Source: Escherichia phage vB_EcoM_R5505
DNA length: 64,000 nt
Direction: 5' to 3' (one strand)
Sequence record: MK373786.1
In this document: positions 1-64,000 of the stretch, piece after piece
Position numbering within the stretch: position 1 is the stretch's first letter
How the letters are laid out: the number at the start of each line of letters is the position of its first letter
The notes under the pieces: model-generated
What the model saw: the letters and a program-made list of their open reading frames with translations, nothing else
Database searches by the model: none
Told to the model about the DNA's origin: nothing
Made by a program: the position numbers and the translations under genes

Positions 1-770
<770 letters not shown>

Positions 771-798
771 TATTAAAGCATATTAAAGAGGATTAAAA

Positions 799-2778
799 AT
801 GACTTTATTATCTCCGGGCATTGAGCTCAAAGAAACTACGGTTCAAAGCACCGTGGTTAATAACTCTACTGGTACAGCAGCTTTGGCCGGTAAATTCCAG
901 TGGGGTCCTGCTTTTCAGATTAAACAGGTTACAAATGAAGTAGATTTAGTTAATACTTTTGGTCAACCAACCGCTGAAACTGCTGACTATTTTATGTCTG
1001 CGATGAATTTCTTGCAGTACGGAAATGACTTACGAGTGGTTCGTGCTGTTGATAGAGATACCGCTAAAAACTCATCGCCAATTGCTGGTAATATTGAATA
1101 CACAATTTCTACCCCAGGTAGTAACTATGCGGTTGGAGATAAAATCACGGTCAAATATGTTTCAGATGATATTGAAACTGAAGGTAAAATTACTGAAGTA
1201 GACGCAGATGGAAAAATTAAGAAAATTAATATTCCTACTGCAAAAATTATCGCTAAAGCTAAAGAAGTCGGTGAATATCCAGCACTAGGTTCTAACTGGA
1301 CTGCGGAAATTTCTTCGTCTTCCTCTGGTTTAGCTGCAGTAATAACTCTTGGAAAAATTATTACTGATTCTGGTATTTTATTAGCTGAAATTGAAAATGC
1401 TGAAGCTGCAATTACAGCGGTTGACTTTCAAGCAAATCTCGAAAAATACGGAATTCCAGGAGTAGTAGCTCTTTATCCAGGCGAATTAGGCGATAAAATT
1501 GAAATTGAAATCGTATCTAAAGCTGACTACGCAAAAGGAGCTTCTGCATTACTCCCAATTTATCCGGGCGGTGGTACTCGTGCATCTACTGCTAAAGCAG
1601 TGTTTGGATATGGACCACAAACTGATTCACAGTATGCTATTATAGTTCGTCGTAATGATGCTATTGTTCAAAGCGTTGTTCTTTCAACTAAGCGTGGTGA
1701 AAAAGATATTTACGATAGTAACATCTATATCGATGACTTTTTCGCAAAAGGTGGTTCAGAATATATTTTTGCAACTGCGCAAAACTGGCCAGAAGGCTTC
1801 TCTGGAATTTTAACTCTGTCTGGTGGATTATCATCAAATGCTGAAGTAACAGCAGGAGATTTGATGGAAGCTTGGGACTTCTTTGCTGACCGTGAATCCG
1901 TTGATGTTCAACTGTTTATTGCGGGTTCTTGTGCCGGTGAATCTTTAGAAACAGCATCTACTGTCCAAAAACACGTCGTTTCAATTGGGGATGCTCGCCA
2001 AGATTGCTTAGTATTATGCTCTCCTCCGCGTGAAACTGTAGTTGGAATTCCTGTAACTCGTGCTGTTGATAACTTAGTCAATTGGAGAACTGCAGCAGGT
2101 TCATACACTGATAATAATTTTAATATCAGTTCAACCTATGCAGCAATCGACGGCAACTACAAATATCAGTATGACAAATATAATGATGTGAATCGTTGGG
2201 TTCCATTAGCAGCTGATATTGCTGGTTTATGCGCGAGAACCGATAACGTTTCTCAGACTTGGATGTCTCCAGCTGGTTATAATCGTGGCCAAATTTTGAA
2301 CGTTATTAAACTGGCTATTGAAACTCGCCAGGCTCAGCGCGACCGTTTATACCAAGAAGCTATCAACCCGGTAACTGGTACAGGTGGTGATGGTTACGTA
2401 TTGTATGGTGATAAAACAGCTACTTCTGTTCCTTCTCCGTTTGATCGTATTAACGTTCGTCGTCTGTTTAATATGTTGAAAACGAATATCGGACGTAGTT
2501 CAAAATATCGTTTGTTCGAATTAAACAATGCGTTTACTCGTTCATCATTCCGCACAGAAACTGCCCAGTACTTACAGGGAATTAAAGCTCTCGGTGGAAT
2601 TTATGAATATCGTGTAGTTTGCGATACAACAAATAACACTCCGTCAGTAATTGATAGAAATGAGTTTGTTGCAACATTCTACATCCAACCGGCGCGCAGT
2701 ATAAATTATATTACTTTGAATTTCGTCGCAACTGCTACCGGCGCAGATTTCGATGAGTTAACTGGTCTTGCAGGTTAA
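799..2778 (+). CDS. 18: Tail sheath protein
   Basis: 659 aa, same length and N-terminus (MTLLSPGIELKETT...) as T4 gp18; AGGA-type RBS; TATAAATA late promoter at 763-770. Confidence 0.95.
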   Translation: MTLLSPGIELKETTVQSTVVNNSTGTAALAGKFQWGPAFQIKQVTNEVDLVNTFGQPTAETADYFMSAMNFLQYGNDLRVVRAVDRDTAKNSSPIAGNIEYTISTPGSNYAVGDKITVKYVSDDIETEGKITEVDADGKIKKINIPTAKIIAKAKEVGEYPALGSNWTAEISSSSSGLAAVITLGKIITDSGILLAEIENAEAAITAVDFQANLEKYGIPGVVALYPGELGDKIEIEIVSKADYAKGASALLPIYPGGGTRASTAKAVFGYGPQTDSQYAIIVRRNDAIVQSVVLSTKRGEKDIYDSNIYIDDFFAKGGSEYIFATAQNWPEGFSGILTLSGGLSSNAEVTAGDLMEAWDFFADRESVDVQLFIAGSCAGESLETASTVQKHVVSIGDARQDCLVLCSPPRETVVGIPVTRAVDNLVNWRTAAGSYTDNNFNISSTYAAIDGNYKYQYDKYNDVNRWVPLAADIAGLCARTDNVSQTWMSPAGYNRGQILNVIKLAIETRQAQRDRLYQEAINPVTGTGGDGYVLYGDKTATSVPSPFDRINVRRLFNMLKTNIGRSSKYRLFELNNAFTRSSFRTETAQYLQGIKALGGIYEYRVVCDTTNNTPSVIDRNEFVATFYIQPARSINYITLNFVATATGADFDELTGLAG

Positions 2779-2783
2779 TTGAT

Positions 2784-3434
2784 ATGGGGCTTCGGCCCCT
2801 ATTCTCGAGGAATCAAGTGATTATTTCTAAATTTATTAAAGTGAAAATTGTACCATCAAATTTTAAACATTATCAGTCAAAGGGTTATAAATTAACACCT
2901 CTTGGAGCGGTTAAACACGGATTTAGGTATTATGAAATTGATGTTAAAGTTGAAGACATTAAAGGTAGTACCGCGTATGTAAAATGCCGTTGCGATAAAT
3001 GTGGAATTGAATATAACCAACGCATTGGAAGAAACACTGATATTTGTCGTGATTGCCGTCATAAAGATAAAATGCGTAATAATTCATATGGTTCCGCGAA
3101 TAAAGGAAAAACAGTAGAATGTATGCATGGCGCAAATCATCCAAGATGGAACCCAAATAAATCTGAAATGCGTGAATATATTTCATTGGTATATAAAGAA
3201 ACTCGTAAGCATAAGAAAATTTGGTCAAAATGGCCAAATGCTGATAAAATAGGAGTGTGCGGTACAAAAGGTGCTTACCAACTTGATCATAAGATATCTA
3301 TCAAATACGGTTTTGATAATTTAATTCCTGCTAAAATAATTGGCGGTATTAATAATTTAGAAATAATCACTTGGGAATCTAACCGAGAAAAATCCAAAAG
3401 AAATAGTGTAGATCTTTGGGATTTACTAGAATGA
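2784..3434 (+). CDS. HNH-family homing-endonuclease-like protein (free-standing, between genes 18 and 19)
   Basis: 216-aa ORF with Cys-rich CxC..CxxC..CxxC segment followed by an H-N-H-like motif (YQLDHKISIKYGFDN ... NLEIITWESNREKSKRN); first ATG (2784) lies inside the gene-18 terminator hairpin, so GTG at 2817 preceded by GAGG (2807-2810) is a plausible true start. Confidence 0.7.
   Translation: MGLRPLFSRNQVIISKFIKVKIVPSNFKHYQSKGYKLTPLGAVKHGFRYYEIDVKVEDIKGSTAYVKCRCDKCGIEYNQRIGRNTDICRDCRHKDKMRNNSYGSANKGKTVECMHGANHPRWNPNKSEMREYISLVYKETRKHKKIWSKWPNADKIGVCGTKGAYQLDHKISIKYGFDNLIPAKIIGGINNLEIITWESNREKSKRNSVDLWDLLE
2786..2799 (+). terminator. Hairpin GGGGCTTCGGCCCC after gene 18
   Basis: Perfect 5-bp GC stem with UUCG tetraloop just after the gene 18 stop. 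Confidence 0.6.
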
Positions 3435-3441
3435 TTCTAAA

Positions 3442-3459
3442 GGCCTGTTTCGGCAGGCC
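3442..3459 (+). terminator. Hairpin after the HNH gene
   Basis: ggcctg-tttcgg-caggcc, just after the HNH ORF stop. Confidence 0.55.
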
Positions 3460-3460
3460 A

Positions 3461-3468
3461 TATAAATA
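3461..3468 (+). promoter_or_regulatory. Late promoter TATAAATA (gene 19, distal)
   Basis: Exact octamer directly after the HNH-gene terminator hairpin. Confidence 0.65.
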
Positions 3469-3519
3469 CACTATATCCTTAATTCTTTAATTCTATATGC
3501 CCTAGGTTAAACATAGGGA

Positions 3520-3527
3520 TATAAATA
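3520..3527 (+). promoter_or_regulatory. Late promoter TATAAATA (gene 19, proximal)
   Basis: Exact octamer 15 nt upstream of gene 19 ATG. Confidence 0.7.
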
Positions 3528-3541
3528 CTACAGAGGCTAAT

Positions 3542-4033
3542 ATGTTTGTAGATGATGTAACACGCGCGTTTGAATCGGGTGATTTTGCGCGACCTAACTT
3601 ATTCCAAGTAGAAATTTCTTATCTTGGACAAAATTTTACGTTTCAATGTAAAGCCACTGCTTTACCAGCTGGTATTGTAGAAAAAATTCCAGTCGGATTT
3701 ATGAACCGTAAAATTAACGTAGCAGGCGATCGTACATTCGATGACTGGACTGTTACAGTAATGAACGATGAAGCTCATGATGCTCGTCAGAAGTTCGTTG
3801 ATTGGCAAAGCATTGCTGCGGGGCAAGGAAACGAAATTACTGGTGGAAAACCTGCAGAGTATAAAAAGAGCGCTATCGTTCGTCAATATGCTCGTGACGC
3901 TAAAACAGTAACAAAAGAAATTGAAATTAAAGGTCTGTGGCCTACTAACGTGGGTGAACTTCAATTAGATTGGGATTCAAACAATGAAATCCAAACATTT
4001 GAAGTAACTCTTGCTCTCGATTATTGGGAATAA
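3542..4033 (+). CDS. 19: Tail tube protein
   Basis: 163 aa, matches T4 gp19 length and N-terminus (MFVDDVTRAFESGDF...); two TATAAATA late promoters upstream. Confidence 0.94.
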   Translation: MFVDDVTRAFESGDFARPNLFQVEISYLGQNFTFQCKATALPAGIVEKIPVGFMNRKINVAGDRTFDDWTVTVMNDEAHDARQKFVDWQSIAAGQGNEITGGKPAEYKKSAIVRQYARDAKTVTKEIEIKGLWPTNVGELQLDWDSNNEIQTFEVTLALDYWE

Positions 4034-4038
4034 AATGA

Positions 4039-5690
<1,652 letters not shown>

Positions 5691-5691
<1 letters not shown>

Positions 5692-5939
5692 TGGAAGGTT
5701 TAATTGAAGCTATTAAATCAAACGACCTCGTAGCCGCTCGTAAATTATTTGCTGAAGCCATGGCTGCAAGAACGATTGATTTAATTAAAGAAGAAAAAAT
5801 CGCTATCGCTCGTAATTTCTTAATCGAAGGTGAAGAACCTGATGACGAGGATGATGACGAAGACGAGGATGATGAAGATAGCGATGATAAAGACGACAAA
5901 AAAGACGAAGACTCTGACGAAGACGAGGATGATGAATAA
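5691..5939 (+). CDS. 67: Prohead core protein with acidic C-terminal tail
   Basis: 82 aa; ATGA overlap with gene 20 stop; D/E-rich low-complexity C-terminus; position and sequence as T4 gp67. Confidence 0.88.
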
Positions 5940-6364
5940 TGCTTCTGATCCCTGAAACTCATGAATTAGTTCTCGAGAATGTCGAAGCACTTATTCCTGA
6001 AGCACAGGGTCGCTTTGACGAATTGTCTTCTGCTTTAAATAAAGACGATATAAATACAATTGTCGAGAATATGCTTGATGATGAAACTGATTTAGCGGTT
6101 GCATTAGCTTCTATTAATGAAAATATGCCGTTAAATGAATTTATCGTTAAACATGTTTCTGCCCGTGGTGAAATTACTCGCACTAAAGATCGCAAAACCC
6201 GCGAACGTAATGCATTTCAAACTACCGGGTTGTCTAAAGCAAAACGTAGACAAATTGCTCGTAAAGCTACCAAAACGAAGATTGCCAATCCAGCAGGTCA
6301 ATCTCGTGCTCAGCGTAAGCGTAAAAAAGCTCTTAAACGCCGTAAAGCATTAGGATTAAGCTAA
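5939..6364 (+). CDS. 68: Prohead core protein
   Basis: 141 aa as T4 gp68; TAATG overlap with gene 67; basic C-terminus. Confidence 0.88.
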
Positions 6365-7002
6365 TGAATGAACCCCAATTACTAATTGAAACTTGGGGTC
6401 AACCTGGCGAAATTATTGATGGCGTACCAATGCTTGAATCTCATGATGGAAAAGACTTAGGTTTAAAACCTGGTTTATACATCGAAGGAATATTCATGCA
6501 AGCGGAAGTCGTCAATAGAAATAAACGTCTTTATCCAAAACGTATATTAGAAAAAGCGGTAAAAGACTATATTAATGAGCAAGTTTTAACTAAACAAGCT
6601 CTCGGAGAATTAAATCATCCTCCACGCGCTAATGTTGACCCAATGCAAGCCGCTATCATTATAGAAGATATGTGGTGGAAAGGAAATGACGTATACGGAC
6701 GAGCTCGTGTTATTGAAGGTGACCATGGTCCTGGAGATAAATTAGCAGCTAATATTCGTGCCGGATGGATTCCAGGAGTTTCTTCTCGTGGATTAGGTTC
6801 ATTGACTGACACAAATAAAGGTTATCGTATCGTAAACGAAGGATTCAAATTAACTGTAGGTGTTGATGCAGTATGGGGTCCAAGTGCTCCAGATGCATGG
6901 GTAACTCCTAAGGAAATTACCGAATCACAGACGGCGGAAGCCGATACAAGTGCCGATGACGCCTATATGGCTCTCGCAGAGGCCATGAAAAAAGCGTTAT
7001 AA
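6364..7002 (+). CDS. 21: Prohead core scaffold protein and protease
   Basis: 212 aa as T4 gp21; start overlaps gene 68 stop. Confidence 0.92.
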   Translation: MNEPQLLIETWGQPGEIIDGVPMLESHDGKDLGLKPGLYIEGIFMQAEVVNRNKRLYPKRILEKAVKDYINEQVLTKQALGELNHPPRANVDPMQAAIIIEDMWWKGNDVYGRARVIEGDHGPGDKLAANIRAGWIPGVSSRGLGSLTDTNKGYRIVNEGFKLTVGVDAVWGPSAPDAWVTPKEITESQTAEADTSADDAYMALAEAMKKAL

Positions 7003-7005
7003 ATA
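6998..7005 (+). promoter_or_regulatory. Late promoter TATAAATA (gene 22)
   Basis: Exact octamer overlapping the gene 21 stop. Confidence 0.7.
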
Positions 7006-7032
7006 TTATTATCTAAACAACAGGACTACAAA

Positions 7033-7842
7033 ATGCTTAAAGAACAACTGATTGCCGAAGCGCAGAAAATTGATGCTTCCGTTGCTCTTGATAGTATTTT
7101 CGAATCAGTTAATATTTCTCCGGAAGCAAAAGAAACTTTCGGCACTGTATTCGAAGCTACCGTCAAGCAGCACGCCGTTAAATTAGCTGAATCTCATATC
7201 GCTAAAATTGCTGAAAAAGCAGAAGAAGAAGTAGAAAAAAATAAAGAAGAAGCAGAAGAAAAAGCTGAGAAGAAAATCGCTGAGCAAGCTTCTAAATTCC
7301 TTGACCATCTTGCAAAAGAATGGCTCACTGAAAATAAATTAGCAGTAGATAAAGGCATCAAAGCCGAACTGTTTGAATCCATGCTTGGTGGATTGAAAGA
7401 GCTCTTCGTTGAACACAACGTTGTTGTTCCAGAAGAATCAGTTGATGTTGTAGCTGAAATGGAAGAAGAACTGCAAGAACATAAAGAAGAATCAGCTCGT
7501 CTGTTCGAAGAACTCAATAAGCGTGACGCATATATCAATTATGTGCAGCGTGAAGTGGCATTGAGCGAAAGTACTAAAGATCTGACTGAGTCTCAAAAAG
7601 AAAAAGTCTCTGCTCTGGTCGAAGGTATGGATTATTCAGATGCATTCTCAAGTAAATTGAGTGCAATCGTAGAAATGGTGAAGAAATCTAATAAAGATGA
7701 AAGCACTATTACTGAGAGTATAAATACTCCTGATACTGAAGCAGCCGGACTGAATTTCGTCACTGAAGCTGTAGAAGATAAATCTGCACAAGGTGCAGAA
7801 GATATTGTAAGTGTATATGCGAAAGTCGCATCTCGTTTCTAA
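7033..7842 (+). CDS. 22: Prohead core scaffold protein
   Basis: 269 aa as T4 gp22; E/K-rich coiled-coil-like composition; late promoter at 6998-7005. Confidence 0.92.
   Translation: MLKEQLIAEAQKIDASVALDSIFESVNISPEAKETFGTVFEATVKQHAVKLAESHIAKIAEKAEEEVEKNKEEAEEKAEKKIAEQASKFLDHLAKEWLTENKLAVDKGIKAELFESMLGGLKELFVEHNVVVPEESVDVVAEMEEELQEHKEESARLFEELNKRDAYINYVQREVALSESTKDLTESQKEKVSALVEGMDYSDAFSSKLSAIVEMVKKSNKDESTITESINTPDTEAAGLNFVTEAVEDKSAQGAEDIVSVYAKVASRF
7719..7726 (+). promoter_or_regulatory. Late promoter TATAAATA (gene 23), inside the 3' end of gene 22
   Basis: Exact octamer about 135 nt upstream of the major capsid gene. Confidence 0.7.
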
Positions 7843-7860
7843 TTTTAAAGGTTAACACAA

Positions 7861-9426
7861 ATGACTATCAAAACTAAAGCTGAACTTTTGAACAAATGGA
7901 AGCCATTACTGGAAGGTGAAGGTTTACCGGAAATTGCTAATAGCAAACAAGCGATTATCGCTAAAATCTTTGAAAACCAGGAAAAAGATTTCCAGACAGC
8001 TCCAGAATATAAAGACGAAAAAATTGCTCAGGCATTTGGTTCTTTCTTAACAGAAGCTGAAATCGGTGGTGACCACGGTTACAATGCTACCAACATCGCT
8101 GCAGGTCAGACTTCTGGCGCAGTAACTCAGATTGGCCCAGCTGTTATGGGTATGGTACGTCGTGCTATTCCTAACCTGATTGCTTTCGATATTTGTGGTG
8201 TTCAGCCGATGAACAGCCCAACCGGTCAGGTATTCGCACTCCGCGCGGTATATGGTAAAGACCCAATCGCTGCCGATGCTAAAGAAGCATTCCACCCAAT
8301 GTATGGTCCAGATGCAATGTTCTCTGGTCAGGGTGCTGCTAAGAAATTCCCAGCTCTGGCTGCTAGCACACAAACCACAGTAGGTGATATCTATACTCAC
8401 TTCTTCCAGGACACTGGTACTGTGTATCTGCAAGCTTCTGCTCAAGTAACAATCGATGCTGGTGCGACTGATGCTGCTAAATTAGATGCTGAAATTAAGA
8501 AACAAATGGAAGCTGGTGCACTGGTAGAAATCGCTGAAGGTATGGCTACTTCTATCGCTGAACTTCAGGAAGGTTTCAATGGTTCTACCGATAACCCATG
8601 GAATGAAATGGGCTTCCGTATCGATAAGCAAGTTATCGAAGCTAAATCTCGTCAGCTGAAAGCTGCTTACTCTATTGAATTAGCACAAGACCTCCGCGCT
8701 GTTCACGGTATGGATGCTGATGCTGAACTGTCTGGTATTCTGGCTACCGAAATCATGCTGGAAATCAACCGTGAAGTTGTTGATTGGATTAACTACTCCG
8801 CACAGGTTGGTAAATCTGGTATGACCCTGACTCCGGGTTCTAAAGCTGGCGTATTTGACTTCCAGGACCCAATCGATATTCGTGGTGCTCGCTGGGCAGG
8901 TGAATCCTTTAAAGCTCTGTTGTTCCAGATTGACAAAGAAGCAGTTGAAATTGCTCGTCAAACCGGTCGCGGCGAAGGTAACTTCATTATCGCTTCCCGT
9001 AACGTAGTTAACGTTCTGGCTTCAGTTGATACCGGCATTTCTTATGCTGCACAAGGTCTGGCTACCGGCTTTAACACTGATACTACCAAGTCAGTATTTG
9101 CTGGTGTTCTGGGTGGTAAATACCGTGTATATATCGACCAGTATGCTAAACAGGATTATTTCACTGTAGGTTATAAAGGTCCGAACGAAATGGATGCTGG
9201 TATTTACTATGCTCCATATGTAGCTCTGACTCCGCTGCGTGGTTCCGATCCGAAGAACTTCCAACCGGTAATGGGATTCAAAACTCGTTACGGTATCGGT
9301 ATCAACCCATTTGCAGAATCCGCTGCTCAGGCTCCGGCTTCTCGCATCCAGAGCGGTATGCCTTCTATTCTGAATAGCCTTGGTAAAAACGCTTACTTCC
9401 GCCGTGTATATGTTAAAGGTATCTAA
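7861..9426 (+). CDS. 23: Major capsid protein
   Basis: 521 aa; near-identical to remembered T4 gp23 (MTIKTKAELLNKWKPLLEGEGLPEIANSKQAII...); late promoter at 7719-7726 inside the 3' end of gene 22. Confidence 0.97.
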   Translation: MTIKTKAELLNKWKPLLEGEGLPEIANSKQAIIAKIFENQEKDFQTAPEYKDEKIAQAFGSFLTEAEIGGDHGYNATNIAAGQTSGAVTQIGPAVMGMVRRAIPNLIAFDICGVQPMNSPTGQVFALRAVYGKDPIAADAKEAFHPMYGPDAMFSGQGAAKKFPALAASTQTTVGDIYTHFFQDTGTVYLQASAQVTIDAGATDAAKLDAEIKKQMEAGALVEIAEGMATSIAELQEGFNGSTDNPWNEMGFRIDKQVIEAKSRQLKAAYSIELAQDLRAVHGMDADAELSGILATEIMLEINREVVDWINYSAQVGKSGMTLTPGSKAGVFDFQDPIDIRGARWAGESFKALLFQIDKEAVEIARQTGRGEGNFIIASRNVVNVLASVDTGISYAAQGLATGFNTDTTKSVFAGVLGGKYRVYIDQYAKQDYFTVGYKGPNEMDAGIYYAPYVALTPLRGSDPKNFQPVMGFKTRYGIGINPFAESAAQAPASRIQSGMPSILNSLGKNAYFRRVYVKGI

Positions 9427-9441
9427 TCTTTGACGATTTAA

Positions 9442-9457
9442 GGGACCTTCGGGTCCC
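9442..9457 (+). terminator. Hairpin terminator after gene 23
   Basis: gggacc-ttcg-ggtccc followed by a T-rich tract. Confidence 0.7.
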
Positions 9458-9474
9458 TTTAGTTGTTTTTATGG

Positions 9475-9482
9475 TATAAATA
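9475..9482 (+). promoter_or_regulatory. Late promoter TATAAATA (gene 24)
   Basis: Exact octamer between the gene-23 terminator and gene 24. Confidence 0.75.
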
Positions 9483-9509
9483 AATCATATAAACCAAAAG
9501 GAAAGCGCA

Positions 9510-10793
9510 ATGGCTAAAATCAACGAACTTCTGCGCGAATCAACCACAACGAATAGCAACTCAATCGGTCGCCCAAATCTCGTTGCTTTGACTCGCGCTA
9601 CCACTAAATTAATATATTCTGACATTGTAGCAACGCAAAGAACTAATCAACCTGTTGCTGCTTTTTATGGTATCAAATACCTTAACCCAGACAATGAATT
9701 TACATTTAAAACTGGTGCTACTTACGCTGGCGAAGCCGGATATGTAGACCGAGAACAAATCACAGAATTAACAGAAGAGTCTAAATTAACTCTCAATAAA
9801 GGCGATTTATTCAAATATAATAATATCGTTTATAAAGTATTAGAAGATACACCATTTGCTGATATTGAAGAAAGCGACTTAGAGTTAGCTCTTCAGATTG
9901 CAATTGTTCTTTTAAAGGTTCGTCTATTTTCTGACGCAGCGTCAACAAGCAAATTTGAAAGCTCTGATAGTGAAATTGCGGATGCTAGATTCCAGATTAA
10001 TAAATGGCAAACCGCAGTTAAATCTCGTAAACTTAAAACTGGTATCACAGTTGAATTAGCGCAAGATTTAGAAGCAAATGGATTCGATGCTCCTAATTTC
10101 TTGGAAGATTTGCTTGCAACTGAAATGGCAGATGAAATCAATAAAGATATTCTACAGTCTTTGATTACAGTGTCAAAACGCTATAAAGTTACAGGAATTA
10201 CTGATAGTGGATTCATCGATTTGAGTTATGCATCTGCTCCTGAAGCTGGTCGTTCATTATACCGAATGGTATGTGAAATGGTTTCGCATATCCAAAAAGA
10301 ATCAACTTATACAGCAACATTCTGTGTTGCTTCTGCTCGTGCTGCTGCGATTCTTGCTGCATCAGGTTGGTTAAAACATAAACCAGAAGATGATAAATAT
10401 CTTTCACAAAATGCCTATGGGTTTTTAGCTAATGGTTTACCACTTTATTGCGATACTAACAGCCCATTAGATTATGTAATCGTTGGCGTAGTAGAAAATA
10501 TCGGTGAAAAAGAAATTGTTGGATCAATTTTCTATGCTCCGTATACAGAAGGTCTCGACTTAGATGACCCTGAACATGTAGGTGCATTTAAAGTTGTAGT
10601 TGATCCAGAAAGTTTGCAGCCATCTATCGGTTTATTAGTTAGATATGCTTTATCAGCAAATCCTTACACCGTAGCAAAAGATGAAAAAGAAGCAAGAGTA
10701 ATTGATGGTGGAGACATGGATAAAATGGCGGGTCGTTCAGATTTGTCTGTTTTATTAGGTGTTAAATTACCAAAAATTATTATTGATGAATAA
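9510..10793 (+). CDS. 24: Capsid vertex protein
   Basis: 427 aa as T4 gp24; late promoter at 9475-9482; preceded by gene-23 terminator hairpin. Confidence 0.94.
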   Translation: MAKINELLRESTTTNSNSIGRPNLVALTRATTKLIYSDIVATQRTNQPVAAFYGIKYLNPDNEFTFKTGATYAGEAGYVDREQITELTEESKLTLNKGDLFKYNNIVYKVLEDTPFADIEESDLELALQIAIVLLKVRLFSDAASTSKFESSDSEIADARFQINKWQTAVKSRKLKTGITVELAQDLEANGFDAPNFLEDLLATEMADEINKDILQSLITVSKRYKVTGITDSGFIDLSYASAPEAGRSLYRMVCEMVSHIQKESTYTATFCVASARAAAILAASGWLKHKPEDDKYLSQNAYGFLANGLPLYCDTNSPLDYVIVGVVENIGEKEIVGSIFYAPYTEGLDLDDPEHVGAFKVVVDPESLQPSIGLLVRYALSANPYTVAKDEKEARVIDGGDMDKMAGRSDLSVLLGVKLPKIIIDE

Positions 10794-10799
10794 AACAAA

Positions 10800-10815
10800 G
10801 GGACCTTTCGGTCCC
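10800..10815. terminator. Bidirectional hairpin terminator between gene 24 and rnlB
   Basis: gggacc-tttc-ggtccc flanked by an A-run on one side and a T-run on the other. Confidence 0.7.
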
Positions 10816-10822
10816 TTTTTAT

Positions 10823-11827
10823 TTAACTTACCAATTCAATCCAAGCCGGACGAAGTACATCTTGTACCATTTTAACTAATTCCTTCTTAATCAAAGAAGG
10901 ATTATCCGCTTGAGTTAGAGTAATACCTTCACGAGAAGTTTCTTCCAAAATATCTTGAACGGTTAGTCCCATCACCTTTCCAAAATCTTTAGGACCAATT
11001 TCGCCAATTTTAGAAATAACGTTATTTACCCGGTTCAGTGTAACGTAACAAGCTAAAATCCCCACCAATTTGTTATCAGCTTCTGACAGTTCAACTTTAG
11101 CTTTAATAGGCTTATCAGACTTTTTCTTTTCACTAAATTTAGAATTCTTGCATTTGATGGCTACACGATTGCGATTAGGCAGCCAAGAAGGATAACAAGG
11201 TTTCAATACATATCCTTCAGCAGTAAATACTTCGCCTTTGGTTTCAGCTTTCCAAACACATTTGTTAGCGTCAATTAAACCTGCATTATCTACGGTAAAA
11301 TTATAAGACGGAACAACAGAATCCAAATCATTTGGAAGTTTAATAAGATCTTCAAATTTACCACGACCCAAAAGTGGAGCGATTTTAAACCCAAATGAAT
11401 TACAAAACGATTCCATCATGTAATCATCAACATAAGTTACATCACCACTTTCGGTAGTGACAATAATGTCAAATACATAAAAATCTTTATCGCCATAATC
11501 AACATTCTTCTGAATGCCAGGTCCAGCGAATTCGCCAAAAACTTGATAAGTCACAACAGCTGAAGTTTCCATAATTTCTTGTACTGCTTTAATGGAATCA
11601 GCGTAATTCTTTAAAATAATTTCATACCCAAAGAAATCTTCAGCAGGAAGAATAGGACCAGTACGTTTAGCGCAAGTTACTTTATCACGCTCAATAATCA
11701 ATGAGAAATTTGTGCCGTGAATCTTTTCACGAGCTACCCATTCGCCGCCAGTCAATCCCAAGCTATAAAGTTTTTCAATAAATTTAGAGTTGTAATGATT
11801 TTCAAGACTGCTATACTTTTTAAACAT
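10823..11827 (-). CDS. rnlB: RNA ligase 2
   Basis: 334 aa as T4 Rnl2; N-terminal nucleotidyltransferase motif KIHGTNFS with the active-site lysine. Confidence 0.92.
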
Positions 11828-11836
11828 AATTAATCC

Positions 11837-12115
11837 TCAAAATGTAATTTCTAACCAATCACCATCACGCTGATCACTATTGACTTTAAAATTAAATCCT
11901 TCTTTTCTCAGCCAATCACCAATTTCTTCAGTAATCAATTTATCGCGAGCAGTACAATAATAACTAAAATATGTTTTACCTTGTTCAGCTGCTTTATTAG
12001 CAAGTTCTGAAAAATCTTTAATAAAACACTCTAGCTTAAACTGTTTACTTTTTAATGCTTTTTCACGTAATTGATTAGCAAAAGATTCATTTTCATAAAG
12101 ATCATACTGTTCCAT
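11837..12115 (-). CDS. Hypothetical protein (position of T4 24.2)
   Basis: 92-aa ORF in conserved position between rnlB and hoc; no recognisable motif. Confidence 0.55.
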   Translation of the reverse strand: MEQYDLYENESFANQLREKALKSKQFKLECFIKDFSELANKAAEQGKTYFSYYCTARDKLITEEIGDWLRKEGFNFKVNSDQRDGDWLEITF

Positions 12116-12317
12116 TTTTCACCTTTTTATTAATATGTCTTTTTCTATAGACAACTTTTTCTCGAGTTTCAAATCTATTCTTAGCAGTCATAGCTCGAGC
12201 CCATAATACAGCCACTTCTTTTGCCTGTAAGTTCAATTCACGAGCAATTTCAATGAATGACTTTCCAGACTCATGAAGCGTAAACACCACAACCTCAGTT
12301 CTCATAATCAATCTCAT
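12102..12317 (-). CDS. Hypothetical protein, possible helix-turn-helix (position of T4 24.3)
   Basis: 71-aa ORF overlapping the next ORF; segment GKSFIEIARELNLQAKEV resembles an HTH. Confidence 0.5.
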   Translation of the reverse strand: MRLIMRTEVVVFTLHESGKSFIEIARELNLQAKEVAVLWARAMTAKNRFETREKVVYRKRHINKKVKNGTV

Positions 12318-12386
12318 GTTATCGAGTTGGTGCCATTATATACATCATTTTCTGATTGTGTTTTGTGTGCTTTCAAAATGAAGAAA

Positions 12387-12400
12387 GGGGCCGAAGCCCC
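12387..12400 (-). terminator. Hairpin ggggccgaagcccc downstream of hoc
   Basis: GC stem with tetraloop in the hoc / 24.3-position intergenic region. Confidence 0.5.
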
Positions 12401-12406
12401 TTATGA

Positions 12407-13537
12407 TTATGGATAGGTATAGATGATACCAGTTTCTAAAGCAGTTTTATGAATGATGTATCCATTACGTGATTCTTGAACATCAACTTCTGGATAGTCT
12501 TTCATCATCTTCTGAAGAGTATAACGATGCAGATAGTATTTACTATCTGGGTCTTCAGTTTTCCAATCTTTACCTTCTTCGGTCATTTTTTGGATTTCAT
12601 CCATAACCCACCAACCGCACCAGATGTAAGCTGAAGTACGATGTGGAAGAGGATGAACATAAGGCAATTCACCTTCTGGTTCTGGAGCAACTTTATCAGT
12701 TACCTGAACTTGACCTTCTGCTGTAATAGTTTTGCTATCATAATCAGCAGCAGTAACAGTTGCAGTAACTTCAATAGTTTGACTTCCAATAGATGAGGTA
12801 TCAACGGTATATACATTAGTTGACCCTTCTACAGGAGAAGAATCTTTCTTCCATGAGTATTCGATTTGTGCTTCTTCTGGAGCATCAGTGACATTAGCAG
12901 TAAATGTAGCCAAAGCATCTTGTTGAACGTCAATAGAAGGAGGAGTCAATGTAACCTGTGGATTCATTGTCTTCTTATTAACCGTTAATGATACTTCATT
13001 CGAAGTAACTTCCTTTGCATCATAATCTGCCGCGGTTACTTGAGCCACACACTTAATTGTTTTAACTCCGCTTGCGGTAGGAGTGTAATTGAATGTAGCA
13101 GAAGTTGCTTCGCCCACAGGAGAATCATCTACATACCATTGATAAGTAGCGTTTGCGCCTGATGGCTGCGAAGCTAAAGTAGCGGTAAATTCAACAGCTG
13201 TTCCGATTACTCCAGCCGCAGGACTATCAGGAGTTACTGCCAAGGTAGTCGTCTGAGTCTTGTTTTTGACTGTGATAGTTGTACTAATTTCAGCTGTTTC
13301 AGCTTCAGAATCAGGAATAGTATTTGTTGCAACTACCTTAATAGTCTTTTGACCGGCAGGTCCTTTTAATACATAATCAAAAGTTGCGGCTGATCCTTCT
13401 TGGGGAGCATTATCTACACTCCATGCATAGGTAATAGTTCCACCTTCAGCCTGACCACTAGGTGCAGCAGTAAACTGTTTGGTTTCATCAATAACCCCTG
13501 TTGGTGTTTTAGGAGTTATATCAACTGTAAAAGCCAT
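12407..13537 (-). CDS. hoc: Highly immunogenic outer capsid protein (Ig-like tandem domains)
   Basis: 376 aa as T4 Hoc; repeated Ig-like segments; conserved C-terminal capsid-binding region (…PYVHPLPHR…CGWWVMDE…). Confidence 0.9.
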   Translation of the reverse strand: MAFTVDITPKTPTGVIDETKQFTAAPSGQAEGGTITYAWSVDNAPQEGSAATFDYVLKGPAGQKTIKVVATNTIPDSEAETAEISTTITVKNKTQTTTLAVTPDSPAAGVIGTAVEFTATLASQPSGANATYQWYVDDSPVGEATSATFNYTPTASGVKTIKCVAQVTAADYDAKEVTSNEVSLTVNKKTMNPQVTLTPPSIDVQQDALATFTANVTDAPEEAQIEYSWKKDSSPVEGSTNVYTVDTSSIGSQTIEVTATVTAADYDSKTITAEGQVQVTDKVAPEPEGELPYVHPLPHRTSAYIWCGWWVMDEIQKMTEEGKDWKTEDPDSKYYLHRYTLQKMMKDYPEVDVQESRNGYIIHKTALETGIIYTYP

Positions 13538-13546
13538 AAGTTATCC

Positions 13547-14227
13547 TTATTTTAATGTTACGAAAGAAGAATTGCGTGTTTCACGAATTAAAACTGATCC
13601 GTCACGGTTAATGTAATAAATTAAGCTAAATAAAGTTTGGTGTGCTGACGCGTGTTCAAAACTAGTTGGGTGAGATTTCCAATCAGGAGTTTCAGCAATC
13701 CATTGATAAATCCACCAAGGAACGGTACAAAATCCTGGATTTTTTCCAATCAGCTGAAGATTCGGACTAAAGTTTTCCGGAAGAGTAAATACAGACGGCT
13801 TTTCAGATTCAATAATCTCAGCTACAGCCTGTTCAAATTTTTCTTCAACAAAAGGAGTATCTTCAATCAAAACTGAGGTATTTTCAGGAATTTTATCCGT
13901 TTCTACTACTTCAATTTTAATGTCAGATTTAACCGGAGAATCAATCAGAAGTGCTGCTTCTGGATTGACTTCTTCATCGTCATATTTTAATCCCTCTGCG
14001 GCATCAGCAGCATCAATTAAGTCTTTAATAGATAACCCATCAGTCTCTGGCATAGGTTCACTAGCAAGCTTCTGGAGGGCTTCTTCAATATCAACAACGA
14101 TATTATCAAAAGATTTATTCTTTTTGACCTTTATACCAAACTGTTCAGCATATTCAGCTAATTTAGCTTTAGCTTCTTTATTATCATCAAGAGCCTTCAG
14201 CTCTGCAATATAATCTTTATCTATCAT
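13547..14227 (-). CDS. inh: Inhibitor of prohead protease
   Basis: 226 aa, position between hoc and uvsW as in T4. Confidence 0.78.
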   Translation of the reverse strand: MIDKDYIAELKALDDNKEAKAKLAEYAEQFGIKVKKNKSFDNIVVDIEEALQKLASEPMPETDGLSIKDLIDAADAAEGLKYDDEEVNPEAALLIDSPVKSDIKIEVVETDKIPENTSVLIEDTPFVEEKFEQAVAEIIESEKPSVFTLPENFSPNLQLIGKNPGFCTVPWWIYQWIAETPDWKSHPTSFEHASAHQTLFSLIYYINRDGSVLIRETRNSSFVTLK

Positions 14228-14240
14228 AATATTTCCTCAG

Positions 14241-14248
14241 TATAAATA
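14241..14248 (+). promoter_or_regulatory. Late promoter TATAAATA (uvsW)
   Basis: Exact octamer 30 nt upstream of the uvsW ATG. Confidence 0.65.
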
Positions 14249-14277
14249 TAGATATATTTATTACATGGTATTTAGAC

Positions 14278-15789
14278 ATGACTGACATTAAAGTACATTT
14301 TTATGATTTTAGTCACGTGAGAATTGATTGTGAAGAAAGTACATTTCATGAACTCCGTGATTTCTTTAGCTTTGAAGCTGATGGGTATCGTTTTAATCCG
14401 AAATACAAATATGGCCACTGGGATGGACGAATCCGTCTTTTAGATTATAATCGTCTTCTTCCATTCGGCTTAGTCGGGCAAATTAAAAAGTTCTGTGATA
14501 ACTTTGGCTATAAAGCCTGGATTGACCCACAAATTAACGAAAAAGAAGAATTATCAAGAAAAGATTTTGATGAATGGCTTTCTAAATTAGAAATCTATTC
14601 AGGAAATAAAAGAATTGAACCACACTGGTATCAAAAAGATGCAGTGTTCGAAGGATTAGTTAATCGTCGTAGAATTCTTAATCTTCCAACATCCGCTGGT
14701 AAATCTTTAATTCAAGCTTTGCTTGCGCGATATTATTTGGAAAATTATGAAGGTAAAATTCTTATCATTGTTCCAACAACTGCTCTGACAACTCAGATGG
14801 CTGATGACTTCGTCGACTATCGTTTATTCAGTCATGCAATGATAAAGAAAATTGGTGGCGGAGCATCAAAAGATGATAAATATAAAAATGATGCACCAGT
14901 CGTTGTTGGTACATGGCAAACTGTAGTAAAACAACCGAAAGAATGGTTCTCACAGTTTGGAATGATGATGAATGATGAATGCCATCTTGCTACAGGAAAA
15001 AGTATTTCATCTATCATATCAGGTTTAAATAACTGCATGTTCAAATTTGGTCTATCAGGTTCATTACGTGATGGCAAAGCCAATATCATGCAGTATGTTG
15101 GAATGTTTGGTGAAATATTTAAGCCAGTAACGACTTCTAAATTAATGGAAGATGGACAAGTAACTGAGCTAAAAATTAATAGTATTTTTCTTCGCTATCC
15201 CGATGAGTTCACTACTAAATTAAAGGGAAAAACTTATCAAGAAGAAATAAAAATTATTACTGGGCTTAGTAAAAGAAATAAATGGATCGCTAAATTAGCT
15301 ATTAAGCTTGCGCAAAAAGATGAAAACGCTTTTGTCATGTTTAAACATGTATCGCATGGTAAAGCTATTTTCGATTTAATTAAAAATGAATACGATAAAG
15401 TTTATTACGTATCAGGGGAAGTTGATACCGAAACCCGCAATATAATGAAAACCTTAGCTGAAAATGGTAAAGGAATAATTATAGTAGCTAGTTATGGTGT
15501 ATTTTCTACTGGTATTTCAGTTAAAAATCTGCATCACGTTGTTTTAGCGCACGGTGTTAAATCAAAAATCATTGTATTACAAACAATCGGTCGTGTATTA
15601 CGTAAGCATGGTTCTAAGACAATAGCAACTGTCTGGGACCTCATAGATGATTGTGGCGTTAAGCCAAAATCTGCTAATACGAAAAAGAAATATGTTCATT
15701 TGAACTATCTTTTAAAACACGGCATTGATCGTATTCAGCGCTACGCAGATGAAAAATTTAATTACGTAATGAAAACAGTTAATTTATAA
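14278..15789 (+). CDS. uvsW: UvsW DNA/RNA helicase (SF2)
   Basis: 503 aa; Walker A-like PTSAGKS and DExH-like NDECH motifs; matches T4 UvsW. Confidence 0.93.
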   Translation: MTDIKVHFYDFSHVRIDCEESTFHELRDFFSFEADGYRFNPKYKYGHWDGRIRLLDYNRLLPFGLVGQIKKFCDNFGYKAWIDPQINEKEELSRKDFDEWLSKLEIYSGNKRIEPHWYQKDAVFEGLVNRRRILNLPTSAGKSLIQALLARYYLENYEGKILIIVPTTALTTQMADDFVDYRLFSHAMIKKIGGGASKDDKYKNDAPVVVGTWQTVVKQPKEWFSQFGMMMNDECHLATGKSISSIISGLNNCMFKFGLSGSLRDGKANIMQYVGMFGEIFKPVTTSKLMEDGQVTELKINSIFLRYPDEFTTKLKGKTYQEEIKIITGLSKRNKWIAKLAIKLAQKDENAFVMFKHVSHGKAIFDLIKNEYDKVYYVSGEVDTETRNIMKTLAENGKGIIIVASYGVFSTGISVKNLHHVVLAHGVKSKIIVLQTIGRVLRKHGSKTIATVWDLIDDCGVKPKSANTKKKYVHLNYLLKHGIDRIQRYADEKFNYVMKTVNL

Positions 15790-15801
15790 GGGCTTCGGCC
15801 C
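15790..15801 (+). terminator. Hairpin gggcttcggccc after uvsW
   Basis: UUCG tetraloop hairpin followed by TTT. Confidence 0.55.
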
Positions 15802-15814
15802 TTTGGAGAAAAAG

Positions 15815-16045
15815 ATGTTACTAGAATTTAAACAATTTCTTTATGAAGCTTCTATTGATGAATTTATGGGTAAAATTGCCTCTTGTCAAACATTAGAAGG
15901 TTTAGAAGAACTTGAAGCTTATTATAAGAAAAGAGTCAAAGAAACTGAATTAAAAGATACTGATGACATCTCAGTTAGAGATGCTTTGGCAGGAAAAAGA
16001 GCTGAATTAGAAGATTCAGACGATGAAGTAGAAGAAAGCTTTTAA
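15815..16045 (+). CDS. uvsW.1: UvsW.1 small acidic protein
   Basis: ORF 15803..16045 starts at TTG in the track; ATG at 15815 after GGAG (15805-15808) gives 76 aa. Confidence 0.7.
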   Translation: MLLEFKQFLYEASIDEFMGKIASCQTLEGLEELEAYYKKRVKETELKDTDDISVRDALAGKRAELEDSDDEVEESF

Positions 16046-16100
16046 ATTAAAAAAGGCCCAACCAAAAAGGAAGGGCCAAAACTATAGACTAAAGGTCACA

Positions 16101-16268
16101 CTATAGCAAAAGTTGTGTTTCATTTAATTGTTCTTCCGAACTTTCTGAAACTGGTAGTTCTTTAATGTAATTATAGCAAGGCCCAGGATGTACAGGACCT
16201 TTGTCTGTTTCAACAACCAATGCAGAATCGATTGGAGTTTTACAGACAACACAAATCTTATCTGACAT
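16101..16268 (-). CDS. Small Cys-containing protein (position of T4 uvsY.-2), below the ORF-track size cutoff
   Basis: Hand-translated 55-aa ORF MSDKICVVCKTPIDSALVVETDKGPVHPGPCYNYIKELPVSESSEEQLNETQLLL; CxxC...C pattern. Confidence 0.45.
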   Translation of the reverse strand: MSDKICVVCKTPIDSALVVETDKGPVHPGPCYNYIKELPVSESSEEQLNETQLLL

Positions 16269-16296
16269 GATTGTCTCCTCTGAATTATATATCTAT

Positions 16297-16521
16297 TTAT
16301 ACAACTCTCATATGCATATCAATGCCCATATCTTTAGAATAAAAATATTCATCAAGATATCCGGCAAATTTTCCTTTAATATAAAGGACATCTTCACCAC
16401 ACGGGTGGTCGGCCAGGATACGAATATCCTGACGCTTAAGATTATGCTTTTTCATTAAGAATTGAATCTCAGTTTCAAATTCTTCTTCATAATTAAAAGC
16501 ATCATCAATGCTATATCTCAT
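16297..16521 (-). CDS. Hypothetical protein (position of T4 uvsY.-1)
   Basis: 74-aa ORF, start overlaps the uvsY stop. Confidence 0.65.
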   Translation of the reverse strand: MRYSIDDAFNYEEEFETEIQFLMKKHNLKRQDIRILADHPCGEDVLYIKGKFAGYLDEYFYSKDMGIDMHMRVV

Positions 16522-16934
16522 TATTTTCCAGCCTCAAATGCTCGCATGTCTTGAATATGCTTAATAGCAAATCCGCGTGATTTGATAGCATCAAGAGCTC
16601 CGCTACAGAAATCTAATAAAATCCCCCAATACTGTAACGAGGTATCAACCTTTAAAACATCCTTATCAGCTGATAGAACTGTCTTCATTTCTGATTTCTC
16701 GTAACGATCCATACTAAATTCATCACCATCTCCTCGTCCCGAGTAGTAGTCTAATTTAGCTTTAAGAGCAACTTTTTTCTGTGCATCAATTCTAAGCATT
16801 TCCTTTTTAATACTTGAATGCTTATTAAGCCATTTACTATATAACATCACATTATTAGCTGCTTCATACTGTAATTTAGTCGAATCTATAAACACATCTT
16901 TCTTCAATTCTTCTTGAAGATCTTCTAATCTCAT
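16521..16934 (-). CDS. uvsY: UvsY recombination mediator protein
   Basis: 137 aa as T4 UvsY; MotA-box middle promoter upstream. Confidence 0.92.
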   Translation of the reverse strand: MRLEDLQEELKKDVFIDSTKLQYEAANNVMLYSKWLNKHSSIKKEMLRIDAQKKVALKAKLDYYSGRGDGDEFSMDRYEKSEMKTVLSADKDVLKVDTSLQYWGILLDFCSGALDAIKSRGFAIKHIQDMRAFEAGK

Positions 16935-16974
16935 ATTGTTCTCTATTCAATTGTTATTGGATGGACTTAGATTC

Positions 16975-17000
16975 ATTATACCACGTTTTAACGTGAAGCA
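16975..17000 (-). promoter_or_regulatory. MotA-dependent middle promoter (uvsY)
   Basis: Minus strand reads aTGCTTCA-(13 nt)-TATAAT: MotA box at -30 and sigma70 -10, no -35. Confidence 0.6.
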
Positions 17001-17399
17001 TTATACTCTATTACTGGAAGCCAGTTGCAGTTTTATCTGCTCAATATCATCAGGATTATCGATGACCGAAAAGCGTATTTCTACTATCAGAGTATAATCA
17101 TCATAAACCGGTATTACATTAACTGCTAATTTATCAATACGTGGCTCATAGTTTCTTACTGCGCTTTCGATGTTACGCTCAACCGTATCAGCAGTAAGAG
17201 GAGTCATATTTTCAAAAAGCTGATCTGATAAATCACATCCAAATTCAGGGTCAAACGGTCTTGAACCTTTTCTTGTTGTAATAATTCCCAAAAGACTGTT
17301 TTTAATTGACCTTAATCCAAGTGATCTGGAAACGTCTTTGTTCCAATCCATTTTCATTTCCGGGTCAATGTCAGAATAAAGCTTATTAATATTTGACAT
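17001..17399 (-). CDS. 25: Baseplate wedge subunit
   Basis: 132 aa as T4 gp25. Confidence 0.92.
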   Translation of the reverse strand: MSNINKLYSDIDPEMKMDWNKDVSRSLGLRSIKNSLLGIITTRKGSRPFDPEFGCDLSDQLFENMTPLTADTVERNIESAVRNYEPRIDKLAVNVIPVYDDYTLIVEIRFSVIDNPDDIEQIKLQLASSNRV

Positions 17400-18025
17400 T
17401 ATAGTAACTCAAAGAACTCTTTGAGGCCTCTTATTACGTGAGCATGGGTTTTTCCACACTCTGGACACTTAATTGGAACAGCCAAATAAACAGTAGGCTT
17501 TAAAAGCATATCTTTTATAGCTACAATATCTGACTCTGTGATGATAGAATATAAATCTTCCAGCTCTTTTTCATTTAAGTCTTCAACTGGAATGCTTTCC
17601 CCGTTAGCGTGAATCGTTTCTATACATGATACTATCATGTGGGCTATATTTTTATCATCAAAAATTTTAGGGTATCGGAATTTAATTTTAATGTCACCCA
17701 GTGTATACCAGAGGTCTTCTGGTGCATCTATTTGTGTATGTAATAGATTTATATGGGTTGATATTTCAGTTCCACAGGTGCACTTCCAGGAGTTTTCGTG
17801 ATTAACTTCACCGAGAGAATGTGCCCATAAATGAATCAACAATAGTTCTGATTCTTGGCGGTTTAAATCTTTTGCATTTGTGCAGTCTTTGATTAGCTTT
17901 TTAACAATTACTTCTACGGAACCATTATTTTTGGCAGTAATAAGTTCTAGATATTCTTTAAGCGTGAATGCGCGACAATTGATTATTTTAGAACCAACTC
18001 TCACATCAAATTTGTATTCATACAT
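17399..18025 (-). CDS. 26: Baseplate hub subunit
   Basis: 208 aa as T4 gp26; divergent from gene 51 with an overlapping late promoter. Confidence 0.88.
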
Positions 18026-18047
18026 ATTTTAGCTCCTTTATTTATCA

Positions 18048-18055
18048 TATTTATA
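18048..18055 (-). promoter_or_regulatory. Late promoter TATAAATA (genes 26-25), overlapping the gene 51 promoter
   Basis: Plus-strand TATTTATA is the reverse complement of TATAAATA. Confidence 0.65.
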
Positions 18056-18059
18056 AATA
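18052..18059 (+). promoter_or_regulatory. Late promoter TATAAATA (gene 51)
   Basis: Within TATTTATAAATA, which carries the octamer on both strands. Confidence 0.7.
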
Positions 18060-18076
18060 GAATAAAAGGAGCATCT

Positions 18077-18826
18077 ATGGCAAACATTATTCGTTGTAAA
18101 TTACCAGATGGTGTTCATCGTTTTAAACCATTTACGGTAGAAGATTATCGAGATTTTTTGTTAGTTCGAAACGATATAGAACATCGGTCACCACAAGAAC
18201 AAAAAGAAATAATTACTGATTTAATTGATGATTATTTTGGAGACTATCCGAAGACTTGGCAACCATTTATATTTTTGCAGGTATTTGTAGGGTCAATAGG
18301 TAAAACAAAAGTACCAGTCACATTCGTATGTCCAAAATGTAAAAAAGAAAAGACAGTTCCATTTGAAATATACCAAAAAGAATTAAAGGAACCTGTTTTT
18401 GATGTAGCTAATGTTAAAATTAAATTAAAGTTTCCTTCTGAGTTTTATGAAAATAAAGCAAAGATGATTACTGAAAATATTCATTCTGTTCAAGTAGATG
18501 AAATATGGTATGATTGGAAGGAAATTAGTGAATCAAGCCAAATAGAACTTGTTGACGCCATCGAGATAGAAACATTAGAAAAAATTCTCGATGCAATGAA
18601 TCCTATTAATTTAACTCTACATATGTCATGCTGTAATAAGTACATTAAAAAATACACTGATATAGTAGACGTGTTTAAGCTATTAGTTAACCCAGATGAG
18701 ATATTTACTTTTTATCAAATTAACCACACACTTGTAAAAAGCAATTATAGCTTAAATTCAATAATGAAAATGATTCCTGCTGAGCGCGGATTCGTATTAA
18801 AACTGATTGAGAAGGATAAACAATAA
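18077..18826 (+). CDS. 51: Baseplate hub assembly catalyst
   Basis: 249 aa as T4 gp51; late promoter at 18052-18059. Confidence 0.88.
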
Positions 18827-19998
18827 TGAGTATGTTGCAACGCCCCGGATATCCAAATCTCAGCGTTAAATTATTTGATAGCTACGACGCTTGGAGTAAT
18901 AATAGATTTGTTGAATTAGCTGCTACTATTACCACATTAACTATGCGGGATTCTCTTTATGGCCGAAATGAAGGAATGCTGCAGTTTTATGATTCTAAAA
19001 ACATCCATACAAAAATGGATGGAAATGAAATAATTCAGATTTCTGTAGCTAATGCAAACGATATTAATAATGTTAAAACACGAATTTATGGATGCAAGCA
19101 TTTTTCCGTGTCAGTAGATTCAAAAGGCGATAACATCATTGCTATTGAATTGGGAACTATTCATTCTATAGAAAATCTTAAATTTGGTAGACCATTTTTC
19201 CCTGATGCAGGTGAATCTATAAAAGAAATGCTTGGTGTCATTTATCAAGATCGCACATTATTAACTCCAGCAATAAATGCTATAAATGCTTATGTTCCTG
19301 ATATTCCATGGACTAGCACATTTGAAAACTATTTGTCATATGTAAGAGAAGTTGCTCTAGCTGTGGGAAGTGACAAATTTGTATTTGTGTGGCAAGACAT
19401 CATGGGAGTTAACATGATGGACTATGATATGATGATAAATCAAGAACCATATCCAATGATTGTCGGTGAGCCATCTTTAATAGGTCAATTCATCCAAGAA
19501 TTAAAATATCCATTAGCATATGATTTCGTTTGGTTGACTAAATCGAATCCTCACAAACGCGACCCAATGAAAAATGCTACTATCTATGCACATTCGTTTT
19601 TAGATTCTTCACTGCCAATGATTACTACAGGAAAGGGCGAAAACTCTATTGTGGTGTCAAGGTCAGGTGCTTATTCTGAAATGACTTATAGGAATGGCTA
19701 TGAAGAAGCTATTCGTCTTCAAACTATGGCGCAATATGACGGTTATGCTAAATGTTCTACTGTCGGTAATTTTAACTTGACTCCTGGTGTTAAAATTATT
19801 TTTAATGATAGTAAAAACCAATTTAAAACAGAATTTTACGTTGATGAAGTTATCCATGAATTATCCAATAATAATTCAGTAACTCATCTATATATGTTCA
19901 CTAATGCAACGAAACTGGAAACAATAGACCCAGTTAAGGTTAAAAATGAATTTAAATCTGATACTACCACTGAAGAAAGTAGTTCTTCCAATAAGTAA
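18826..19998 (+). CDS. 27: Baseplate hub subunit
   Basis: 390 aa (T4 gp27 about 391 aa). Confidence 0.92.
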
Positions 19999-20479
19999 TA
20001 AAGAAGTTTCTATTCCTAAAATGGGTCTTAAACATTATAACATTTTAAAAGATGTTAAAGGTCCTGATGAAAATTTAAAACTTCTTATTGATTCTATTTG
20101 TCCGAATTTATCACCGGCAGAAGTTGATTTCGTTTCTATTCATTTATTGGAATTTAATGGAAAGATTAAATCTCGTAAAGAAATAGATGGTTATACTTAT
20201 GACATTAATGATGTTTATGTGTGCCAAAGATTAGAATTTCAATACCAAGGAAATACATTTTATTTTAGACCTCCTGGAAAATTTGAACAATTTTTAACGG
20301 TGAGCGATATGTTATCTAAATGCTTGCTTAAGGTCAATGATGAAGTTAAAGAAATTAATTTTCTTGAGATGCCAGCATTCGTTTTAAAATGGGCAAATGA
20401 TATTTTTACAACTTTAGCAATTCCTGGCCCTAATGGTCCAATAACTGGAATTGGCAATATTATTGGATTATTTGAATGA
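19946..20479 (+). CDS. 28: Baseplate hub distal subunit
   Basis: 177 aa as T4 gp28; 53-nt overlap with gene 27. Confidence 0.88.
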
Positions 20480-22248
20480 AAAAGCCACAAGAAATGCAAA
20501 CGATGCGTAGAAAAGTTATTTCAGATAATAAACCAACACAGGAAGCGGCTAAATCCGCTTCCAACACTTTATCTGGACTTAATGATATATCTACGAAATT
20601 GGATGATGCTCAAGCTGCTTCTGAATTAATAGCTCAAACTGTCGAAGAAAAATCGAATGAAATAGTTGGAGCAATTGGTAACGTAGAAAGCGCAGTGAGT
20701 GATACTACTGCCGGTTCTGAGTTAATTGCTGAAACTGTTGAAATTGGCAACAATATTAATAAAGAAATCGGTGAATCACTCGGGAGCAAATTAGATAAAT
20801 TAACAAGTTTACTAGAGCAAAAAATTCAGACAGCTGGAATTCAACAGACTGGAACTAGTTTAGCCACAGTTGAAAGCGCTATTCCTGTTAAAGTCGTTGA
20901 GGATGATACTGCTGAATCTGTGGGTCCTTTATTACCGGCCCCTGAAGCAGTTAATAATGATCCTGACGCTGATTTTTTCCCTACCCCTCAGCCAGTTGAA
21001 CCCAAACAAGAATCGCCAGAAGAAAAACAGAAAAAAGAAGCATTTAACTTAAAATTATCTCAAGCTTTAGATAAATTAACGAAGACTGTTGATTTTGGAT
21101 TTAAAAAATCCATTTCAATTACTGATAAAATATCAAGCATGTTATTTAAGTACACCATCAGTGCTGCTATTGAAGCTGCTAAAATGACTGCAATGATATT
21201 GGCTGTTGTTGTTGGAATAGACCTGTTGATGGTTCATTTTAAATACTGGTCAGATAAATTTTCAAAAGCCTGGGATTTATTTAATACTGACTTTACTAAA
21301 TTCTCTAGCGAAACCGGAACATGGGGTCCTTTATTACAGAGCATCTTTGATTCTATTGATAAAATTAAACAACTTTGGGAAGCGGGAGATTGGGGTGGAT
21401 TGACAGTAGCTATTGTTGAAGGGCTTGGAAAGGTTCTTTATAATTTAGGAGAACTTATTCAGCTTGGAATGGCTAAATTATCTGCGGCAATTCTTCGAGT
21501 CATTCCTGGCATGAAGGATACTGCTGATGAAGTAGAAGGAAGAGCACTAGAAAATTTCCAAAATTCTACTGGAGCATCTCTCAATAAAGAAGACCAGGAA
21601 AAAGTTGCAAATTATCAAGATAAACGAATGAATGGAGACCTTGGTCCGATAGCAAAAGGATTAGATAAAATTGCTAATTGGAAAACTCGTGCATCTAATT
21701 GGATTCGTGGGGTTGATAATAAAGAAGCACTAACTACCGACGAAGAGCGTGCGGCAGAAGAAGAAAAATTAAAGCAACTTTCACCTGAAGAAAGAAAAAA
21801 TGCTTTAATGAAGGCTAATGAAGCCCGTGCCGCAATGATTCGCTTTGAAAAATATGCTGATTCAGCTGATATGAGTAAAGACTCAACGGTTAAATCAGTT
21901 GAAGCTGCCTATGAAGACCTTAAAAAACGGATGGATGACCCGGATTTAAATAATTCACCGGCAGTTAAAAAAGAACTTGCTGCTAGATTTTCTAAAATTG
22001 ATGCTACTTATCAAGAGCTCAAGAAAAATCAGCCTAATGCCAAACCTGAAACTTCTGCTAAATCACCAGAAGCGAAACAAGTCCAGGTGATTGAAAAGAA
22101 CAAAGCACAGCAAGCTCCTGTTCAACAAGCATCTCCTTCAATCAATAATACTAATAATGTTATTAAGAAAAATACTGTCGTTCATAATATGACACCCGTA
22201 ACGAGCACGACTGCTCCTGGTGTATTTGATGCGACTGGAGTTAATTAA
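20476..22248 (+). CDS. 29: Baseplate hub subunit / tail length determinator
   Basis: 590 aa as T4 gp29; ATGA overlap with gene 28. Confidence 0.92.
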   Translation: MKKPQEMQTMRRKVISDNKPTQEAAKSASNTLSGLNDISTKLDDAQAASELIAQTVEEKSNEIVGAIGNVESAVSDTTAGSELIAETVEIGNNINKEIGESLGSKLDKLTSLLEQKIQTAGIQQTGTSLATVESAIPVKVVEDDTAESVGPLLPAPEAVNNDPDADFFPTPQPVEPKQESPEEKQKKEAFNLKLSQALDKLTKTVDFGFKKSISITDKISSMLFKYTISAAIEAAKMTAMILAVVVGIDLLMVHFKYWSDKFSKAWDLFNTDFTKFSSETGTWGPLLQSIFDSIDKIKQLWEAGDWGGLTVAIVEGLGKVLYNLGELIQLGMAKLSAAILRVIPGMKDTADEVEGRALENFQNSTGASLNKEDQEKVANYQDKRMNGDLGPIAKGLDKIANWKTRASNWIRGVDNKEALTTDEERAAEEEKLKQLSPEERKNALMKANEARAAMIRFEKYADSADMSKDSTVKSVEAAYEDLKKRMDDPDLNNSPAVKKELAARFSKIDATYQELKKNQPNAKPETSAKSPEAKQVQVIEKNKAQQAPVQQASPSINNTNNVIKKNTVVHNMTPVTSTTAPGVFDATGVN

Positions 22249-22256
22249 GGAATAAT

Positions 22257-23351
22257 ATGGCAATTGTTAAAGAAATAACTGCTGATTTAATTAAAAAGTC
22301 TGGTGAGAAAATTTCAGCCGGACAGAGTACTAAATCAGAAGTAGGAACTAAAACATACACTGCCCAGTTTCCAACTGGGCGTGCTAGTGGTAATGACACT
22401 ACAGGGGACTTCCAGGTAACAGATCTATATAAGAATGGATTATTATTTACTGCATACAATATGTCATCTAGGGATTCTGGAAGTCTTAGATCGATGAGAT
22501 CTAACTACTCTTCTTCATCTTCGAGTATTTTACGTACAGCTAGAAACACTATTAGTAGTACAGTATCAAAACTATCAAATGGATTAATATCAAATAATAA
22601 TTCAGGAACAATAAGTAAATCTCCTATCGCAAATATTCTTTTACCGAGATCTAAATCTGATGTTGATACATCATCACATAGATTTAATGATGTTCAAGAA
22701 AGCCTCATCAGTAGAGGCGGAGGTACTGCTACTGGTGTGCTAAGTAATATTGCTTCAACCGCAGTATTTGGGGCGCTGGAAAGTATAACACAAGGTATAA
22801 TGGCTGATAATAATGAACAGATTTATACGACAGCCAGAAGTATGTATGGTGGTGCTGAAAATAGAACTAAAGTGTTTACATGGGATTTGACTCCACGTTC
22901 AACAGAAGATTTAATGGCTATTATTAATATCTATCAATATTTTAACTATTTTTCTTATGGTGAAACGGGTAAATCTCAATATGCTGCTGAAATAAAGGGA
23001 TATTTAGATGATTGGTATCGTTCTACGTTAATTGAACCTTTATCTCCGGAAGACGCAGCTAAAAATAAAACACTATTTGAGAAAATGACATCGAGTTTAA
23101 CTAACGTTCTAGTAGTTTCAAACCCGACAGTTTGGATGGTGAAAAACTTTGGTGCAACATCTAAGTTTGATGGAAAAACGGAAATATTCGGTCCATGTCA
23201 AATCCAGAGTATCAGATTTGATAAAACACCTAATGGTAACTTTAACGGATTAGCTATTGCTCCAAACCTCCCTAGTACATTTACTCTTGAGATTACTATG
23301 AGAGAAATTATCACGTTAAACCGTGCTTCTTTATATGCGGGGACTTTTTAA
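22257..23351 (+). CDS. 48: Baseplate tail tube cap
   Basis: 364 aa as T4 gp48. Confidence 0.9.
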   Translation: MAIVKEITADLIKKSGEKISAGQSTKSEVGTKTYTAQFPTGRASGNDTTGDFQVTDLYKNGLLFTAYNMSSRDSGSLRSMRSNYSSSSSSILRTARNTISSTVSKLSNGLISNNNSGTISKSPIANILLPRSKSDVDTSSHRFNDVQESLISRGGGTATGVLSNIASTAVFGALESITQGIMADNNEQIYTTARSMYGGAENRTKVFTWDLTPRSTEDLMAIINIYQYFNYFSYGETGKSQYAAEIKGYLDDWYRSTLIEPLSPEDAAKNKTLFEKMTSSLTNVLVVSNPTVWMVKNFGATSKFDGKTEIFGPCQIQSIRFDKTPNGNFNGLAIAPNLPSTFTLEITMREIITLNRASLYAGTF

Positions 23352-24316
23352 TGTATTCTTTAGAGGAATTTAATAATCAAGCAATAAACGCAGATTTCCA
23401 ACGTAATAATATGTTTAGCTGCGTTTTTGCGACAACTCCATCAACTAAAAGCTCTTCGTTGATAAGTTCAATTAGCAACTTTTCTTATAATAACTTGGGC
23501 CTAAATTCAGATTGGTTAGGATTGACTCAAGGTGATATTAATCAGGGAATTACCACGCTAATTACTGCTGGCACACAAAAACTGATAAGAAAATCAGGGG
23601 TTAGTAAATATCTTATTGGTGCCATGAGTCAACGTACAGTTCAAAGTTTATTAGGCTCATTTACAGTTGGTACATATTTAATTGACTTCTTTAATATGGC
23701 ATATAACTCATCTGGATTGATGATATATTCAGTAAAAATGCCAGAGAATAGATTATCCTATGAAACTGACTGGAACTATAATTCTCCTAATATTCGTATA
23801 ACTGGGAGAGAATTAGACCCTTTGGTTATTTCATTTAGAATGGATTCAGAAGCATGTAACTATCGTGCAATGCAAGACTGGGTTAACGCTGTTCAAGACC
23901 CAGTAACTGGATTACGCGCTTTGCCACAAGATGTCGAGGCAGATATTCAGGTTAATCTTCATTCTCGCAATGGATTACCTCATACTGCGGTGATGTTCAC
24001 AGGATGCATTCCAATATCAGTGAGCGCTCCCGAGTTATCATATGATGGAGATAACCAAATAACTACATTTGATGTTACTTTTGCGTACAGAGTGATGCAG
24101 GCTGGAGCAGTTGATAGGCAAGCTGCGCTTGAATGGCTTGAATCTGCTGCTATAAATGGTATTCAAAGCGTTCTCGGAAATAGTGGAGGTGTTACTGGAC
24201 TATCTAATTCGCTTTCACGACTTAGTAGATTAGGAGGGACTGCTGGAAGCATTTCAAACATTAATACTATGACAGGAATTGTTAATTCGCAGAGTAAAAT
24301 ATTAGGAGCAATATAA
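23351..24316 (+). CDS. 54: Baseplate tail tube initiator
   Basis: 321 aa (T4 gp54 about 320); followed by hairpin terminator. Confidence 0.9.
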   Translation: MYSLEEFNNQAINADFQRNNMFSCVFATTPSTKSSSLISSISNFSYNNLGLNSDWLGLTQGDINQGITTLITAGTQKLIRKSGVSKYLIGAMSQRTVQSLLGSFTVGTYLIDFFNMAYNSSGLMIYSVKMPENRLSYETDWNYNSPNIRITGRELDPLVISFRMDSEACNYRAMQDWVNAVQDPVTGLRALPQDVEADIQVNLHSRNGLPHTAVMFTGCIPISVSAPELSYDGDNQITTFDVTFAYRVMQAGAVDRQAALEWLESAAINGIQSVLGNSGGVTGLSNSLSRLSRLGGTAGSISNINTMTGIVNSQSKILGAI

Positions 24317-24320
24317 CAAT

Positions 24321-24337
24321 GGGGACCTTTCGGTCCC
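24321..24337 (+). terminator. Hairpin terminator after gene 54
   Basis: ggggacc-tttc-ggtcccc followed by atatttttattt. Confidence 0.7.
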
Positions 24338-24344
24338 CATATTT

Positions 24345-24635
24345 TTATTTACGGAATGAAATGAAAGCAGAAACTGAAGCAACTAAACTGTCTTCAATAT
24401 AAACTTCAATTTTTACCGGAGCTTCTGACTCGAATTTACCTGTTACTACACCTTGGAAAATACTTTCAGTTTGTTCTGGCTTTGAAAAATTTTCAGAAGG
24501 AAAAATTCCGAACTTTTTATCTGTTCCAAAAATTTTGATAAATTCATCATAAACTGCTTCATTAAAAGCATTATCAGCAGGAATAACGCCTTCAACTACA
24601 AGTTCTTGACCTAAAAAGCGCAAAGAAGATTTCAT
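24345..24635 (-). CDS. Hypothetical protein (position of T4 alt.-3)
   Basis: 96-aa ORF directly downstream of an early-promoter/stem-loop element. Confidence 0.6.
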   Translation of the reverse strand: MKSSLRFLGQELVVEGVIPADNAFNEAVYDEFIKIFGTDKKFGIFPSENFSKPEQTESIFQGVVTGKFESEAPVKIEVYIEDSLVASVSAFISFRK

Positions 24636-24643
24636 TTTGTGTT

Positions 24644-24696
24644 CCTCATGTTATGTCAGTAAGACTACTATAACACAACACGAGGGACTTGTAAAC
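24644..24696 (-). promoter_or_regulatory. Early promoter embedded in a stem-loop (53-bp element, copy 1)
   Basis: Minus strand GTTTACA-(17)-TGTTATAGT; 9-bp inverted repeat cctcatgtt/aacacgagg; 51/53 identical to 39971-40023. Confidence 0.6.
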
Positions 24697-26753
24697 TACA
24701 TCTTGAACTTTTTAGACATTCCGTTGATGTTAACCAAAGAAGCCAAGATTTGAGAAACTTCGTTTTCCTCTTCTTTTGATTCTTCTACAAGGAATTGATT
24801 AAATCCAGCCATTGGACGAACTTCACCAGTTTCCATTAAATGGTCGCCATCATATACTGATTCTTCTAATTGTTCAGAAGGAGGAACGATTGTACCTTCG
24901 ATTAGATACTTGTTATAAGCAGTTTCTTTCATAAAGTACGTACTTACTTTATTAATCTTCAGTAAAATTCCACGCGGTAGAATAACTTCAGCTTCTGATG
25001 GAAATCCTGATAAATGACCTGGAACGATAACTTTGATTCGCTCAGCTCCTTTAATTACCATACCCACGCTAGTTTCAGCATCTTCAATGGCATATGTAGA
25101 ATGACTACCCATATGCATTAAATCTTCTGCATCAACGGAACCTTCTCCTTCGCCAGAAAATACTGCGCCGGAATCATCTAGAGCCATATAGTTTTTACCA
25201 TGCTCACCGAAGATATTTGGTTTAAGTGATGTCGATACGAAGTTCTTGAAATAGAACATTTTGTTTTCAATGTTATGACGCAAAGTTTTAAAGGTAACTT
25301 CTTGTCCACGGTAAAGTGTAGTTCCTGGAGGAAGAACTGATCCTTTGGCAAAGGCAGAATCCAACGTCTCGATGTGCTTAATAGCTCGTTCCATATATTC
25401 TTCACGGGTAGAATCTGGTTTACCCAAAAGGAACGAGTTCATTTCAACATATGAATCTGCACAATAATCTTCAATTACATCAGATTCAGCTTGGGTTAAT
25501 CCTTTTGGAGTTACTTCGGTGCTTGCGTATTCATATGCCTGGGCAGCAGATTCATTAATCAATTTATAAATGCCATTCATGACAAATTGAATAATAGCTG
25601 TCTTTTCATCTGGCGTAGCTTTAGAACCTTTAACTAAATCATTAATAATTTTCTTAATAACATCAAAGCTATTAGAAATATTAATGTCAGCAAGATCGCT
25701 TAAAATTTTATCAGTTTTATAATCAAAGAATTCTTTATTCTTTAAATATTCTTGAGAACCTTGATATGTTATATCGCTCTGCAACTTGATAGATGGATCA
25801 CGTAAACGTGCATGGGCTAATGCAATATGATTTCGGAAGTTTTCTAGTTCATAATCGTTAGATTTAAAACGAGAAGCACTTCTCATACCACCGATAGCTC
25901 CTTTGCTAAAGTTTGAACCAATCTGGATAACCCCGGAGTTCATCGGACCTTCTGCTTTATATACCGGAACTTTAGATTCAAACTCTTGATATTTCTTGGC
26001 AGCGAAGCTATCACCCTGAAGTGAAGCATCAACAGTAGAATATTGAGCTTGTGCTGCTAATCGACGACTAATTTTAGTTTTCTGAATAACAGCTTGATCA
26101 GTGCGCTTATCATTTTCTAAAGCAATAGAAGCAGCAACAGCGACAGCTTTAGGAACAGCATTACCTGTTTTAACGTCTACATAAACATCACCAACCTTTG
26201 ATTCAACTTTTGTGAATAACTCAGTTGAAATAGGAGGTACACCTGGAATGTCTTCTAAATTGGCATTTTTACGGTAAACCATAATATATGCATACTTTTT
26301 ATCATAGTCCCAGATTTCCTTTAAAAGAACATATCGACCTGCTCCTTTAGTACGTACTAAACGGTCAGCAATAACTTGCATTTGACGAGCTGCGCCATTT
26401 GTTTTACTCTTTAGTACACGGAATAAGCACGCGTCAATTTTGTACTGCTTCATTGTTTGAAGAGCAGTATCAAAAACAGCATTAATGACGCCAATTGGAT
26501 TTCCACCCAAGTTTCTAAGCTTAACCAGCGATAATTTCTCGTTGACACCTATCATTACGATATGCATCATTTTATCGCCTGGTTTAACGTTTTTATTTGT
26601 ATCACCACCAGAGGTGTATGTACAAAATCTAAATCCAGGAAGAACGCTTTCTTCACCGGCTTGAATAGCAAAAATTTGAGGTATTTTATGCTTAGGATTT
26701 AAGTTAACAACCGGCGCCGAAGCGCCGTCAAATAATTCTGTAATAAGTTCCAT
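24696..26753 (-). CDS. Alt-family ADP-ribosyltransferase paralog (downstream copy)
   Basis: 685 aa; N-terminus MELITELFD... and C-terminal ART motifs (YRGQ, FVSTSL, EAEVILPRG) shared with the adjacent paralog; middle region divergent. Confidence 0.85.
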   Translation of the reverse strand: MELITELFDGASAPVVNLNPKHKIPQIFAIQAGEESVLPGFRFCTYTSGGDTNKNVKPGDKMMHIVMIGVNEKLSLVKLRNLGGNPIGVINAVFDTALQTMKQYKIDACLFRVLKSKTNGAARQMQVIADRLVRTKGAGRYVLLKEIWDYDKKYAYIMVYRKNANLEDIPGVPPISTELFTKVESKVGDVYVDVKTGNAVPKAVAVAASIALENDKRTDQAVIQKTKISRRLAAQAQYSTVDASLQGDSFAAKKYQEFESKVPVYKAEGPMNSGVIQIGSNFSKGAIGGMRSASRFKSNDYELENFRNHIALAHARLRDPSIKLQSDITYQGSQEYLKNKEFFDYKTDKILSDLADINISNSFDVIKKIINDLVKGSKATPDEKTAIIQFVMNGIYKLINESAAQAYEYASTEVTPKGLTQAESDVIEDYCADSYVEMNSFLLGKPDSTREEYMERAIKHIETLDSAFAKGSVLPPGTTLYRGQEVTFKTLRHNIENKMFYFKNFVSTSLKPNIFGEHGKNYMALDDSGAVFSGEGEGSVDAEDLMHMGSHSTYAIEDAETSVGMVIKGAERIKVIVPGHLSGFPSEAEVILPRGILLKINKVSTYFMKETAYNKYLIEGTIVPPSEQLEESVYDGDHLMETGEVRPMAGFNQFLVEESKEEENEVSQILASLVNINGMSKKFKM

Positions 26754-26756
26754 GAT

Positions 26757-28847
26757 TTATCCTTGAACGAACTTGTAAGGCATGTTTGTAATATCTATGC
26801 AAGACGCAATAATTCCAAGAGATGATTCTACTTTCTGTTTAACATTTGATGAAACAAATGATGCAAAGTCAACTCTATCTTCTATATCACCTGTCATTGC
26901 AACTACTTCGCCGGTTTCCATTAAACGGTCACCGTCATAAATTACCGATTCGGTGAGTTCTTCTGTGGTCATAACTTCAGCTTGAATGAGTTTTGTATTA
27001 TTAGACGTGGTTCCGTCATTATTAGAAGCATCAGTTATTTTATTAACTTTAACCATCAATCCGCGCGGTAGAATAACTTCAGCTTCTGTTGCTATTCCTA
27101 GACTTCCTGGATATACAACATTAACTTTATGTGCGCCGTCAATTGCCCATCCTATTTGAACTTTAACGTATTCAGGATTTTCTTTATACGCTCTTATTTC
27201 GTTTGGATTAATAGTTATTCCTTCTTCATTTTTATCAACTGTCAATTCATTACGAGCTTCTGGTTCTAAAAGACCAATACCAGCATGTGTAATTCCAAAA
27301 CGCCCAAAAATGATAGGAGTTAAAGAAGTAGATACAAAATTTCTGAAATAGAACACTTTATTTTTAACTAGCGCTTCGTATATAGGAGCAGTCATACTTT
27401 GAGCACGATAAACTGTAATGCCTTCCGGTATGCGGTCACCATTTTCAAAAGCTGAATCTAAATTATTTATAGCAGATTCAATTTCTTTTTCACTCATTAC
27501 ATCATATCGTTCTGGATTGTAACGACCTAAAAGAAGATTATTGATGTCAGTATATCCTGAACCACAATACTCTCTAATGCCGCGCTTTTGTGATGGAGTA
27601 TATTTAGAACCATCACGAGCAATAGTAATATCAATCATTGGACCTGCACCAATTCCGGAAAAGCTATAAATCATTCGTTTGAGGAATTTAGTTTTTGCTG
27701 CGTTCCAGGAATTTTTAGTTATTTCTTCCCAGACTTCATCTGGTTGCCCTTTACGAGTTTTATTATGTTTATCAAGCCAATTATCTTTATATTCTTCAAA
27801 GAATTTATTAATAGCTGCTGCGTATTTCTCTAAACATTTTATTGAAGTAGTTGGTTCATTTTTTATCGCGTTAAAAATTACATCTTTAATTTTTTCGGAA
27901 ACTTCATCAACCTCACTTTTTGAAAAGAATTTATAGTCATAGTGAAGTTCATTCGCAGTTCCTTCGGCAATAATTTTTGCTGCCTTAGTTTTAGAAGCTA
28001 ATGAATTAATTCCAAGCTTCATTTCTTCTGCTTCGGGAATTAAAGGAGCGGTAGCGGGTTTATTGAAATTAGCTGCGGTAGATTCATACTTCTGAAATAA
28101 TTCACTTTCAAATCTAGAAGATTCCAATGACTGACTTTGTGCAATTGCTCTACGGGAAATTTTAACTTTAACGATTACAGCTTGATCAGAACGTTTATCA
28201 TTTTCTTGCGCAATAGATGCTGCAATTGCCTCATTTTTAGTTACTTGAGCTCCAGTATCTTTATTGATATAAACATCACCGACCTTCGATTCAACTTTAG
28301 TAAAGAGCTCGGTACTAATTTCCGGAACCCCTGGAATGTCTTCTAGTGATACATTTTTGCGATGTATAAGAATATATGCATACTTTTTATCGTAATCCCA
28401 GAGTTCCTTAAGAAGGACGTATCTGCCACCTGAACGACTACGGATAAGTCTATCAGCAATAACCTGAATTTGTCGAGCTTGACCAGCGGTTTTAGACTTA
28501 AGAATACGAAGCATACAGGCATCAATTTTATACTGACGCATTGTTTGCATTGCAACAGTAAAAACTGAATTGATATAATTAATTGGGCTTGAACCAAGAC
28601 CTTTCAATTTAGCAATTGAACCTTTAGCAGTTAATGTAAAAGGAACAATATGCATCATTTTATCGCCCATCTTTAAATCGCGATTAGTATCACCTCCAGA
28701 TGTATAGGTACATAAACGAAAGCCTGGTTGTTCAATTGCATCATCAACATGAACTGAAAAAATTTGTGGTATTTTCTTCTTTGGGTTTAAGTTTGTAATC
28801 GGAAGAGTAGTATCTTCGTCAAATAATTCTGTAATGAGTTCCATCAT
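26757..28847 (-). CDS. alt: Alt-family ADP-ribosyltransferase (upstream copy, probably the alt orthologue)
   Basis: 696 aa (695 from the second Met); R-S-ExE ART motifs YRAQ, FVSTSL, EAEVILPRG; minus-strand TATAAATA at 28868-28875 upstream; which paralog is canonical alt is not certain. Confidence 0.85.
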   Translation of the reverse strand: MMELITELFDEDTTLPITNLNPKKKIPQIFSVHVDDAIEQPGFRLCTYTSGGDTNRDLKMGDKMMHIVPFTLTAKGSIAKLKGLGSSPINYINSVFTVAMQTMRQYKIDACMLRILKSKTAGQARQIQVIADRLIRSRSGGRYVLLKELWDYDKKYAYILIHRKNVSLEDIPGVPEISTELFTKVESKVGDVYINKDTGAQVTKNEAIAASIAQENDKRSDQAVIVKVKISRRAIAQSQSLESSRFESELFQKYESTAANFNKPATAPLIPEAEEMKLGINSLASKTKAAKIIAEGTANELHYDYKFFSKSEVDEVSEKIKDVIFNAIKNEPTTSIKCLEKYAAAINKFFEEYKDNWLDKHNKTRKGQPDEVWEEITKNSWNAAKTKFLKRMIYSFSGIGAGPMIDITIARDGSKYTPSQKRGIREYCGSGYTDINNLLLGRYNPERYDVMSEKEIESAINNLDSAFENGDRIPEGITVYRAQSMTAPIYEALVKNKVFYFRNFVSTSLTPIIFGRFGITHAGIGLLEPEARNELTVDKNEEGITINPNEIRAYKENPEYVKVQIGWAIDGAHKVNVVYPGSLGIATEAEVILPRGLMVKVNKITDASNNDGTTSNNTKLIQAEVMTTEELTESVIYDGDRLMETGEVVAMTGDIEDRVDFASFVSSNVKQKVESSLGIIASCIDITNMPYKFVQG

Positions 28848-28867
28848 ATCCTCTCTAGTGTTTATTC

Positions 28868-28875
28868 TATTTATA
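28868..28875 (-). promoter_or_regulatory. Late promoter TATAAATA (alt paralogs)
   Basis: Plus TATTTATA 28868-28875, followed on the minus strand by GAGAGG RBS and the alt ATG. Confidence 0.6.
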
Positions 28876-28880
28876 AAATT

Positions 28881-28898
28881 AAAGGCCCGAAGGCCTTT
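28881..28898 (-). terminator. Hairpin between the ligase-coupled ORF and alt
   Basis: aaaggcc-cgaa-ggccttt, symmetric A/T flanks. Confidence 0.5.
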
Positions 28899-29085
28899 AA
28901 TAATCTATTGGTAAGAGAGTACGATATATTTCAAACTTTGGACCTTTTTCATAAGCATCAAAAGTTTCTGTGAATTTATTATAAGCATATGCATCTATAA
29001 ATTCAATCATGATTTGTGATACAGAAGTAGAAACATCTCCACCTTCTTTTTGAGCCACGACAATTGTTTCTAAGTAAGCTTTCAT
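28897..29085 (-). CDS. Hypothetical small protein translationally coupled to DNA ligase
   Basis: 62-aa ORF whose ATG overlaps the ligase TGA (ATGA); followed by a hairpin terminator. Confidence 0.5.
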   Translation of the reverse strand: MKAYLETIVVAQKEGGDVSTSVSQIMIEFIDAYAYNKFTETFDAYEKGPKFEIYRTLLPIDY

Positions 29086-30545
29086 AAACCAGTTACCTCA
29101 TGAAAATCACCAAATACATCCTCGAATGTATTAGCTTTAGTTTTATCTTCACGCAAACGAATCGCAATTGGAAGAAATAATTTAACGTAATCAGTGCGGC
29201 CATCGGATTTTAACCAACCGTTGCATTCGCACTCTAGAATTTTTCCAATATAATAATTTTGGTTTTCCATAATGCGAGTACGGTCAAGTTCATGTGATTT
29301 TACGCCGGCTTTATCTTTTAAGCCTGAACCGGCATTTACCTTAATTTTTCCACACTCTGACTCAAGAATAAATCCACCTGCTTTAGTAGGGTCTTTACGG
29401 TGAGGATAAATTCCTACAATTTTTAAATCAACATCAATTACTTCTTTAAATTTATAGAGATTTTTTGAACGAGCATTTTCCCATAATCCATCGATATTTT
29501 TGAGAATAATACCTTCAAGACCTTGGTCAATATACTTTTTATAAATTACCTTAGCTTCATCTAGGTTATTTACTACTTGGTTTTCAATTAAAATTACTTT
29601 ATCATATCCTGATGTCATTTGTTCTAATTTAGAAAAACGTACATCATATTTTAAACGAAATGCTGGAAGACCGTATATTTCTACCAACGGAACATAATCC
29701 CAGACCTGAAACTTCATGCATTGAGCTTCTTTTTCTGAAATAGTTCCCTTTAAAGATTTATTAGCGATTCCATTAGAAGTAGTACGTGATTCAGCTACTT
29801 CAGCAAACTCTTTAGCTTTACTAATTTCAGGATAAGCATCAAAAAGAAAATCTAGGCCTTCTGGCTCCTTTTTAACTTGCTCATGGTATACCAATTCGCC
29901 ATCAATTAACACACCTTCTGGATGAATCTGGCGGGCTTCAGCGGTCATTTTGATTAACTCTTCCTTAAGAAGATCTAATCCTAGATATTCATTACCAGCT
30001 CGTGATAAAAGACGGACATCATCTAATTCATCACCTCTAACTTCAGCAAAACACCGAGCTCCATCTGCTTTTAATTGTGCAAAGGCTGGAAATTTGATAT
30101 TCTTACTAATGCCTTTTTCATCATAAGAACTTGCGAGCATTTGAGGTTGTTCAGGAATTAAACCTGGCCAAACTTTGTTTGCAATAGATACTGAAGCACC
30201 ACATTCAAGGTCTCGCATCATCACTCGACGCAAAACTTCAACATCATCTTTTTTACCATCGGTGATATATCCAGATAATTCCTCAATTGCCGCATTTCCG
30301 GTCAATTTCCGAGTAGCTAACGTGAATTCAATGAAGTCAAGCATATCGGTAAGAGTCAACATTCCAAAACTCTGGGTAGCAATACCAGATTTAGGCCATT
30401 TCTTGATATAATACTGCAACCCACGAGAATAAGTCAGACGATATACTCGTTTAAGCAATTCATTATCTTTATTCTTTTCAAGAATTGCTTGCTTCTGCTT
30501 AGTTGAACCAATAGATGCTATTTCGTTCAGAATTTTAAGAATCAT
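29082..30545 (-). CDS. 30: ATP-dependent DNA ligase
   Basis: 487 aa as T4 DNA ligase; adenylation motif KADGAR. Confidence 0.95.
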   Translation of the reverse strand: MILKILNEIASIGSTKQKQAILEKNKDNELLKRVYRLTYSRGLQYYIKKWPKSGIATQSFGMLTLTDMLDFIEFTLATRKLTGNAAIEELSGYITDGKKDDVEVLRRVMMRDLECGASVSIANKVWPGLIPEQPQMLASSYDEKGISKNIKFPAFAQLKADGARCFAEVRGDELDDVRLLSRAGNEYLGLDLLKEELIKMTAEARQIHPEGVLIDGELVYHEQVKKEPEGLDFLFDAYPEISKAKEFAEVAESRTTSNGIANKSLKGTISEKEAQCMKFQVWDYVPLVEIYGLPAFRLKYDVRFSKLEQMTSGYDKVILIENQVVNNLDEAKVIYKKYIDQGLEGIILKNIDGLWENARSKNLYKFKEVIDVDLKIVGIYPHRKDPTKAGGFILESECGKIKVNAGSGLKDKAGVKSHELDRTRIMENQNYYIGKILECECNGWLKSDGRTDYVKLFLPIAIRLREDKTKANTFEDVFGDFHEVTGL

Positions 30546-30811
30546 TGTTCATCCTTTAGAGTTTGGTTTACAGCTCTATTATAAATCAATTCATCATTAA
30601 GCTCAGTCAAAGACCTATGGTACGTGGTTCTAACTTTATTTCCTTGCATCCAGTGCTTGACGTAAATGAAACCTTGCTCTACACATTTTTTAAAAATTCG
30701 TTCGTCTTTTTGAGCTCGGAATTCTGGATTGCATCTAAAAAATTGATTTACGTGACCGTAATCACGTGTAGTATTACCTTCATTTTCATAAATAGTGTGA
30801 ACAACAAACAT
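30542..30811 (-). CDS. Hypothetical protein (30.1 position)
   Basis: 89-aa ORF, start overlaps the upstream gene stop. Confidence 0.6.
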   Translation of the reverse strand: MFVVHTIYENEGNTTRDYGHVNQFFRCNPEFRAQKDERIFKKCVEQGFIYVKHWMQGNKVRTTYHRSLTELNDELIYNRAVNQTLKDEQ

Positions 30812-31647
30812 TAGAATGCTCCTTGGAAAATATTATCACCACTAGTAGGTCTATTATACAAATACTCTATGCCACCAGGTTTAATATAGTTCCATGTCTG
30901 AAACGGATGTGTCTGATATAGATGATATGGATTATAAGGATTAAATCCAGGAGTTCTCCAGGTAGTGTTCCAACGAAAAGAATCATTTTTAATCATCTTT
31001 TCAATTACATCTTTTATAGCTTTTTCACTATCAAAACTTTCTTTATTTTCCTTTGGTGAAAAAAGCTTATTCTCTACATCGTTCCATGTATAAACTCGCT
31101 GAGCGGTTTTTGGAATACTGTCACGTTCCCCTCGAGCCATCCAATACACAGGAACACGTAATATTTCACTCGCATGATCGCAGTGGTGAGCGAGATCGTC
31201 AATATAACAAATTACGTTATATTTCTCTTTTGCCTTTTTGAACAACTCTTCTTTTGAAGAATCATGACCACACATCATTACTTCTGAGAAGGCACCAGGA
31301 AAAAGAGCATTCAAATTAAATTGACGATTCAACAGAGCGTCAATAGAATCACCCAATGCTGTAACAGCTACAAAATTATAATCTTCTTTTAATTTGTTAA
31401 TTACACACAGGGCATCTTTATATGGAGACAAGTAACGAATAAAATCTGAACGATTGTATTTTTCAATTAGCTTAACGCCAAGCTCTTCATCGCAATTAAA
31501 TAGTTTACCTGGAGAGATAAATTTCTCATCTTGGATCATTTTTAAAATATGTTCCAACGGAAGATTATATTTCTGAGCAAAATAAGGAAGACCTGATTGC
31601 CAGCTTAAACATACTCCATCAATATCAGTTAAAATAGTAGGCTTCAT
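30811..31647 (-). CDS. HAD-superfamily hydrolase-like protein (30.2 position)
   Basis: 278 aa; N-terminal DIDGV motif typical of HAD phosphatases. Confidence 0.65.
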   Translation of the reverse strand: MKPTILTDIDGVCLSWQSGLPYFAQKYNLPLEHILKMIQDEKFISPGKLFNCDEELGVKLIEKYNRSDFIRYLSPYKDALCVINKLKEDYNFVAVTALGDSIDALLNRQFNLNALFPGAFSEVMMCGHDSSKEELFKKAKEKYNVICYIDDLAHHCDHASEILRVPVYWMARGERDSIPKTAQRVYTWNDVENKLFSPKENKESFDSEKAIKDVIEKMIKNDSFRWNTTWRTPGFNPYNPYHLYQTHPFQTWNYIKPGGIEYLYNRPTSGDNIFQGAF

Positions 31648-32108
31648 AGAGAGTCTCTTAATAGGTTTAACACATCAATAAATTCAGCTTCGGTTAGTAT
31701 TGTATCATCTTTTGTTAGACCACTAGCCATGCTGTGCTTCAAAACTTTTCCTTTCGAGGCTTGTAATGCATCACGAAAGCCCTTGTTTTGGATCGCTGCT
31801 TCAAAATATGCATTTGTGTATAATTCTTTCCACGCCGGGGAGTATCTTGAAAACGGAACTCCAATCCAGAAGAGGGTCCCACGGTCCTGAGCTCTAGCAT
31901 AAGACCTTCCAGCTTGTTGGGCGGCAAGCCCGGATAACCCAAATATACGACGTTGTTGTTCAACATTTTTCACCTTACACCCTTGGAGGAATCCTTCAAG
32001 ACCTCCAAATTGAATACCATCCATAACGAAAGGCCATTGGGCGAAATTACTTAATGCGCATGATGGCCATCTAAAATTACTTCTAATCTCTAACTCAGAC
32101 ATTTTCAA
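31644..32108 (-). CDS. YbiA-like (DUF1768) putative N-glycosidase (30.3 position)
   Basis: 154 aa; LSNF...W motif near the N-terminus as in the YbiA/DUF1768 family. Confidence 0.6.
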   Translation of the reverse strand: MKMSELEIRSNFRWPSCALSNFAQWPFVMDGIQFGGLEGFLQGCKVKNVEQQRRIFGLSGLAAQQAGRSYARAQDRGTLFWIGVPFSRYSPAWKELYTNAYFEAAIQNKGFRDALQASKGKVLKHSMASGLTKDDTILTEAEFIDVLNLLRDSL

Positions 32109-32301
32109 TGCTTATAATTTCAACATCAGCCCAATGACCATAGCAAGGAAGACGAAATTCAACTGGCCAGTTAGGGTCCTTTTCTAATATAATAGACTTA
32201 ACTTGTGGTTCTTCGTGTTCATCAGTATACGGATTTTTATCTGTTACTTTATATGTGACCTTAATGTACTGAATTCCAAAAATCTTATTAATTATATTCA
32301 T
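32095..32301 (-). CDS. Hypothetical protein
   Basis: 68-aa ORF in a tightly packed co-oriented array. Confidence 0.5.
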   Translation of the reverse strand: MNIINKIFGIQYIKVTYKVTDKNPYTDEHEEPQVKSIILEKDPNWPVEFRLPCYGHWADVEIISIENV

Positions 32302-32495
32302 ACTAATTCCTTTAATCCGTAGATAGGAGATAATTCATCACCCATACGAAGGTCTTCATTTCCATCTACCCAGGAAACAATATAAGCCTCTTTTATTTGA
32401 ATACCACTCCATTTAAATGGAGGTAGAACCTTAGAAATTAATCCAGGTATACCAACTCCCTTTAATTCAACGGTTTGACCTAAAAAGAATTTCAT
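32298..32495 (-). CDS. Hypothetical protein
   Basis: 65-aa ORF, ATGA-type coupling to neighbours. Confidence 0.5.
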   Translation of the reverse strand: MKFFLGQTVELKGVGIPGLISKVLPPFKWSGIQIKEAYIVSWVDGNEDLRMGDELSPIYGLKELV

Positions 32496-32782
32496 TAAAA
32501 CCTCATCTGAAAACCATGCGATTTAACGTTACCACCGCCAATATCAGAAATATTAATTTCACGCGCAATTGAAGGGTCAATGTCAATTTCACGATTGAGT
32601 TTAGTGATAGCTAAAGTATCGCGCCCATTTACAGTACGGAACTCTAAAGGACAAACCACATCAACGTAGTTTTTAATCGATTCACTAGTAGGCTGCAAAT
32701 GAGCAGGAAGGTCTTTAGGCGCCTTTGAGAAAACCACTTCACAGAAATTTTTGCGGGTATCAAAATAAGTAGTCATAAACAT
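32495..32782 (-). CDS. Hypothetical protein
   Basis: 95-aa ORF preceded by terminator hairpin 32800-32813. Confidence 0.55.
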   Translation of the reverse strand: MFMTTYFDTRKNFCEVVFSKAPKDLPAHLQPTSESIKNYVDVVCPLEFRTVNGRDTLAITKLNREIDIDPSIAREINISDIGGGNVKSHGFQMRF

Positions 32783-32799
32783 AATATTTTCCTCAGTAA

Positions 32800-32813
32800 G
32801 GGGCCGAAGCCCC
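32800..32813 (-). terminator. Hairpin ggggccgaagcccc
   Basis: GC stem with tetraloop between two small minus-strand ORFs. Confidence 0.5.
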
Positions 32814-32824
32814 TCATTTTATTT

Positions 32825-33202
32825 TTAAATATCAAATTCGTTAAGAACTACATCAAAGATTGCTTCCAAGTGCTCAGGTTTAGCTTTGTTACTCAGAATA
32901 TGACGAATCCAAGTTTTAACTAAGAGTTTACGATTAGCACCATTCCAGCAAGGATGAGTCCCTAAATCGCGTTGGCGGAAATCATCATCCAGAGCGATTT
33001 TGAAGTTGGAACCTTTCATCGTGATTGAAACCGTGATACCGTTTTCAAATCGCATATAAACGTAGTTAGGAGTCATATACTGTTCAATTTCGCATACTGA
33101 TCCGTTTTGATGTTTCCAGAGGCAAATAGTATCAATAGAACCTGCAATACCATTAGAAACATATTTACGTTCAAAGTTGATGTAGTTCATTTTATTCTCC
33201 AA
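32825..33202 (-). CDS. Hypothetical protein
   Basis: 125-aa ORF with its own stem-loop-embedded early promoter (33216-33254). Confidence 0.6.
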   Translation of the reverse strand: MENKMNYINFERKYVSNGIAGSIDTICLWKHQNGSVCEIEQYMTPNYVYMRFENGITVSITMKGSNFKIALDDDFRQRDLGTHPCWNGANRKLLVKTWIRHILSNKAKPEHLEAIFDVVLNEFDI

Positions 33203-33215
33203 GATGTTTAATTGC

Positions 33216-33254
33216 GGTACAGGTATATAATATCATATCCTGTACCAAAGTAAA
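33216..33254 (-). promoter_or_regulatory. Early promoter with -10 inside a stem-loop
   Basis: 8-bp inverted repeat ggtacagg/cctgtacc around the minus-strand TATTAT; GTTTAC at 33249-33254. Confidence 0.5.
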
Positions 33255-33257
33255 CAA

Positions 33258-33590
33258 TTATTTTACTACTTTCCAATGCTGCATGTCAAGTTTACCAACT
33301 TTTTTCATCTTCTCAATTAAGCGTTCTGCACGTTGGCGAGCTGTAACATAATGCCATTCGCCTAATTCATTTTGTTCAATTTTTCCAACGATTACTGTAT
33401 TCAATTCATAAATCCAACCAGTAAAGAAATTATGAACTTGAATTGTAAAGGTGAAATCTGTTCCCATACCTTCTGTTGTTTCTACTTCAATAATATCACC
33501 TTCAACTGCCATTAAGAACCACATAGTTTCATTATATTTACCATTGAAGCATTTAGTTTTAACTGCAGCGTTCAGATTAATCGTTTTCAT
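33258..33590 (-). CDS. Hypothetical protein
   Basis: 110-aa ORF with its own stem-loop-embedded early promoter (33605-33647). Confidence 0.6.
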   Translation of the reverse strand: MKTINLNAAVKTKCFNGKYNETMWFLMAVEGDIIEVETTEGMGTDFTFTIQVHNFFTGWIYELNTVIVGKIEQNELGEWHYVTARQRAERLIEKMKKVGKLDMQHWKVVK

Positions 33591-33604
33591 TTTATTCTCC
33601 TTTG

Positions 33605-33647
33605 TTTGTGTAAGATAATACTATCACAAAGGAACTATACTGTAAAC
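33605..33647 (-). promoter_or_regulatory. Early promoter with -10 inside a stem-loop
   Basis: 6-bp inverted repeat tttgtg/cacaaa around the minus-strand TAGTAT; GTTTAC at 33642-33647. Confidence 0.5.
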
Positions 33648-33677
33648 AACTTTATGCAATCTTTGGAAAATAAAAAA

Positions 33678-33695
33678 GGACTCCCGAAGGAGTCC
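33678..33695 (-). terminator. Hairpin downstream of the basic small ORF
   Basis: ggactcc-cgaa-ggagtcc; the minus-strand RNA would carry a U-run after it. Confidence 0.6.
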
Positions 33696-33700
33696 TCAAC

Positions 33701-33877
33701 TTATGCTTTCTGCTTACCAAAACGAGAAGCATCATCTCGAAGAACCGCACGTGCTCGGCGCATGATCTTCTCAACAGTTTGATTGATACGAGAGTTCGAC
33801 CCACGCTTGTAACCAGCGCGTTTAGAATCACCAACTTTCTTTTCAACTGCTTTCTTTGCTTTAACTTGTTTTGCCAT
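33701..33877 (-). CDS. Small highly basic protein (30.9-like position)
   Basis: ORF 33701..33919; ATG at 33877 (MAKQVKAKKAVEKK...) follows a GAG-type RBS; K/R-rich; hairpin terminator immediately downstream. Confidence 0.55.
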   Translation of the reverse strand: MAKQVKAKKAVEKKVGDSKRAGYKRGSNSRINQTVEKIMRRARAVLRDDASRFGKQKA

Positions 33878-34165
33878 TATAAATTCTCTTTTAAATGAAA
33901 ATGCAGGACTTATTGACATTGCCTGCGCAAGCCCTCAAGGGGAACATAGGTTTTTGGATATTTAACGACCAGGATAACCATAAACCCGTCATCATACCAC
34001 CAAGACTTATACAGATAACACTTTTCTGACGCATGATAGTAACATTCAAGAGGTACACCGTAAAACTGTCGGGGTCTTAAAACTATAATGATTCGCAAAT
34101 CATTAATCAGACAGTTCGACGGCTCCTCGATTTAGCTCACACTAAGGCAGTGAATCTCCAATAAA

Positions 34166-34414
34166 TTACTTCAATGTTACCACAAAGTGACGAACTGCTT
34201 TTCGTGCAGCAGAAGCCAAAGGCTTAGCATATTTAAGTTCATCTTTTTCCTGAAGCTCAGCAGCTAATGCAGTTTGAGCGGGATTCAGATGTTTGAAATA
34301 ACGCAGGATTTCAAGAGCTTCGGCTTCAACATCAATAGATGCGCCATAGTTTTCGTGACCATTATTCCATGCGTTTCGTTGCAGTTCAAGAGCGTGTTGT
34401 AATTGTTTAATCAT
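34166..34414 (-). CDS. rIII: rIII lysis inhibition accessory protein
   Basis: 82 aa as T4 RIII. Confidence 0.88.
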   Translation of the reverse strand: MIKQLQHALELQRNAWNNGHENYGASIDVEAEALEILRYFKHLNPAQTALAAELQEKDELKYAKPLASAARKAVRHFVVTLK

Positions 34415-34561
34415 TTAAAAATTCTCGTTAGAGATTAAAACTCGGTAGTCACGTTCTTCTGAATTTCATCTTCTTTCGACAGATCTCTCAGTTGTAGACT
34501 ACCACATAGAATTGTTCGGTTAACTTATTATTCCGACACCCAATTCATATTATTATTTATA

Positions 34562-34897
34562 TCACTTATAAAGACACGGAATAGCTTTATAGTGACAGGT
34601 AACAAATTTTTGTTTAATTTCTTTTGGCTGCTTAAGACCCAGAGCTACAAAAGGATGCGGAACATTTCGAATTTGACCAACTGGAAGAGAAGTCAAATCA
34701 CCAACTTCGCAGAAACCTTCAGGAACATCAGGACCGACAGAGTGAACTACACACAGTTCAGGAACTTCACCTTGAACACGTTTACCGATAATAAGTCCTG
34801 ATTCTGTAACTTCTTCATCACCGGCTTGTGCAGGTTCAGAAACTAAAATAACATATTCACCGACAGCACGAATTGGTAGCTGTTGTACTTCAGACAT
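34562..34897 (-). CDS. 31: Head assembly co-chaperonin (GroES homologue)
   Basis: 111 aa as T4 gp31. Confidence 0.92.
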
Positions 34898-34953
34898 CGT
34901 TTTTCCTTTTTGTTAACAGATGAATTAATAATAACAAATAATTCTTAAAGCAT

Positions 34954-35262
34954 TTATTTACCAATAAATTGAAGCAAATGCTCAACTTTCATACCATTAA
35001 CAGAAATCAATTTGTCAATAGAAAAACCTCGCCATGCACCAAGCTCAACATCAAATACTGGAATCATGTCAGTAGATTCTTTCCGAGTAGATTCAGTCAA
35101 TTTACCAGTTTGCATGGTTGGCATAAAGTCTGCATCACGAGTACCTTTCATAGTACGAATAGTACCATCAGACTTTTCAAAAACTACGTTTGAAACACCC
35201 ATGGACAATTTAGTTTTCAAAATTTCACGAATTGCTACTTTCTGCTCAGTTGTCAGTTTCAT
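34954..35262 (-). CDS. Hypothetical protein (31.1 position)
   Basis: 102-aa ORF. Confidence 0.6.
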   Translation of the reverse strand: MKLTTEQKVAIREILKTKLSMGVSNVVFEKSDGTIRTMKGTRDADFMPTMQTGKLTESTRKESTDMIPVFDVELGAWRGFSIDKLISVNGMKVEHLLQFIGK

Positions 35263-35499
35263 TTATTTACCTATTACAGTTTTAATATGAGTTGTTCCAC
35301 GTTCTTTAAGGGTGGAAAGTAATTTTTGGCATTTTTCTAAATCAGATTTCCAACTATATGGTCTATCAATACTAGTCCAATCAGTTTTATAATACTGTTT
35401 CCATTTAGAGAAAAAATATTTCTTATACTCTACAGCAAATGAGATGTTCTCGTTAGAATAAGAACTAATTGCTGTGAGCTTTACCAAACGAAATTTCAT
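35263..35499 (-). CDS. Hypothetical protein (31.2 position)
   Basis: 78-aa ORF. Confidence 0.55.
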   Translation of the reverse strand: MKFRLVKLTAISSYSNENISFAVEYKKYFFSKWKQYYKTDWTSIDRPYSWKSDLEKCQKLLSTLKERGTTHIKTVIGK

Positions 35500-36080
35500 T
35501 ATTCACCACAGAATTCGTTGATATTTTCCCAGTTTAACTTATTCAAGTTTTTCTTAGGAACATTAAACACTTCAATACCTGCATTTCGCAGAATATCATC
35601 CCAGCCAGGTTTATTTTTATCGTATGTTTCGCAATAAACCAGCTTTTTAATACCAGATTGAGCTATCGCTTTTGCACAATCTGGACAGGGAGAAAGTGTT
35701 ACATACATAGTAGCACCTTCAATAGAAGAACCATTTCGTGCAGCAAACAAAATTGCATTTAGTTCAGCATGAATTTCATTTTTAGATGACCATTCCGAAT
35801 GAGCGCTGCGGTGTTCTTTCGCCAAGACAAAACGATCAGTTGAACCAAATGATACACATTCAGGCTTATGACCTTGAATGATAGTATGTTTAGGCTTATT
35901 CAGTAACCAGCCTTGCTCAGCAGCATAATCACAACAGTTCACACCCCCTGCGGGTGAACCATTATACCCAGTAGAAATAATACGTCCATTCTTTTCAATT
36001 ACTGCTCCTACCTTCCAGGAGCAACATTTTGATTCCTGTGATACTAAATATGCAATTTGAAGTACTGTACTCGCTTTCAT
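35499..36080 (-). CDS. cd: dCMP deaminase
   Basis: 193 aa as T4 Cd; zinc-binding HAE ... PCxxC deaminase motifs. Confidence 0.93.
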   Translation of the reverse strand: MKASTVLQIAYLVSQESKCCSWKVGAVIEKNGRIISTGYNGSPAGGVNCCDYAAEQGWLLNKPKHTIIQGHKPECVSFGSTDRFVLAKEHRSAHSEWSSKNEIHAELNAILFAARNGSSIEGATMYVTLSPCPDCAKAIAQSGIKKLVYCETYDKNKPGWDDILRNAGIEVFNVPKKNLNKLNWENINEFCGE

Positions 36081-36415
36081 TTCATAATCACCAGATAAGC
36101 AGATTTAGCAGTTTCAACACGATAAATTTCGTGACGAAGTTTAGTTATACTTTTAATAACAGAACTAATTATATTCTGCCCATCTTTAAAGCGGTTTTTC
36201 TTATCAATAAAAACTGCGCCAGTCATCTTTTTGTGAAGCTCAACCGGATACTTCGTCACAATAATAGCATCATACACAGAAGGATGAATACTATTCACCA
36301 GAGTATCATTCATTAAAGTTATTCTAATGAACTGTGCTGTTTCAGAGTCAAGCGCTCTATGATCGCCAGTATCATTTTCAAGACAATTATCAATTATATC
36401 AGTTAAATTCATCAT
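36077..36415 (-). CDS. Hypothetical protein (cd.1 position)
   Basis: 112-aa ORF, start overlaps upstream stop. Confidence 0.6.
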   Translation of the reverse strand: MMNLTDIIDNCLENDTGDHRALDSETAQFIRITLMNDTLVNSIHPSVYDAIIVTKYPVELHKKMTGAVFIDKKNRFKDGQNIISSVIKSITKLRHEIYRVETAKSAYLVIMK

Positions 36416-36648
36416 AGTACGCCATACGCCCTTTGTGCTTCAACTAATCCATCAAAATCCAATTTGAGATGTGTTATTTGGTCACCATCACCTGGATTCA
36501 CAATTACTAATACTGAACGAGGAGTTTCGGTAATAACACGAACCGATGTTTCAGGAAATCGTTCAGAAACCTTATTTACCAATTCCTGCGCAAATAGTTT
36601 AACTTTTTCTTGGAATTCTTTAACAGTAATTGGTTTTTCACTTAGCAT
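36412..36648 (-). CDS. Hypothetical protein (cd.2 position)
   Basis: 78-aa ORF downstream of early promoter/stem-loop 36670-36708. Confidence 0.6.
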   Translation of the reverse strand: MLSEKPITVKEFQEKVKLFAQELVNKVSERFPETSVRVITETPRSVLVIVNPGDGDQITHLKLDFDGLVEAQRAYGVL

Positions 36649-36669
36649 TTTGTTTTCCTCATTTGTTTT

Positions 36670-36708
36670 GGTAGAGCTATAATATCACAACTCTACCATA
36701 AAGTAAAC
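36670..36708 (-). promoter_or_regulatory. Early promoter with -10 inside a stem-loop
   Basis: 7-bp inverted repeat ggtagag/ctctacc around the minus-strand TATTAT; GTTTAC at 36703-36708. Confidence 0.5.
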
Positions 36709-36710
36709 TG

Positions 36711-36992
36711 TTAAATTGCCTTGAATTCTGATGTCTGTGATTCAAAACGAATATCGCCTTTGATGACTAGCTCAGCATCAAGACCAAATACGACAATGAT
36801 ATGCGCGGAACCCGGATACAGCGTAATTGCAATAGAATCCACCTGGTCTGGAAGCAAAGTGTTCAATACATGAGTCACTTGAGCATGAATTCGAAGCTCG
36901 GCTGCGTTATCAAGCTTTTCAAACATATTATTAGCGATAATTTGACTAAACACTACTTCTACGATTTTAGAATAAGTCGGAAACATATTCAC
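36711..36992 (-). CDS. Hypothetical protein (cd.3 position)
   Basis: 93-aa ORF. Confidence 0.55.
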   Translation of the reverse strand: MNMFPTYSKIVEVVFSQIIANNMFEKLDNAAELRIHAQVTHVLNTLLPDQVDSIAITLYPGSAHIIVVFGLDAELVIKGDIRFESQTSEFKAI

Positions 36993-37189
36993 CTCACATA
37001 ATTTTCTTCAAGCCAATTAATAACATCCAACGCATTATCAAAAGTTGAACCATCTACTATGTCTTCTGTTTCATAATCAAGAATATCTAAGTCTACTCTT
37101 CCATCAACAATAGGCCATAAACAAAATAGATATTTCTTTTCTTTTTCAATTTTATCACAAAGTCGATAAATCTTTTCTATGTTATTCAT
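36989..37189 (-). CDS. Hypothetical protein (cd.4 position)
   Basis: 66-aa ORF. Confidence 0.55.
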   Translation of the reverse strand: MNNIEKIYRLCDKIEKEKKYLFCLWPIVDGRVDLDILDYETEDIVDGSTFDNALDVINWLEENYVR

Positions 37190-37378
37190 AAGTTTTCCAC
37201 GGTAAAGGCAGTTTAGTTTTCTTTACTGTTAGTTCAACATCAGGATTCTTTTCTCTTAATTTAAGGCATTCCTCCCAAGCTCTTATTTCACTAGTGAATA
37301 CACAAAATTGCCCATTACTAGTACCAACTAAACCACTATTTACAATAACAATAGACCAAGTTTCATGATGCCACGCCA

Positions 37379-37379
<1 letters not shown>
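37182..37379 (-). CDS. Hypothetical protein (cd.5 position)
   Basis: ORF 37182..37409; internal ATG at 37379 (MAWHHETW...) overlaps the pseT stop (TAATG). Confidence 0.5.
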
Positions 37380-38591
<1,212 letters not shown>

Positions 38592-38595
<4 letters not shown>

Positions 38596-38822
38596 TTATT
38601 TTTCTCAACTAATGATTGAATATAATCATGCAGATCTTTAGATGCCTTACCCCACTTATTTTGATATTCATTTTTAAGATTAGCACGTGATTGAGCTAAT
38701 AAAACATCATTAGTTGGAGGTAAAGATTCTAACCGCTGAATTTGGCGTCCATAAATCATTGCAGCCATCTCGGATTCATAAATCAATCCTTTGAGATGTT
38801 CAAATTGATGCCATGAAATCAT
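38592..38822 (-). CDS. Hypothetical protein (pseT.2 position)
   Basis: 76-aa ORF. Confidence 0.55.
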
Positions 38823-39118
38823 TTACATTTATCCTCTTTTAACTCTTGACGATAATAACATATCATAGTTTTCTGGTCATGTACATATCGTTTTACATCA
38901 TTAAGCCAAATACGAAATTCCTGAGAATCTTCAAATGGCATACCTACCCAAGCTTTACCATCAATAACTTTAACTTGCCAAGATAGTTTAGCTTCGTCAT
39001 ATGACTTTATTTGCACAGGCCAATTAGGATGAACTGTTTCTTTCTTTACTTCTAGAGGCTTTGTCGAACAACCAACTAGAAGACCAATAGATAATATTAC
39101 TGCTGATAGTTTAATCAT
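38819..39118 (-). CDS. Putative lipoprotein
   Basis: 99 aa; N-terminal signal peptide with lipobox-like LLVGC. Confidence 0.6.
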   Translation of the reverse strand: MIKLSAVILSIGLLVGCSTKPLEVKKETVHPNWPVQIKSYDEAKLSWQVKVIDGKAWVGMPFEDSQEFRIWLNDVKRYVHDQKTMICYYRQELKEDKCK

Positions 39119-39468
39119 TTAGAAAGGTCCTGGATGTCTTCTGCGAACTTGTTGAAGGAGTTGTTGATTTGTTTTTCAACCAATCCTGGCTTATGAGCCA
39201 CCACATCCGCCTTCTTTGCGTCTTTGCGCAGTTTTTCATTTTCACGCTCAATAGCAGCAATTGCCTCACGATTTTTATTATTCATCGCATCAATATAATT
39301 ATACTGAATTCGCAAATTATTTAATGCTAAGGCGTTTTCATTGGCCGTTTTTGTAATTTCAGTAACCGATGTTTCTAATCTTTCTACCTTATTTTTTAAA
39401 ATAATAGATGTTCCACCAAATACTATTACAAGTAATAGCAAACCTGCTGTCGTATTACTTAATTGCAT
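39115..39468 (-). CDS. Putative membrane-anchored coiled-coil protein
   Basis: 117 aa; hydrophobic N-terminal helix then K/E-rich heptad-like region. Confidence 0.55.
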   Translation of the reverse strand: MQLSNTTAGLLLLVIVFGGTSIILKNKVERLETSVTEITKTANENALALNNLRIQYNYIDAMNNKNREAIAAIERENEKLRKDAKKADVVAHKPGLVEKQINNSFNKFAEDIQDLSK

Positions 39469-39965
39469 AAAGTTTTAATAACCTCTATAATATCGTCTTG
39501 AGAAAGACCGTTAATTAAAATATGATGTTCCGCCGGAGATTTAGAAATTTTAAAGCATGCCGCAACATCTTCTGCCATATCCGATGCGCTACGATTTGGA
39601 TTACTAATTCCAAGACGATGTTTTCCCGTTAAAGGATTAACGATAATATAGCATTTACAGCTATTGATATGAACATTAGGTTGAGTCTGATTAATGAACA
39701 CTTCACAATCATACTTAGCGAGTTGATTTTCTAAAAAGACTTTCATCTCTTCAACCGCATCAGGAAGCATATCACGGGCTTGCTCAAGACGACGATTTCG
39801 ATATTCTTTAATGGTCGTTTTCCGCTTGACTTGCTTAGCTAAATCTTTCTTAAGATCGGTGATATATCCAACTCGACGATTTCCTTTAAATACAGAAATC
39901 CCATCTGTAGTATCACCGTATGCTTCAACGACCATTTCAGTAGTAATAAGCTGCAAATCCATCAT
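39459..39965 (-). CDS. alc: Probable Alc (host transcription inhibitor)
   Basis: 168 aa (T4 Alc about 167 aa) in the expected position between the pseT cluster and rnlA; called on size and synteny only. Confidence 0.65.
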   Translation of the reverse strand: MMDLQLITTEMVVEAYGDTTDGISVFKGNRRVGYITDLKKDLAKQVKRKTTIKEYRNRRLEQARDMLPDAVEEMKVFLENQLAKYDCEVFINQTQPNVHINSCKCYIIVNPLTGKHRLGISNPNRSASDMAEDVAACFKISKSPAEHHILINGLSQDDIIEVIKTLCN

Positions 39966-39970
39966 AAAGT

Positions 39971-40023
39971 CCTCATGTTATGTCAGTAAGATTACTATAA
40001 CACAACATGAGGGACTTGTAAAC
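39971..40023 (-). promoter_or_regulatory. Early promoter embedded in a stem-loop (53-bp element, copy 2)
   Basis: Same element with perfect 9-bp inverted repeat cctcatgtt/aacatgagg; upstream of the alc-position ORF. Confidence 0.6.
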
Positions 40024-40026
40024 AGC

Positions 40027-41614
<1,588 letters not shown>

Positions 41615-41622
41615 AATAAAAT

Positions 41623-41636
41623 GGGCCTTGCGGCCC
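41623..41636 (-). terminator. Hairpin gggccttgcggccc between nrdB and denA
   Basis: GC stem-loop in the 27-nt intergenic space; may affect denA translation rather than terminate. Confidence 0.4.
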
Positions 41637-41641
41637 ACTCC

Positions 41642-42820
41642 TTAAAAATATTTTTTAAAACTCATCATAACTTTATCATCAACATCATTATCAATCTGTG
41701 CAACAAGATAAGATGACAGTTCTACTTCTTGTGGCGCGGATTGAACATTATCAGAATTAAGATATTCACGAATCCAAGGATATGGGTGTTTAACCGGAGC
41801 ATCGGTAATTGGGCATGGAAGACCACACTGTTTCATACGAGATACAGTTAAGTAATCAATAAAGCTCCACATGCTATTTGTATTTAATCCAGGAACATCG
41901 CCATCTTTAAATAAATGAACTGCCCAATCTTTTTCTTGGCGGTTAACTTCCATGAAAATATCAACTGCTTCTTGTTCACACTCTTGAGCAATTTTAACCC
42001 ATTCATCGCCATCAGTGCCAAGTTGAAGTTGACGAATAATATATTGGGTGCCTTTAAGGTGAAGCTGCTCATCACGTGCAATGAACTTCATAATCTTGGC
42101 ATTACCTTCCATGATTTCCATGTTCTTATGGAAGTTAAAGGTACACGCGAAAGATACATAAAAACGAATAGCTTCTAAGGCATTAATAACGTGCAAACAG
42201 AGGTAAAGAGATTTCATTAGCTCACGCTTCCAATATGTCTCATGCTCAATAGCATCTTCAATAACGTCTTCGTCTGCATTAATTTCTTTTTGGTATTCGA
42301 TATCAGCTTTAGCGTTTTCCCAATAACGAGTTTTAATCAGAACATCATCATAATAACGTCCAATGGATTCAGCACGTTTCATAATAGCTTCATCTAATAC
42401 AATTTCATCAAATACCTTCGATGGATCAGTATAAAGATTTCGCATGATATGTGTATATGAACGGCTGTGAATAGTTTCACTAAAAGTCCATGTAGCAACC
42501 CATGTATCAAGGCTTGGGTCTGAAATTAATGACATAAGTACAGCAGACGGTGCACGACCCTGAATGCTATCCAAAAGTGATTGATACTTCAGGTTATTAG
42601 TAAAAATATTTTGCTGATACTGAGGAAGCTTATTAAACTGTGCAGCATCCATCATTAAGTTTACTTCTTCAGGACGCCAGAAAAATGATAATTGCTTTTC
42701 GGTCAAATCTTCAAAAACTTTATGGCGTTGAATATCATAACGCGCAATACCAAGACCTGAACCAAAAAACATAGGTTCTTTTAAAACATCAACTGGATTT
42801 GTATTAAAAACTGTGCTCAT
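41642..42820 (-). CDS. nrdB: Ribonucleotide reductase small subunit (uninterrupted)
   Basis: 392-aa contiguous ORF; ferritin-like diiron R2 protein; no intron interruption. Confidence 0.93.
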   Translation of the reverse strand: MSTVFNTNPVDVLKEPMFFGSGLGIARYDIQRHKVFEDLTEKQLSFFWRPEEVNLMMDAAQFNKLPQYQQNIFTNNLKYQSLLDSIQGRAPSAVLMSLISDPSLDTWVATWTFSETIHSRSYTHIMRNLYTDPSKVFDEIVLDEAIMKRAESIGRYYDDVLIKTRYWENAKADIEYQKEINADEDVIEDAIEHETYWKRELMKSLYLCLHVINALEAIRFYVSFACTFNFHKNMEIMEGNAKIMKFIARDEQLHLKGTQYIIRQLQLGTDGDEWVKIAQECEQEAVDIFMEVNRQEKDWAVHLFKDGDVPGLNTNSMWSFIDYLTVSRMKQCGLPCPITDAPVKHPYPWIREYLNSDNVQSAPQEVELSSYLVAQIDNDVDDKVMMSFKKYF

Positions 42821-42871
42821 AAATTTTCCACTTAGTTAATAGATAGTGACTCGTCCATGAGTCAAATTATA

Positions 42872-45136
42872 TCATAATTTACAGGATGAACAATCTTCAG
42901 CTTTTGGAGTTTCTATTTCATAATCATCAGTACCAGAACCATCACGGGTATTATGATAATAGAAATTTTTTCCGCCAAAATACCAGAAATACAAAAGGTC
43001 ATCAATCATTATTGACATTGGAACCTTGCCTTTAGGGAAGATTTGGGGGTCATAGTATGTATTCGCTGAAGCTGATTGACAAACCCATTTCAGCATAATA
43101 GCTACCTGCGTAAGATAAGGTTTATTACCTTTCTTAGCTAATTTCCATGTATAATCATAGAGGTCTATGTTATGCTCAATATTGGGCACGACTTGATTAA
43201 AGGAGCCCTCTTTTGATTCTTTAACAGAGACTGGTCCACGTGGAGGCTCGATACCGTTTGTACTGTTAGAAACTTGGGAAGATGACTCACATGGCATAAG
43301 TGCTGATAATGTGCTATTACGGATGCCAAAGAGCTTAAGGTCTTCCCGCAGCGACGACCAGTCACAAACGTATTTTGGAGCTGCGATTTGGTCAATCTTT
43401 TTATTGTACCAGTCGATAGGTAATTCGCCTCGAGACCAACGAGTGTCTGAATAATATTCGCAAGGTCCTTTTTCTTTGGCGAGCTTAATGGATGCTTTAA
43501 TGAGTCCATACTGTAATCTCTCAAATAGTTCATGTGTTAAATCGTTAGCATCTTCATAAGAAGCAAAGTTACTTGCCAGCCAAGCTGCATAGTTGGTAAC
43601 ACCTACACCGAGGTTACGACGCTTTTTAGCTTTTTCTGCTTCAGGAACTGGATATCCTTGATAATCCAAAAGATTATCAAGAGCACGAACTTGAACTTCT
43701 GCCAATTCATTAATTTTATCTTGGTCTTGCCAGTCAAAATTATCTAGTACGAATGCAGAGAGAGTACACAATCCAATTTCAGCATCAGGACTGTTCACAT
43801 CATTTGTTGGAATAGCAATTTCACAGCACAAGTTACTCTGACGAATAGGTGCCTTTTCACGAATAAACGGAGTATAGTTATTCGTATTATCAATGAACTG
43901 CACATAAATCCTTGCTGTTCCTGAACGTTCAGTCATGAGCAATTCAAATAGTTCACGAGCTTTAATACGCTTTTTGCGAATATTAGGGTCTTTTTCTGCT
44001 GCTTCGTATAATTCACGGAAACGGTCTTGGTCTTTAAAATAAGAATAATAAAGCTCGCCACCCATTTCATGCGGGCTGAACAAAGTAATGTAATCATTCT
44101 TTCCGAATCGTTCCATCATCAAATCATTCAGCTGAACACCATAATCCATATGACGAATGCGGTTTTCTTCTACGCCTTTGTTATTTTTCAAAACGAGAAG
44201 ATTTTCAACTTCCAAATGCCAAATAGGATAATAAGCAGTAGCAGCGCCGCCACGAATTCCACCCTGTGAACATGATTTAACAGCAGTCTGAAAATGTTTC
44301 CAAAAAGGAATAACACCGGTATGGCGTACTTCACCCATGCCAATCTTAGAACCTTCGGCACGAATCATACCAACGTTAATACCAATTCCAGCGCGTTTAG
44401 AGATATATTCAACAATTGAAGCAGAAGCCTTATTGATAGACTTCAGCGAATCACCTGCCTCAATAACAACACATGAACTAAACTGTCGAGTCGGAGTACG
44501 GCAACCAGCCATAATAGGAGTTGGCAATGAAATCTGTCGAGTAGATACTGCTTCATAAAAACGGATAACATGTTTTAGTCTATCAACAGGTTCATCTTGA
44601 TGCAATGCCATTCCAATAGCCATAAATGCAAACTGCGGAGTTTCATAAATTTGACCAGTGGTTTTATCTTTAACTAGATATTTTTCTTTTAATTGCATCG
44701 CCCCGGAATAAGTAAATTCCATATCCCGCTCGTGCTTAATTTTTGATTCTAAAAATGTAATTTCTTCTGCTGAATATTTTGACAATAATTCAGGGTCATA
44801 TTTACCTGCATTTACACAATAAGAAATATGGTCAATAAATGAACGTGGTTCATACTGCCCATAAACATGCTTACGAAGAGCAAACATTAAACAGCGTGCA
44901 GCTACATATTGATAATCAGGCTCTTCAACCGAAATAGAATTCGCAGCAGCCTTAATGACAATAGTCTGAATATCATCAGTTGTCATTCCATCACGGAGAT
45001 AAGATTTAATGTTTTCATATAATTCATAAGGATCTACTGATGTTCCTTCAGCTGCCCAAGATAAAACTTTAATAATTTTTTGCGGGTCAAAGCTCTGAGA
45101 AACACCACTACTTTTGATAACATTAATTAATTGCAT
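42872..45136 (-). CDS. nrdA: Ribonucleotide reductase large subunit
   Basis: 754 aa as T4 NrdA; only 51 bp separate it from nrdB. Confidence 0.95.
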   Translation of the reverse strand: MQLINVIKSSGVSQSFDPQKIIKVLSWAAEGTSVDPYELYENIKSYLRDGMTTDDIQTIVIKAAANSISVEEPDYQYVAARCLMFALRKHVYGQYEPRSFIDHISYCVNAGKYDPELLSKYSAEEITFLESKIKHERDMEFTYSGAMQLKEKYLVKDKTTGQIYETPQFAFMAIGMALHQDEPVDRLKHVIRFYEAVSTRQISLPTPIMAGCRTPTRQFSSCVVIEAGDSLKSINKASASIVEYISKRAGIGINVGMIRAEGSKIGMGEVRHTGVIPFWKHFQTAVKSCSQGGIRGGAATAYYPIWHLEVENLLVLKNNKGVEENRIRHMDYGVQLNDLMMERFGKNDYITLFSPHEMGGELYYSYFKDQDRFRELYEAAEKDPNIRKKRIKARELFELLMTERSGTARIYVQFIDNTNNYTPFIREKAPIRQSNLCCEIAIPTNDVNSPDAEIGLCTLSAFVLDNFDWQDQDKINELAEVQVRALDNLLDYQGYPVPEAEKAKKRRNLGVGVTNYAAWLASNFASYEDANDLTHELFERLQYGLIKASIKLAKEKGPCEYYSDTRWSRGELPIDWYNKKIDQIAAPKYVCDWSSLREDLKLFGIRNSTLSALMPCESSSQVSNSTNGIEPPRGPVSVKESKEGSFNQVVPNIEHNIDLYDYTWKLAKKGNKPYLTQVAIMLKWVCQSASANTYYDPQIFPKGKVPMSIMIDDLLYFWYFGGKNFYYHNTRDGSGTDDYEIETPKAEDCSSCKL

Positions 45137-45453
45137 AAGTCCTCAACTTGAAAATCGTCTTTAAACAATCGGTTAACTATATGAGCTATTATATCACCAT
45201 GACACGGCTTTGGTTTACATGTGCATCCTAGCCTCATTCCACGTAAAGGCTCTAAATGTGCTTTAGTTATTTCTCCGGATTTAATTCGACGTATAAAATC
45301 TTTTTTGAATAATTCAATGGCAGCCTCCCGGCTGCCAGCATCTTTACCGACGTAATTTCCCCAAAATGTACCGCGGTGAATATTAACATCAAAGTCGGAT
45401 TTGTATTTATTCACTACCCGGCATAGACGGCCCACGCTGGAATAATTCGTCAT
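45127..45453 (-). CDS. Hypothetical protein (nrdA.1 position)
   Basis: 108-aa ORF; CxC...C...H segment. Confidence 0.55.
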
Positions 45454-45670
45454 ATTGTTTTTCCGTTAAAACAGTAATATCGTAGTAACAGTCAGAAGAA
45501 GTTTTAACTGTGGAAATTTTATTATCAAAATACTCACGAGTCATTTTATGAGTATAATATTTTTTACCATAAATGATAATAGGCTGTTCTGGTCCTGGAA
45601 CTTCTAACTCGCTTGGGTTAGGAAGTGTAAAAAGAACAACGCCAGAAGTATCTTTAAATCGTAAAATCAT
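45407..45670 (-). CDS. Hypothetical protein (nrdA.2 position)
   Basis: 87-aa ORF; ATGA overlap with the td stop. Confidence 0.55.
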
Positions 45671-46527
45671 ATTGCCATTTTCCCTTTAATTGCTGGATGC
45701 GATTCATAATTTTCAAGGATAAAATCTTTCGGTTTCATGTATTCAGTTAACCAGTAAAGCTGTGTTTCGGTGTCACAATTTCCAAACTCTATAGGCCAAT
45801 CAATTTTAAGTTCACACAGTTCTTTAGGCTCACGACGTAAAATTTCTTTACATTGCTCAGTATGATTCATATAGATGTGAGTATTACCACCAGAAAATAT
45901 CAAATCTCCTGGGATAAGATTACACATCTTAGCCACAATATGCGTCAAGGCAGCGTACGAGGCAATGTTGAATGGCAAGCCCAAGAAAACATCTACACTT
46001 CTTTGGTACCATTGTAAATCAAGATAACCATTACGCACATTAAACTGATAGAACATATGACAGGGCGGTAATGCCATTTGATTGATTTCAGCTGGATTCC
46101 ATGCTGAAACGATTTGACGTCGATCAGTTGGTAATTTTTTAATACGATCAATAGTTTCAACTAATTGATCCACACCACCGAAATCACGCCATTGTTTACC
46201 GTATATAGGACCAAGTTCACCACTATGATATCCTAGGTCTTTAGCCTGGTTTTCATAGTTATCGTCCCAAATAGTTTTACCTTGAATAAGACTACCATGA
46301 GTGCGAAGACGTAAATCATTAACATTGGTAGAACCGGAAATAAACCATAGAAGCTCAGCAATGCATGCATTCCAGGCGAGCTTCTTAGTTGTTACTGCAG
46401 GAAAACCTTTAGTTAAATCCCAGCGTAATTTAGTACCGAACAAAGCAATTGTTCCTGTGCCTGTTCGGTCATCGGTTTCATAACCATTTTCAAAAATGTC
46501 TTTAATTAAATCTTGGTATTGTTTCAT
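45667..46527 (-). CDS. td: Thymidylate synthase (uninterrupted)
   Basis: 286 aa as T4 TS; active-site PPCH; single contiguous ORF. Confidence 0.95.
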
Positions 46528-46571
46528 TTAGTACCTTATATAAATTATAATACATTTTATGAAGCTAATAA

Positions 46572-46931
46572 TTAATACGGTTTAGCATCAAATTTTCTCT
46601 CAATTTCAGGCGTGAAATATAATTCTTTACCGCGTTTGGAAAAGCGACCAATAATATGATAATTATTCTCATCAAACGTGATATTACCAATATCCATAGC
46701 TTTCAACCAAATATCGATATTTCTATCCAGCTTTATGTCAAAATTCCAATACGGAGAACTATTACCGAAAATACTGCAAGCGGATTCAGTGAAACAACTG
46801 CTATAAATCTTGTCTTTAGGAACTACTAATTGATAGACACCTTTAATAAACTGAGGACCCTGCCACTTTGGCTGTTTCGCGTCTTTTTCTAATAGAATAG
46901 GGTAATAATTAAAATTCATATTTTCCGCCAC
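46572..46931 (-). CDS. Hypothetical protein inserted between frd and td
   Basis: 119-aa ORF with no recognisable motif, in an interval where T4 frd and td are remembered as overlapping. Confidence 0.6.
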   Translation of the reverse strand: MAENMNFNYYPILLEKDAKQPKWQGPQFIKGVYQLVVPKDKIYSSCFTESACSIFGNSSPYWNFDIKLDRNIDIWLKAMDIGNITFDENNYHIIGRFSKRGKELYFTPEIERKFDAKPY

Positions 46932-46939
46932 GCGTTATT

Positions 46940-47760
<821 letters not shown>

Positions 47761-47769
47761 TATATTTCC

Positions 47770-48012
47770 TCAAATAGACTTTTTCACAATTTTCCAATCG
47801 GCTTTAAACTGCTCGACGTCAGAATGGTAAATCCAGAATCCTGCGCTTTCTCCGTCTTCATAAAGAGGACATCCATCACATTCATCTTCCCACCCCATAT
47901 CACGTAAAAGGTGTTCAGCTTTTTCAACAAGCTCAGAATCTTTACCGATGATATTAAAATACCATTTACCTCTAACTTCTGAATCTTTAATGCTCTGACG
48001 TTGTAATCTCAT
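47770..48012 (-). CDS. Hypothetical protein
   Basis: ORF 47770..48105; ATG at 48012 (MRLQRQSIKD...) follows a strong GAGGAG RBS; the upstream part of the ORF covers a promoter element. Confidence 0.55.
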   Translation of the reverse strand: MRLQRQSIKDSEVRGKWYFNIIGKDSELVEKAEHLLRDMGWEDECDGCPLYEDGESAGFWIYHSDVEQFKADWKIVKKSI

Positions 48013-48035
48013 TTTATTCTCCTCATGTAGTTGAT

Positions 48036-48071
48036 AGGGTAATAGTATCACACTACTACCCTGTTGTAAAC
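48036..48071 (-). promoter_or_regulatory. Early promoter with -10 inside a stem-loop
   Basis: 6-bp inverted repeat agggta/taccct around the minus-strand TACTAT; GTTTAC at 48066-48071. Confidence 0.5.
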
Positions 48072-48079
48072 AATTATTT

Positions 48080-48334
48080 TTAAATTTTATCGAGCCACTT
48101 ACCAAGCTTAATCATTTCTTTAGTAGCCTTTTCCATACTTCTGAACTTAACCAATAGAGGATAGGTATCGACACCCATAACTAAACTGGTTACAAGACTG
48201 TGTTCACCCACAAGCCATAACGAATACGTTTGAATATCGAGCCCGTAATTTCTGTCTTTATGGACCCGTACACCCATCACTTCAAATTTCTCACTAGCTT
48301 TTTCTACCGCATCCAGGAAATCATCTTTAGTCAT
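48080..48334 (-). CDS. Hypothetical protein
   Basis: ORF 48080..48376; ATG at 48334 (MTKDDF...) avoids overlap with the upstream ORF and follows AAGG. Confidence 0.5.
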   Translation of the reverse strand: MTKDDFLDAVEKASEKFEVMGVRVHKDRNYGLDIQTYSLWLVGEHSLVTSLVMGVDTYPLLVKFRSMEKATKEMIKLGKWLDKI

Positions 48335-48335
48335 A

Positions 48336-48701
48336 TTAGGCCTTAAAAGTTTTTCGCAAAAGTTCAATGATTTCATCTACATTGTTTTCGTCAACAATGC
48401 AGTGAATTTTTGTTACGCCATAAACCTCGTCTTTGACTTCATCTTCTTCAGAAGTCGGTTCTTTATACTCACGAAAACAATGAAATTCGTCTTCACAAAC
48501 GTTAAAGTAAAAATGCTTTCCATTTGCGCATTCAATGTGTTTTATTACTCTAAATCCATCAACAAAGAAAGCTTCTTTAACTTCAAACCATCCTCCATTT
48601 TCTTGAATAATTTTAACTATTGATGAATTAGAACGTGGGCGATAATTAATAAATGTATCAATAAGTCTTGGAACAAGTTCATACTTTTTGCCGATATACA
48701 T
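48336..48701 (-). CDS. Hypothetical protein
   Basis: 121-aa ORF; several Cys/His (C..H...C..C). Confidence 0.55.
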   Translation of the reverse strand: MYIGKKYELVPRLIDTFINYRPRSNSSIVKIIQENGGWFEVKEAFFVDGFRVIKHIECANGKHFYFNVCEDEFHCFREYKEPTSEEDEVKDEVYGVTKIHCIVDENNVDEIIELLRKTFKA

Positions 48702-48745
48702 TACGTTTTCCTCATTTTAACGGGGCTGTAATAGCCCCTTGATAA

Positions 48746-48976
48746 TTATTGTTCAATCAATCCCATGTAAAATTCTGCGTCTTCAGAATCCATGCCATCA
48801 CAGTATTCATTAGCCATAAAGCGGGTGAGGTCTTCAAGAGGACCTTCAATGACAATAGAAAAATTGCAATAATTGGGATCATCATGAATACTTGTGATAC
48901 TAAGTTCAGGATAACGATTACGAATAATTTCTTCGATATATTCAAAATCAACGATGTCAATATCAACTTTAGCCAT
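48746..48976 (-). CDS. Hypothetical acidic protein
   Basis: ORF 48746..48997; ATG at 48976 preceded by GAGGAAAA RBS. Confidence 0.55.
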
Positions 48977-49080
48977 ATTATTTTCCTCTTTAATCATCAG
49001 CAGTATTGCCGATAGTTGTATAGTACCACAGTATGCTTTGGTTGTAAACCGTTTTGTGAAAAAATTTTTAAAATAAAAAA

Positions 49081-49099
49081 GGGGACCTCTAGGGTCCCC
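49081..49099 (-). terminator. Hairpin terminator downstream of gene 32
   Basis: ggggacc-tctag-ggtcccc preceded on plus by an A-run (U-run on the minus RNA). Confidence 0.65.
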
Positions 49100-49121
49100 G
49101 ATTAATTAGTAATATAATCTA

Positions 49122-50030
49122 TTAAAGGTCATTCAAAAGGTCATCCAGGTCCGTGTCATCAGCACTAGATGAACTGCCAGAGCTTGAGCTCATAAAATCA
49201 TCTTCAGTTTTTGTATTGAAGTCATCAACATTGAATGCATCCAAATCATCAGCAACTTTATCAGCTTTCTTAGCAGCAGTCGCTGCGGCACCGCCCATCA
49301 CAGCAGTTCCCATAACTTGACCGAATTTAGTATTCAGTTCTTCAAATGATTTGAATTTATCTTTAGAAGTCATTTCAGAAAGGTCAACCATTTGTTCGAA
49401 CAGTTCTTTCTGGAAAGATTCATCATCAATGTTTGGAATCGCAGATTGATTCAGGAATTTAGATTCGTCGTAGTTACTAAATCCAGAAACTTGTTTAACT
49501 TTCAGTACAAAGTTAGCACCTTCCCACGGACAAGTTACATCAACTGGAGTTTCACCCATTTCAACATCAACCGCAATCATTGCATTGATTTTATCCCAGA
49601 TTTTCTTACCGAAACGGTATTTAAATACTTTACCTTCGTTTTCTGGAGCAGCTGGGTCTTTTACTACAAGAATGTTAGCCCAGTAAGAAGTTTTACGTTT
49701 AACAAGACTGTACTCTTTATTGTCAGTGTTGTACAGATCATTTTTACTAATGTATTGACATACTGGGCAAGAATCGTAATCACCGTGGGTAGATGAACAG
49801 TTTTCAATATACCATTTACCATTTTTCTTGAAACCATGATTTACAAGAATTGCGAATGGTGCTTGTTCATCATTTTTAGACGGAAGAAAACGAATTACTG
49901 CTTGACCGTTACCCGCATTGTCGAGTTTCAGTTTCCACTCGCCTTTATCTTCAGAAGAAAAACCACTTTTATTTCCAGCCAGTTTAGCCATTTGTGCAGC
50001 GAGTTCAGCAGTAGATTTACGTTTAAACAT
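49122..50030 (-). CDS. 32: Single-stranded DNA-binding protein
   Basis: 302 aa; near-identical to remembered T4 gp32 incl. zinc ligands (H...C...C..C) and acidic C-terminal tail. Confidence 0.95.
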
Positions 50031-50097
50031 TTTTATTTCCTTTTTAATTTAATTAACAGTTGGTGCTATGACGATGTATGACCTCATAGCTGGTCAG
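50031..50097 (-). promoter_or_regulatory. Gene 32 autoregulatory translational operator (pseudoknot plus unstructured A/U-rich tract)
   Basis: Minus strand reads GACCAGCTATGAGGTCATACATCGTCATAGC (interleaved GACC/GGTC and CTATGA/TCATAG stems) then UUAAUUAAAUUAAAAAGGAAAUAAAA-AUG. Confidence 0.65.
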
Positions 50098-50104
50098 TGA
50101 GATA

Positions 50105-50128
50105 ATTATAATCTATTTATAATAAGCA
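50105..50128 (-). promoter_or_regulatory. MotA-dependent middle promoter (gene 32)
   Basis: Minus strand reads TGCTTA-(12 nt)-TATAAT, overlapping the late octamer. Confidence 0.55.
50114..50121 (-). promoter_or_regulatory. Late promoter TATAAATA (gene 32)
   Basis: Plus TATTTATA in the 59-32 intergenic region. Confidence 0.6.
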
Positions 50129-50129
50129 A

Positions 50130-50783
50130 TTAATACTTACAAGATTTCACAGTTTCAATGAAAACATTTTTAGCTTTCTGTGAATCAATATTTAAAATTT
50201 TTCTATAAGCCTTTAACTTTATAGAATAATTATTCCAGACTAAATTATCAGTCTGTTCATCATGTTTATCAATTATATTTAAAAATGAATCAAGCAAGAT
50301 AAACGTTTCAAACGAAATTATGTTCGACTGAAGCAGTTTAAAAATATAGCTTGATTGAACTTTTGGATTATATTCAAAGATTTCTTTAAAAGCAGAAACT
50401 TCAACTTTTTTACTAAAATAATAAATGTTGCGAATATCTTCTTCAAACTTAAATTTAATTTGCTTTAAGCGTCCGATATATTCACGATAAAACACAAGTG
50501 CATCAGCGTCAGAGATGTCGCCAATCCAAGCATCTTGGTTAGCAACCAAATTACTTATAAAGATTAAAGCAAGTTCCTTTAATTTATATTTTTCTGATAA
50601 CTTCTGGAAAAAATACTTATCCCTTCGCTTTTGATAAGCGGCATCAGACACCCGCATGCACCAATTATACTTAATAACATCATACTTTCCATTCATATGT
50701 TGTTTTATCATTAAGTATAATTTATAAACTGATTTACCATCAATGTATCTTTCACCACCAGCAGGCATGCGGAGTTTAATCAT
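50130..50783 (-). CDS. 59: Helicase loading protein
   Basis: 217 aa as T4 gp59. Confidence 0.9.
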   Translation of the reverse strand: MIKLRMPAGGERYIDGKSVYKLYLMIKQHMNGKYDVIKYNWCMRVSDAAYQKRRDKYFFQKLSEKYKLKELALIFISNLVANQDAWIGDISDADALVFYREYIGRLKQIKFKFEEDIRNIYYFSKKVEVSAFKEIFEYNPKVQSSYIFKLLQSNIISFETFILLDSFLNIIDKHDEQTDNLVWNNYSIKLKAYRKILNIDSQKAKNVFIETVKSCKY

Positions 50784-51118
50784 AGTAGAAAATCTAATGT
50801 ATTAGTTTTTTCACAACGAACAACAGAAGGACGTAAAAGATTTTCATCAATAGCTTCTGACTGAATTTTTTCAATTATACCCGAAGGAATAAATTTAGCA
50901 AATTGAGTTTCAGGAATAGAGTTTTCTTCCAAGAATGCTGTCGTAGCTTCAAGATAACTCATTCCAAACTCTTCTACCATTTTTTCAATAATAAATCCAT
51001 TTTCTTGACGATCAAGAAGCTTTGCTATTTCATCCTTTTCTTTCTTAATTGAAAGTTCTTTTTCTGAAAGACCGGTCTCATCGACCGGACGAATATCATT
51101 TAGAGAAAACTGTGTCAT
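50780..51118 (-). CDS. 33: Late promoter transcription accessory protein
   Basis: ORF 50780..51127; start at MTQFSL gives 112 aa as T4 gp33. Confidence 0.82.
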   Translation of the reverse strand: MTQFSLNDIRPVDETGLSEKELSIKKEKDEIAKLLDRQENGFIIEKMVEEFGMSYLEATTAFLEENSIPETQFAKFIPSGIIEKIQSEAIDENLLRPSVVRCEKTNTLDFLL

Positions 51119-51365
51119 AAAGTTCAACTACCTCTTCAGTTTCAGCTTCAAACACATCACGGTTATCTTTATGATACAAAGCTAATAGACGATTAAACAT
51201 CTTACCATCAACGCCAAGTTCATCTTTGGCACGAATTCGAATATCTTTAATCAATTCATTATAACCGGAAATTTTCAGTTTATGATCAGATGCTTCTTTA
51301 ATAAATTTAGCCAAGTCTTCGCCATGGATAGCTTCATCAAATTCAACCATTTCTTTTTTAGCCAT
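51096..51365 (-). CDS. dsbA: Double-stranded DNA-binding protein
   Basis: 89 aa as T4 DsbA, expected position. Confidence 0.78.
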   Translation of the reverse strand: MAKKEMVEFDEAIHGEDLAKFIKEASDHKLKISGYNELIKDIRIRAKDELGVDGKMFNRLLALYHKDNRDVFEAETEEVVELYDTVFSK

Positions 51366-51373
51366 TATTCACC

Positions 51374-52291
51374 TCAAAATTCATTAATGCTATTAGTTAA
51401 TTTAGAAAGACCCGCTTTTACAAAATATGAATAAATTTTGCCACGCGGTGGTAATTTATATGAATTATAGTAATTCACAATGTTTGAAGCAATATTATCA
51501 GGAATATAATCAAAATCAATTAGAACTAAATTTTCTTTATAACGATTATATTCAGATTCTGTGAGAAGCACCTTAGCTTGCTCACGGTCATTAGCAATAG
51601 CTTCAACGATTGAAGTTTTCATTGAAGGAGTTCGTTCACCTTCAACTCTGGTAAACCAAAAGTCAGAACGTACTTTAACTGAAGCAACGTTATCCTTTTT
51701 GTCACCCTTAAGAATTTTAGTCATACAATCAATTTCAGCAGAACCGCTTTTAATTTTAACCCATTTCTTGTGCATCGGTGACCATTGCTTAACATTTGGA
51801 TATTTGTGAAGCTGAGTAAAGTCACCATCAGATGAAATGATTAAAATCTTATGCCCTTCTAAAGAGAACTTTTTAACAAGAACAGCAATGTGGTCATCTG
51901 CTTCATACTTATCAATATCCATAACAATGTATGGCATATAAGCTTTCAATTCATCTATAACTTTATGGCTGGATTCAAAATAACCTTCCCAGTCCCAAGT
52001 AGATTCTTCTCGTGCTTTTCCACGGTTTTTCTTGTAATAATACGCGAAATCACGACGCCAGTATCCAGATTTCGCGTTATCAATACACAGTACAATTTTA
52101 GTGTATCCAAGCGTTTTTGCTTTTTTGACATTAAACTTAATTGAGTTCAATATCAAATGACGAACCATTGATAAATTAATTTTTTCTTTATCTGGGAAGT
52201 TTACTAAAGCAGTTGAAAGCGCAATTTGACTAAAGTCAATTAAGCAAATTCCTTCTTTGTAATCTTCATCCAGCATCATTTCTAAATCCAT
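51374..52291 (-). CDS. rnh: RNase H (5'-3' exonuclease, FEN family)
   Basis: ORF 51374..52306; start at MDLEMML gives 305 aa as T4 RNase H. Confidence 0.9.
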   Translation of the reverse strand: MDLEMMLDEDYKEGICLIDFSQIALSTALVNFPDKEKINLSMVRHLILNSIKFNVKKAKTLGYTKIVLCIDNAKSGYWRRDFAYYYKKNRGKAREESTWDWEGYFESSHKVIDELKAYMPYIVMDIDKYEADDHIAVLVKKFSLEGHKILIISSDGDFTQLHKYPNVKQWSPMHKKWVKIKSGSAEIDCMTKILKGDKKDNVASVKVRSDFWFTRVEGERTPSMKTSIVEAIANDREQAKVLLTESEYNRYKENLVLIDFDYIPDNIASNIVNYYNSYKLPPRGKIYSYFVKAGLSKLTNSINEF

Positions 52292-52353
52292 ATGAACCTC
52301 GTTCAATTAGTGAGATTTCTATTATATACCATCCAAATCTTAAAGTAAACAAG

Positions 52354-52361
52354 TATAAATA
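52354..52361 (+). promoter_or_regulatory. Late promoter TATAAATA (gene 34)
   Basis: Exact octamer about 35 nt upstream of the gene 34 ATG. Confidence 0.75.
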
Positions 52362-52395
52362 CTTATTATTGAAAACACAATAGGAGCCCGGGAGA

Positions 52396-55300
52396 ATGGC
52401 CGAGATTAAAAGAAAGTTCAGAGCAGAAGATGGTCTGGACGCAGGTGGTGATAAAATAATCAACGTAGCTTTAGCTGATCGTACCGTAGGAACTGACGGT
52501 GTTAACGTTGATTACTTAATTCAAGAAAACACAGTTCAACAATATGATCCAACTCGTGGATATTTAAAAGATTTTGTAATCATTTATGATAACCGCTTTT
52601 GGGCTGCTATAAATGATATTCCAAAACCAGCAGGAGCTTTTAATAGCGGACGCTGGAGAGCATTACGTACCGATGCTAACTGGATTACAGTCTCATCTGG
52701 TTCATATCAATTAAAATCCGGTGAAGCAATTTCGGTTAACACCGCAGCTGGAAATGACATCACGTTTACTTTACCATCTTCTCCAATTGATGGCGATACT
52801 ATCGTTCTCCAAGATATTGGAGGAAAACCTGGAGTTAACCAAGTTTTAATTGTAGCTCCAGTGCAAAGTATTGTAAACTTTAGAGGTGAACAGGTACGTT
52901 CAGTACTAATGACTCATCCAAAGTCACAGCTAGTTTTAATTTTTAGTAATCGTCTGTGGCAAATGTATGTAGCTGATTATAGTAGAGAAGCTGTAGTTGT
53001 AACACCAGCGAATACTTATCAAGCGCAATCTAATGATTTTATCGTGCGTAGATTTACTTCTGCTGCACCAATTAATGTCAAACTTCCAAGATTTGCTAAT
53101 CATGGCGATATTATTAATTTCGTTGATTTAGATAAACTGAATCCACTTTATCATACAATTGTTACTACATACGATGAAACGACTTCAGTACAAGAAGTTG
53201 GAACTCATTCCATTGAAGGCCGTACATCGATTGACGGTTTCTTGATGTTCGATGATAATGAGAAATTGTGGAGATTGTTTGACGGTGACAGTAAAGCACG
53301 TTTACGCATTATAACGACTAATTCTAATATTCGTCCAAATGAAGAAGTCATGGTGTTTGGAGCGAATAACGGAACAACTCAAACAATTGAGCTTCAGCTT
53401 CCTACTGATATTTCTGTTGGTGATACTGTTAAAATTTCCATGAATTACATGAGAAAAGGACAAACAGTTAAAATCAAGGCTGCGGGCGAAGATAAAATTG
53501 CTTCTTCAGTTCAATTACTGCAATTCCCAAAACGCTCAGAATATCCGCCTGAAGCTGAGTGGGTTACAGTCCAAGAATTAGTTTTTAATGGTGAAACTAA
53601 TTATGTTCCGGTTTTACAACTTGCTTATATAGAAGATTCTGATGGAAAATACTGGGTTGTACAGCAAAACGTTCCAACTGTAGAAAGAGTTGATTCTTTA
53701 AATGATTCTACTAGAGCAAGATTAGGCGTAATTGCTTTAGCTACACAAGCTCAAGCTAACGTCGATTTAGAAAATTCTCCTCAAAAAGAATTAGCAATTA
53801 CTCCAGAAACGTTAGCTAATCGTACTGCTACAGAAACTCGTAGAGGTATTGCAAGAATAGCAACTACTGCTCAAGTGAATCAGAACACCACATTCTCTTT
53901 TGCTGATGATATTATCATCACTCCTAAAAAGCTGAATGAAAGAACTGCTACAGAAACTCGCAGAGGTGTCGCAGAAATTGCTACACAGCAGGAAACTAAT
54001 ACAGGTACTGATGATACTACAATCATTACTCCTAAAAAGCTTCAAGCTCGCCAAGGTTCTGAGTCATTATCTGGTATTGTAACTTTTGTATCTACTGCAG
54101 GTGCTACTCCAGCTTCTAGCCGTGAATTAAATGGTACGAATGTTTATAATAAAAACACTAATAATTTAGTTGTTTCACCTAAAGCTTTGGATCAGTATAA
54201 AGCTACTCCAACGCAGCAAGGTGCAGTAATTTTAGCAGTTGAAAGTGAAGTAATTGCTGGACAAAGTCAGGAAGGATGGGCAAATGCTGTTGTAACACCA
54301 GAAACGTTACATAAAAAGACATCAACTGATGACAGAATTGGTTTAATTGAAATTGCTACGCAAAGTGAAGTTAATACAGGAACTGATTATACTCGTGCAG
54401 TCACTCCTAAAACTTTAAATGACCGTAGAGCAACTGAAAGTTTAAGTGGTATAGCTGAAATTGCTACACAAGTTGAATTCGACGCAGGCGTCGACGATAC
54501 TCGTATCTCTACACCATTAAAAATTAAAACCAGATTTAATAGTACTGATCGTACTTCTGTTGTTGCTCTATCTGGATTAGTTGAATCAGGAACTCTCTGG
54601 GACCATTATACCCTTAATATTCTTGAAGCAAATGAGACACAGCGTGGTACACTTCGTGTAGCTACACAGGTTGAAGCTGCTGCAGGAACATTAGATAATG
54701 TTTTAATAACTCCTAAAAAGCTTTTAGGTACTAAATCTACCGAATCGCAAGAAGGTGTTATTAAAGTTGCAACTCAGTCTGAAACTGTGACTGGAACGTC
54801 AGCAAATACTGCTGTATCTCCAAAAAATTTAAAATGGATTGTGCAGAGTGAACCTACTTGGGCAGCTACTACTGCGATAAGAGGTTTTGTTAAAACTTCA
54901 TCTGGTTCAATTACATTCGTTGGTAATGATACAGTCGGTTCTACCCAAGATTTAGAACTGTATGAGAAAAATAGCTATGCGGTATCACCATATGAATTAA
55001 ACCGTGTATTAGCAAATTATTTGCCATTAAAAGCAAAAGCTGTAGATAGTAATTTATTGGATGGTCTAGATTCATCTCAGTTCATTCGTAGGGATATTGC
55101 ACAGACGGTTAATGGTTCACTAACCTTAACCCAACAAACGAATCTGAGTGCCCCTCTTGTATCATCTAGTACTGCTACGTTTGGTGGATCAGTTTCGGCA
55201 AATAGTACATTAACTATTTCTAATACTGGAACGGCAACTCGTCTGATTTTTGAGAAAGGACCTCAAACTGGAACTAACCCAGCACAGACGATGACTATCA

Positions 55301-56265
55301 GAGTTTGGGGAAATCAGTTTGGTGGCGGATCAGATACAACACGTTCTACTGTATTTGAAGTTGGTGATGAAACATCTAATCACTTTTATTCTCAACGTAA
55401 TAAAGCTGGTAATATTACGTTTAGCATTAATGGTACTGTGATGCCAATAAATGTTAACGCTTCCGGTTCATTGAATGCGAATGGCGTAGCAACATTTGGT
55501 AGTTCAGTTACAGCCAATGGTGAATTCATTAGCAAGTCTGCAAATGCTTTCAGAGCAATAAACGGTGATTATGGATTCTTTATCAGGAATGATGGCGGCA
55601 GTACATATTTTATGCTTACTGCATCGGGTGATCAGACTGGCGGATTTAATGGATTACGTCCTTTAGCTATTAATAATGCATCTGGCCAAGTAACGATTGG
55701 TGAAAGCTTAATCATTGCCAAAGGTGCTACTATAAATTCAGGTGGTTTGACTGTTAACTCGAGAATTCGTTCTCAGGGTACTAAAACATCTGATTTATAT
55801 ACCCGTGCACCAACATCTGATACGGTAGGATTCTGGTCAATTGATATTAACGATTCAGCTACTTATAACCAATTCCCGGGTTATTTTAAAATGGTTGAAA
55901 AAACTAATGAAGTGACTGGGCTTCCATACTTAGAACGTGGAGAAGAAGTTAAATCTCCTGGTACACTGACTCAGTTTGGTAATACACTTGATTCACTTTA
56001 CCAAGATTGGATTACTTATCCAACAACTCCAGAAGCGCGTACCACTCGCTGGACACGTACATGGCAGAAAACCAAAAACTCTTGGTCAAGTTTTGTTCAG
56101 GTATTTGACGGAGGTAACCCTCCTCAACCATCTGACATCGGTGCTTTACCATCTGATAATGCTACAATGGGCAATCTTACTATTCGTGATTTCTTACGAA
56201 TTGGTAATGTTCGCATTATTCCTGACCCAGTGAATAAAACTGTTAAATTTGAATGGGTTGAATAA
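52396..56265 (+). CDS. 34: Long tail fiber proximal subunit
   Basis: 1289 aa as T4 gp34; internal repeats of the TPKKL...ATETRRG(I/V)A.IAT type; late promoter at 52354-52361. Confidence 0.95.
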   Translation: MAEIKRKFRAEDGLDAGGDKIINVALADRTVGTDGVNVDYLIQENTVQQYDPTRGYLKDFVIIYDNRFWAAINDIPKPAGAFNSGRWRALRTDANWITVSSGSYQLKSGEAISVNTAAGNDITFTLPSSPIDGDTIVLQDIGGKPGVNQVLIVAPVQSIVNFRGEQVRSVLMTHPKSQLVLIFSNRLWQMYVADYSREAVVVTPANTYQAQSNDFIVRRFTSAAPINVKLPRFANHGDIINFVDLDKLNPLYHTIVTTYDETTSVQEVGTHSIEGRTSIDGFLMFDDNEKLWRLFDGDSKARLRIITTNSNIRPNEEVMVFGANNGTTQTIELQLPTDISVGDTVKISMNYMRKGQTVKIKAAGEDKIASSVQLLQFPKRSEYPPEAEWVTVQELVFNGETNYVPVLQLAYIEDSDGKYWVVQQNVPTVERVDSLNDSTRARLGVIALATQAQANVDLENSPQKELAITPETLANRTATETRRGIARIATTAQVNQNTTFSFADDIIITPKKLNERTATETRRGVAEIATQQETNTGTDDTTIITPKKLQARQGSESLSGIVTFVSTAGATPASSRELNGTNVYNKNTNNLVVSPKALDQYKATPTQQGAVILAVESEVIAGQSQEGWANAVVTPETLHKKTSTDDRIGLIEIATQSEVNTGTDYTRAVTPKTLNDRRATESLSGIAEIATQVEFDAGVDDTRISTPLKIKTRFNSTDRTSVVALSGLVESGTLWDHYTLNILEANETQRGTLRVATQVEAAAGTLDNVLITPKKLLGTKSTESQEGVIKVATQSETVTGTSANTAVSPKNLKWIVQSEPTWAATTAIRGFVKTSSGSITFVGNDTVGSTQDLELYEKNSYAVSPYELNRVLANYLPLKAKAVDSNLLDGLDSSQFIRRDIAQTVNGSLTLTQQTNLSAPLVSSSTATFGGSVSANSTLTISNTGTATRLIFEKGPQTGTNPAQTMTIRVWGNQFGGGSDTTRSTVFEVGDETSNHFYSQRNKAGNITFSINGTVMPINVNASGSLNANGVATFGSSVTANGEFISKSANAFRAINGDYGFFIRNDGGSTYFMLTASGDQTGGFNGLRPLAINNASGQVTIGESLIIAKGATINSGGLTVNSRIRSQGTKTSDLYTRAPTSDTVGFWSIDINDSATYNQFPGYFKMVEKTNEVTGLPYLERGEEVKSPGTLTQFGNTLDSLYQDWITYPTTPEARTTRWTRTWQKTKNSWSSFVQVFDGGNPPQPSDIGALPSDNATMGNLTIRDFLRIGNVRIIPDPVNKTVKFEWVE

Positions 56266-56273
56266 GAGGTATT

Positions 56274-57389
56274 ATGGAAAAATTTATGGCAGAGTTTGGA
56301 CAAGGATATGTCCAAACGCCATTTTTATCGGAAAGCAATTCAGTAAGATATAAAATAAGTATAGCGGGTTCTTGCCCGCTTTCTACAGCAGGACCATACG
56401 TTAAATTTCAGGATAATCCTGTAGGAAGTCAAACATTTAGCGCAGGCCTTCATTTAAGAGTTTTTGACCCTTCTACAGGAGCATTAGTTGATAGTAAGTC
56501 ATATGCTTTTTCGACTTCAAATGATACTACATCAGCTGCTTTTGTTAGTTTCATGAATTCTTTGACGAATAATAGAATTGTTGCTATATTAACTAGCGGA
56601 AAGGTTAATTTTCCTCCTGAAGTAGTATCTTGGTTAAGAACCGCAGGAACGTCTGCTTTTCCATCTGACTCTATATTGTCAAGATTCGACGTATCATATG
56701 CTGCTTTTTATACTTCTTCTAAAAGAGCTATCGCATTAGAGCATGTTAAACTGAGTAATAGAAAAAGCACAGATGATTATCAAACTATTTTAGATGTTGT
56801 ATTTGACAGTTTAGAAGACGTCGGAGCTACCGGGTTTCCAAGAAGAACGTATGAAAGCGTTGAGCAATTCATGTCAGCGGTTGGTGGAACTAATAACGAA
56901 ATTGCGCGTCTACCAACTTCAGCTACTATAAGTAAATTATCTGATTATAATTTAATTCCTGGCGATGTTCTTTATCTTAAAGCTCAGTTATATGCTGATG
57001 CCGATTTACTTGCTCTTGGAACTACAAATATATCTATCCGTTTTTATAATGCATCAAATGGATATATTTCCTCGACACAAGCTGAATTTACCGGGCAAGC
57101 TGGATCTTGGGAATTAAAGGAAGATTATGTAGTTGTTCCAGAAAACGCGGTAGGATTTACGATATACGCACAAAGAACTGCACAAGCAGGTCAAGGTGGC
57201 ATGAGAAATTTAAGCTTTTCTGAAGTATCAAGAAACGGCGGTATTTCAAAACCCGCTGAATTTGGCGTCAATGGTATTCGTGTTAATTATATCTGTGAAT
57301 CTGCTTCACCTCCGGATATAATGGTACTTCCTACACAAGCATCGTCTAAAACTGGTAAAGTGTTTGGGCAAGAATTTAGAGAAGTATAA
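56274..57389 (+). CDS. 35: Long tail fiber hinge connector
   Basis: 371 aa (T4 gp35 about 372). Confidence 0.9.
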   Translation: MEKFMAEFGQGYVQTPFLSESNSVRYKISIAGSCPLSTAGPYVKFQDNPVGSQTFSAGLHLRVFDPSTGALVDSKSYAFSTSNDTTSAAFVSFMNSLTNNRIVAILTSGKVNFPPEVVSWLRTAGTSAFPSDSILSRFDVSYAAFYTSSKRAIALEHVKLSNRKSTDDYQTILDVVFDSLEDVGATGFPRRTYESVEQFMSAVGGTNNEIARLPTSATISKLSDYNLIPGDVLYLKAQLYADADLLALGTTNISIRFYNASNGYISSTQAEFTGQAGSWELKEDYVVVPENAVGFTIYAQRTAQAGQGGMRNLSFSEVSRNGGISKPAEFGVNGIRVNYICESASPPDIMVLPTQASSKTGKVFGQEFREV

Positions 57390-57394
57390 ATTGA

Positions 57395-57412
57395 GGGAGC
57401 CTTCGGGTTCCC
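57395..57412 (+). terminator. Hairpin terminator after gene 35
   Basis: gggagcc-ttcg-ggttccc followed by TTTTT. Confidence 0.65.
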
Positions 57413-57420
57413 TTTTTCTT

Positions 57421-57428
57421 TATAAATA
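57421..57428 (+). promoter_or_regulatory. Late promoter TATAAATA (gene 36)
   Basis: Exact octamer after the gene-35 terminator. Confidence 0.75.
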
Positions 57429-57451
57429 CTATTAAAATAAAGGGGCATACA

Positions 57452-58117
57452 ATGGCTGATTTAAAAGTAGGTTCAACAACCGGAGGCTCTGTCATTTGGC
57501 ATCAAGGAAATTTTCCATTGAATCCAGCCGGTGACGATGTACTCTATAAATCATTTAAAATATATTCAGAATATAATAAACCACAAGCTGCTGATAACGA
57601 TTTCGTTTCTAAAGCTAATGGTGGTACTTATGCATCAAAGGTAACATTTAACGGTGGAGTTCAAGTTCCGTATGCTGTAAACAACACAAACCCATGCGGT
57701 GTTTATCCAGGTAACGGTGATAATGCTACTTTTGCTGTAGCAAATATCGATATTGTTTCGTGGAATGGTATTGGTTTTAAATCATCACAAGGTTCAGCAG
57801 CTCGAACTGTTGTAATTAATGCACGTAATGGTGATATTAGTACAAAAGGCGTTGTGTCGGCAGCAGGTCAAGTAAGAAGTGATGCGGCTGCTCCTATAGC
57901 AGCGAATGACCTTACTAGAAAGGACTATGTTGATGGAGCAATAAATACTGTTACGGCAAATGCAAACTCTAGGGTGCTACGGTCTGGTGACACCATGATA
58001 GGTAATTTAACAGCGCCAAACTTTTTCTCGCAGAATCCTGCATCTCAACCTTCACACGTTCCACGATTTGACCAAATCGTAATTAAGGATTCTGTTCAAG
58101 ATTTCGGCTATTATTAA
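57452..58117 (+). CDS. 36: Long tail fiber distal subunit (small)
   Basis: 221 aa as T4 gp36; late promoter at 57421-57428. Confidence 0.9.
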
Positions 58118-58125
58118 GAGGACTT

Positions 58126-61100
58126 ATGGCTACTTTAAAACAAATACAATTTAAAAGAAGCAAAACCGCAGGTGCACGTCCTGCTGCTTCAGTATTAGCC
58201 GAAGGTGAATTGGCTATAAACTTAAAAGATAGAACAATTTTTACTAAAGATGATTCAGGAAATATCATTGACTTAAGCATTTCTGCTGGTGGTAATATCA
58301 GTGGAAATATCACTCAAACTGGTGATTATACACAGACTGGAAAATTTAATTTAATTGGTCCGCAAATTGTAGCAAGCGGTGGATATATTGAGTTTAATTA
58401 TCGTACTACTGGAAGTGGGGCTTGGTCCGGTCAACATACTGCGAAAGCTCCAATTTTTGTAGATTTAAGCTCAGCTACTTCCACATCTGAATATAATCCT
58501 ATAATTAAACAGCGCTTTAAAGATGGAACTTTTTCATTAGGTACTTTAGTTTCTGAAGGTTCGTTGAAGATTCATTATATCAATGAATCTGGCGATTCGA
58601 AATATTGGACGTTTCGACGTGACGGCGGATTTACTGTTGACGGTGGAGGTTTAGCAGTATCAGGAGGTAGTATAACTACATCTGGAAATATTGCAGCTAT
58701 TGGAAATATTACTTCGCCTCAGATTAATACTAAAAATATTATTTTAGATACAAAAGCATTTGGACAATACGATTCGCAATCATTAGTTCAATATGTTTAT
58801 CCTGGAACAGGTGAAGAAAATGGTATAAACTATCTTCGTAAAGTTCGAGCTAAATCAGGCGGAACCATTTACCATGAATTAGCTTCTGCGCAAACCGGAA
58901 AAAGTGATGAACTTTCTTGGTGGACTGGTAATACAGCCGTTAATAAACAAATGGGTCTTCGTAATGATGGGGCTTTAGTATTACGACGCTCACTCGCAAT
59001 TGGTACAATTACAACAGATGAAAACATTAATAACTACGGCTCCGCTGGAGCAATGGGCGAATGTTATATAGTTATCGGTGATGCATCAACAGGCTTATCA
59101 TACAAAAAAACTGGAGTATATGATTTAGTTGCTAGTGGTCTTTCTTTAGCATCTATTACTCCTGATAGTTTCCGTAGTACCCGTAAAGCGATTTTTGGTC
59201 GTTCCGAGGACCAAGGTACAACATGGATTATGCCTGGAACCAACGCCGCGTTTTTATCGGTTCAAACACAAGCTGATGAAAACACTGCTGGAGACGGCCA
59301 GACGCATATTGGCTATAACTCAGGCGGAAAAATGAACCACTATTTCCGTGGTAAAGGCAAAACTAATATTAATACTCAAGAAGGCATGGAAGTTAACCCG
59401 GGTATTTTGAAATTGGTAACTGGCTCTAATAATGTAATGTTTTATGCTGATGGCGGTATTACATCTGTTAAGCAGCTTTCAATATATAATGGCATATATT
59501 TAGCAGCTAATAATTCTACTGCTGGGCTAACATTCGCTCCAACTACTACAATTGATGGTACTAAGCAAATTTTGTGGGAAGGCGGTACTCGTGCTGGGCA
59601 GAATAAAAGCTATGTAACTGTTAAAGCATGGGGTAATTCATTTAACGCATCTGGCGATCGTAATCGTGAAACGGTTTTTGAAGTAGCTGATGGACAAGGA
59701 TATTATTTTTATTCACAGCGTGTGGCTCCAAGTGGCTCTGAAACTACTGGGCCTGTTGTAACCCAGTTCAATGGACAAGTTAATGCTAGAGGAAGTATTA
59801 TTACTGACGGAAGTTTTAAAGTTAATGGATTAAGCACTTTAGTCGGTAATGTTACCATGTCTAATGGTTTGTTTGTCCAAGGTGGTTCTTCTATTACTGG
59901 ACAAGTAAAAATTGGTGGAACTGCTGATGCATTAAGAATTTGGAATGCCGAATACGGTGCTATTTTCCGTCGCTCAGAAACAGCATTACATATTATCCCG
60001 ACTCCTAAAGATGCCGGTGAAAGTGGTGGAATAAGTAATCTCCGCCCACTTAGTATTAGTCTTAATAATGGTATGGTACAAATGCGCCATTCTGTTACGT
60101 TAGGCGATGATGGCGCTGGAGGTAATATGATTACTGTGGACAACGATACCAAACTTGTTGTTGTTACTAGTAATAGTCGCATTTCTCCTAATTACCGTAT
60201 GCAGGTAGGACAAGCAGCTTATATTGATGCTGAATGTACTGACACAGTTCGCCCGGCTGGTGCAGGGTCTTTTGCTTCACAAAATAATGAAAACGTTCGT
60301 GCTCCATTCTATATGAATATTAATCGTACAGATACAAGTACTTACGTTCCTATTTTGAAACAACGATATGTCCAAGGAAACAGTTGTTATTCTCTGGGAA
60401 CTCTAATTAACGGCGGTAACTTCAGAGTTCATTATCATGAAGGCGGCGATGGCGGTTCGACTGGCGCTATTATAAAGGATTTAGGTTGGGAATTTAACAA
60501 AAATGGTGATTTTATATCTCCTAAGCGTGTTTCTGCTGGTGGTTCAGTTTATTTAGGTACAGACGGCAATATTACAGGTGGTTCTGGCAATTTTGCTAAT
60601 TTAAACAGTACAATTGAATCACTTAAAACCGATATTGTATCGAGTTACCCAATCGGTGCTCCTATTCCATGGCCAACGGATACTCCTCCTGACGGTTACG
60701 CTATTATGGAAGGCCAGACTTTTGATAAGTCTGCATACCCAAAATTGGCTATGGCTTACCCATCTGGCGTAATTCCAGATATGCGCGGGCAAACTATTAA
60801 AGGTAAACCAAGTGGTCGAGCTGTATTAAGCGCAGAAGCCGATGGTGTTAAGGCTCATAGCCATAGTGCATCGGCTTCAAGTACTGACTTGGGTACTAAA
60901 ACTACGTCGAGTTTTGATTATGGTACTAAGACGACAAGTAGCTTTGACTATGGCACTAAGACTAGCAATACCACAGGTAACCACTCTCATACTGTAAGCG
61001 GTACTACGAGTTCTGCTGGTGCACACCAACATGCGCGCTCAGGTCCTCAGATACAAGCCGGCATACCCAATAACATATTCTATGACGGATATAATAGTGT

Positions 61101-61401
61101 AGGTGCAAACGCCAACGCTAAATTCACTGGAACCGTGAACGGTGCTACTGCAGGGTCGAATATAGCCAAAACTTCTTCAGACGGTGCTCATACTCATACT
61201 TGGTCTGGTACTACAAGCACTACAGGTAACCATGCTCACACAGTAGGTATTGGTGCTCATACCCATACTGTAGGTATCGGTGCTCATACCCACACGGTAG
61301 CAATTGGCTCGCATGGTCATACTATCACTGTAAATAGTACAGGTAATACAGAAAACACGGTTAAAAACATTGCTTTTAACTATATCGTTCGTTTAGCATA
61401 A
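58126..61401 (+). CDS. 37: Long tail fiber distal subunit with receptor-binding tip
   Basis: 1091 aa; C-terminal His-box array ([33 protein letters not shown] x2, SHGHTI) and terminal ...[11 protein letters not shown] as in T4-type gp37. Confidence 0.92.
60892..60951 (+). repeat. Tandem 30-bp repeat in gene 37 encoding [10 protein letters not shown] twice
   Basis: The two units encode the same decapeptide but differ at about 9 of 30 nucleotides; a third diverged unit follows. Confidence 0.7.
61245..61298 (+). repeat. Tandem 27-bp repeat in gene 37 encoding GIGAHTHTV twice (His-box)
   Basis: ggtattggtgctcatacccatactgta / ggtatcggtgctcatacccacacggta. Confidence 0.7.
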
Positions 61402-61428
61402 GGAGAGGGGCTTCGGCCCCTTCTAAAT
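61402..61428 (+). promoter_or_regulatory. Gene 38 translation-initiation region: SD (AGGAGA) separated from AUG by a stable hairpin
   Basis: AGGAGA at 61402-61407, GGGGCTTCGGCCCC hairpin 61407-61420, ATG at 61429. Confidence 0.6.
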
Positions 61429-61980
61429 ATGAAAATATATCATTATTATTTTGACACTAAAGAATTTTACAAAGAAGAAAATTACAAACCGGTTAAAGGC
61501 CTCGGTCTTCCTGCTCATTCAACAATTAAAAAACCTTTAGAACCTAAAGAAGGATATGCAGTTGTATTTGATGAACGTACTCAGGATTGGATTTATGAAG
61601 AAGACCATCGCGGAAAACGAGCATGGACTTTTAATAAAGAAGAAATTTTTATAAGTGAAATTGGAAGCCCGGTTGGTATAACTTTTGATGAGCCTGGCGA
61701 ATTTGATATATGGACTGATGACGGTTGGAAAGAAGACGAAACATATAAGCGAGTTTTAATTCGTAATAGAAAAATTGAAGAATTATATAAAGAGTTCCAA
61801 GTTTTAAATAATATGATTGAAGCTTCTGTCGCCAATAAAAAGGAAAAATTTTATTATAAAAACCTTAAGCGGTTCTTTGCTCTTTTAGAAAAGCATGAGC
61901 ATTTAGGTGGTGAATTCCCTTCATGGCCTGAAAAAGAACGGAAACCTTGGTATAAGCGTTTATTCAAGCATTACGTATAA
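61429..61980 (+). CDS. 38: Tail fiber assembly chaperone (T4 type, not T2-type adhesin)
   Basis: 183 aa; matches remembered T4 gp38 (MKIYHYYFDTKEFYKEENYKP...). Confidence 0.9.
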   Translation: MKIYHYYFDTKEFYKEENYKPVKGLGLPAHSTIKKPLEPKEGYAVVFDERTQDWIYEEDHRGKRAWTFNKEEIFISEIGSPVGITFDEPGEFDIWTDDGWKEDETYKRVLIRNRKIEELYKEFQVLNNMIEASVANKKEKFYYKNLKRFFALLEKHEHLGGEFPSWPEKERKPWYKRLFKHYV

Positions 61981-61983
61981 ATA
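61976..61983 (+). promoter_or_regulatory. Late promoter TATAAATA (holin t)
   Basis: Exact octamer overlapping the gene 38 stop codon. Confidence 0.7.
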
Positions 61984-62000
61984 TCTTAAAAGGAGGGTCT

Positions 62001-62657
62001 ATGGCAGCACCTAGAATATCATTTTCGCCCTCTGATATTCTGTTTGGTGTTCTAGATCGCTTGTTCAAAGATAACGCTACTGGGAAGGTTCTTGCTTCCC
62101 GGGTAGCTGTCGTAATTCTTTTATTTATGATGGCGATTGTTTGGTATAGGGGAGATAGTTTCTTTGAGTACTATAAGCAATCAAAGTATGAAACATACAG
62201 TGAAATTATTGAAAAGGAAAGAAATGCACGCTTTGAATCTGTCGCCCTGGAACAACTCCAGATAGTTCATATATCATCTGAGGCAGACTTTAGTGCGGTG
62301 TATTCTTTCCGCCCTAAAAACTTAAACTATTTTGTTGATATTATAGCATACGAAGGAAGATTACCTTCAACAATAACTGAAAAATCACTTGGAGGATATC
62401 CTGTTGATAAAACTATGGATGAATATACAGTTCATTTAAATGGACGTCATTATTATTCTGACTCAAAATTTGCTTTTTTACCAACTAAAAAGCCTACTCC
62501 CGAAATAAACTACATGTACAGTTGTCCATATTTTAATTTGGATAATATCTATGCTGGAACGATAACCATGTACTGGTATAGAAATGATCATATAAGTAAT
62601 GACCGCCTTGAATCAATATGTGCTCAGGCGGCCAGAATATTAGGAAGGGCTAAATAA
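62001..62657 (+). CDS. t: Holin
   Basis: 218 aa as T4 holin T; one N-terminal TM segment then a large periplasmic domain; late promoter at 61976-61983. Confidence 0.92.
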   Translation: MAAPRISFSPSDILFGVLDRLFKDNATGKVLASRVAVVILLFMMAIVWYRGDSFFEYYKQSKYETYSEIIEKERNARFESVALEQLQIVHISSEADFSAVYSFRPKNLNYFVDIIAYEGRLPSTITEKSLGGYPVDKTMDEYTVHLNGRHYYSDSKFAFLPTKKPTPEINYMYSCPYFNLDNIYAGTITMYWYRNDHISNDRLESICAQAARILGRAK

Positions 62658-62930
62658 TTATTTGTTCGTATACATCTCTAGATATCGATATACATCCTCA
62701 AAACCCTCGTTGAATTCGTCGATGAGGGTTTTCTTATCTTCTTGAGTTAATTCAGAAACAATTTTACGGAATGAATTCTGATTTAATTTTCTACCTTCAT
62801 GCGTTACTCCAATCTCATTCAGAAATGCAATAAAATTAGCACGATTTTCAACAATATCTTCTCTGGAAAATTTAATCAAAATAGACGCAACAGTAATAAT
62901 TTCACGAACTGTATCAATGTTTTTATTCAT
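62658..62930 (-). CDS. asiA: Anti-sigma-70 factor
   Basis: 90 aa; matches remembered T4 AsiA. Confidence 0.92.
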   Translation of the reverse strand: MNKNIDTVREIITVASILIKFSREDIVENRANFIAFLNEIGVTHEGRKLNQNSFRKIVSELTQEDKKTLIDEFNEGFEDVYRYLEMYTNK

Positions 62931-62942
62931 TAACTATACCAC

Positions 62943-63095
62943 TCAATTAGTTGACTTTGTTATAATATCATCAGACGCTTGATTTGTAAACTGGTCTGTG
63001 TTATTTTCTTCAAAAATTTTTTCTACGAATTCCTTGAACGACTTACGTTCCTGAGCTACATTATGCTCGATTACCTTTTCAAGATTATGACTCAT
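62943..63095 (-). CDS. Small hypothetical protein between arn and asiA
   Basis: Hand-translated 50-aa ORF (MSHNLEKVIEHNVAQERKSFKEF...) whose ATG overlaps the arn stop; below the ORF-track cutoff. Confidence 0.35.
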   Translation of the reverse strand: MSHNLEKVIEHNVAQERKSFKEFVEKIFEENNTDQFTNQASDDIITKSTN

Positions 63096-63370
63096 TCGAA
63101 ATAATCTTCAATTTCATAATCATGGACATAAATCATTATAGTTTTTAATACATCATCAATACTTTTTCCTGGAGCTGGAATTACGTAAAAATACCCTGCT
63201 TTTGAGAGGTCTTTATAAGTTCCAATCAAGAAATCATTATTCTCAAGATGTAGTTCTTCAACTAATTCATTAACAATTGAGTGGTATAAATTTGGTAGAA
63301 ACTTATATAGCTTTTCTAGAATATCAATTTTGATTGTGTATTGAACCACAGACTGAGAATCAATAATCAT
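63092..63370 (-). CDS. arn: Anti-restriction nuclease
   Basis: 92 aa as T4 Arn, expected position. Confidence 0.8.
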   Translation of the reverse strand: MIIDSQSVVQYTIKIDILEKLYKFLPNLYHSIVNELVEELHLENNDFLIGTYKDLSKAGYFYVIPAPGKSIDDVLKTIMIYVHDYEIEDYFE

Positions 63371-63453
63371 AGACCTTCCCCTTATGTTTCTGTTTGCGAT
63401 TAGATTCTTTAAACGCTTTCTTCTTATCCTTATGAACAGAAGCTTTATTGAAA

Positions 63454-63672
63454 TTATGTTTTGCGACTAAATTGTTCATAGTGCTGAATTACCTCTCTCA
63501 AACATTTGCATGTGAATGAAAACTTTTTAGCTACACCACATTCAAATATATGTTCTCTTAAATCGCGTGTATCGGTATATCCCATCTCAACAATAAAATG
63601 CCGTATTAGATTTTTATCTTTATCATTGAGAGAATTAAAATAATCAGATTTTGAATTAATTTCCCTGGCCAA
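63454..63672 (-). CDS. Hypothetical protein
   Basis: 72-aa ORF. Confidence 0.5.
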   Translation of the reverse strand: MAREINSKSDYFNSLNDKDKNLIRHFIVEMGYTDTRDLREHIFECGVAKKFSFTCKCLREVIQHYEQFSRKT

Positions 63673-63952
63673 ATTGAATCACCTTCAGTTGACGTTTTAA
63701 TTCTTTTATCATTTCTTCGTTCATCGCAATATAAAGATCGCGTAAAGCAGGTTTTAGCATTCCATTTACTGGAGAACTAAATGGACATACATAATCTTTT
63801 CCTACAAGCTTTTTGGCAAATTCCATATCACAAAATTTAAATGCCGGCTCATTCGCATAAATTCCCCAATTAGTTGACATCATTTTATTGGCATATTCCA
63901 GTGCCTGGATTTGATTCATAATTCCATCGATTTGAAACTTTTTAATATTCAT
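63656..63952 (-). CDS. Hypothetical protein
   Basis: 98-aa ORF; TAATG coupling to a partial upstream ORF that runs off the window end. Confidence 0.5.
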   Translation of the reverse strand: MNIKKFQIDGIMNQIQALEYANKMMSTNWGIYANEPAFKFCDMEFAKKLVGKDYVCPFSSPVNGMLKPALRDLYIAMNEEMIKELKRQLKVIQFGQGN

Positions 63953-64000
63953 TAGTAAAGATCCTCAGAGTAAAGTTCTTTTTCACTACCACCACGTTCA

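Follow-up and report, generated by a model that had tools for sequence, protein, structure and literature searches.

Twin early-promoter cassettes upstream of alc and alt.-3 in Tequatrovirus, with a predicted Shine-Dalgarno-masking hairpin and probable copying between the two loci

The genes alc and alt.-3 of T4 and its close relatives are preceded by nearly the same 53-bp intergenic cassette. The account of these twins to which we incline, with some reserve, holds that an early promoter is nested within a hairpin that would mask the Shine-Dalgarno (SD) sequence, and that the cassette of alc was converted onto the alt.-3 locus. The cassettes were analysed in a stretch of 64,000 nucleotides, here called the window, from Escherichia phage vB_EcoM_R5505 (sequence record MK373786.1), which belongs to Tequatrovirus and includes 701 bp that are 100% identical to Escherichia phage teqdroes.

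For temporal control of gene expression, phage T4 is the reference. The hairpin-masked ribosome-binding sites known in it all go with late promoters, and their effect is to delay translation. If the account given here is true, the early-promoter version reverses that logic, such that a protein is confined to the first minutes despite later transcription across its gene, and this masking has been kept by covariation across many genera. The twins would also provide a concrete and datable example of the idea, developed for promoter-early stem-loop (PeSL) elements, that promoter cassettes are units of recombination, with the cassette, and not the gene, being what moves.

Two near-identical cassettes at the alt.-3 and alc loci

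The cassettes and the genes around them are as follows.

24644..24696, minus strand: cassette copy 1 (53 bp), bounded by the G preceding the -35 hexamer and the final G of the SD; separates the downstream alt paralogue from alt.-3
39971..40023, minus strand: cassette copy 2 (53 bp); separates rnlA (gene 63) from alc
24345..24635, minus strand: alt.-3 ORF, 96 aa, function unknown, phrog_1739; served by copy 1
24696..26753, minus strand: alt paralogue, 685 aa, the downstream member of a tandem pair; its transcripts must enter copy 1
24319..24340, no strand assigned: bidirectional terminator-like hairpin between gene 54 and the end of alt.-3; bounds the transcription unit of copy 1
39459..39965, minus strand: alc ORF, 168 aa, inhibitor of host transcription; served by copy 2
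40027..41187, minus strand: rnlA ORF (RNA ligase 1, gene 63), from the ORF-tool listing; its transcripts must enter copy 2

Read on the minus strand (24696..24644), copy 1 is GTTTACAAGTCCCTCGTGTTGTGTTATAGTAGTCTTACTGACATAACATGAGG, and copy 2 (40023..39971), 15.3 kb away, departs from it only by G to A changes at cassette positions 16 and 32. A preliminary description of this DNA, made from the letters alone, had reported two minus-strand copies of 53 bp alike at 51 positions, and direct alignment gives the same figure. It had also placed them directly upstream of the starts of alt.-3 and alc, which is where they lie: the first base of copy 1 is the last base of the TAG stop codon of the alt paralogue and 8 nt separate the copy from the alt.-3 ATG, while copy 2 begins 3 nt past the stop codon of rnlA, with 5 nt between its last base and the first ATG of alc.

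Neither chance nor the common features of early promoters can account for this degree of likeness. A search of the window with up to three mismatches returned two sites, the two copies, where 100 shuffles led us to expect none, which rules out chance or low complexity as the source of the twin; a repeat search of the window recovered the pair as one family (D8, 54 nt, 96%). In an alignment, anchored on the -35 hexamer, of the window's 10 early-promoter-like sites, the twins matched at 51 of 53 positions, as against a mean of 23.8 (sd 4.7, maximum 36) for the remaining 44 pairs. Once the -35 and TGn/-10 boxes are left out, 37 positions remain; the twins agree at 35 of them, and other pairs at a mean of 12.2 and a maximum of 22; the early-promoter consensus covers only about 16 of the 53 cassette positions. 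The assertion that the twins are far closer to each other than other early promoters are is therefore confirmed, and their identity far exceeds what chance or promoter consensus would give.

The twin cassette is a property of the T4 genus and is not peculiar to the R5505 isolate. T4 carries both copies, identical to each other at 52 of 53 positions, and a blastn search with the 53-mer located 997 places in 499 phage records, that is, two per genome, apparently all in the T4 group (Tequatrovirus). The same search, together with that of the window, answers the question of further copies raised in the preliminary description: there are only two per genome and no dispersed family. Deletion or duplication junctions at the cassettes were not seen in the 499 phage records. 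A metagenome scan yielded 8 stretches only, and single-protein scans of IMG/VR gave close relatives only.

Nor do the adjacent ORFs come and go with the element, a possibility that had been put forward for checking. Both alc and alt.-3 are conserved well outside Tequatrovirus, and they and their neighbours hold fixed positions in at least seven genera; the alt|alt.-3 and rnlA|alc neighbourhoods, with gaps of about 55-65 bp, are kept in Gapriver-, Mosig-, Dhaka-, Marfa-, Gelderland- and Karamvirus. In T4 the alt paralogue has been reduced to alt.-1/alt.-2 by a 1.7-kb internal deletion, one end of which is 20 nt upstream of copy 1; the end points lie outside the cassette. For annotation and engineering, the intergenic 53-mers are best kept intact.

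An early promoter nested in a predicted hairpin

The promoter elements and the arms of the predicted hairpin map to the following positions.

24690..24695, minus strand: copy 1, -35 hexamer TTTACA; the G at 24696 completes GTTTACA
24667..24675, minus strand: copy 1, extended -10 TGTTATAGT, 10/12 match with TG present; predicted +1 is the A at 24660
40017..40022, minus strand: copy 2, -35 hexamer TTTACA, from the promoter scan
39994..40002, minus strand: copy 2, extended -10 TGTTATAGT; predicted +1 is the A at 39987
24666..24688, minus strand: copy 1, 5' arm of the hairpin, with the anti-SD CCUC; situated within the spacer and across the -10, ahead of the predicted +1
24641..24661, minus strand: copy 1, 3' arm of the hairpin, with the SD GAGG at 24644-24647
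39993..40017, minus strand: copy 2, 5' arm of the hairpin, with the anti-SD
39967..39988, minus strand: copy 2, 3' arm of the hairpin, with the SD GAGG at 39971-39974

Each copy is very likely a strong T4-type early sigma70 promoter. In both, TTTACA is followed after a 17-nt spacer by TG and TATAGT, a 10/12 match with an extended -10 that is the best sigma70-like site in its region, and in both the full early-type pattern of GTTTACA, 17 nt and TGnTATAGT is present; the minus-strand promoter of this form that had been read from the sequence was thus recovered at the two copies alike. The -10 occupies cassette positions 25-30 and the predicted +1, placed in both copies from spacing alone, is the A at position 37 (24660 and 39987). 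The 25 nt upstream of the -35 are coding sequence of alt or rnlA, with an AT content that, by eye, is not above that of the rest of this AT-rich genome. Relative to the canonical T4 early promoter (UP / -35 GTTTAC / TGn / -10; PMC2988021), the cassettes share GTTTACA, the 17-nt spacer, TGn and a predicted start at A; they differ from it in that 35 of 37 extra-consensus positions are the same in the two copies, as against a mean of 12 for other pairs. Published T4 expression classes fit an active early promoter at both sites: alt.-3 and alc are each early at both the RNA and the protein level, and alt, alt.-1 and alt.-2, just upstream of alt.-3, are of the middle class at the RNA level (PMC9697503, supplement).

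The promoter is enclosed by a predicted stem. In an RNA that reads through the cassette, the fold contains a hairpin of 14 + 4 bp, 18 bp in all, with a minimum free energy (MFE) of -23.0 kcal/mol for copy 1 (z -4.0) and -27.7 kcal/mol for copy 2 (z -6.0), whereas RNA whose 5' end is close to the predicted +1 shows no structure (energies of -1.3 and -1.8 kcal/mol, z-scores near 0). The 5' arm, with its anti-SD CCUC, corresponds to cassette positions 9-31; the 3' arm, in the 5' UTR, has AACAUGAGG at its end, with the SD inside this sequence. The MFE fold of either copy leaves none of the four SD bases unpaired; in copy 1 their partners are positions 12-15. Neither of the two substitutions that distinguish the copies disturbs the fold: one turns a G.U pair into A-U and the other falls on a loop base. 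The hairpin can fold only in read-through RNA, the 5' arm being absent from RNA that starts at the promoter.

The preliminary description had noted a 9-bp inverted repeat, CCTCATGTT/AACATGAGG, with the -10 inside it. A stem-loop around the -10 is indeed present, but the repeat is perfect in copy 2 only (copy 1 has a G.T), and the RNA structure of 14 + 4 bp is much larger than the 9 bp proposed. The stem does not have the signature of a terminator, in that no T-run follows it and the window scan made no terminator-like call at either copy. Rfam returned no match at either cassette at E <= 1 over 24000-41000.

Hairpins around the -10 are not confined to the twins; a stable one that spans this box occurs at 7 of the 10 early promoters in the window. 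At several sites the hairpin spans the -10 but stops before the SD, namely in the alc-site cassettes L034/L053 and L042 and at the window promoters at 33254, 36707 and 48070. The common denominator of this wider class of hairpin promoters may be something other than SD masking.

Conservation and covariation at the alc site

Both intergenic regions were collected from about 40 genomes. In most lineages the alc site has the design found in the window, with GTTTACA followed at once by an anti-SD arm, then the -10 and an SD-containing arm, and this anti-SD promoter design was found at the alc site of at least nine T4-like lineages. The non-redundant set comprises 16 anti-SD cassettes, the two Tequatrovirus copies and 14 from the alc site of Karam-, Gelderland-, Kagamiyama-, Dhaka- and Marfavirus and several further lineages. 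In every one of the 16 the SD pairs with cassette positions 9-15, with at least three of its four bases paired; fold energies range from -15.6 to -25.4 kcal/mol and z-scores from -3.3 to -6.8.

The arms vary by lineage yet stay complementary, as in TCTCCATTTGGTT/AACCAAATGGAGA, ATCCTCATTTTGTTG/CAACAAAATGAGGAT and AACCTCTCATTTT/AAAATGAGAGGTT. Duplexes between cognate arms have a mean energy of -20.1 kcal/mol as against -10.7 for non-cognate arms, a gap of 9.4 kcal/mol; the cognate arm was the best partner in 9 of 10 rows and all 10 columns, and 100,000 permutations never attained the observed sum. With an unguided MAFFT alignment as input, RNAalifold called 9 pairs, 8 of them with compensatory changes. 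Paired cells made up 86%, compared with 71% in shuffles (0/500) and at most 60% in slid controls, and the covariation score was 0.476 compared with 0.214 in shuffles (0/500). A covariance model built only from alc cassettes outside Tequatrovirus, when run over the 64-kb window, ranked copy 1 first (33.4 bits, E 1.3e-5) and copy 2 second (28.9 bits, E 1.5e-4).

Counts of wobble pairs and the relative stability of sense and antisense strands were mixed across genera, and covariation alone therefore cannot pick sense RNA over DNA or antisense RNA. Within that limit, the conserved and covarying arms point to masking of the ribosome-binding site in read-through RNA, as predicted from the folds.

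Origin of the alt.-3 copy

In all six of the other genera sampled the alt.-3 site carries a different cassette, with a small hairpin wholly inside the spacer, examples being CCACA-AGGA-TGTGG, GCAC-AAGGAA-GTGC and ACATCC-ATGGAA-GGATGT. These hairpins have energies of -7 to -11 kcal/mol and z-scores of about -1, and pairing between spacer and SD is absent. Among the genera sampled, only Tequatrovirus has the anti-SD, alc-type cassette at alt.-3. From this distribution it was concluded, on the basis of cassette architecture, that the alt.-3 copy of Tequatrovirus was most likely acquired from the alc locus by ectopic gene conversion; that some copying took place between the alc and alt.-3 loci we regard as probable.

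In the proposed sequence of events, the ancestral form of the anti-SD design would be that of the alc locus, and a single ectopic conversion would have written the alc cassette over the alt.-3 promoter, 15.3 kb off, before the radiation of Tequatrovirus. Its end points would have been motifs common to all these cassettes, GTTTACA and CATGAGGA. The identity between copies 1 and 2 is sharply bounded, beginning at the -35 and ending at the SD, and the -35 and SD motifs are common to both cassette types.

The Dhakavirus VR5 offers a precedent. Its alc cassette and its own alt.-3 cassette, 16.6 kb apart, have in common an exact run of 32 nt that starts immediately behind the -10 and reaches 2 nt beyond the ATG, and the 5' half of the alc cassette is still of the Dhakavirus alc type; in WG01, a relative of VR5, the alc and alt.-3 cassettes have only 10 nt in common. 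The SD of the chimeric VR5 cassette is still paired in the predicted fold. Comparison of these sequences supports an independent, partial exchange between the same two loci. The preliminary description had regarded the repeats as substrates for recombination, and comparative signatures of such exchange are now seen in the alt.-3 cassette confined to Tequatrovirus and in the chimeric alc cassette of VR5. A replacement in the reverse direction, from alt.-3 to alc, is suggested in Mosigvirus, where the alc site has an alt.-3-like cassette that is 74% identical to the alt.-3 cassette of the same genome, the top pair in that genome with the next pair at 71%; the sequence comparison here is suggestive only.

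Two other ways of typing the cassettes were tried. Typing by sequence identity was dropped, the signal being too weak: the Tequatrovirus cassette is 65% identical to alc-site and 62% identical to alt.-3-site cassettes, and its 3' half is equally close to both. Typing by covariance-model score was not clean, the alt.-3 cassette of Dhakavirus scoring 26 bits, a value inside the spread seen for the Tequatrovirus alc copies, and the assignment of the Tequatrovirus cassette was for this reason based on architecture. A mosaic of the two types is another form that the shared cassette could represent. Across Tequatrovirus genomes the consensus haplotype is the same at both loci, and the copies within one genome differ at 0-4 positions. 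Variants 15T, 16A and 32A each appear at both loci in different Tequatrovirus genomes; this was considered as a sign of ongoing conversion within the genus but is ambiguous, the coincidence being significant only if most positions are free to vary.

Read-through transcription and a proposed function

A scan of either region detected no terminator-like site between the upstream gene and the cassette, from which it follows that read-through transcripts must exist. T4 has middle promoters that run in the same direction, PnrdB and PI-TevIII upstream of rnlA and P30 and P30.2 upstream of alt (PMC2988021, Table 1), and its alt gene is also expressed late. The sources of read-through in T4 would be PnrdB and PI-TevIII via rnlA, and P30, P30.2 and late alt transcription via alt.

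The two kinds of transcript would be expected to behave differently. RNA started at the cassette's own promoter, about 7 nt past the -10, would have a leader of about 22-25 nt that is unstructured and leaves the SD free, and from it alc or alt.-3 would be translated. Transcripts from upstream would carry both arms, such that the 18-bp hairpin would fold and the SD would be buried. The outcome would be that alc, and in Tequatrovirus also alt.-3, is translated almost exclusively from transcripts of its own immediate-early promoter.

Masking of the SD by the hairpin in read-through RNA is about an even proposition. The wider reading, in which the cassette is an 'early-only' translational insulator that silences alc in many genera, and alt.-3 in Tequatrovirus, on every middle or late read-through transcript, and has repeatedly been moved by ectopic conversion, is put forward tentatively and may well not hold in full. 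Under it, the moves between two fixed loci 15-17 kb apart would have involved the whole cassette in Tequatrovirus and its 3' half in VR5, and would possibly have run in reverse in Mosigvirus. Translational coupling, wherein a ribosome ending on alt or rnlA opens the stem, was also considered and was set aside; the stop codons are 11-17 nt upstream of the anti-SD, which was judged to be out of reach.

Relation to known phage elements

The preliminary description had identified the cassettes as PeSL elements, which were defined in T4-type phages by Arbiol et al. 2010 (PMC2839356) and Comeau et al. 2014 (PMC4122927). The layout bears this out: an upstream stop codon, a sigma70-like early promoter, a stem-loop over the -10, an SD and an ATG are gathered in one intergenic unit, which is also short enough to serve as a T4 recombination substrate and for which comparison suggests exchange between copies. 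In the RB49/phi1 PeSLs the stem-loop is most often between the boxes or overlaps the -10 (PMC2839356), and the twins fit the subclass with -10 overlap; they do not fit the PST/T4 drawing of the same authors, in which the stem-loop is just upstream of the promoter (PMC2839356, PMC4122927).

In other respects the identification is not supported. PeSLs form a dispersed family flanked by ORFans, whereas there are two copies here, flanked by conserved, core-like genes; the stem is without terminator features; its 3' arm is the SD, conserved and covarying; and it is a promoter cassette that would have moved by conversion, rather than ORFs. The PeSL papers (PMC2839356, PMC4122927) make no mention of translation, SD sequestration or gene conversion. 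The twin cassettes thus belong to the broad PeSL-type class by layout, not by the population features of that family.

A second relationship is with the masking hairpins of the T4 genes e, soc, 49 and I-TevI (reviewed in PMC3014915). There, as predicted for the cassettes, the SD or AUG is held in a helix on long read-through transcripts, and the promoter is within the DNA that encodes the 5' strand, so that the gene's own transcripts escape the structure, as would follow for the cassettes from their predicted +1. The difference is in timing: the promoters of e, soc, 49 and I-TevI are late (gp55-type) and translation is limited to late infection, whereas the one in the cassette is of the early sigma70 type. 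The masked T4 genes listed in PMC3014915 do not include alc or alt.-3. The cassettes combine a PeSL-like layout with a T4-style masking hairpin built on an early promoter, the masking being predicted.

Alternative explanations

Three other explanations deserve to be weighed against SD masking and conversion. Under the classical PeSL model the stem-loop would be a terminator or attenuator of upstream transcripts, and mobile promoter-terminator modules would shuffle adjacent ORFs. The cassettes resemble the RB49/phi1 PeSLs, with a stem-loop over the -10 and the SD and ATG at the 3' end, and one PeSL stem-loop cut downstream lacZ expression as much as a strong terminator did (PMC2839356). The high frequency of -10-spanning hairpins among the window's early promoters (7/10), the exchange between the two loci in VR5 and the T4 alt.-1/alt.-2 indel that ends 20 nt upstream of copy 1 could be read in the same way. 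However, no T-run follows the stem, no terminator was called at either copy, and in 16 of 16 lineages the stem crosses a loop of about 20 nt to pair with the SD, which a terminator has no need to do; moreover, alc and alt.-3 are at fixed positions in at least seven genera and are not shuffled, and there are just two copies per genome. In view of these discrepancies, we consider the classical model unlikely for this pair.

If the hairpin instead acted on the upstream rnlA or alt mRNA, as a 3' stabiliser or a processing site (e.g. for RNase III), pairing of the SD would be incidental. The stem is long (18 bp) and stable, and it starts 6-12 nt from the upstream stop codon in all genera, as such a role would predict; yet in every alc-type lineage it is the SD that fixes the position of the 3' arm, and the distance from the upstream stop varies. 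Neither experimental processing data nor an Rfam match was found, and a role in the upstream message seems distinctly improbable. We give very little credence to the idea that the near-identity reflects a need at the level of DNA, such as a protein that binds the inverted repeat or a structure of the promoter, and not copying. The mixed sense/antisense asymmetry across genera and the commonness of -10-spanning hairpins among early promoters would suit it, but the arms covary freely between genera, such that no fixed sequence is required, the 35 of 37 identical non-consensus positions include loop and bulge and would not be expected from convergence, and the two sites carry different cassettes in all other genera.

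Probable exchange between the alc and alt.-3 loci

A sign of exchange between the two sites that carry the cassette comes from Dhakavirus VR5, whose alc cassette is chimeric (coordinates 17230-17290 and 660-720 of the VR5 stretch, L091). Its 5' half is as in the alc cassette of the related phage WG01, and it shares an exact run of 32 nt with VR5's own alt.-3 cassette, 16.6 kb away. The chimera reads as a clean partial conversion between the alc and alt.-3 loci. Within Tequatrovirus, some genomes have the variants 15T, 16A and 32A (cassette positions 15, 16 and 32) in their alc copy, and others have them in their alt.-3 copy, the genomes with variants at these positions being the window and the comparison stretches L040, L060, L059, L082, L084, L087 and L090. 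The presence of the same variants at both loci reflects either ongoing conversion between alc and alt.-3 or a cassette in which very few positions are free to vary.

Other early promoters with hairpins

The class of hairpin-spanned early promoters extends beyond the two cassette copies. Five further early-promoter-like sites in the window have a stem that spans the -10:

Further early-promoter-like sites, by -35 coordinate
33254, minus strand
33646, minus strand; hairpin also pairs the Shine-Dalgarno sequence (SD; AAAGGAG)
36707, minus strand
48070, minus strand
52349, minus strand; weak hairpin, z about 0

The hairpins of the other four are stable, with z from -3.5 to -5.4. The anti-SD design, in which the 5' arm of the hairpin pairs with the SD of the downstream gene, is also found in Melville (L017:6386) and EnC15 (L018:7659). 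Adjoining the promoter at 33646, the Rfam family of the Rhizobiales sRNA Atu_C8 is matched weakly at 33662-33745 (minus strand), with 31.4 bits where the gathering score is 50 (E 0.006); this is probably due to chance.

Outside Tequatrovirus, the alt.-3 cassettes carry a small hairpin confined to the spacer between the -35 and -10, among them:

Alt.-3 cassettes with a spacer hairpin
L015, 790-846
L016, ~810-863
L014 (Shf125875), 5331-5386

In one example, CACAAGGAUGUG, the loop includes GGA. The high-affinity site of CsrA is RUACARGGAUGU, which this hairpin resembles, and the spacer-hairpin GGA together with the GGA of the SD could form a candidate two-site CsrA target on read-through RNA.

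Gaprivervirus VR25 has an additional 77-aa ORF between rnlA and alc (L013 15741-16060), a duplicate of the N-terminal part of Alc, with a GGGG...CCCC hairpin across the -35 of its promoter, as in the stem of RB49-style promoter-early stem-loop (PeSL) elements. The annotated starts of VR25 alt.-3 (L013 557-880) and Shf125875 alc (L014 18708-19271), which reach upstream into the promoter cassette, are probably wrong, because in each case a downstream ATG preceded by an SD agrees with the orthologues.

The alt paralogues and their surroundings

Two tandem alt paralogues, both full-length, occupy 24696-28850 (minus strand) of the window, with repeat families ~2088 nt apart. In T4, alt.-1/alt.-2 (L002 5534-5960) follows the downstream paralogue from its start to nt 339, apart from a 1-nt indel near nt 160, and then continues with that paralogue's last ~20 nt. 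This makes it the product of a 1.7-kb internal deletion and not of the partial duplication suggested by the note in the T4 record. Cassette copy 1 lies downstream of the deletion, 20 nt from its end point. Between the convergent genes 54 and alt.-3, a GGGGACC-TTTC-GGTCCCC hairpin (24319-24340) scores as a terminator on both strands. Another copy, related to it with 70% identity across 47 nt, is found 13.5 kb distant, at 10800-10846.

Follow-up and report, generated by a model that had tools for sequence, protein, structure and literature searches.

The alt region of Escherichia phage vB_EcoM_R5505, a T2/RB32-like Tequatrovirus, comprises the canonical alt gene in its T2-type allele and, in tandem with it, an intact paralog, alt.-2. 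The product of the latter is probably a second head-packaged, injected, arginine-specific ADP-ribosyltransferase that has a different target set from that of Alt, and the two genes are most likely co-transcribed late. The window, that is, the whole stretch of 64,000 nucleotides that was analyzed (record MK373786.1), is a Tequatrovirus segment with the gene order gp29-48-54 / alt.-3 / alt.-2 / alt / alt.1 / ligase, and the location of the pair between gene 54 and gene 30 is syntenic with T4, RB32, T2, and others. The coordinates of the two adjacent ORFs of 696 and 685 aa, reported to lie 3 nt apart in a first-pass annotation of this DNA, were verified; the stop codon of alt and the ATG of alt.-2 flank the trinucleotide ATC (TAA-ATC-ATG), and both genes are in the same frame (Table 1). 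The gene pair is already annotated in databases, in hundreds of phages, and the literature has already remarked on the duplication. In T2, RB32, and many others, both members are annotated as Alt-like RNA polymerase ADP-ribosyltransferases, which is also the RefSeq name of alt.-2 in RB32, RB68, T2, and other records. The alt.-2 genes of RB32, RB68, T2, Shfl2, and other Tequatroviruses (e.g., YP_803136) likewise code for 685 aa at the same position, with 94.5-99.6% nucleotide identity, and that of the window shows no difference of substance from them, being one more member. Literature searches for a characterized second Alt yielded nothing relevant, and no published data on Alt.-2 were found.

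Table 1. Coordinates of features in and around the alt gene pair, numbered from the first letter of the window.
Feature	Positions	Strand	Remarks
Hairpin AAAGGCC-UUCG-GGCCUUU, then T-run	28881-28898	-	Probable terminator upstream of alt; overlaps the alt.1 stop codon
Putative late promoter TATAAATA	28868-28875	-	Exact match to the T4 type, ahead of alt
alt	26757-28847	-	Listed as 696 aa; 695 aa when translated from the ATG at 28844, the probable start
Alt layout		-	N-domain 1-239; helical middle 240-414; ART ~415-632; C-terminal propeptide 633-695
Alt protease motifs (second-ATG numbering)	ITE-6 28827-28835; LTE-632 26949-26957	-	Aligned with the T4 sites
Alt catalytic codons (second-ATG numbering)	R480 27405-27407; S505/S507 27324-27332; E587/E589 27078-27086	-	
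alt.-2	24696-26753	-	Full-length second Alt paralog, 685 aa
Alt.-2 protease motifs	ITE-6 (E6 26736-26738); LEE-631 (E631 24861-24863)	-	LEE-631 where T4 has LTE-619
Alt.-2 catalytic codons	R482 25308-25310; S507/S509 25227-25235; E587/E589 24987-24995	-	
Segment missing from T4	24707-26414	-	Delimited by 9-nt microhomologies CTAAAGAGT (26406-26414) and CTAAAAAGT (24707-24715); blastn and junction alignment
Early-type promoter GTTTACA-17-TATAGT	24695-24667	-	Own promoter of alt.-3
alt.-3	24345-24635	-	96 aa, DUF5498; closes the minus-strand block; neighbor, not an ART
Bidirectional terminator hairpin	24319-24340	both	Between gene 54 (+) and alt.-3 (-); 9-bp stem, 6 GC pairs (terminator scan)

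Alt and Alt.-2 align over their full length with 41% identity, far beyond chance (BLASTP, E 8e-159), and both exceed the 23.4-bit gathering cut-off of the PF03496 family, ADPrib_exo_Tox (Alt, E 1.9e-37, 129 bits; Alt.-2, E 6.1e-20, 71.8 bits), in agreement with their initial designation as Alt-family ADP-ribosyltransferase paralogs. Their N-terminal regions, first described as shared and nearly identical, are the best-conserved part, but at 67% identity over 239 residues that description is too strong. The middle segments are as divergent as had been noted (20% identity over residues 240-414), and the ART regions are 36% identical, with 20% identity in the stretch between STS and ExE. A C-terminal tail, YDGDxLMETGE ... 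KF, which had gone unmentioned in the first-pass annotation, is also conserved between the two proteins. Alt.-2 has the same four-part architecture and motifs as T4 Alt, and its successive thirds match PHROG 802 (phrog_802, Alt-like ART) in order (E 6.6e-118, 9.5e-22, and 7.3e-105). The neighboring alt.-3 product belongs to PF17602 (E 5.4e-64) and PHROG 1739.

The R-S-ExE signature is complete in both copies, as had been proposed; alignment with T4 Alt (R478, STS503-505, E574-M-E576) reveals no missing catalytic residue in either Alt (R481, S506-T-S508, E588-A-E590, numbered from the first ATG) or Alt.-2 (R482, S507-T-S509, E587-A-E589). These positions are kept in 56-57 of 59 family representatives, and replacement of the second glutamate of the ExE motif of T4 Alt (E577A, numbered from the first ATG) yields a catalytically dead enzyme (PMC11404850). 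Alt.-2 is predicted to adopt the ART fold: an AlphaFold2 model (mean pLDDT 70; most of the ART core at 70-90, but low confidence in the STS-to-ExE region) matched the Vis toxin (E 2.4e-7) and C3, CDTa, iota, and VIP2 (E ~1e-5) in a Foldseek search of the PDB, with a probability of 1.00 for all. A sequence search of the PDB gave no match for Alt.-2 and weak toxin matches alone for Alt, and no NCBIfam model matches either protein. The C3, Vis, VIP2, and iota/CDTa toxins of the PF03496 family resemble the phage enzymes in the ART fold and in the R, S-T-S, and E-x-E motifs, although identity between the two groups is only 13-20%. What sets the phage enzymes apart is an N-domain of ~240 aa specific to Alt, a helical middle, and two propeptides removed by protease; the toxins have other delivery domains. 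The ModA and ModB enzymes of T4 are small, early, and not packaged, and they are devoid of the N-domain and the propeptides. Iyer et al. (2017, PMC5512222) assign both, like Alt, to the Alt/VIP2 R-S-E clade.

The N-domain is rare: of 1.84 billion clusters only 69 contain it, and it invariably forms the N-terminus of proteins ~600-710 aa long. That it might be a generic module fused to many effectors was considered and rejected, since sequence comparison places it almost exclusively in proteins that bear an ART: PF03496 was detected in 57 of 59 long N-domain proteins, one of the others (P0183) has a degenerate ART (…TSCSL…NSEIVLPRG) despite the lack of a Pfam match, and P0184 is the sole case with no recognizable ART. 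Structure searches gave hints of the N-domain fold joined to Zeta toxin, deaminase, and ParB/Srx domains in unrelated phages. Among the precomputed annotations of homologs is PF26846.

The upstream gene of the pair is the ortholog of T4 Alt (gpAlt, NP_049811), the head-packaged and injected NAD:arginine mono-ADP-ribosyltransferase; it lies between alt.1/gene 30 and gene 54 and has the same promoter and hairpin. The two proteins are alike in the N-domain (98.7% identity), the C-terminal propeptide (93%), and the R/STS/ExE and gp21 motifs, but as a T2-type allele the Alt of the window differs from that of T4 in the middle (31-33% identity) and the ART region (64-67%), and dS between the two alt genes exceeds 1 in these segments vs ~0.1 in the flanks. 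Between Alt.-2 and T4 Alt, identity amounts to 41-42% overall and to 20% in the middle.

Whether T4 itself carries the second paralog had been left open; it has a degraded remnant only, annotated as alt.-1 (NP_049810) and alt.-2 (NP_049809), both homologous to the first ~120 codons of alt.-2 in the window. The T4 record presents them as a duplicated first part of alt. The remnant DNA, however, matches the 5' end of alt.-2 at 93.5% identity and alt at only 68%, and comparison with the window identifies it as what is left of a full-length paralog. A 1-nt deletion in an A-run has split the frame, and a further deletion of 1,699 nt has eliminated what remained of the N-domain, together with the middle region and the entire ART domain. 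The segment that T4 lacks is present in 401 of 541 matching phage records, at 94.5-99.6% nucleotide identity. Most of alt.-2 has also been deleted, independently, in phage sutha; these at least two losses did not entail loss of viability, and the gene is therefore dispensable under some conditions.

The arrangement of signals suggests that alt and alt.-2 are transcribed together from a late promoter, each with its own ribosome-binding site. The minus-strand late-promoter motif that the first-pass annotation had placed ahead of the pair is an exact match to TATAAATA, and together with the upstream hairpin it is identical in T4, RB32, and SH7. The window contains 19 copies of the motif where 9.4 are expected, and the role of this occurrence as a late promoter is deduced from T4 biology, Alt being a prohead core protein. 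The hairpin was read directly from the sequence, having been missed by a simple terminator scan, and a terminator has been predicted upstream of alt in five of six T4-like genomes (Nolan et al., 2006, PMC1524935). Translation of alt likely starts at the second ATG, as in the T4 annotation, because a GAGG Shine-Dalgarno motif lies 5 nt from it and only 2 nt from the first; the Shine-Dalgarno sequence of alt.-2, AAGGA, is within the final codons of alt. The terminator scan found no minus-strand terminator between the promoter and position 24340, including the junction of the two genes, and the bidirectional hairpin beyond alt.-3 is the probable end of an alt / alt.-2 / alt.-3 late transcript. 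A second minus-strand TATAAATA inside alt (27464-27471) was considered as a separate promoter for alt.-2 and rejected as a chance occurrence, since it falls within A-I-N-N codons, is absent at this place in T4 and SH7, and about half of the occurrences of the motif are expected by chance in this AT-rich window.

T4 Alt is a prohead core protein present in ~40 copies (PMC9958956; PMC5694885; PMC9026906), and cleavage of both its ends by the prohead protease gp21, at ITE-6 and LTE-619, has been mapped by mass spectrometry (PMC5694885). Cleavage motifs occur at the aligned positions in 54 of 59 family representatives for the N-terminal site and in 53 of 59 for the C-terminal site. The idea that Alt.-2 is packaged is strengthened by its retention of both motifs. 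The shared N-terminus had been proposed to direct the two proteins into the capsid; given the two-end processing of T4 Alt and the presence of both motifs in Alt.-2, capsid-related determinants may lie in the two terminal propeptides and/or in the basic N-domain rather than simply in the N-terminus. Alt and Alt.-2 would follow the route of T4 Alt: they would be assembled into the prohead core, trimmed by gp21 after ITE-6 and after LTE-632 (Alt) or LEE-631 (Alt.-2) to mature forms of ~69-70 kDa, and injected along with the DNA.

Alternatively, Alt.-2 might escape packaging and be active as a late ADP-ribosyltransferase in the cytoplasm, where host or phage proteins would be its targets during late infection. 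Packaging does not follow from expression behind a late promoter alone, and virion mass spectrometry of SH7, which carries both genes, listed canonical Alt alone, with 2 peptides (PMC5238451). This dataset, with 13 structural proteins in total, is nonetheless too shallow to serve as a negative; neither can it be invoked in favor of packaging, and its use to that end was rejected, because the ORF that was detected (119150-121210) corresponds to canonical alt, the upstream gene, and not to alt.-2. A cytoplasmic enzyme would have no obvious reason to conserve both gp21 motifs, the N-domain, and the acidic C-terminal propeptide, which makes this explanation unlikely.

Still less likely is a mainly structural role, whether as a component or scaffold within the prohead core or as an internal protein associated with the DNA, the ART domain being redundant with Alt or of minor importance. 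The N-domain is strongly basic (pI ~9.7), in which it resembles the internal proteins, and Alt has been described as a core protein besides being an enzyme (PMC11404850). However, every catalytic residue is conserved, normal T4 heads form without alt.-2, and the whole gene is under strong purifying selection: in the six phages compared it is an intact ORF of 2,058 nt with no indels, and pairwise differences amount to 4-17 non-synonymous vs 46-102 synonymous ones (dN/dS 0.02-0.05 at dS 0.11-0.27). The same selection analysis, together with the high identity of alt.-2 across 401 records, contradicts the notion of a redundant duplicate that is decaying into a pseudogene, which is very improbable despite the independent deletions in T4 and sutha.

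If Alt.-2 is delivered with the virion, both enzymes would act in the host as arginine-specific mono-ADP-ribosyltransferases of the E-x-E type. They diverge most in the helical middle and in the STS-to-ExE stretch, which includes the neighborhood of the ARTT loop, and would therefore probably modify different host proteins; as far as sequences can indicate, this pattern of divergence fits different targets. A broader proposal, to which we give slightly less than even credence, is that most T-even phages deliver Alt.-2 as a second virion-borne arginine ADP-ribosyltransferase, with targets distinct from those of Alt and possibly including a defense or stress protein, and that T-evens swap middle and ART cassettes into a conserved delivery chassis. 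The chassis would consist of the N-domain and the two protease-removed propeptides, and the three cassettes are here those of T4-type alt, T2-type alt, and alt.-2. On this proposal, Alt.-2 would have been overlooked for decades because the reference phage, T4, has deleted its gene.

T4 begins its takeover of the host with ADP-ribosylation by the injected Alt, a reaction that, to our knowledge, has been studied only in this phage, which has lost the second enzyme. If the proposal is correct, two such enzymes are delivered by the majority of natural T-even phages (401 of 541 matching records), and should Alt.-2 have targets of its own, the view of early takeover drawn from T4 would miss part of what happens with T2, T6, the RB phages, and numerous therapeutic isolates. 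The locus also offers a clean case of modular evolution: between alleles, the ends linked to packaging hardly differ, whereas divergence in the middle and catalytic parts is deep.

The tandem alt genes of the window lie in a T-even minus-strand block flanked by baseplate/tail-tube genes and DNA ligase, and the coordinates and lengths of the two ORFs, as well as their 3-nt spacer, proved correct when the sequence was re-checked. The two genes share a reading frame, with only TAA-ATC between them (26751-26759, minus strand). Directly after the alt.-2 stop is found an early-type promoter for alt.-3, GTTTACA-17-TATAGT, and alt.-3 itself has its wild-type length in the window; C-terminal extension mutants of T4 alt.-3 escape CmdTAC, an mRNA-ADP-ribosylating defence system (PMC11618068).

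Features of the alt region and its neighbours in the window
Feature	Coordinates	Strand	Remarks
gp29	20476-22248	+	
gp48			between gp29 and gp54
gp54	23351-24316	+	
bidirectional terminator	24319-24340	both	
alt.-3	24345-24635	-	96 aa, DUF5498
early-type promoter of alt.-3	24667-24695	-	
alt.-2	24696-26753	-	685 aa
alt	26757-28847	-	696 aa
alt.1	28897-29085	-	PF24647
DNA ligase gp30	29082-30545	-	

A megablast search with 24300-29100 retrieved 541 phage records, almost all from Tequatrovirus (best matches at 98% identity; query coverage of at least 80% in 368 records), and the same six genes are found in T2, RB32, RB27, RB33 and many others. The tandem pair is already known as a feature, since it is annotated in RefSeq/GenBank in hundreds of phages (RefSeq naming both large ORFs "Alt-like RNA polymerase ADP-ribosyltransferase (x2)"; alt and alt.-2 in RB32), since a note in the T4 record describes two small ORFs between alt and alt.-3, there called alt.-1 (61 aa) and alt.-2 (67 aa), as deriving from an old duplication of the beginning of alt, and since these ORFs and similar ones of RB49 and 44RR have been treated as paralogous alt duplications, with a full-length duplicate in 44RR (Nolan et al., 2006; PMC1524935). 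A literature search, with most subscription journals outside its coverage, found no functional study of full-length Alt.-2. The alt genes of T2, T4 and T6 were reportedly compared by Koch and Rüger in 1994. The present analysis adds an exact description of the lesion in T4, the conservation of the cleavage motifs, the test for selection and the division into cassettes.

Alt and Alt.-2 are clear paralogs, with 41% identity over their full length (E 8e-159). The N-terminus is their best-conserved part, but the "nearly identical" of the first-pass annotation overstated a 67% identity over residues 1-239. Identity is 20% in the middle region (240-414), 42% over residues 415-520, 20% between STS and ExE (521-580) and 38% in the C-terminal region (636-696). 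The catalytic signature is indeed complete, the R, S-T-S and E-x-E elements of both proteins aligning with the T4 Alt positions, and both match PF03496 above threshold. A further Pfam family, PF26846.1, is present in the precomputed annotations of all full-length Alt and Alt.-2 homologs among P0001-P0120. The E577A variant of T4 Alt was reported to be catalytically dead (PMC11404850); in first-ATG numbering E577 is the second Glu of the T4 E-M-E, and its equivalent in Alt.-2 is E589. The double start ATGATGG is also found in T4 alt. Just before the ExE, the residues read GFPSEAE in Alt.-2 versus GIATEAE in Alt. Because the motif has the form E-x-E, both enzymes are predicted to be specific for arginine; C3-type Q-x-E enzymes of the same ART clade target asparagine.

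In the AlphaFold2 model of Alt.-2 (mean pLDDT 70), an α/β N-domain spanning roughly residues 11-235 is followed by a wholly helical middle region (roughly 240-415), the ART domain (roughly 420-625) and a disordered tail (629-674) with a short conserved motif at the end. Foldseek matched this model in the PDB to Vis toxin, C3 exoenzymes, Certhrax, CDTa, iota Ia and VIP2 (E 2e-7 to 1e-4, probability 1.00). At the sequence level, the N-domain is uncommon and specific to Alt: among 1.84 billion representatives it occurs in 69 clusters, in every case at the very N-terminus of a protein of about 600-710 aa, and PF03496 is present in 57 of the 59 long members. The N-domain is basic (pI 9.5-9.7), whereas the ART domain (pI 5.0) and the C-terminal tail are acidic. 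P0184, a metagenomic representative of 541 aa, carries an Alt N-domain (27% identity, phrog_802 positions 4-168), and no recognisable ART domain or motifs were found in its C-terminal 370 aa. A Foldseek search of the predicted viral structures in BFVD with the N-domain (Alt.-2 residues 1-240; window 26034-26753, minus strand), which is modelled with confidence, recovered Alt homologs together with large, uncharacterised proteins from unrelated phages, such as Erwinia phiEa2809, Dickeya RC-2014, Vibrio VP-1 and Shigella MK-13 (E 1e-7 to 5e-4, 12-15% identity), some of them named for Zeta-toxin, ParB/sulfiredoxin (ParB/Srx) or cytidine-deaminase domains. The fold predicted for the N-domain may be a common module to which various effectors are fused.

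Whether T4 carries the second paralog had been left open in the first-pass annotation, and comparison with T4 revealed a remnant, the 5' part being present and the rest missing. The small T4 ORFs alt.-1 and alt.-2 together align with roughly the first 120 residues of the window's Alt.-2, and the DNA of the remnant matches the 5' end of that paralog's gene at 93.5% identity, as against only 68% for either of the alt genes. Two lesions were identified: a 1-nt deletion in an A-run, which breaks the reading frame into the two small ORFs, and the loss of 1,699 nt between CTAAAGAGT (window 26406-26414) and CTAAAAAGT (24707-24715); past this second lesion the T4 reading frame continues beyond the original stop. 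The affinity of the remnant to alt.-2, together with these lesions, shows that T4 once had the full-length paralog and has since lost it. Independently, Escherichia phage sutha lost alt.-2 by a deletion of ~1.94 kb with endpoints different from those in T4, and a 117-nt 3' remnant is found at 3974-4090 of its sequence (L008). Of the 541 matching records, 401 have the stretch that T4 lacks, with nucleotide identities of 94.5-99.6%. In all six genomes used for the selection analysis (the window, RB32, 11B_SA_NWU, RB68, Shfl2 and T2), alt.-2 is an uninterrupted 2,058-nt ORF without indels, and it is under strong purifying selection. The idea that it is a decaying duplicate is ruled out by pairwise dN/dS values of 0.02-0.05, at dS 0.11-0.27.

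The minus-strand TATAAATA noted as a late promoter lies exactly at 28868-28875 and is preceded by a hairpin (GGCC-UUCG-GGCC) overlapping the stop codon of alt.1. RB32 and SH7 have essentially the same 70-nt hairpin/promoter stretch, and its sole difference in T4 is a 5-nt duplication (AATAG) just after TATAAATA. As a terminator scan found no minus-strand terminator-like site between the late promoter and the bidirectional terminator (24319-24340), the simplest reading is that alt and alt.-2, and probably alt.-3 as well, are co-transcribed. A second TATAAATA inside alt (27464-27471, minus strand), ~700 nt upstream of alt.-2, is probably a chance occurrence; it is also found in RB32 and is absent from that position in T4 and SH7. 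A Shine-Dalgarno sequence, AAGGA, is located 6 nt before the alt.-2 ATG, within the last alt codons. The surroundings of the alt.-2 start, AGGATAAATCATGGAACT, resemble those of the alt start, AGGATATGATGGAACT, which suggests that the duplicated unit extended to the ribosome-binding site.

T4 Alt is a prohead core protein, present in ~40 copies, that is dispensable for assembly and is ejected into the host (PMC9958956; PMC9026906). Mass spectrometry has established that gp21 removes six residues from it at ITE-6 and 63 at LTE-619, yielding a mature protein of 68.2 kDa (PMC5694885). The presence of propeptides at both ends means that the packaging determinant need not be the N-terminus alone, to which it had at first been tentatively ascribed. 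At aligned positions, gp21 motifs are found in the window's Alt (ITE-6, LTE-632) and Alt.-2 (ITE-6, LEE-631), with predicted mature masses of 70.2 and 69.2 kDa, respectively. When 59 diverse representatives of the family were aligned, 54 had [LIVMA]-x-E at the N-terminal cleavage site and 53 at the C-terminal one; the Glu of the motif itself was conserved in 56. These aligned motifs at both ends are the strongest available argument that Alt.-2 would take the same prohead route. The main rival, which appears unlikely to us, holds that Alt.-2, though enzymatically active and made late, is not packaged. Alt.-2 was not found in the SH7 virion proteome, a shallow dataset (2 peptides for Alt, 13 structural proteins in total) whose sole ADP-ribosylase is the upstream canonical alt product (PMC5238451). 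According to the model that we favor, late transcription would start at 28868-28875, Alt and Alt.-2 would be translated separately, enter the prohead core, be trimmed by gp21 at both ends and be ejected with the DNA, and they would then catalyze arginine-specific mono-ADP-ribosylation of host proteins. Taken as a whole, this sequence of events seems reasonably probable.

The alt gene is itself a mosaic. When the window's alt was compared with those of T4 and SH7 over 26949-28844, the N-domain (99-100% identity, dS about 0.1) and the C-terminal propeptide (94-98%, dS 0.13-0.19) were nearly the same, whereas the middle region (33-35%, dS 0.9-1.1) and the ART domain (67%, dS about 1.3) were far more divergent. 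dS values above 0.9 between flanks at about 0.1 point to recombinational cassette exchange at alt. The window's T2-type allele is common to RB32, T2, Shfl2, RB68 and sutha, and the T4-type allele is found in T4 and SH7. With these two alleles and alt.-2, no fewer than three kinds of "middle + ART" cassette on conserved ends exist in the population, combined as T4-type alt with alt.-2 in SH7, T2-type alt with alt.-2 in the window, and T4-type alt with the alt.-2 remnant in T4. If the targets of Alt and Alt.-2 differ, the middle region and the STS-ExE stretch, which includes the residues just ahead of ExE, would be the seat of that difference. The arrangement fits a phage-internal function for the conserved ends and a host-facing one for the variable parts.

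Follow-up and report, generated by a model that had tools for sequence, protein, structure and literature searches.

Four early promoters in Escherichia phage vB_EcoM_R5505 (MK373786.1) are nested in inverted repeats, and the four sites are members of the published class of promoter-early stem-loops (PeSLs; Arbiol et al. 2010; Comeau et al. 2014). The window, which is the whole 64,000-nt stretch of DNA that was analyzed, is a segment of a Tequatrovirus (T4-like) genome, and sites 1, 2, 3, and 4 are orthologues of the T4 early promoters before genes 30.7, 30.8, cd.2, and frd.1. An earlier note on this DNA had drawn attention to these elements. Its observation of promoter-nested inverted repeats is confirmed and its interpretation is supported, and the kind of element was already known. 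The account that we favor, with some confidence, is that these are PeSL-type cassettes in which the hairpin acts only on read-through RNA, insulating the small ORF and its upstream neighbor from each other.

Anatomy of the cassettes

The earlier note had placed four elements on the minus strand, and all four were located there. Their description as a family of early promoters agrees with the T4 early promoter consensus, and site 3 is Pe133295 of the T4 RefSeq record. All four sites, together with two further cassettes at alc and alt.-3 (the twins), read GTTTAC-N17/18-TGnTAnnAT, with an extended -10 and a spacer of 17–18 nt. Strict early promoters numbered nine on the minus strand of the window and 31–39 in T4. 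A generic sigma-70 scan was uninformative (71 matches versus 68 expected), and an Rfam scan of the whole window matched no family. Fold z-scores were obtained using RNAfold against dinucleotide shuffles, and all features below lie on the minus strand.

Sites 1, 3, and 4 each form a tight hairpin that closes around the -10 (tight-clamp type). Site 1 (33188..33255, before gene 30.7) has its -35 GTTTAC at 33255-33250 and its -10 TATTAT at 33232-33227, a 5′ arm GGTACAGG (33246-33239) and a 3′ arm CCTGTACC (33223-33216), followed by the Shine-Dalgarno sequence (SD) GGAG at 33200-33197 and the ATG at 33190-33188. Its predicted RNA fold of -19.5 kcal/mol (z -6.0) was matched by 0 of 200 shuffles, and orthologues either retain the stem or have other stems in its place. 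Site 3 (36646..36708, between cd.3 and cd.2; fold -17.4 kcal/mol, z -4.0) carries GTTTAC at 36708-36703, TATTAT at 36684-36679, arms TGGTAGAG (36698-36691) and CTCTACCA (36676-36669), the SD GAGG at 36660-36657, and the ATG at 36648-36646. Site 4 (48010..48071, before frd.1; fold -15.8 kcal/mol, z -2.5) is weaker than sites 1 and 3, with GTTTAC at 48071-48066, TACTAT at 48047-48042, arms AGGGTA (48062-48057) and TACCCT (48041-48036), the SD GAGGAG at 48024-48019, and the ATG at 48012-48010.

At site 2 and both twins, the promoter spacer instead pairs with the SD (SD-clamp type). Site 2 (33588..33647, before gene 30.8; fold -12.1 kcal/mol, z -1.8) is a weak example, with GTTTAC at 33647-33642, TAGTAT at 33623-33618, and the ATG at 33590-33588. 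An 8-bp pair joins its 5′ arm TCCTTTGT (33633-33626) to a 3′ arm ACAAAGGA (33605-33598) that overlaps the SD AAGGAG; we regard this pair as better than the alternative 6-bp pair TTTGTG/CACAAA (33630-33625 with 33610-33605) that had been picked out before. The alc twin (39963..40023; fold -24.8 kcal/mol, z -5.9) has its -35 at 40023-40018, its -10 TATAGT at 39999-39994, and its ATG at 39965-39963, and the arms are AAGTCC-C-TCATGTT (40017-40004) and AACATGAGGACTT (39979-39967), the latter covering the SD. The alt.-3 (DUF5498) twin (24633..24696; z -4.4) has its -35 at 24696-24691, its -10 at 24672-24667, and its ATG at 24635-24633, with arms CCTCGTGTT (24685-24677) and AACATGAGG (24652-24644) that include one G.U pair.

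The list in the earlier note mixes two functionally different geometries. GTTTAC lies 3–11 nt outside the stem rather than 5–11 nt, and the 14- to 15-nt loop said to hold the -10 applies only in part: as RNA, the stems extend into this loop, giving helices of 12–16 bp with loops of 3–4 nt. The arms are unlike at every site (GGTACAGG, TCCTTTGT, TGGTAGAG, AGGGTA, and CCTCATGTT) and also vary among orthologues, and the common half-site that would mark a palindromic operator was not found across the sites. The axis of the palindrome falls at the upstream edge of the -10. The rnh promoter (52350) was considered as a further member and rejected, as its 6-bp repeat was not significant (z -0.55).

Each element precedes a small ORF of unknown function, as had been described. 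Gene 30.7 (32825..33190) encodes 121 aa (Pfam Phage_T4_Gp30_7), gene 30.8 (33258..33590) encodes 110 aa (Pfam Phage_30_8), cd.2 (36412..36648) encodes 78 aa (DUF7320), and frd.1 (47770..48012) encodes 80 aa (DUF5417). A promoter-plus-ORF unit of 392 bp, made up of site 2 and gene 30.8, extends as far as site 1.

Enrichment of stems at early promoters

A Watson-Crick stem of at least 6 bp spans the -10 at 52% of 31 strict T4 early promoters versus 11% of controls (P = 4.5e-8). For stems of at least 8 bp, the figures were 23% of T4 promoters versus 1.0% of 3411 control positions (binomial P = 2.5e-8), and per-promoter shuffles gave P values of 0.001–0.012 for stems of 8–9 bp. About half of early promoters are without such a stem. 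The earlier note had accepted that an equal frequency in chance sequence would undo its proposal; inverted repeats were instead far commoner at promoters.

The complementarity might nevertheless follow from the promoter consensus itself or arise by chance where intergenic DNA is AT-rich. Chance inverted repeats are many in the window (144 of 7 bp observed versus 106 in shuffles), TA-rich -10 regions are partly self-complementary, and the rnh promoter is not compelling when taken singly, nor are sites 2 and 4, which are individually weak. Set against this are the 5- to 20-fold enrichment over matched control positions and the behavior of the stems across lineages.

Conservation of pairing across lineages

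Orthologous promoters in other genera retain the pairing with completely different arms. At the 30.7 promoter, the tight arm is GGTACAGG in the T4 type and GGTGAGAGTC in Winklervirus, and IMG/VR lineages without genus assignment have GGTGTAGGAGT, GCTGATTGGGTG, or GGGTGGT. The same promoter is an SD clamp (CTCCGTTGTAT/ATACAACGGAG or CTCCGAGGTT/AACCTCGGAG) in the fetched genomes of Karamvirus and Gelderlandvirus and in several unassigned IMG/VR lineages. Cognate spacer/leader duplexes were more stable than non-cognate ones (-17.2 versus -9.8 and -20.3 versus -11.3 kcal/mol; permutation P = 2e-4). In the alignment of alc promoters, 91% of cells were paired versus 73% in shuffles (0 of 500) and 37–52% in slid controls, and both sides had changed in 8 of 12 pairs; pairs were counted from structure-independent anchors, with T4-type sequences left out. 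An attempt to fit a single column-wise structure to all alc orthologues failed because the stem register differs between lineages.

These results speak against consensus or chance. Non-cognate spacers and leaders that share the same consensus pair far less well, compensatory changes are present in 8 of 12 pairs with none of the 500 shuffles reaching the observed value, and one orthologous promoter carries differing stem sequences. For the family as a whole, an origin by consensus or chance was tested and rejected, and we give it next to no credence.

Strand polarity was also examined, as a structure that acts as RNA would be expected to tolerate G.U over A.C. The counts were 15 versus 11 across 63 promoter clusters and 13 versus 8 for single substitutions within clusters, neither of which was significant.

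Two geometries and read-through RNA

The earlier proposal that the stem lies mostly upstream of the transcription start agrees with the position of the 5′ arm, which is inside the -35/-10 spacer. The arm is therefore upstream of any sigma-70 start site and absent from the promoter's own transcript, so the hairpin is possible only in RNA begun further upstream. The predicted probability that the SD of site 2 is unpaired is 0.00 in read-through RNA and 0.89 in its own RNA; for the alc twin, these values are 0.01 versus 0.70. Predicted values of 0.52–0.76 at sites 1, 3, and 4 indicate that the SD is not sequestered there. The alt.-3 twin is at odds with a simple on/off picture, as the SD in its own transcript is predicted to be still paired (0.09).

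In order, each cassette has an AT-rich lead-in, GTTTAC, a spacer of 17–18 nt, TGnTAnnAT, a short leader, the SD, and the ATG of the small accessory ORF, with the 5′ arm of the hairpin in the -35/-10 spacer and the 3′ arm downstream of the -10. In the account that we favor, transcription from the promoter would begin about 7 nt past the -10, so that its own transcript would lack the 5′ arm and be unstructured, and read-through RNA from an upstream promoter would hold both arms and fold. At the SD clamps (site 2 and the twins before alc and alt.-3), the SD itself is the 3′ arm; read-through copies would then yield no protein, and the ORF would be translated from no RNA other than its own immediate-early transcript. 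At the tight clamps (sites 1, 3, and 4), the SD is predicted to stay free. There, the hairpin sits where other cassettes have a canonical terminator, and its most likely role is to define the 3′ end of the upstream message or to protect it, either by attenuation or by blocking 3′ exonucleases. Since copies recur along the genome, the cassettes would also serve as homology patches for ORF insertion, deletion, and swapping.

More tentatively, promoter-nested hairpins may amount to a general RNA-level insulation code of T4-type phages that replaces terminators at about half of early promoters, a generalization that we consider conceivable but somewhat short of probable. If it is true, an anti-SD or clamp arm in the -35/-10 spacer would make an ORF blind to read-through, and about one in four early ORFs (those of the SD-clamp class) would be translatable only from their own immediate-early transcript. 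The sharp early shut-off would then gain a translational component, and the conservation of stems by compensatory change, not by sequence, would be accounted for.

Relationship to terminators

Like the sites, canonical intrinsic terminators are intergenic hairpins found straight after a stop codon, and the two occupy the same slot in cassettes and are mutually exclusive. A canonical terminator with an orthologue in T4, GAGGACTCC-TTCG-GGAGTCCTT followed by a T-run (33676..33697, minus strand), lies after gene 30.9 and directly upstream of site 2. As a comparison case, the early promoter at 49049 (49020..49099, minus strand) has a canonical terminator just upstream (49099-49081) and is without a promoter-spanning stem. 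Across 65 unique clusters, a promoter-spanning stem was present in 1 of the 12 with a canonical upstream terminator versus 32 of the 53 without one (Fisher P = 0.0012), a difference that could be partly due to descent of cassette families, as the clusters are partly paralogous. The exclusion was also seen among orthologues (L018, L020, and L051 versus L017 and L050).

Unlike canonical terminators, the sites have no U-run, have long loops unless weak A.U and G.U pairs are counted, and are unseen by a consensus scan. The eight bases past the 3′ arms include gcaattaa, aaaacaaa, and atcaacta, and the combination of a G+C-rich, short-loop stem and a U-rich tract directly after it was not found. No U-run follows the tight-clamp stems, and the terminator scan that reports 33697-33676 and 49099-49081 misses them. 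The tight-clamp stems are thus not canonical intrinsic terminators. Since the stems almost never occur alongside a canonical upstream terminator, they most likely insulate the small ORFs from read-through.

Efficient intrinsic termination by E. coli RNA polymerase requires a U-run. The authors who described PeSLs proposed that the stems are true terminators or attenuators, in which case polymerase would stop at the tight-clamp stems and the nested promoter would restart transcription. In phi1, the PeSL211/210 stem-loop cut lacZ expression about as much as rrnB T1 (PMC2839356), which favors this proposal, as do the mutual exclusion with canonical upstream terminators and the independent annotation of ASO78A, in which WebGeSTer called the site 1 and site 3 hairpins terminators. 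However, the lacZ assay cannot tell termination from effects on RNA stability or translation, and stems of the T4 type are AT-richer and less strong than the G/C tracts assayed in phi1. There is also no U-run behind any stem, and termination leaves unexplained the SD-clamp class, in which the covariation follows the SD itself. We therefore think it unlikely that the tight-clamp stems are true terminators, and insulation at the level of read-through RNA remains our preferred account. A literature search for a T4 start-site or 3′-end map (dRNA-seq, Term-seq, or Cappable-seq) found none in the collection searched.

Relationship to described systems

The PeSLs of phi1 and RB49 (Arbiol et al. 2010, PMC2839356) are, like the sites studied here, intergenic cassettes present in repeated copies. 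Each combines an AT-rich region with an early sigma-70-type promoter and a stem-loop, and carries the SD and ATG of an ORF that is small and often an orphan. In phi1 and RB49, the stem-loops are commonly placed between the -35 and -10 or over the -10, with one subclass overlapping the -10, and the cassettes cluster in variable regions, where they form the end points of indels and replacements that distinguish close relatives (PMC2839356). In the present cassettes, we likewise found sigma-70-type early promoters in intergenic space with an AT-rich upstream region; a stable stem-loop beside or overlapping the promoter (z -6.0, -4.0, -2.5, and -1.8 for sites 1, 3, 4, and 2); the SD and start codon of a small, usually uncharacterized ORF at the 3′ end; multiple copies per genome, clustered in early or variable regions; and indels or replacements between close relatives that end in or beside cassettes. 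The hexamers differ, being T4-type GTTTAC...TGnTAnnAT here versus near-perfect TTGACA/TATAAT in the phi1/RB49 PeSLs, and the stems are AT-richer and varied in sequence, versus G-tract/C-tract stems in those phages. In PMC2839356, the stem is taken to be a terminator and perhaps also a target for recombination; neither an SD-pairing subclass, nor covariation, nor exclusion from canonical terminators is described there.

PeSLs are also described in PST/T4 (Comeau et al. 2014, PMC4122927). These belong to the same genus as our sites, share the promoter consensus TTTACW-N17-TAYWAT, and are likewise tied to ORFs that differ between close relatives; the PeSL passages of that paper do not explicitly describe stems nested around the -10, as at sites 1, 3, and 4. 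With the PST/T4 PeSLs we group the IP-locus elements that PMC2839356 cites from Repoila et al. 1994.

A second point of comparison is provided by T4 genes e, soc, 49, and I-TevI, which have promoters nested in RBS-sequestering hairpins (PMC3014915). As in the SD clamps, the SD or AUG is buried in a helix whose 5′ strand contains or adjoins the promoter; long transcripts go untranslated, and transcripts from the nested promoter, which lack the 5′ strand, are translated (PMC3014915). This is exactly the geometry of site 2 and the twins, with the SD predicted to be paired in the long transcript (0.00–0.01 unpaired), whereas sites 1, 3, and 4 do not bury the SD. Given the start site that we infer, transcripts from the nested promoters described here would also be without the 5′ strand of the helix. 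In e, soc, 49, and I-TevI, the nested promoter is late (TATAAATA) and the device delays expression, whereas the promoters here are early and sigma-70-type, so that the device would confine translation to the immediate-early transcript of the gene itself. The logic is common to both, but the nested early promoters fall outside the described set.

A genuine, selected regulatory architecture was thus recoverable from raw sequence without tools; since this architecture has already been published as the PeSL cassette of T4-like phages, its value as a discovery is small. Perhaps notable are the spacer/leader pairing upheld by compensatory evolution in several genera, the near mutual exclusion of stems and canonical upstream terminators, and the sizeable SD-burying subclass, an early-promoter mirror image of the e/soc/49/I-TevI hairpins. 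If experimentally confirmed, these points would move the view of PeSL stems away from recombination signals or terminators and closer to insulators on read-through RNA.

Cassettes as module boundaries

Indel breakpoints between relatives fall at cassettes, in keeping with the suggestion that the elements mark the boundaries of promoter-plus-ORF modules and of variable gene content. When the window was compared with T4, breakpoints were found at 24715, 48010-48023, and 48092: homology to T4 is lost at 24715, just upstream of the -35 of the alt.-3 twin, and site 4 has indel breakpoints on both sides. The promoter at 49049 is a hybrid, with an upstream half like the T4 motA promoter and not the local T4 promoter. 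In PST, a close relative of the window (about 97% identity), and in ASO78A, the ORF213 indel begins at the SD of site 3. L083 carries, between two copies of the cassette, a two-ORF module of 923 bp that L084 lacks, and the orthologous 30.8 unit is present or absent between these same two. In this region, 3 of about 7 indels lie at plain stop/start junctions and not at cassettes.

Breakpoints inside cassettes could also be taken as a sign that the inverted repeats act as DNA, either as hairpins, cruciforms, or protein targets that stimulate cassette recombination, or by modulating the promoter. Recombination of this kind might take the form of module shuffling or mini-circles, and modulation of the promoter might, for example, take part in early-promoter shut-off. 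The non-significant bias of G.U over A.C leaves room for this at the tight clamps, the palindrome axis falls at the -10 upstream edge, and how early promoters are shut off is, according to PMC3014915, incompletely understood. However, arm sequences vary between cassettes, which leaves no shared protein site, and self-complementarity contributes nothing to homology between cassettes. Several stems rely on G.U pairs, the partner of the spacer in the SD clamps is a ribosome-binding site 20–35 nt away, which is sensible only in RNA, and the exclusion from upstream terminators implicates read-through RNA. A loop-inverted variant of site 3 was also not found in IMG/VR. Action at the DNA level consequently seems to us quite improbable, and we retain the reading in which the hairpins act on read-through RNA.

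The T4 record states that the 14-nt loop of site 3 was formerly reported as its inverted complement. Searches of IMG/VR returned 0 matches to the loop-flipped form versus 5 in the normal orientation, and the remark in the T4 record most likely reflects an old sequencing correction.

Early promoters within inverted repeats

Hundreds of Tequatrovirus genomes are 97–99% identical to the 5-kb stretch around the finding. Gene order was read from the annotated ASO78A, PST, and T4 records, together with BLAST of the window against T4. The minus-strand early region occupies 24–52 kb of the window in the order alt–30–30.1..30.9–rIII–31–cd–pseT–alc–rnlA–denA–nrdB–nrdA–td–frd–32–59–33–dsbA–rnh; the plus-strand gene 34 begins at 52396. 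Four minus-strand early promoters lie inside inverted repeats, all present as the earlier note described them when exact coordinates were checked: site 1 (33216–33254), between 30.8 and 30.7; site 2 (33605–33647), upstream of 30.8; site 3 (36670–36708), between cd.3 and cd.2, where the T4 record names promoter Pe133295; and site 4 (48036–48071), upstream of frd.1. A pair of 53-bp twins provides early promoters upstream of alc (40023) and alt.-3 (24696). The window also carries ORFs without a T4 counterpart at the same places (26757–28847, 38284–38595, 46572–46931, 47518–47760, and 48080–48376). One is a second alt-like gene of 696 aa; the others are small, at 103, 119, 80, and 98 aa, and the 98-aa one has no Pfam match. 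Absent relative to T4 are the td and nrdB introns, mobE, nrdB.1, and segG.

All four sites combine GTTTAC, a 17–18 nt spacer, and an extended -10 TGnTAnnAT, matching the T4 early-promoter consensus. At each promoter, the longest Watson-Crick stem joining a spacer segment (5′ arm) to sequence downstream of the -10 (3′ arm) was taken; it measured 8 bp at sites 1, 2, and 3, 6 bp at site 4, and 9 bp at the alc twin (per-promoter P = 0.001–0.05 against shuffles retaining complementary base composition). Site 2 does have a stem, but the longest one lies in a different register from that first proposed and covers the Shine-Dalgarno (SD) sequence. Likewise, the stems hold as RNA, but the helix of 12–16 bp extends into the supposed loop of 14–15 nt, leaving only 3–4 nt. 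Against dinucleotide shuffles, RNA-fold z scores were -6.0, -1.8, -4.0, and -2.5 for sites 1 to 4 and -5.9 and -4.4 for the twins. The rnh promoter was rejected as a member, its 6-bp repeat not being significant in the RNA fold against dinucleotide shuffles. Inverted repeats of at least 8 bp number 72 across the window versus ~39 in shuffles; as chance repeats are many, the position-specific test is the relevant one. On the minus strand, the 3′-terminal part of gene 30.8 contains, at 33289–33260, a near-consensus sigma-70 match, TTGACA-18-TAAAAT (11/12); the site 1 promoter follows ~35 nt downstream.

Frequency in T4 and two stem geometries

A promoter and inverted-repeat scan, of the kind that the earlier note had proposed for the whole genome, was run on T4 positions 1–78000 and 120001–168903, and showed enrichment of stems spanning the -10. 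Watson-Crick stems of at least 6 bp were found at 52% of 31 strict promoters versus 11% of 3411 geometrically matched control positions (binomial P = 4.5e-8), and those of at least 8 bp at 23% versus 1.0% (P = 2.5e-8).

Two geometries were distinguished. Tight-clamp arms flank the -10 closely, as at sites 1, 3, and 4 and at T4 57990 (13 bp), 65799 (14 bp), and 73939 (10 bp). The SD clamp, found for example at the promoters of regB, ipII, alc, alt.-3, and 30.8, joins a CCTC-like 5′ arm within the spacer to the GAGG/GGAG motif of the ribosome-binding site, 20–35 nt downstream. By partition-function folding, the predicted probability of an unpaired SD at site 2 is 0.00 in read-through RNA (started at an upstream promoter) versus 0.89 in RNA from the promoter itself, and at alc 0.01 versus 0.70; sites 1, 3, and 4 gave no comparable SD difference in this folding.

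The T4 promoters of ipII (65799) and ipIII (66498), in T4 sequence L024, are spanned by very strong palindromes of 14 bp and 8 bp, each with an 8-nt loop. The arms of these palindromes, AATTGTGA / TCACAATT, correspond to the half-sites of the symmetric lac operator, a likeness that is probably coincidental, the spacing being different. A third, small hairpin, CCACA-agga-TGTGG, lies wholly within the -35/-10 spacer of T4 promoters 2458, 50973, and 167086 (T4 sequences L023, L024, and L022), with the extended -10 TG in its 3′ arm. Versions of it co-vary upstream of alt.-3 homologues in other lineages (L088, L078, L072, and L077): GCACA/TGTGT, CCAC/GTGG, and CATCC/GGATG.

Pairing across lineages

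The site 1 arms are invariant within the T4 and Mosigvirus-like group, while loop and leader diverge. Orthologues of the 30.7 promoter in other genera carry stems of very different sequence at the same place, either tight clamps (GGTGAGAGTC/GACTCTCACC, GGTGTAGGAGT/ACTCTTACACC, GCTGATTGGGTG/CACTCAATCAGC, GGGTGGT/ACCACCC) or, instead, SD clamps (CTCCGTTGTAT/ATACAACGGAG or CTCCGAGGTT/AACCTCGGAG). Each spacer was then paired with its own leader and with leaders of other lineages. Mean duplex energies were -17.2 versus -9.8 kcal/mol for the 30.7 promoter and -20.3 versus -11.3 for alc (permutation P = 2e-4 for each), and -8.9 versus -7.7 for 30.8 (P = 0.012). For alc, 12 non-T4 variants were aligned on two structure-independent anchors, the -35 box and the final G of the SD. 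Paired cells made up 91% versus 73% in shuffles (0/500), falling to 37–52% when the partner was slid by 1–3 columns; both sides had changed at 8 of 12 pairs, with 27 double-change cells versus 8.4 expected (0/500). A chance origin of the repeats, which the earlier note had set against its own reading, is rejected by both the stronger cognate duplexes and the alc shuffles and is scarcely credible; the complementarity is thus no accident and no side effect of the promoter consensus, and the comparisons speak for selection on pairing.

Terminators and level of action

Stems and terminators were compared over T4 and 33 IMG/VR loci, whose promoters form 65 non-redundant clusters. A spanning stem was present in 33 (18 tight, 15 SD): 1 of 12 clusters with an upstream canonical terminator versus 32 of the 53 lacking one (Fisher P = 0.0012). 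Because some cassettes belong to paralogous families, the clusters are not fully independent. Orthologues of a single promoter also alternate: the terminator occurs without the stem in Tegunavirus and one Jiaodavirus lineage, and the stem without the terminator in Winklervirus and another Jiaodavirus-like lineage. Tight clamps occurred at 0 of 6 T4 promoters with a canonical hairpin plus T-run at most 70 nt upstream. Two window promoters lie behind canonical terminators: 33647, which is site 2 with its weak SD clamp, and 49049, which has no stem. This alternation points to a function relevant only when upstream RNA crosses the promoter. The earlier note had placed the stem mostly upstream of the likely start site, and for the 5′ arm this follows directly from the sequence: it precedes any sigma-70 start, so the hairpin forms only in transcripts begun upstream.

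The simpler view that tight clamps are terminators without a U-run is rather unlikely: the terminator scan found no U-run after any tight-clamp stem, and that run defines intrinsic terminators. In the ASO78A record, the hairpins of sites 1 and 3 are annotated as terminators, one of them overlapped by the annotated site 3 promoter. A DNA-level role for the inverted repeats, conceivable for the tight clamps, appears less probable still. Several variants keep pairing by G.U on the sense strand; the G.U versus A.C bias was not significant in a systematic comparison, as a DNA-level role would allow. The partner of the SD clamp is the ribosome-binding site, so that clamp is sensible only at the RNA level.

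We consider a composite mechanism reasonably probable. The SD clamp would leave read-through copies untranslated, so that the ORF is expressed solely from its own immediate-early transcript. The tight clamp would put a hairpin in the terminator's place, where it may stop, mark, or protect the upstream message at its 3′ end, and the repeated cassettes may also act as recombination linkers.

The T4 RegB endoribonuclease targets GGAG in early SDs followed by an A-rich tract, and RNA structure shields GGAG sites from it (PMC3014915). If RegB cuts at the leader end GGAGAATAAAATG shared by sites 1, 2, and 4 (33197–33188, 33600–33588, and 48022–48010), the upstream cleavage product would carry a tight-clamp hairpin, a few nt upstream of that leader end, at its 3′ terminus.

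At site 3, the T4 RefSeq record holds a misc_feature, [quoted passage not shown] Its 14-nt stretch (window 36677–36690; T4 NC_000866 133300–133313, or 13300–13313 of T4 sequence L022) is exactly the loop between the arms. The reverse complement of this loop would hold a perfect TATAAT at the wrong spacing; no loop-flipped site 3 variants were found in IMG/VR.

Relation to known elements

The earlier interpretation was supported overall, and the kind of element is already known. Promoter-early stem-loops (PeSLs) were defined in phi1 and RB49 as stem-loop cassettes flanking ORFans, with demonstrated promoter activity, a terminator-like lacZ drop from one stem, and links to indels and mini-circles (Arbiol et al. 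2010, PMC2839356). Comeau et al. 2014 (PMC4122927) extend them to PST and T4, give the consensus TTTACW-N17-TAYWAT, and place the stems just upstream of the promoter. The window's cassettes share every testable defining feature of PeSLs. The SD-clamp sites also resemble in logic, but not in promoter class, the T4 genes e, soc, 49, and I-TevI, whose promoters are nested in RBS-sequestering hairpins (Uzan and Miller, PMC3014915). The present analysis goes further in three computational respects, namely covariation, mutual exclusion of stems and upstream terminators, and an early-promoter subclass that clamps the SD; descriptions of these were not found in the papers compared.

Cassettes and module boundaries

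The suggestion that the cassettes bound modules is supported. Breakpoints fall at several of them, but three other indels of the region lie at plain stop/start junctions, and four further ones are homing-endonuclease or intron differences. The association of indels with cassettes, as read from these alignments, is strong, not exclusive.

Homology between the window and T4 ends at 24715, 19 nt before the -35 of the alt.-3 twin, and on both sides of site 4, at 48010–48023 and at 48092, the latter with the window's extra 98-aa ORF. An extra ORF213 (528 bp) in PST and ASO78A is an insertion running from the SD of site 3 to the ATG of cd.2. The 49049 promoter is a hybrid: its upstream half matches the T4 motA promoter at 97.5% identity, rather than the local T4 promoter, and it looks like a cassette swapped by recombination within TACTATacaactatc. 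Window 49011–49089, upstream of the gene 32 region, matches T4 163635–163715 (motA promoter region); the local T4 counterpart (146875) has another spacer, and the window's downstream leader is of the local type.

At the locus orthologous to the site 2/site 1 pair, two Jiaodavirus-like IMG/VR contigs differ. L083 (8991–9913) has a 923-bp two-ORF module, including a 30.8 homologue, between two copies of an 83-bp promoter cassette; L084 has a single cassette copy there. Judged by sequence comparison, this is the footprint expected of cassette-to-cassette recombination.

Follow-up and report, generated by a model that had tools for sequence, protein, structure and literature searches.

Why should a phage keep nearly the same few dozen nucleotides ahead of two different genes, and what might the stem-loop do that lies across the promoter within them? 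The question is raised by two intergenic gaps in Escherichia phage vB_EcoM_R5505 (MK373786.1), of which a stretch of 64,000 nucleotides, here called the window, was analysed after a sequence-only reading had pointed out a twin early-promoter/stem-loop cassette. The phage is a Tequatrovirus and a close relative of T4, with its early genes on the minus strand; the 1.2 kb around the copy ahead of alc share 99.4% identity with Escherichia phage AdolfPortmann and 95-99% with several hundred T4-like genomes. T4 itself serves as the standard model for the timing of gene expression in lytic phages. The answer favoured here, probable in our judgement with ample room for doubt, is that each cassette combines an early promoter with a translation initiation region (TIR) and carries an anti-Shine-Dalgarno (anti-SD) sequence in the promoter spacer, an arrangement that would limit translation to transcripts begun at the early promoter and leave RNA read through from upstream silent.

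Two copies of one intergenic cassette

The block common to both copies has the minus-strand sequence GTTTACAAGTCCCTC[A/G]TGTTGTGTTATAGTA[A/G]TCTTACTGACATAACATGAGGA; it is 54 nt long, and the copies are identical at 52 of the 54 positions. Copy 2 (39970..40023, minus strand), located by pattern search and pairwise alignment, runs from GTTTAC to GAGGA between the stop of rnlA, the gene upstream (ORF 40027..41187, minus strand), and the start of alc. Copy 1 (24643..24696, minus strand) lies between the stop of alt and the start of alt.-3, the alt stop codon TAG overlapping the G of GTTTAC. Alignment of the copies gives identity from GTTTAC to GAGGA exactly, with unrelated flanks, and these bounds make the true block one nucleotide longer than the 53 bp first described; the account of near-identical twins at these two places, differing at two positions, is borne out by search and alignment. 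With up to three mismatches allowed, the window contains two matches to the 54-nt pattern, at 39970-40023 (0 mismatches) and 24643-24696 (2 mismatches), against a chance expectation of 0 from 100 shuffles, and no third copy appears in the window at this threshold.

The gap between rnlA and the first ATG of alc (39965) measures 61 nt, as had been stated, and that between alt and alt.-3 measures 60 nt. The cassette fills nearly all of both, beginning 3 nt from the rnlA stop codon and 0 nt from that of alt, and each short intergenic element combines a stop codon, a sigma-70-like promoter, a Shine-Dalgarno sequence (SD) and an ATG. The 168-aa ORF served by copy 2 (39459..39965, minus strand), earlier described by its alc-like position, is alc itself, being 98-100% identical to the annotated Alc of RB14, T2 and others; the T4 annotation uses the second ATG, at 39962. 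Copy 1 serves alt.-3 (96 aa; 24345..24635, minus strand).

Directly upstream of copy 1 is the second of two tandem alt genes (24696..26753, minus strand). The window carries both alt (ADP-ribosyltransferase) paralogues at full length, 685 and 696 aa (24696-26753 and 26757-28847, minus strand); the T4 counterpart is one alt with the short remnants alt.-1 and alt.-2, annotated as an old partial duplication, and the window's second alt and T4 alt.-2 match at their 3' ends. A match to the late-promoter consensus, TATAAATA, occurs at 28868..28875 (minus strand), 21 nt upstream of the first tandem alt gene, and is a likely source of late read-through RNA into alt.-3. Downstream of the alt genes, the first terminator-like site is a bidirectional hairpin resembling an intrinsic terminator (24319..24340), placed after alt.-3, from which it follows that alt transcripts, late ones included, should cross copy 1. 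This hairpin has a perfect, G+C-rich stem of 9 bp with T-runs on both strands and separates the convergent alt.-3 and 54.

Both copies are present in about 499 Tequatrovirus records, T4 included, at 997 places in total, with constant loci in essentially every record. The possibility raised at the outset, that the identity stems from a recent local gene conversion lacking any wider distribution, was checked against these records; with both places filled across Tequatrovirus, a recent local event is ruled out. In vB_EcoM-G28 (MG867727.1), a 131-nt query around the cassette finds three places, not two.

Promoter anatomy

The promoter has the same parts in both copies, namely GTTTACA, a 17-bp spacer, TGT and TATAGT, with the TGT directly before TATAGT providing an extended -10, and in each region it is the top sigma-70-type match. 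Its form, GTTTAC(A/T)-N17-TAnnnT, recurs in early promoters elsewhere in the window and in T4. Copy 2 has its -35, GTTTACA, at 40017..40023 (TTTACA at 40022-40017) and its extended -10, TGT plus TATAGT, at 39994..40002 (hexamer 39999-39994), and the geometry places the predicted transcription start at an A, 7 nt after the -10, at 39987 (+/-1 nt). The corresponding parts of copy 1 are the -35 TTTACA at 24695-24690, the extended -10 at 24667..24675 (TGT plus TATAGT, hexamer 24672-24667) and a start predicted from geometry at 24660, all of these features being on the minus strand. Upstream of the promoters, where an UP region would be expected at about -40 to -60, the sequence is A/T-rich and consists of the end of the rnlA or alt reading frame.

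Early promoters of T4, as reportedly laid out by Liebig & Ruger in 1989, Wilkens & Ruger in 1994 and 1996 and Miller et al. in 2003, lie on the early strand directly upstream of early genes, and the same papers are said to give them a -35 of GTTTAC(A/T), a 17-bp spacer, TGn and a -10 of TAnnnT. As promoters the cassettes do not differ from these, their -10 being TATAGT rather than TATAAT. Judged by its motifs, then, the cassette is a T4-type early (sigma-70) promoter with a predicted start site, and the early-promoter call of the sequence-only reading holds, both as the top match of its region and in sharing the form of other T4 early promoters.

A hairpin that would bury the Shine-Dalgarno sequence

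The 9-bp inverted repeat CCTCATGTT/AACATGAGG is indeed perfect in copy 2; in copy 1 an A is replaced by a G, which still forms a G.U pair in RNA. On the sense RNA, with G.U pairs included, the helix is longer than had been noticed, comprising 13-14 bp and an inner 4 bp, to which copy 2 adds an outer 5 bp, and in both copies it spans the -10 and the predicted start. In copy 2 the 5' arm, or anti-SD, of the main 13-bp helix is CUCAUGUUGUGUU (39999..40011, minus strand; spacer-leader duplex -22.1 kcal/mol, p<0.0005), and the 3' arm GACAUAACAUGAG (39972..39984, minus strand) covers the first three bases of the SD of alc, GAGG (39971..39974, minus strand; 5 nt before the first ATG). The fold of copy 1 pairs the 14-bp 5' arm CCUCGUGUUGUGUU (24672..24685, minus strand) with the 3' arm GACAUAACAUGAGG (24644..24657, minus strand), which includes the SD GAGG at 24647-24644. 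This GAGG, at the 3' end of the cassette, is followed by the ATG after 5 nt at alc and after 8 nt at alt.-3.

As RNA the 5' arm reads CCUC(A/G)UGUUGUGUU and occupies spacer, TGn and the opening base of the -10, while the 3' arm begins just after the predicted start and reaches into the SD. Since the 5' arm lies within these promoter parts, it would be carried by read-through RNA only. Two points are absent from the sequence-only reading: the 3' arm is the SD of the gene downstream, and the 5' arm lies ahead of the predicted start. Taken together, they make a geometry that suggests function.

The stem-loop is real and significant by folding z-scores. The sense fold has -28.2 kcal/mol (z -4.85) in copy 2 and -25.1 kcal/mol (z -4.11) in copy 1, the antisense fold is weaker in both (in copy 1 with a non-significant z of -1.6), and RNA from the predicted +1 is unstructured, with z around 0. 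In read-through RNA the computed probability that the SD is unpaired is at most 0.03, and opening the region from the SD through the AUG would cost 10.5 and 13.1 kcal/mol, against 2.1 and 2.2 kcal/mol in promoter-initiated RNA. The complementarity between spacer and leader beats all 500 shuffles in both window copies. An intrinsic terminator was considered and rejected because a U-tract is missing: the terminator scan has no match in either gap, and the stem is followed by ACUUUAUGAUG in copy 2 and by AACACAAAAUG in copy 1. A search of Rfam 15 yields no family at its gathering score, only chance-level matches (E 0.3-0.55) far below it, and the late-promoter consensus does not occur inside either cassette.

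Conservation across genera and origin of the twin

The rnlA-alc junctions of other Straboviridae genera were compared with that of the window. The arrangement at alc, in which the promoter spacer pairs with the SD, is found in eight genera, seven of them Tevenvirinae genera and the other Bragavirus. Besides Tequatrovirus these are Gelderlandvirus, Karamvirus, the genus represented by a Klebsiella phage (Mexia), Dhakavirus, Bragavirus, Kanagawavirus (IME523) and Winklervirus, and in each of those seven the early-promoter spacer begins with an anti-SD that pairs with the SD-containing leader. The arm sequences differ among genera (ATCTCCGTTT/AAACGGAGAT, TCTCCATTTGGTT/AACCAAATGGAGA, ATCCTCATCAG/CTGATGAGGAT and CCTCTCGTTTTT/AAAAATGAGAGG being examples), and by this comparison the two arms co-vary across the eight genera at alc. 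Duplexes between cognate spacer and leader have energies of -15 to -24 kcal/mol, against about -6 kcal/mol for shuffled spacers and a mean of about -9 kcal/mol for non-cognate ones, and p from spacer shuffling is at most 0.0015 in nine of the 12 alc sequences (2000 shuffles), these being nine orthologues from eight genera. Pairing with the SD at alc is absent in PEi20, in the Mosigvirus PhAPEC2 and in Acinetobacter phage PhT2, of which PEi20 and PhT2 nonetheless keep a stem-loop over the -10. The alc leaders of the eight genera, aligned with MAFFT and folded with RNAalifold, gave a consensus of only -3.6 kcal/mol, with the arms out of register; covariation was judged instead by the alignment-free measures, that is, by spacer shuffles and by cognate against non-cognate duplexes.

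An early promoter precedes alt.-3 in other genera, too. The alt.-3 promoters of Dhakavirus, Mosigvirus, Marfavirus and Moonvirus have a small hairpin wholly within the spacer (CCAC...GTGG) and no anti-SD, and that of Kanagawavirus also shows no anti-SD. Across the genera compared, the anti-SD design appears as ancestral at alc, and by parsimony the simplest reading is an old conversion in the ancestor of Tequatrovirus, with the alc cassette taking the place of the one at alt.-3. Such an exchange would have had its limits in GTTTACA and ATGAGGA, blocks that early cassettes have in common.

The spacer hairpins themselves form a second near-identical cassette family, in which the mini-hairpin CCACAAGGA(T/C)GTGG sits inside GTTTAC...TAnnnT. 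It is found at T4 positions 2458 and 50973 and upstream of alt.-3 in Dhakavirus and Marfavirus, and Moonvirus and Mosigvirus have similar CCAC/GTGG or CACA/TGTG hairpins. The locus of phage VR26 (Gaprivervirus) has an extra Alc-like ORF between rnlA and alc (360-593 of the extracted locus), preceded by a terminator-like hairpin.

Natural variants within Tequatrovirus

Variants of the cassette form a small sample, a pattern search having recovered nine loci from metagenomes and five to six loci per query from IMG/VR. Substitutions in the main helix are of five kinds, namely G.U to A-U, C-G to U.G (seen twice), U.G to U-A, U-A to U.G and G-C to G.U. All five keep the arms paired on the sense RNA, by way of wobble pairs, and leave an A-C mismatch on the other strand or a mismatch in DNA; small as the sample is, the variants favour RNA structure on the coding-sense transcript. 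A DNA cruciform was rejected, as the G.U pattern of the variants fits sense RNA only.

At the two loci the commonest haplotype is one and the same. Variants are mostly confined to a single copy, save for a loop A/G that recurs at both loci, and this privacy means that purifying selection explains the lasting identity of the copies better than ongoing conversion does. The remaining variants fall in the loop, the bulge, the terminal pair or the -10. At the -10, one genome reads TACAGT in its alc copy, and two genomes read a perfect TATAAT in their alt.-3 copy, the loci concerned including IMG/VR contig 2974742932_000001 (extract position 1443 onward); these changes suggest that promoter strength may be tuned independently at the two loci.

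Other early promoters of T4 and the window

The T4 genome supplied a set of 32 early-type promoters on the early strand, each followed by an SD, an ATG and an ORF. In eight of the 32, all SD bases pair upstream of the start site, with p at most 0.004 for the spacer-leader duplex. The genes they precede are motB.2, nrdC.8, regB, denV, alt.-3, 30.8, alc and a small ndd-region ORF; apart from the promoters of alc and alt.-3, they begin at 8218, 53943, 62797, 65413, 130310 and 166807 of NC_000866.4 (minus strand). The regB promoter is notable in that the SD of regB is itself cut by RegB. Of the 32, about 20 show nine or more pairs spanning the -10, many of them leaving the SD untouched, and the early promoters of the window show the same picture. 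On this count, the twin cassette ranks among the strongest examples of a class and is not an oddity. Stem-loops over the -10 that stop short of the SD, together with the lack of SD pairing in PEi20, PhAPEC2 and PhT2, mean that SD occlusion is not the only role of such structures. Stem-loops before ipIII, ipII, denV and orf61.9 were reportedly described by Valerie et al. in 1986.

Further window promoters with inverted repeats across the -10 lie at 33618-33647, 36679-36708, 48042-48071 and 33227-33255 (minus strand). At the promoter beginning at 33647, that of gene 30.8, the spacer TCCTTTGT pairs with the SD ACAAAGGA; the other three have stems of 10-18 bp that end near +1, short of the SD.

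Expression of the flanking genes in T4

Published time courses of T4 transcripts and proteins class alc, alt.-3, regB and denV as early RNA and early protein, rnlA as early RNA and late protein, alt and denA as middle RNA and late protein, and alt.-1 and alt.-2 as middle RNA (PMC9697503 supplement). In RNA-seq at 5 min, a motA amber mutant has alc up 1.61-fold and alt.-3 up 2.38-fold, with rnlA down to 0.68 (PMC6024815 supplement). Read densities at 5 min rise from 4.6 reads/nt at alt.-1 through 9.6 at alt.-2 to 15.6 at alt.-3, and in wild-type T4 they fall from 21 reads/nt at rnlA to 13 at alc, a drop of about 40% (PMC6024815 supplement). These data support an early, MotA-independent expression of alc and alt.-3 beside upstream genes with later kinetics. 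They fit an active MotA-independent promoter in each cassette, in keeping with the early-promoter call made from the sequence, and they likewise fit an output of protein that remains early in spite of later transcription coming in from upstream. The lower density at alc than at rnlA would also agree with partial termination, attenuation or processing at the hairpin, or with differential decay.

Alternative explanations

The cassettes strongly recall the elements named PeSL (Arbiol et al. 2010, PMC2839356; Comeau et al. 2014, PMC4122927), which consist of a stop codon, a strong sigma-70-like promoter, a stem-loop, an SD and an ATG, the stem-loop lying between the -35 and -10 or overlapping the -10 and near-identical copies recurring within a genome. 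They are described as multi-copy, as clustered beside indels in hyperplastic regions, and as working as terminators and recombination sites. Read along those lines (Arbiol 2010, Comeau 2014), the stem-loop would be a terminator or attenuator that insulates the early unit, and the cassette mainly a homology patch for modular recombination. Much of what is seen here would agree with this: the architecture corresponds from the stop codon to the ATG, with the stem-loop over the -10; the PST/T4 PeSL promoter consensus is TTTACW-N17-TAYWAT and close to the cassette promoter; one RB49 stem-loop cut lacZ expression like a strong terminator (PMC2839356); read density in wild-type T4 is lower at alc than at rnlA; and the identity of the twins implies past exchange between cassettes. 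No U-tract follows the stem, however, and the terminator scan is empty in both gaps, while the two copies per genome stay at fixed positions across about 499 genomes with no sign of mobility, and the mostly private variants, save the loop A/G, give little sign of ongoing conversion. A terminator would also leave unexplained that, in eight genera, the 3' arm follows the SD, and we regard this account as unlikely. Less probable still is a role in RNA processing or stability, in which the hairpin would be a nuclease site, a protector of the 3' end of the rnlA or alt message, or a shield of the SD from the RegB endoribonuclease. The length of the helix, which in copy 2 comes, with bulges, to as much as about 22 bp, invites such a role; early SDs are cut by RegB at GGAG, and structure readily inhibits the enzyme (PMC1702504; PMC3014915), and GGAG does occur in the 3' arm of several other genera. 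The Tequatrovirus SD, however, is GAGG within AUGAGGA and contains neither GGAG nor GGAU, and the transcripts of early promoters, which are the targets of RegB, lack the hairpin. Protection from RegB was rejected for Tequatrovirus on the ground that its SD has no GGAG.

The remaining accounts do without the RNA fold. An element acting at the DNA level, with the inverted repeat serving as a cruciform, a protein site, a melting aid or a recombination hotspot, would suit a repeat centred on the -10 and start region and the many stem-loops over the -10 of T4 early promoters, and the authors of the PeSL work do speculate on a DNA-binding recombination factor (PMC2839356). The two to three G.U pairs of the helix, however, would be G-T or A-C mismatches in DNA, the five natural helix variants keep their pairing only on sense RNA, the antisense fold is weaker, and arms that differ between genera offer no common protein site, all of which makes action on DNA very improbable. 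Hardly credible, in our view, is the notion that the cassette is a promoter and nothing more, the complementarity being a by-product of consensus promoter and leader and the identity of the twins a neutral leftover of duplication. The blocks GTTTACA, TGnTAnnnT and ACATGAGGA that T4 early cassettes share do explain part of that identity. A promoter spacer is normally free to vary, yet here it beats 2000 shuffles in nine orthologues from eight genera, as it beats all 500 in the window copies, and, by inspection, no other two early cassettes of the window resemble each other nearly as closely as those two copies.

Proposed mechanism and its implications

Several observations underlie the proposal, namely the sequence anatomy, the significance of the hairpin, its co-varying conservation, the bias of the variants towards pairing on sense RNA and the recurrence of the design across the genome. 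Host RNA polymerase starting from the predicted +1 (39987 and 24660) would produce a leader of about 22-25 nt. Such a leader would hold the 3' arm only, which would leave the GAGG free and allow Alc or Alt.-3 to be made in the first minutes of infection. Read-through RNA, supplied by rnlA transcripts at alc and by middle or late alt transcripts at alt.-3, would carry both arms; without a terminator in either gap, it would fold, bury the SD and go untranslated at alc and alt.-3. Synthesis of Alc and Alt.-3 would in this way be tied to the short period in which the early promoter is active. The translational block on read-through RNA is proposed by analogy with T4 e, soc, 49 and I-TevI and from the computed thermodynamics. 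A possible complication is that ribosomes ending at the rnlA or alt stop codon may transiently melt part of the helix.

A wider proposal, for which we would claim somewhat less than an even chance, is that the spacer anti-SD is a general and conserved T4-like design, shared by roughly one T4 early promoter in four (among them the promoters of regB, denV, alc and alt.-3), that would make translation strictly dependent on the promoter and keep read-through, delayed-early, middle and late RNAs silent. If so, the unexplained PeSL stem-loops, so far read as terminators or recombination sites, would gain a translational function, and a further element would be added to the incompletely understood shut-off of early protein synthesis. 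Alc, which inhibits host transcription, and Alt.-3, RegB, DenV and others would then be limited to the first minutes of infection by two causes, the shut-off of the promoter and the translational silence of later transcripts, and the mechanism of genes e and soc, known with late promoters, would extend to early ones. The spacer of a promoter commonly passes for free sequence; here it would be under constraint at the RNA level. For the annotation and engineering of T4-like therapeutic phages, this would mean that moving or deleting an 'intergenic promoter' alters the translation of the next gene.

Comparison with known systems

The promoter family, the cassette architecture (as PeSL) and the principle of a promoter within a hairpin are already known, the last being textbook T4 biology. 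Full-text searches for an anti-SD at T4 early promoters yielded nothing further than the 2010 reviews and the two PeSL papers, though older subscription literature may describe it; within searchable text, the points without earlier description are the spacer anti-SD itself, the co-variation of its arms in eight genera and its presence in a quarter of T4 early promoters. With PeSLs the cassettes share the composite architecture, the stem-loop over the -10, the near-identical copies and an inferred past exchange between cassettes. Unlike the PeSL family, they number two per genome at fixed loci in about 499 genomes, have no terminator signature and point to one ancient conversion. The stem here also includes the SD, a point that the accessible text of the PeSL papers does not make.

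A hairpin that sequesters a ribosome-binding site and holds an internal promoter was reportedly described by McPheeters et al. in 1986. For T4 e (lysozyme), soc, 49 and I-TevI, the combination of an SD-sequestering helix and an internal promoter is established (PMC3014915). The cassettes resemble these genes in that the SD would be buried in RNA initiated upstream, here by computation, and in that RNA from the internal promoter would lack the 5' arm, here by geometry from the predicted +1. Those four genes have a late promoter (TATAAATA) within the structure, and early read-through RNA is silenced; the promoter here is an early sigma-70 promoter, its -35/-10 spacer contains the 5' arm, and the RNA predicted to be silenced is later read-through RNA. 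With an early promoter in the place of a late one, the temporal sense of the device would be reversed with respect to e, soc, 49 and I-TevI.

Follow-up and report, generated by a model that had tools for sequence, protein, structure and literature searches.

The TuIb-type receptor-binding tip of gp37 in Escherichia phage vB_EcoM_R5505 and the proposed pairing of its repeat units

The end of the long tail fibre of Escherichia phage vB_EcoM_R5505 is a TuIb-type allele of the Tequatrovirus gp37 receptor-binding tip, and as such it is already known, real but ordinary. It is encoded by gene 37 in the stretch of 64,000 nucleotides analysed here (record MK373786.1, hereafter the window). The best overall explanation, to which we give a probability of about 0.9, is a T4-like tip of the TuIb type with an extra needle layer, directed at OmpC and assisted by a gp38 chaperone, in which the choice of receptor resides in the variable head and not in the repeats. 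The only point beyond annotation is a rule by which the repeat units of the needle occur in matching numbers on its two strands.

The tail-fibre module and identity of the tip

The T4-type long-tail-fibre module forms the end of the window, with holin t downstream followed by asiA on the opposite strand. Both the order of the tail-fibre genes and their products are as in T4 and its relatives (Table 1). In a 24-kb comparison, the best deposited match is Escherichia phage vB_Eco_EH2 (98.9%), followed by Tequatrovirus phages that belong to the teqdroes and teqhad groups.

Table 1. Features of the long-tail-fibre module and of the gp37 tip, in window positions
Feature	Position (strand)	Size or residues	Remarks
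gp34	52396-56265		long-tail-fibre module, T4-type
gp35	56274-57389		long-tail-fibre module, T4-type
gp36	57452-58117		long-tail-fibre module, T4-type
Gene 37, long tail fibre distal subunit	58126-61401 (+)	1091 aa	ORF
Phage tail collar domain	60655-60798 (+)	aa 844-891	Pfam PF07484, E=2.3e-11; aligns to 2XGF collar
HxH motif 1 (AHSHS)	60856-60864 (+)		start of outgoing needle strand; H111/H113 invariant in homologue alignment
Decapeptide unit 1, [10 protein letters not shown]	60892-60921 (+)	aa 923-932	outgoing strand
Decapeptide unit 2, [10 protein letters not shown]	60922-60951 (+)	aa 933-942	extra unit compared with T4
HxH motifs 2 (NHSHT) and 3 (AHQHA)	60982-61032 (+)		14 residues apart; end of outgoing strand
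Variable head domain	61033-61188 (+)	aa 970-1021	presumed receptor-contact region
HxH motifs 4 (AHTHT) and 5 (NHAHT)	61189-61239 (+)		14 residues apart; start of returning strand
Nonapeptide unit 1, GIGAHTHTV	61246-61272 (+)	aa 1041-1049	HxH motif 6
Nonapeptide unit 2, GIGAHTHTV	61273-61299 (+)	aa 1050-1058	HxH motif 7
Nonapeptide unit 3, AIGSHGHTI	61300-61326 (+)		HxH motif 8; degenerate
Conserved C-terminal segment ([24 protein letters not shown]) and stop	61327-61401 (+)		identical in T4 and TuIb
GGGGC-UUCG-GCCCC hairpin, between genes 37 and 38	61407-61420 (+)		stem in MFE and centroid structures
Gene 38, T4-type tail-fibre assembly chaperone	61429-61980 (+)	183 aa	181/183 identical to T4 gp38

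Over its 702 nt, the tip is 100% identical to ten deposited records, including those of Ozark, teqhad, teqdroes, Bas44 (AdolfPortmann) and Bas41 (FriedrichZschokke). It is 99.1% identical to X55191, the gene 37 fragment of TuIb linked to Montag, Hashemolhosseini and Henning (1990), and the 6 nt that differ give rise to three amino acid substitutions (F1000I, T1003S and N1005S), each of which lies in the head. Only one synonymous nucleotide separates the complete gene from that of Bas44, with no difference over the 1091 residues of the protein. Compared with Bas41, the whole gene is 99.5% identical, and compared with Bas40, 13 nt and two amino acids differ over the gene. With the gp37 of these four phages it shares the allele, both duplications, all eight HxH motifs, the type of gp38 and the OmpC receptor; nothing of substance distinguishes them, the window genome being a separate isolate. 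The novelty suggested by the first-pass annotation is thus lost, since alignment finds one characterised tip that is identical (Bas44) and another that is three residues away (TuIb). The gp37 of TuIa (X55190) likewise has the needle architecture, both duplications and eight HxH motifs, but its head differs at many positions and its reported receptor is OmpF.

Over its last 291 residues, the protein matches the solved structure of the T4 gp37 tip (2XGF) with an E-value of 3.6e-96 (query residues 14-291 against chain residues 2-242), and together with the PF07484 collar this agrees with the earlier assignment of the region as the receptor-binding tip of gp37. The only gaps in the alignment are the 10-residue unit, the 9-residue unit and the head. 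Both tips have the collar-needle-head layout, the HxH metal sites, a gp38 chaperone and OmpC as receptor on K-12, and their collar-proximal and C-terminal segments are identical. In contrast, T4 has one decapeptide, one GIGAHTHTV, seven HxH motifs and a shorter head of unrelated sequence, and it can also take E. coli B LPS without OmpC. As had been stated in the first-pass annotation, the tip is longer than and different from that of T4: the needle gains 10 and 9 residues, and the HxH motifs flanking the head are 55 residues apart against 37 in T4 (18 more).

At full length, gp37 is 63% identical to its T4 counterpart. The shaft is a mosaic relative to T4, with the N-terminal 50 residues and the middle conserved, residues 60-200 (window 58300-58750) almost unrelated, and an 11-residue insertion near residue 659 (about 60080-60115, residues 650-670).

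A T4-type gp38 chaperone instead of a T2-type adhesin had also been proposed, and rightly so. The product of gene 38 is 99% identical to T4 gp38 and is annotated as a chaperone in the Bas44 and Bas40 records, while a Pfam search of gp38 found no family. The distal fibre of the T2/T6 type has the same locus position and long-tail-fibre role, but its gp38 is an adhesin of about 260 residues that caps a cleaved gp37, whereas in the window gp38 has the length of the T4-type chaperone and gp37 carries the adhesin. A fibre of the T2/T6 type was therefore rejected, given a gp38 of 183 residues with such identity to the T4 protein.

The hairpin listed in Table 1 lies in the gap that separates the stop codon of gene 37 (61399-61401) from the start of gene 38 (61429), and a z-score of -2.08 was obtained for folding of a 56-nt stretch. 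It is a stable tetraloop hairpin such as occurs in T4 intercistronic regions, and may have a role in transcript stability or in the translation of gene 38.

Predicted needle architecture and the pairing of units

Eight HxH motifs follow the collar, at residues 911, 953, 967, 1022, 1036, 1045, 1054 and 1063, with three on the outgoing and five on the returning strand. The dense HxH array with a duplicated GIGAHTHTV described beforehand is therefore found as such, with two copies at 61246-61299 and one motif more than the seven of T4. Among 66 aligned homologues, five motifs have invariant histidines and a sixth has nearly invariant ones, and the last HxH begins 29 residues before the C-terminus in nearly all homologues. 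The two decapeptide units stand in tandem (60892-60951) and are followed by a partial third unit, GTK. Tandem Repeats Finder reports the decapeptide array at 60885-60964 (period 30, 2.7 copies) and the nonapeptide array at 61237-61300 (period 27, 2.4 copies); the latter carries a repeat_region annotation in teqhad and relatives.

In the T4 tip, the chain doubles back at the head, yielding a six-stranded needle in which seven iron ions are held by di-histidine motifs. By analogy, each chain of the trimer in the window phage would run out along the needle, form the head and double back to give a six-stranded needle, the core of which would be stitched by metal ions, each held by an HxH of all three chains. 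The 10-residue unit, free of histidines, would lie on the outgoing strand, and the 9-residue GIGAHTHTV, with one HxH, on the returning strand. The two duplications would then be the two halves of one extra needle layer. Compared with T4, the needle is predicted to be one layer longer, by nine to ten residues per strand, with an eighth metal (iron) site. As a folding chaperone of the T4 type, gp38 stays outside the fibre. The additional iron site, the increase in needle length and the pairing of 10-mer and 9-mer in space are all deduced from the counting rule given below and from the T4 topology. AlphaFold2 was run on the 291-residue tip as a monomer with the 66-sequence alignment, and gave a mean pLDDT of 52.8 with almost no secondary structure. 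This poor result can be ascribed to the nature of the tip, an intertwined and metal-dependent trimer.

The HxH spacings after the collar were measured in 115 close homologues (top hits) and in 128 representatives of 50%-identity clusters. The spacing between HxH1 and HxH2 equals 32+10k residues and is paired with 2+k terminal 9-residue HxH spacings, with k ranging from 0 to 4. This rule holds in 242 of the 243 homologues (127/128 cluster representatives and 115/115 top hits). Among the cluster representatives, 81 have k=0, 39 have k=1, five have k=2, and k=3 and k=4 occur once each. The lone exception among the 128, P0214, lacks the outgoing-strand HxH beside the head and has spacings of 69, 9 and 9; judged from its sequence, this may be a naturally occurring tip that has one metal site less. 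The 14-residue HxH spacings are also equal in number before and after the head in every homologue (0/0, 1/1 or 2/2). In total, the homologues range from none to four extra 10+9 units and from none to two 14+14 pairs. In proteins with higher k, the extra outgoing units are recognisable variants of the decapeptide and the returning ones are xIGxHxHTV variants.

The agreement in k between the strands was 127/127, compared with a maximum of 83 in 10,000 shuffles. On a tree built from the conserved framework, k changes about 21 times by parsimony, a count that is approximate due to recombination, and each time on both strands. Based on these patterns, the two duplications seem to be coupled as a single structural unit. 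Part of this coupling could come from the inheritance of whole needle-head cassettes rather than from selection at each event.

Three to five units of the decapeptide type, or two 14+14 pairs, are present in some homologues (P0166, P0213, P0181, P0195 and P0041), which reach up to 10 HxH motifs. The unit inserted in P0181 and P0195 consists of a duplicated stretch of 20 residues (TDLGTK...FDYG.K....).

Homologous tips are also found on side tail fibres of the lambda Stf type, in lambdoid prophages and other enterobacterial phages, a family described in PMC9659904. These have the same collar-needle-head organisation and both kinds of paired units, but differ in their N-terminal shafts, heads, unit numbers (1 to 5) and lambda-type Tfa chaperones. 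Several database proteins ending in the same tip are named tape measure protein, terminase large subunit, head maturation protease or short-chain fatty acid transporter. Misannotation, or gene calls in prophage regions that are fused or incomplete, would seem to account for these names.

The needle of this tip family might be a modular ruler built of strictly paired units (10+9 and 14+14), under a rule that has perhaps not been stated before. We propose this tentatively and with some doubt. A cryo-EM paper already remarks that the number of di-histidines may scale with needle length, so that the idea of paired units at most sharpens what is known.

Age of the duplications and selection on the repeats

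The decapeptide units 1 and 2 differ at 8 of their 30 nucleotides, all of them synonymous and one of them a TCG/AGT serine codon switch. The first-pass annotation was right that the same peptide is encoded twice in tandem, while its count of about nine differences was one too high. The two GIGAHTHTV units differ at 3 of 27 nucleotides. Unit 2 is only one nucleotide away from the single unit of T4, suggesting from the sequence comparison that unit 1 is the one that is extra in relation to T4.

When sets of eight substitutions were drawn at random 300,000 times, the decapeptide was never preserved. When the copies of the window, T4, TuIa and TuIb are taken together, eight in number, they comprise five distinct DNA versions that all encode the same decapeptide. 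The copies in the window are 8 nt from each other and each is 5 nt from the single T4 copy. They are about as distant mutually as each is from that of T4, and therefore the duplication is old. That the peptides are the same although their codons have diverged reflects an old duplication, common to TuIa and TuIb, under purifying selection on a packed structural strand. Selection on the peptide, as argued beforehand, is thus upheld by the random sets and by the synonymous nature of all differences, but selection for the repeat as such is not: the constraint is the ordinary structural one on a needle strand. Moreover, in Bas40 a G to A change at the equivalent of window position 60946 produces D941N inside decapeptide unit 2. 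Bas40 nevertheless uses OmpC, so that at least this one substitution is tolerated in the repeated peptide, which is not absolutely fixed.

Short in-frame tandem repeats are a classic outcome of assembly error or polymerase slippage, and the tandem units could in principle have arisen in this way, as a duplication introduced during sequencing or assembly or through very recent slippage. We consider this extremely unlikely. Neither process yields the divergence observed between the copies of both arrays (8/30 and 3/27 nt), and a full-length ORF reads in frame through both arrays. In addition, at least 20 phage records with 99% identity or more show the same arrangement, X55191 among them, as do both of the records, for TuIa and TuIb, that accompany the 1990 paper. 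An assembly duplication, which had been named as a possible objection to the repeat, is thereby dismissed.

A different explanation is that the repeats are mainly devices for recombination and variation, either as conserved 'His-box' DNA for the exchange of heads between related phages or by expansion and contraction that alters host range, and not a fixed layer of the needle. Heads of many lengths do occur within the same conserved flanks, and homologues have anywhere from 1 to 5 units. Tetart et al., in 1996 and 1998, reportedly described host-range mutants of T4 that carried duplications here, as well as recombination at conserved motifs. However, the copy number is fixed within the lineage of the window tip, and the synonymous divergence of the copies lowers recombination between them. 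The strict matching of unit numbers between the strands also points to a structural constraint. As the main function of the repeats, we regard this explanation as unlikely while still giving it some weight; it complements the structural reading, with its extra needle layer, rather than competing with it. A preprint on phage contingency loci deals with a subject outside of which gene 37 falls.

Receptor and significance

According to the table of the BASEL collection, OmpC is the experimentally determined primary receptor of Bas40, Bas41 and Bas44, and for Bas40 the dependence on OmpC was confirmed by ompC complementation (PMC8594841). TuIb is given as a user of OmpC and TuIa as a user of OmpF (PMC9659904). 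As judged by protein identity, the primary receptor for this exact gp37 is OmpC, the assignment being made via Bas44, another isolate with an identical protein. T4 also uses OmpC on E. coli K-12, and E. coli B LPS is usable for it when OmpC is absent. Since gp37 is identical to that of an OmpC phage and T4 itself uses OmpC on K-12, a longer and different tip does not amount to a different protein receptor. The distinct specificity that the first-pass annotation had drawn from the divergence of the tip is therefore not retained.

The same evidence bears on the broader idea that the tip represents a new allele whose receptor specificity would differ from those of T4 and of every characterised phage. 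The head is strongly unlike that of T4, as seen in the spacing of its flanking HxH motifs (55 against 37 residues), and the needle is longer, both of which would fit such an allele. On the other hand, the protein equals that of Bas44 and the tip DNA that of Bas41, both OmpC users; TuIb, only three residues away, is an OmpC phage; and T4 is likewise on OmpC in K-12. A new specificity is thus very improbable. A smaller difference from T4 is possible, by comparison with related phages, in the use of E. coli B LPS. In the BASEL text, several other OmpC- or Tsx-dependent T-even phages are described as failing on the B strain REL606, which is without OmpC, and by implication this may extend to Bas41 and Bas44. 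Contact with the receptor is presumed to be made by the variable head, by analogy with T4 mutagenesis.

Gene 37 of the window can be annotated with confidence as a TuIb-type, OmpC-directed gp37 accompanied by a T4-type gp38, and the finding has little further weight for the window itself. The strict pairing of the strands offers a compact and testable rule for how such a tip can change in length without loss of its fold. If not stated before, the paired-unit ruler would offer a simple principle by which receptor-binding needles could be made longer or shorter by design, and it predicts that insertions or deletions on a single strand are lethal. The pairing rule could also aid the engineering of host range, by head swaps or by resizing of the needle.
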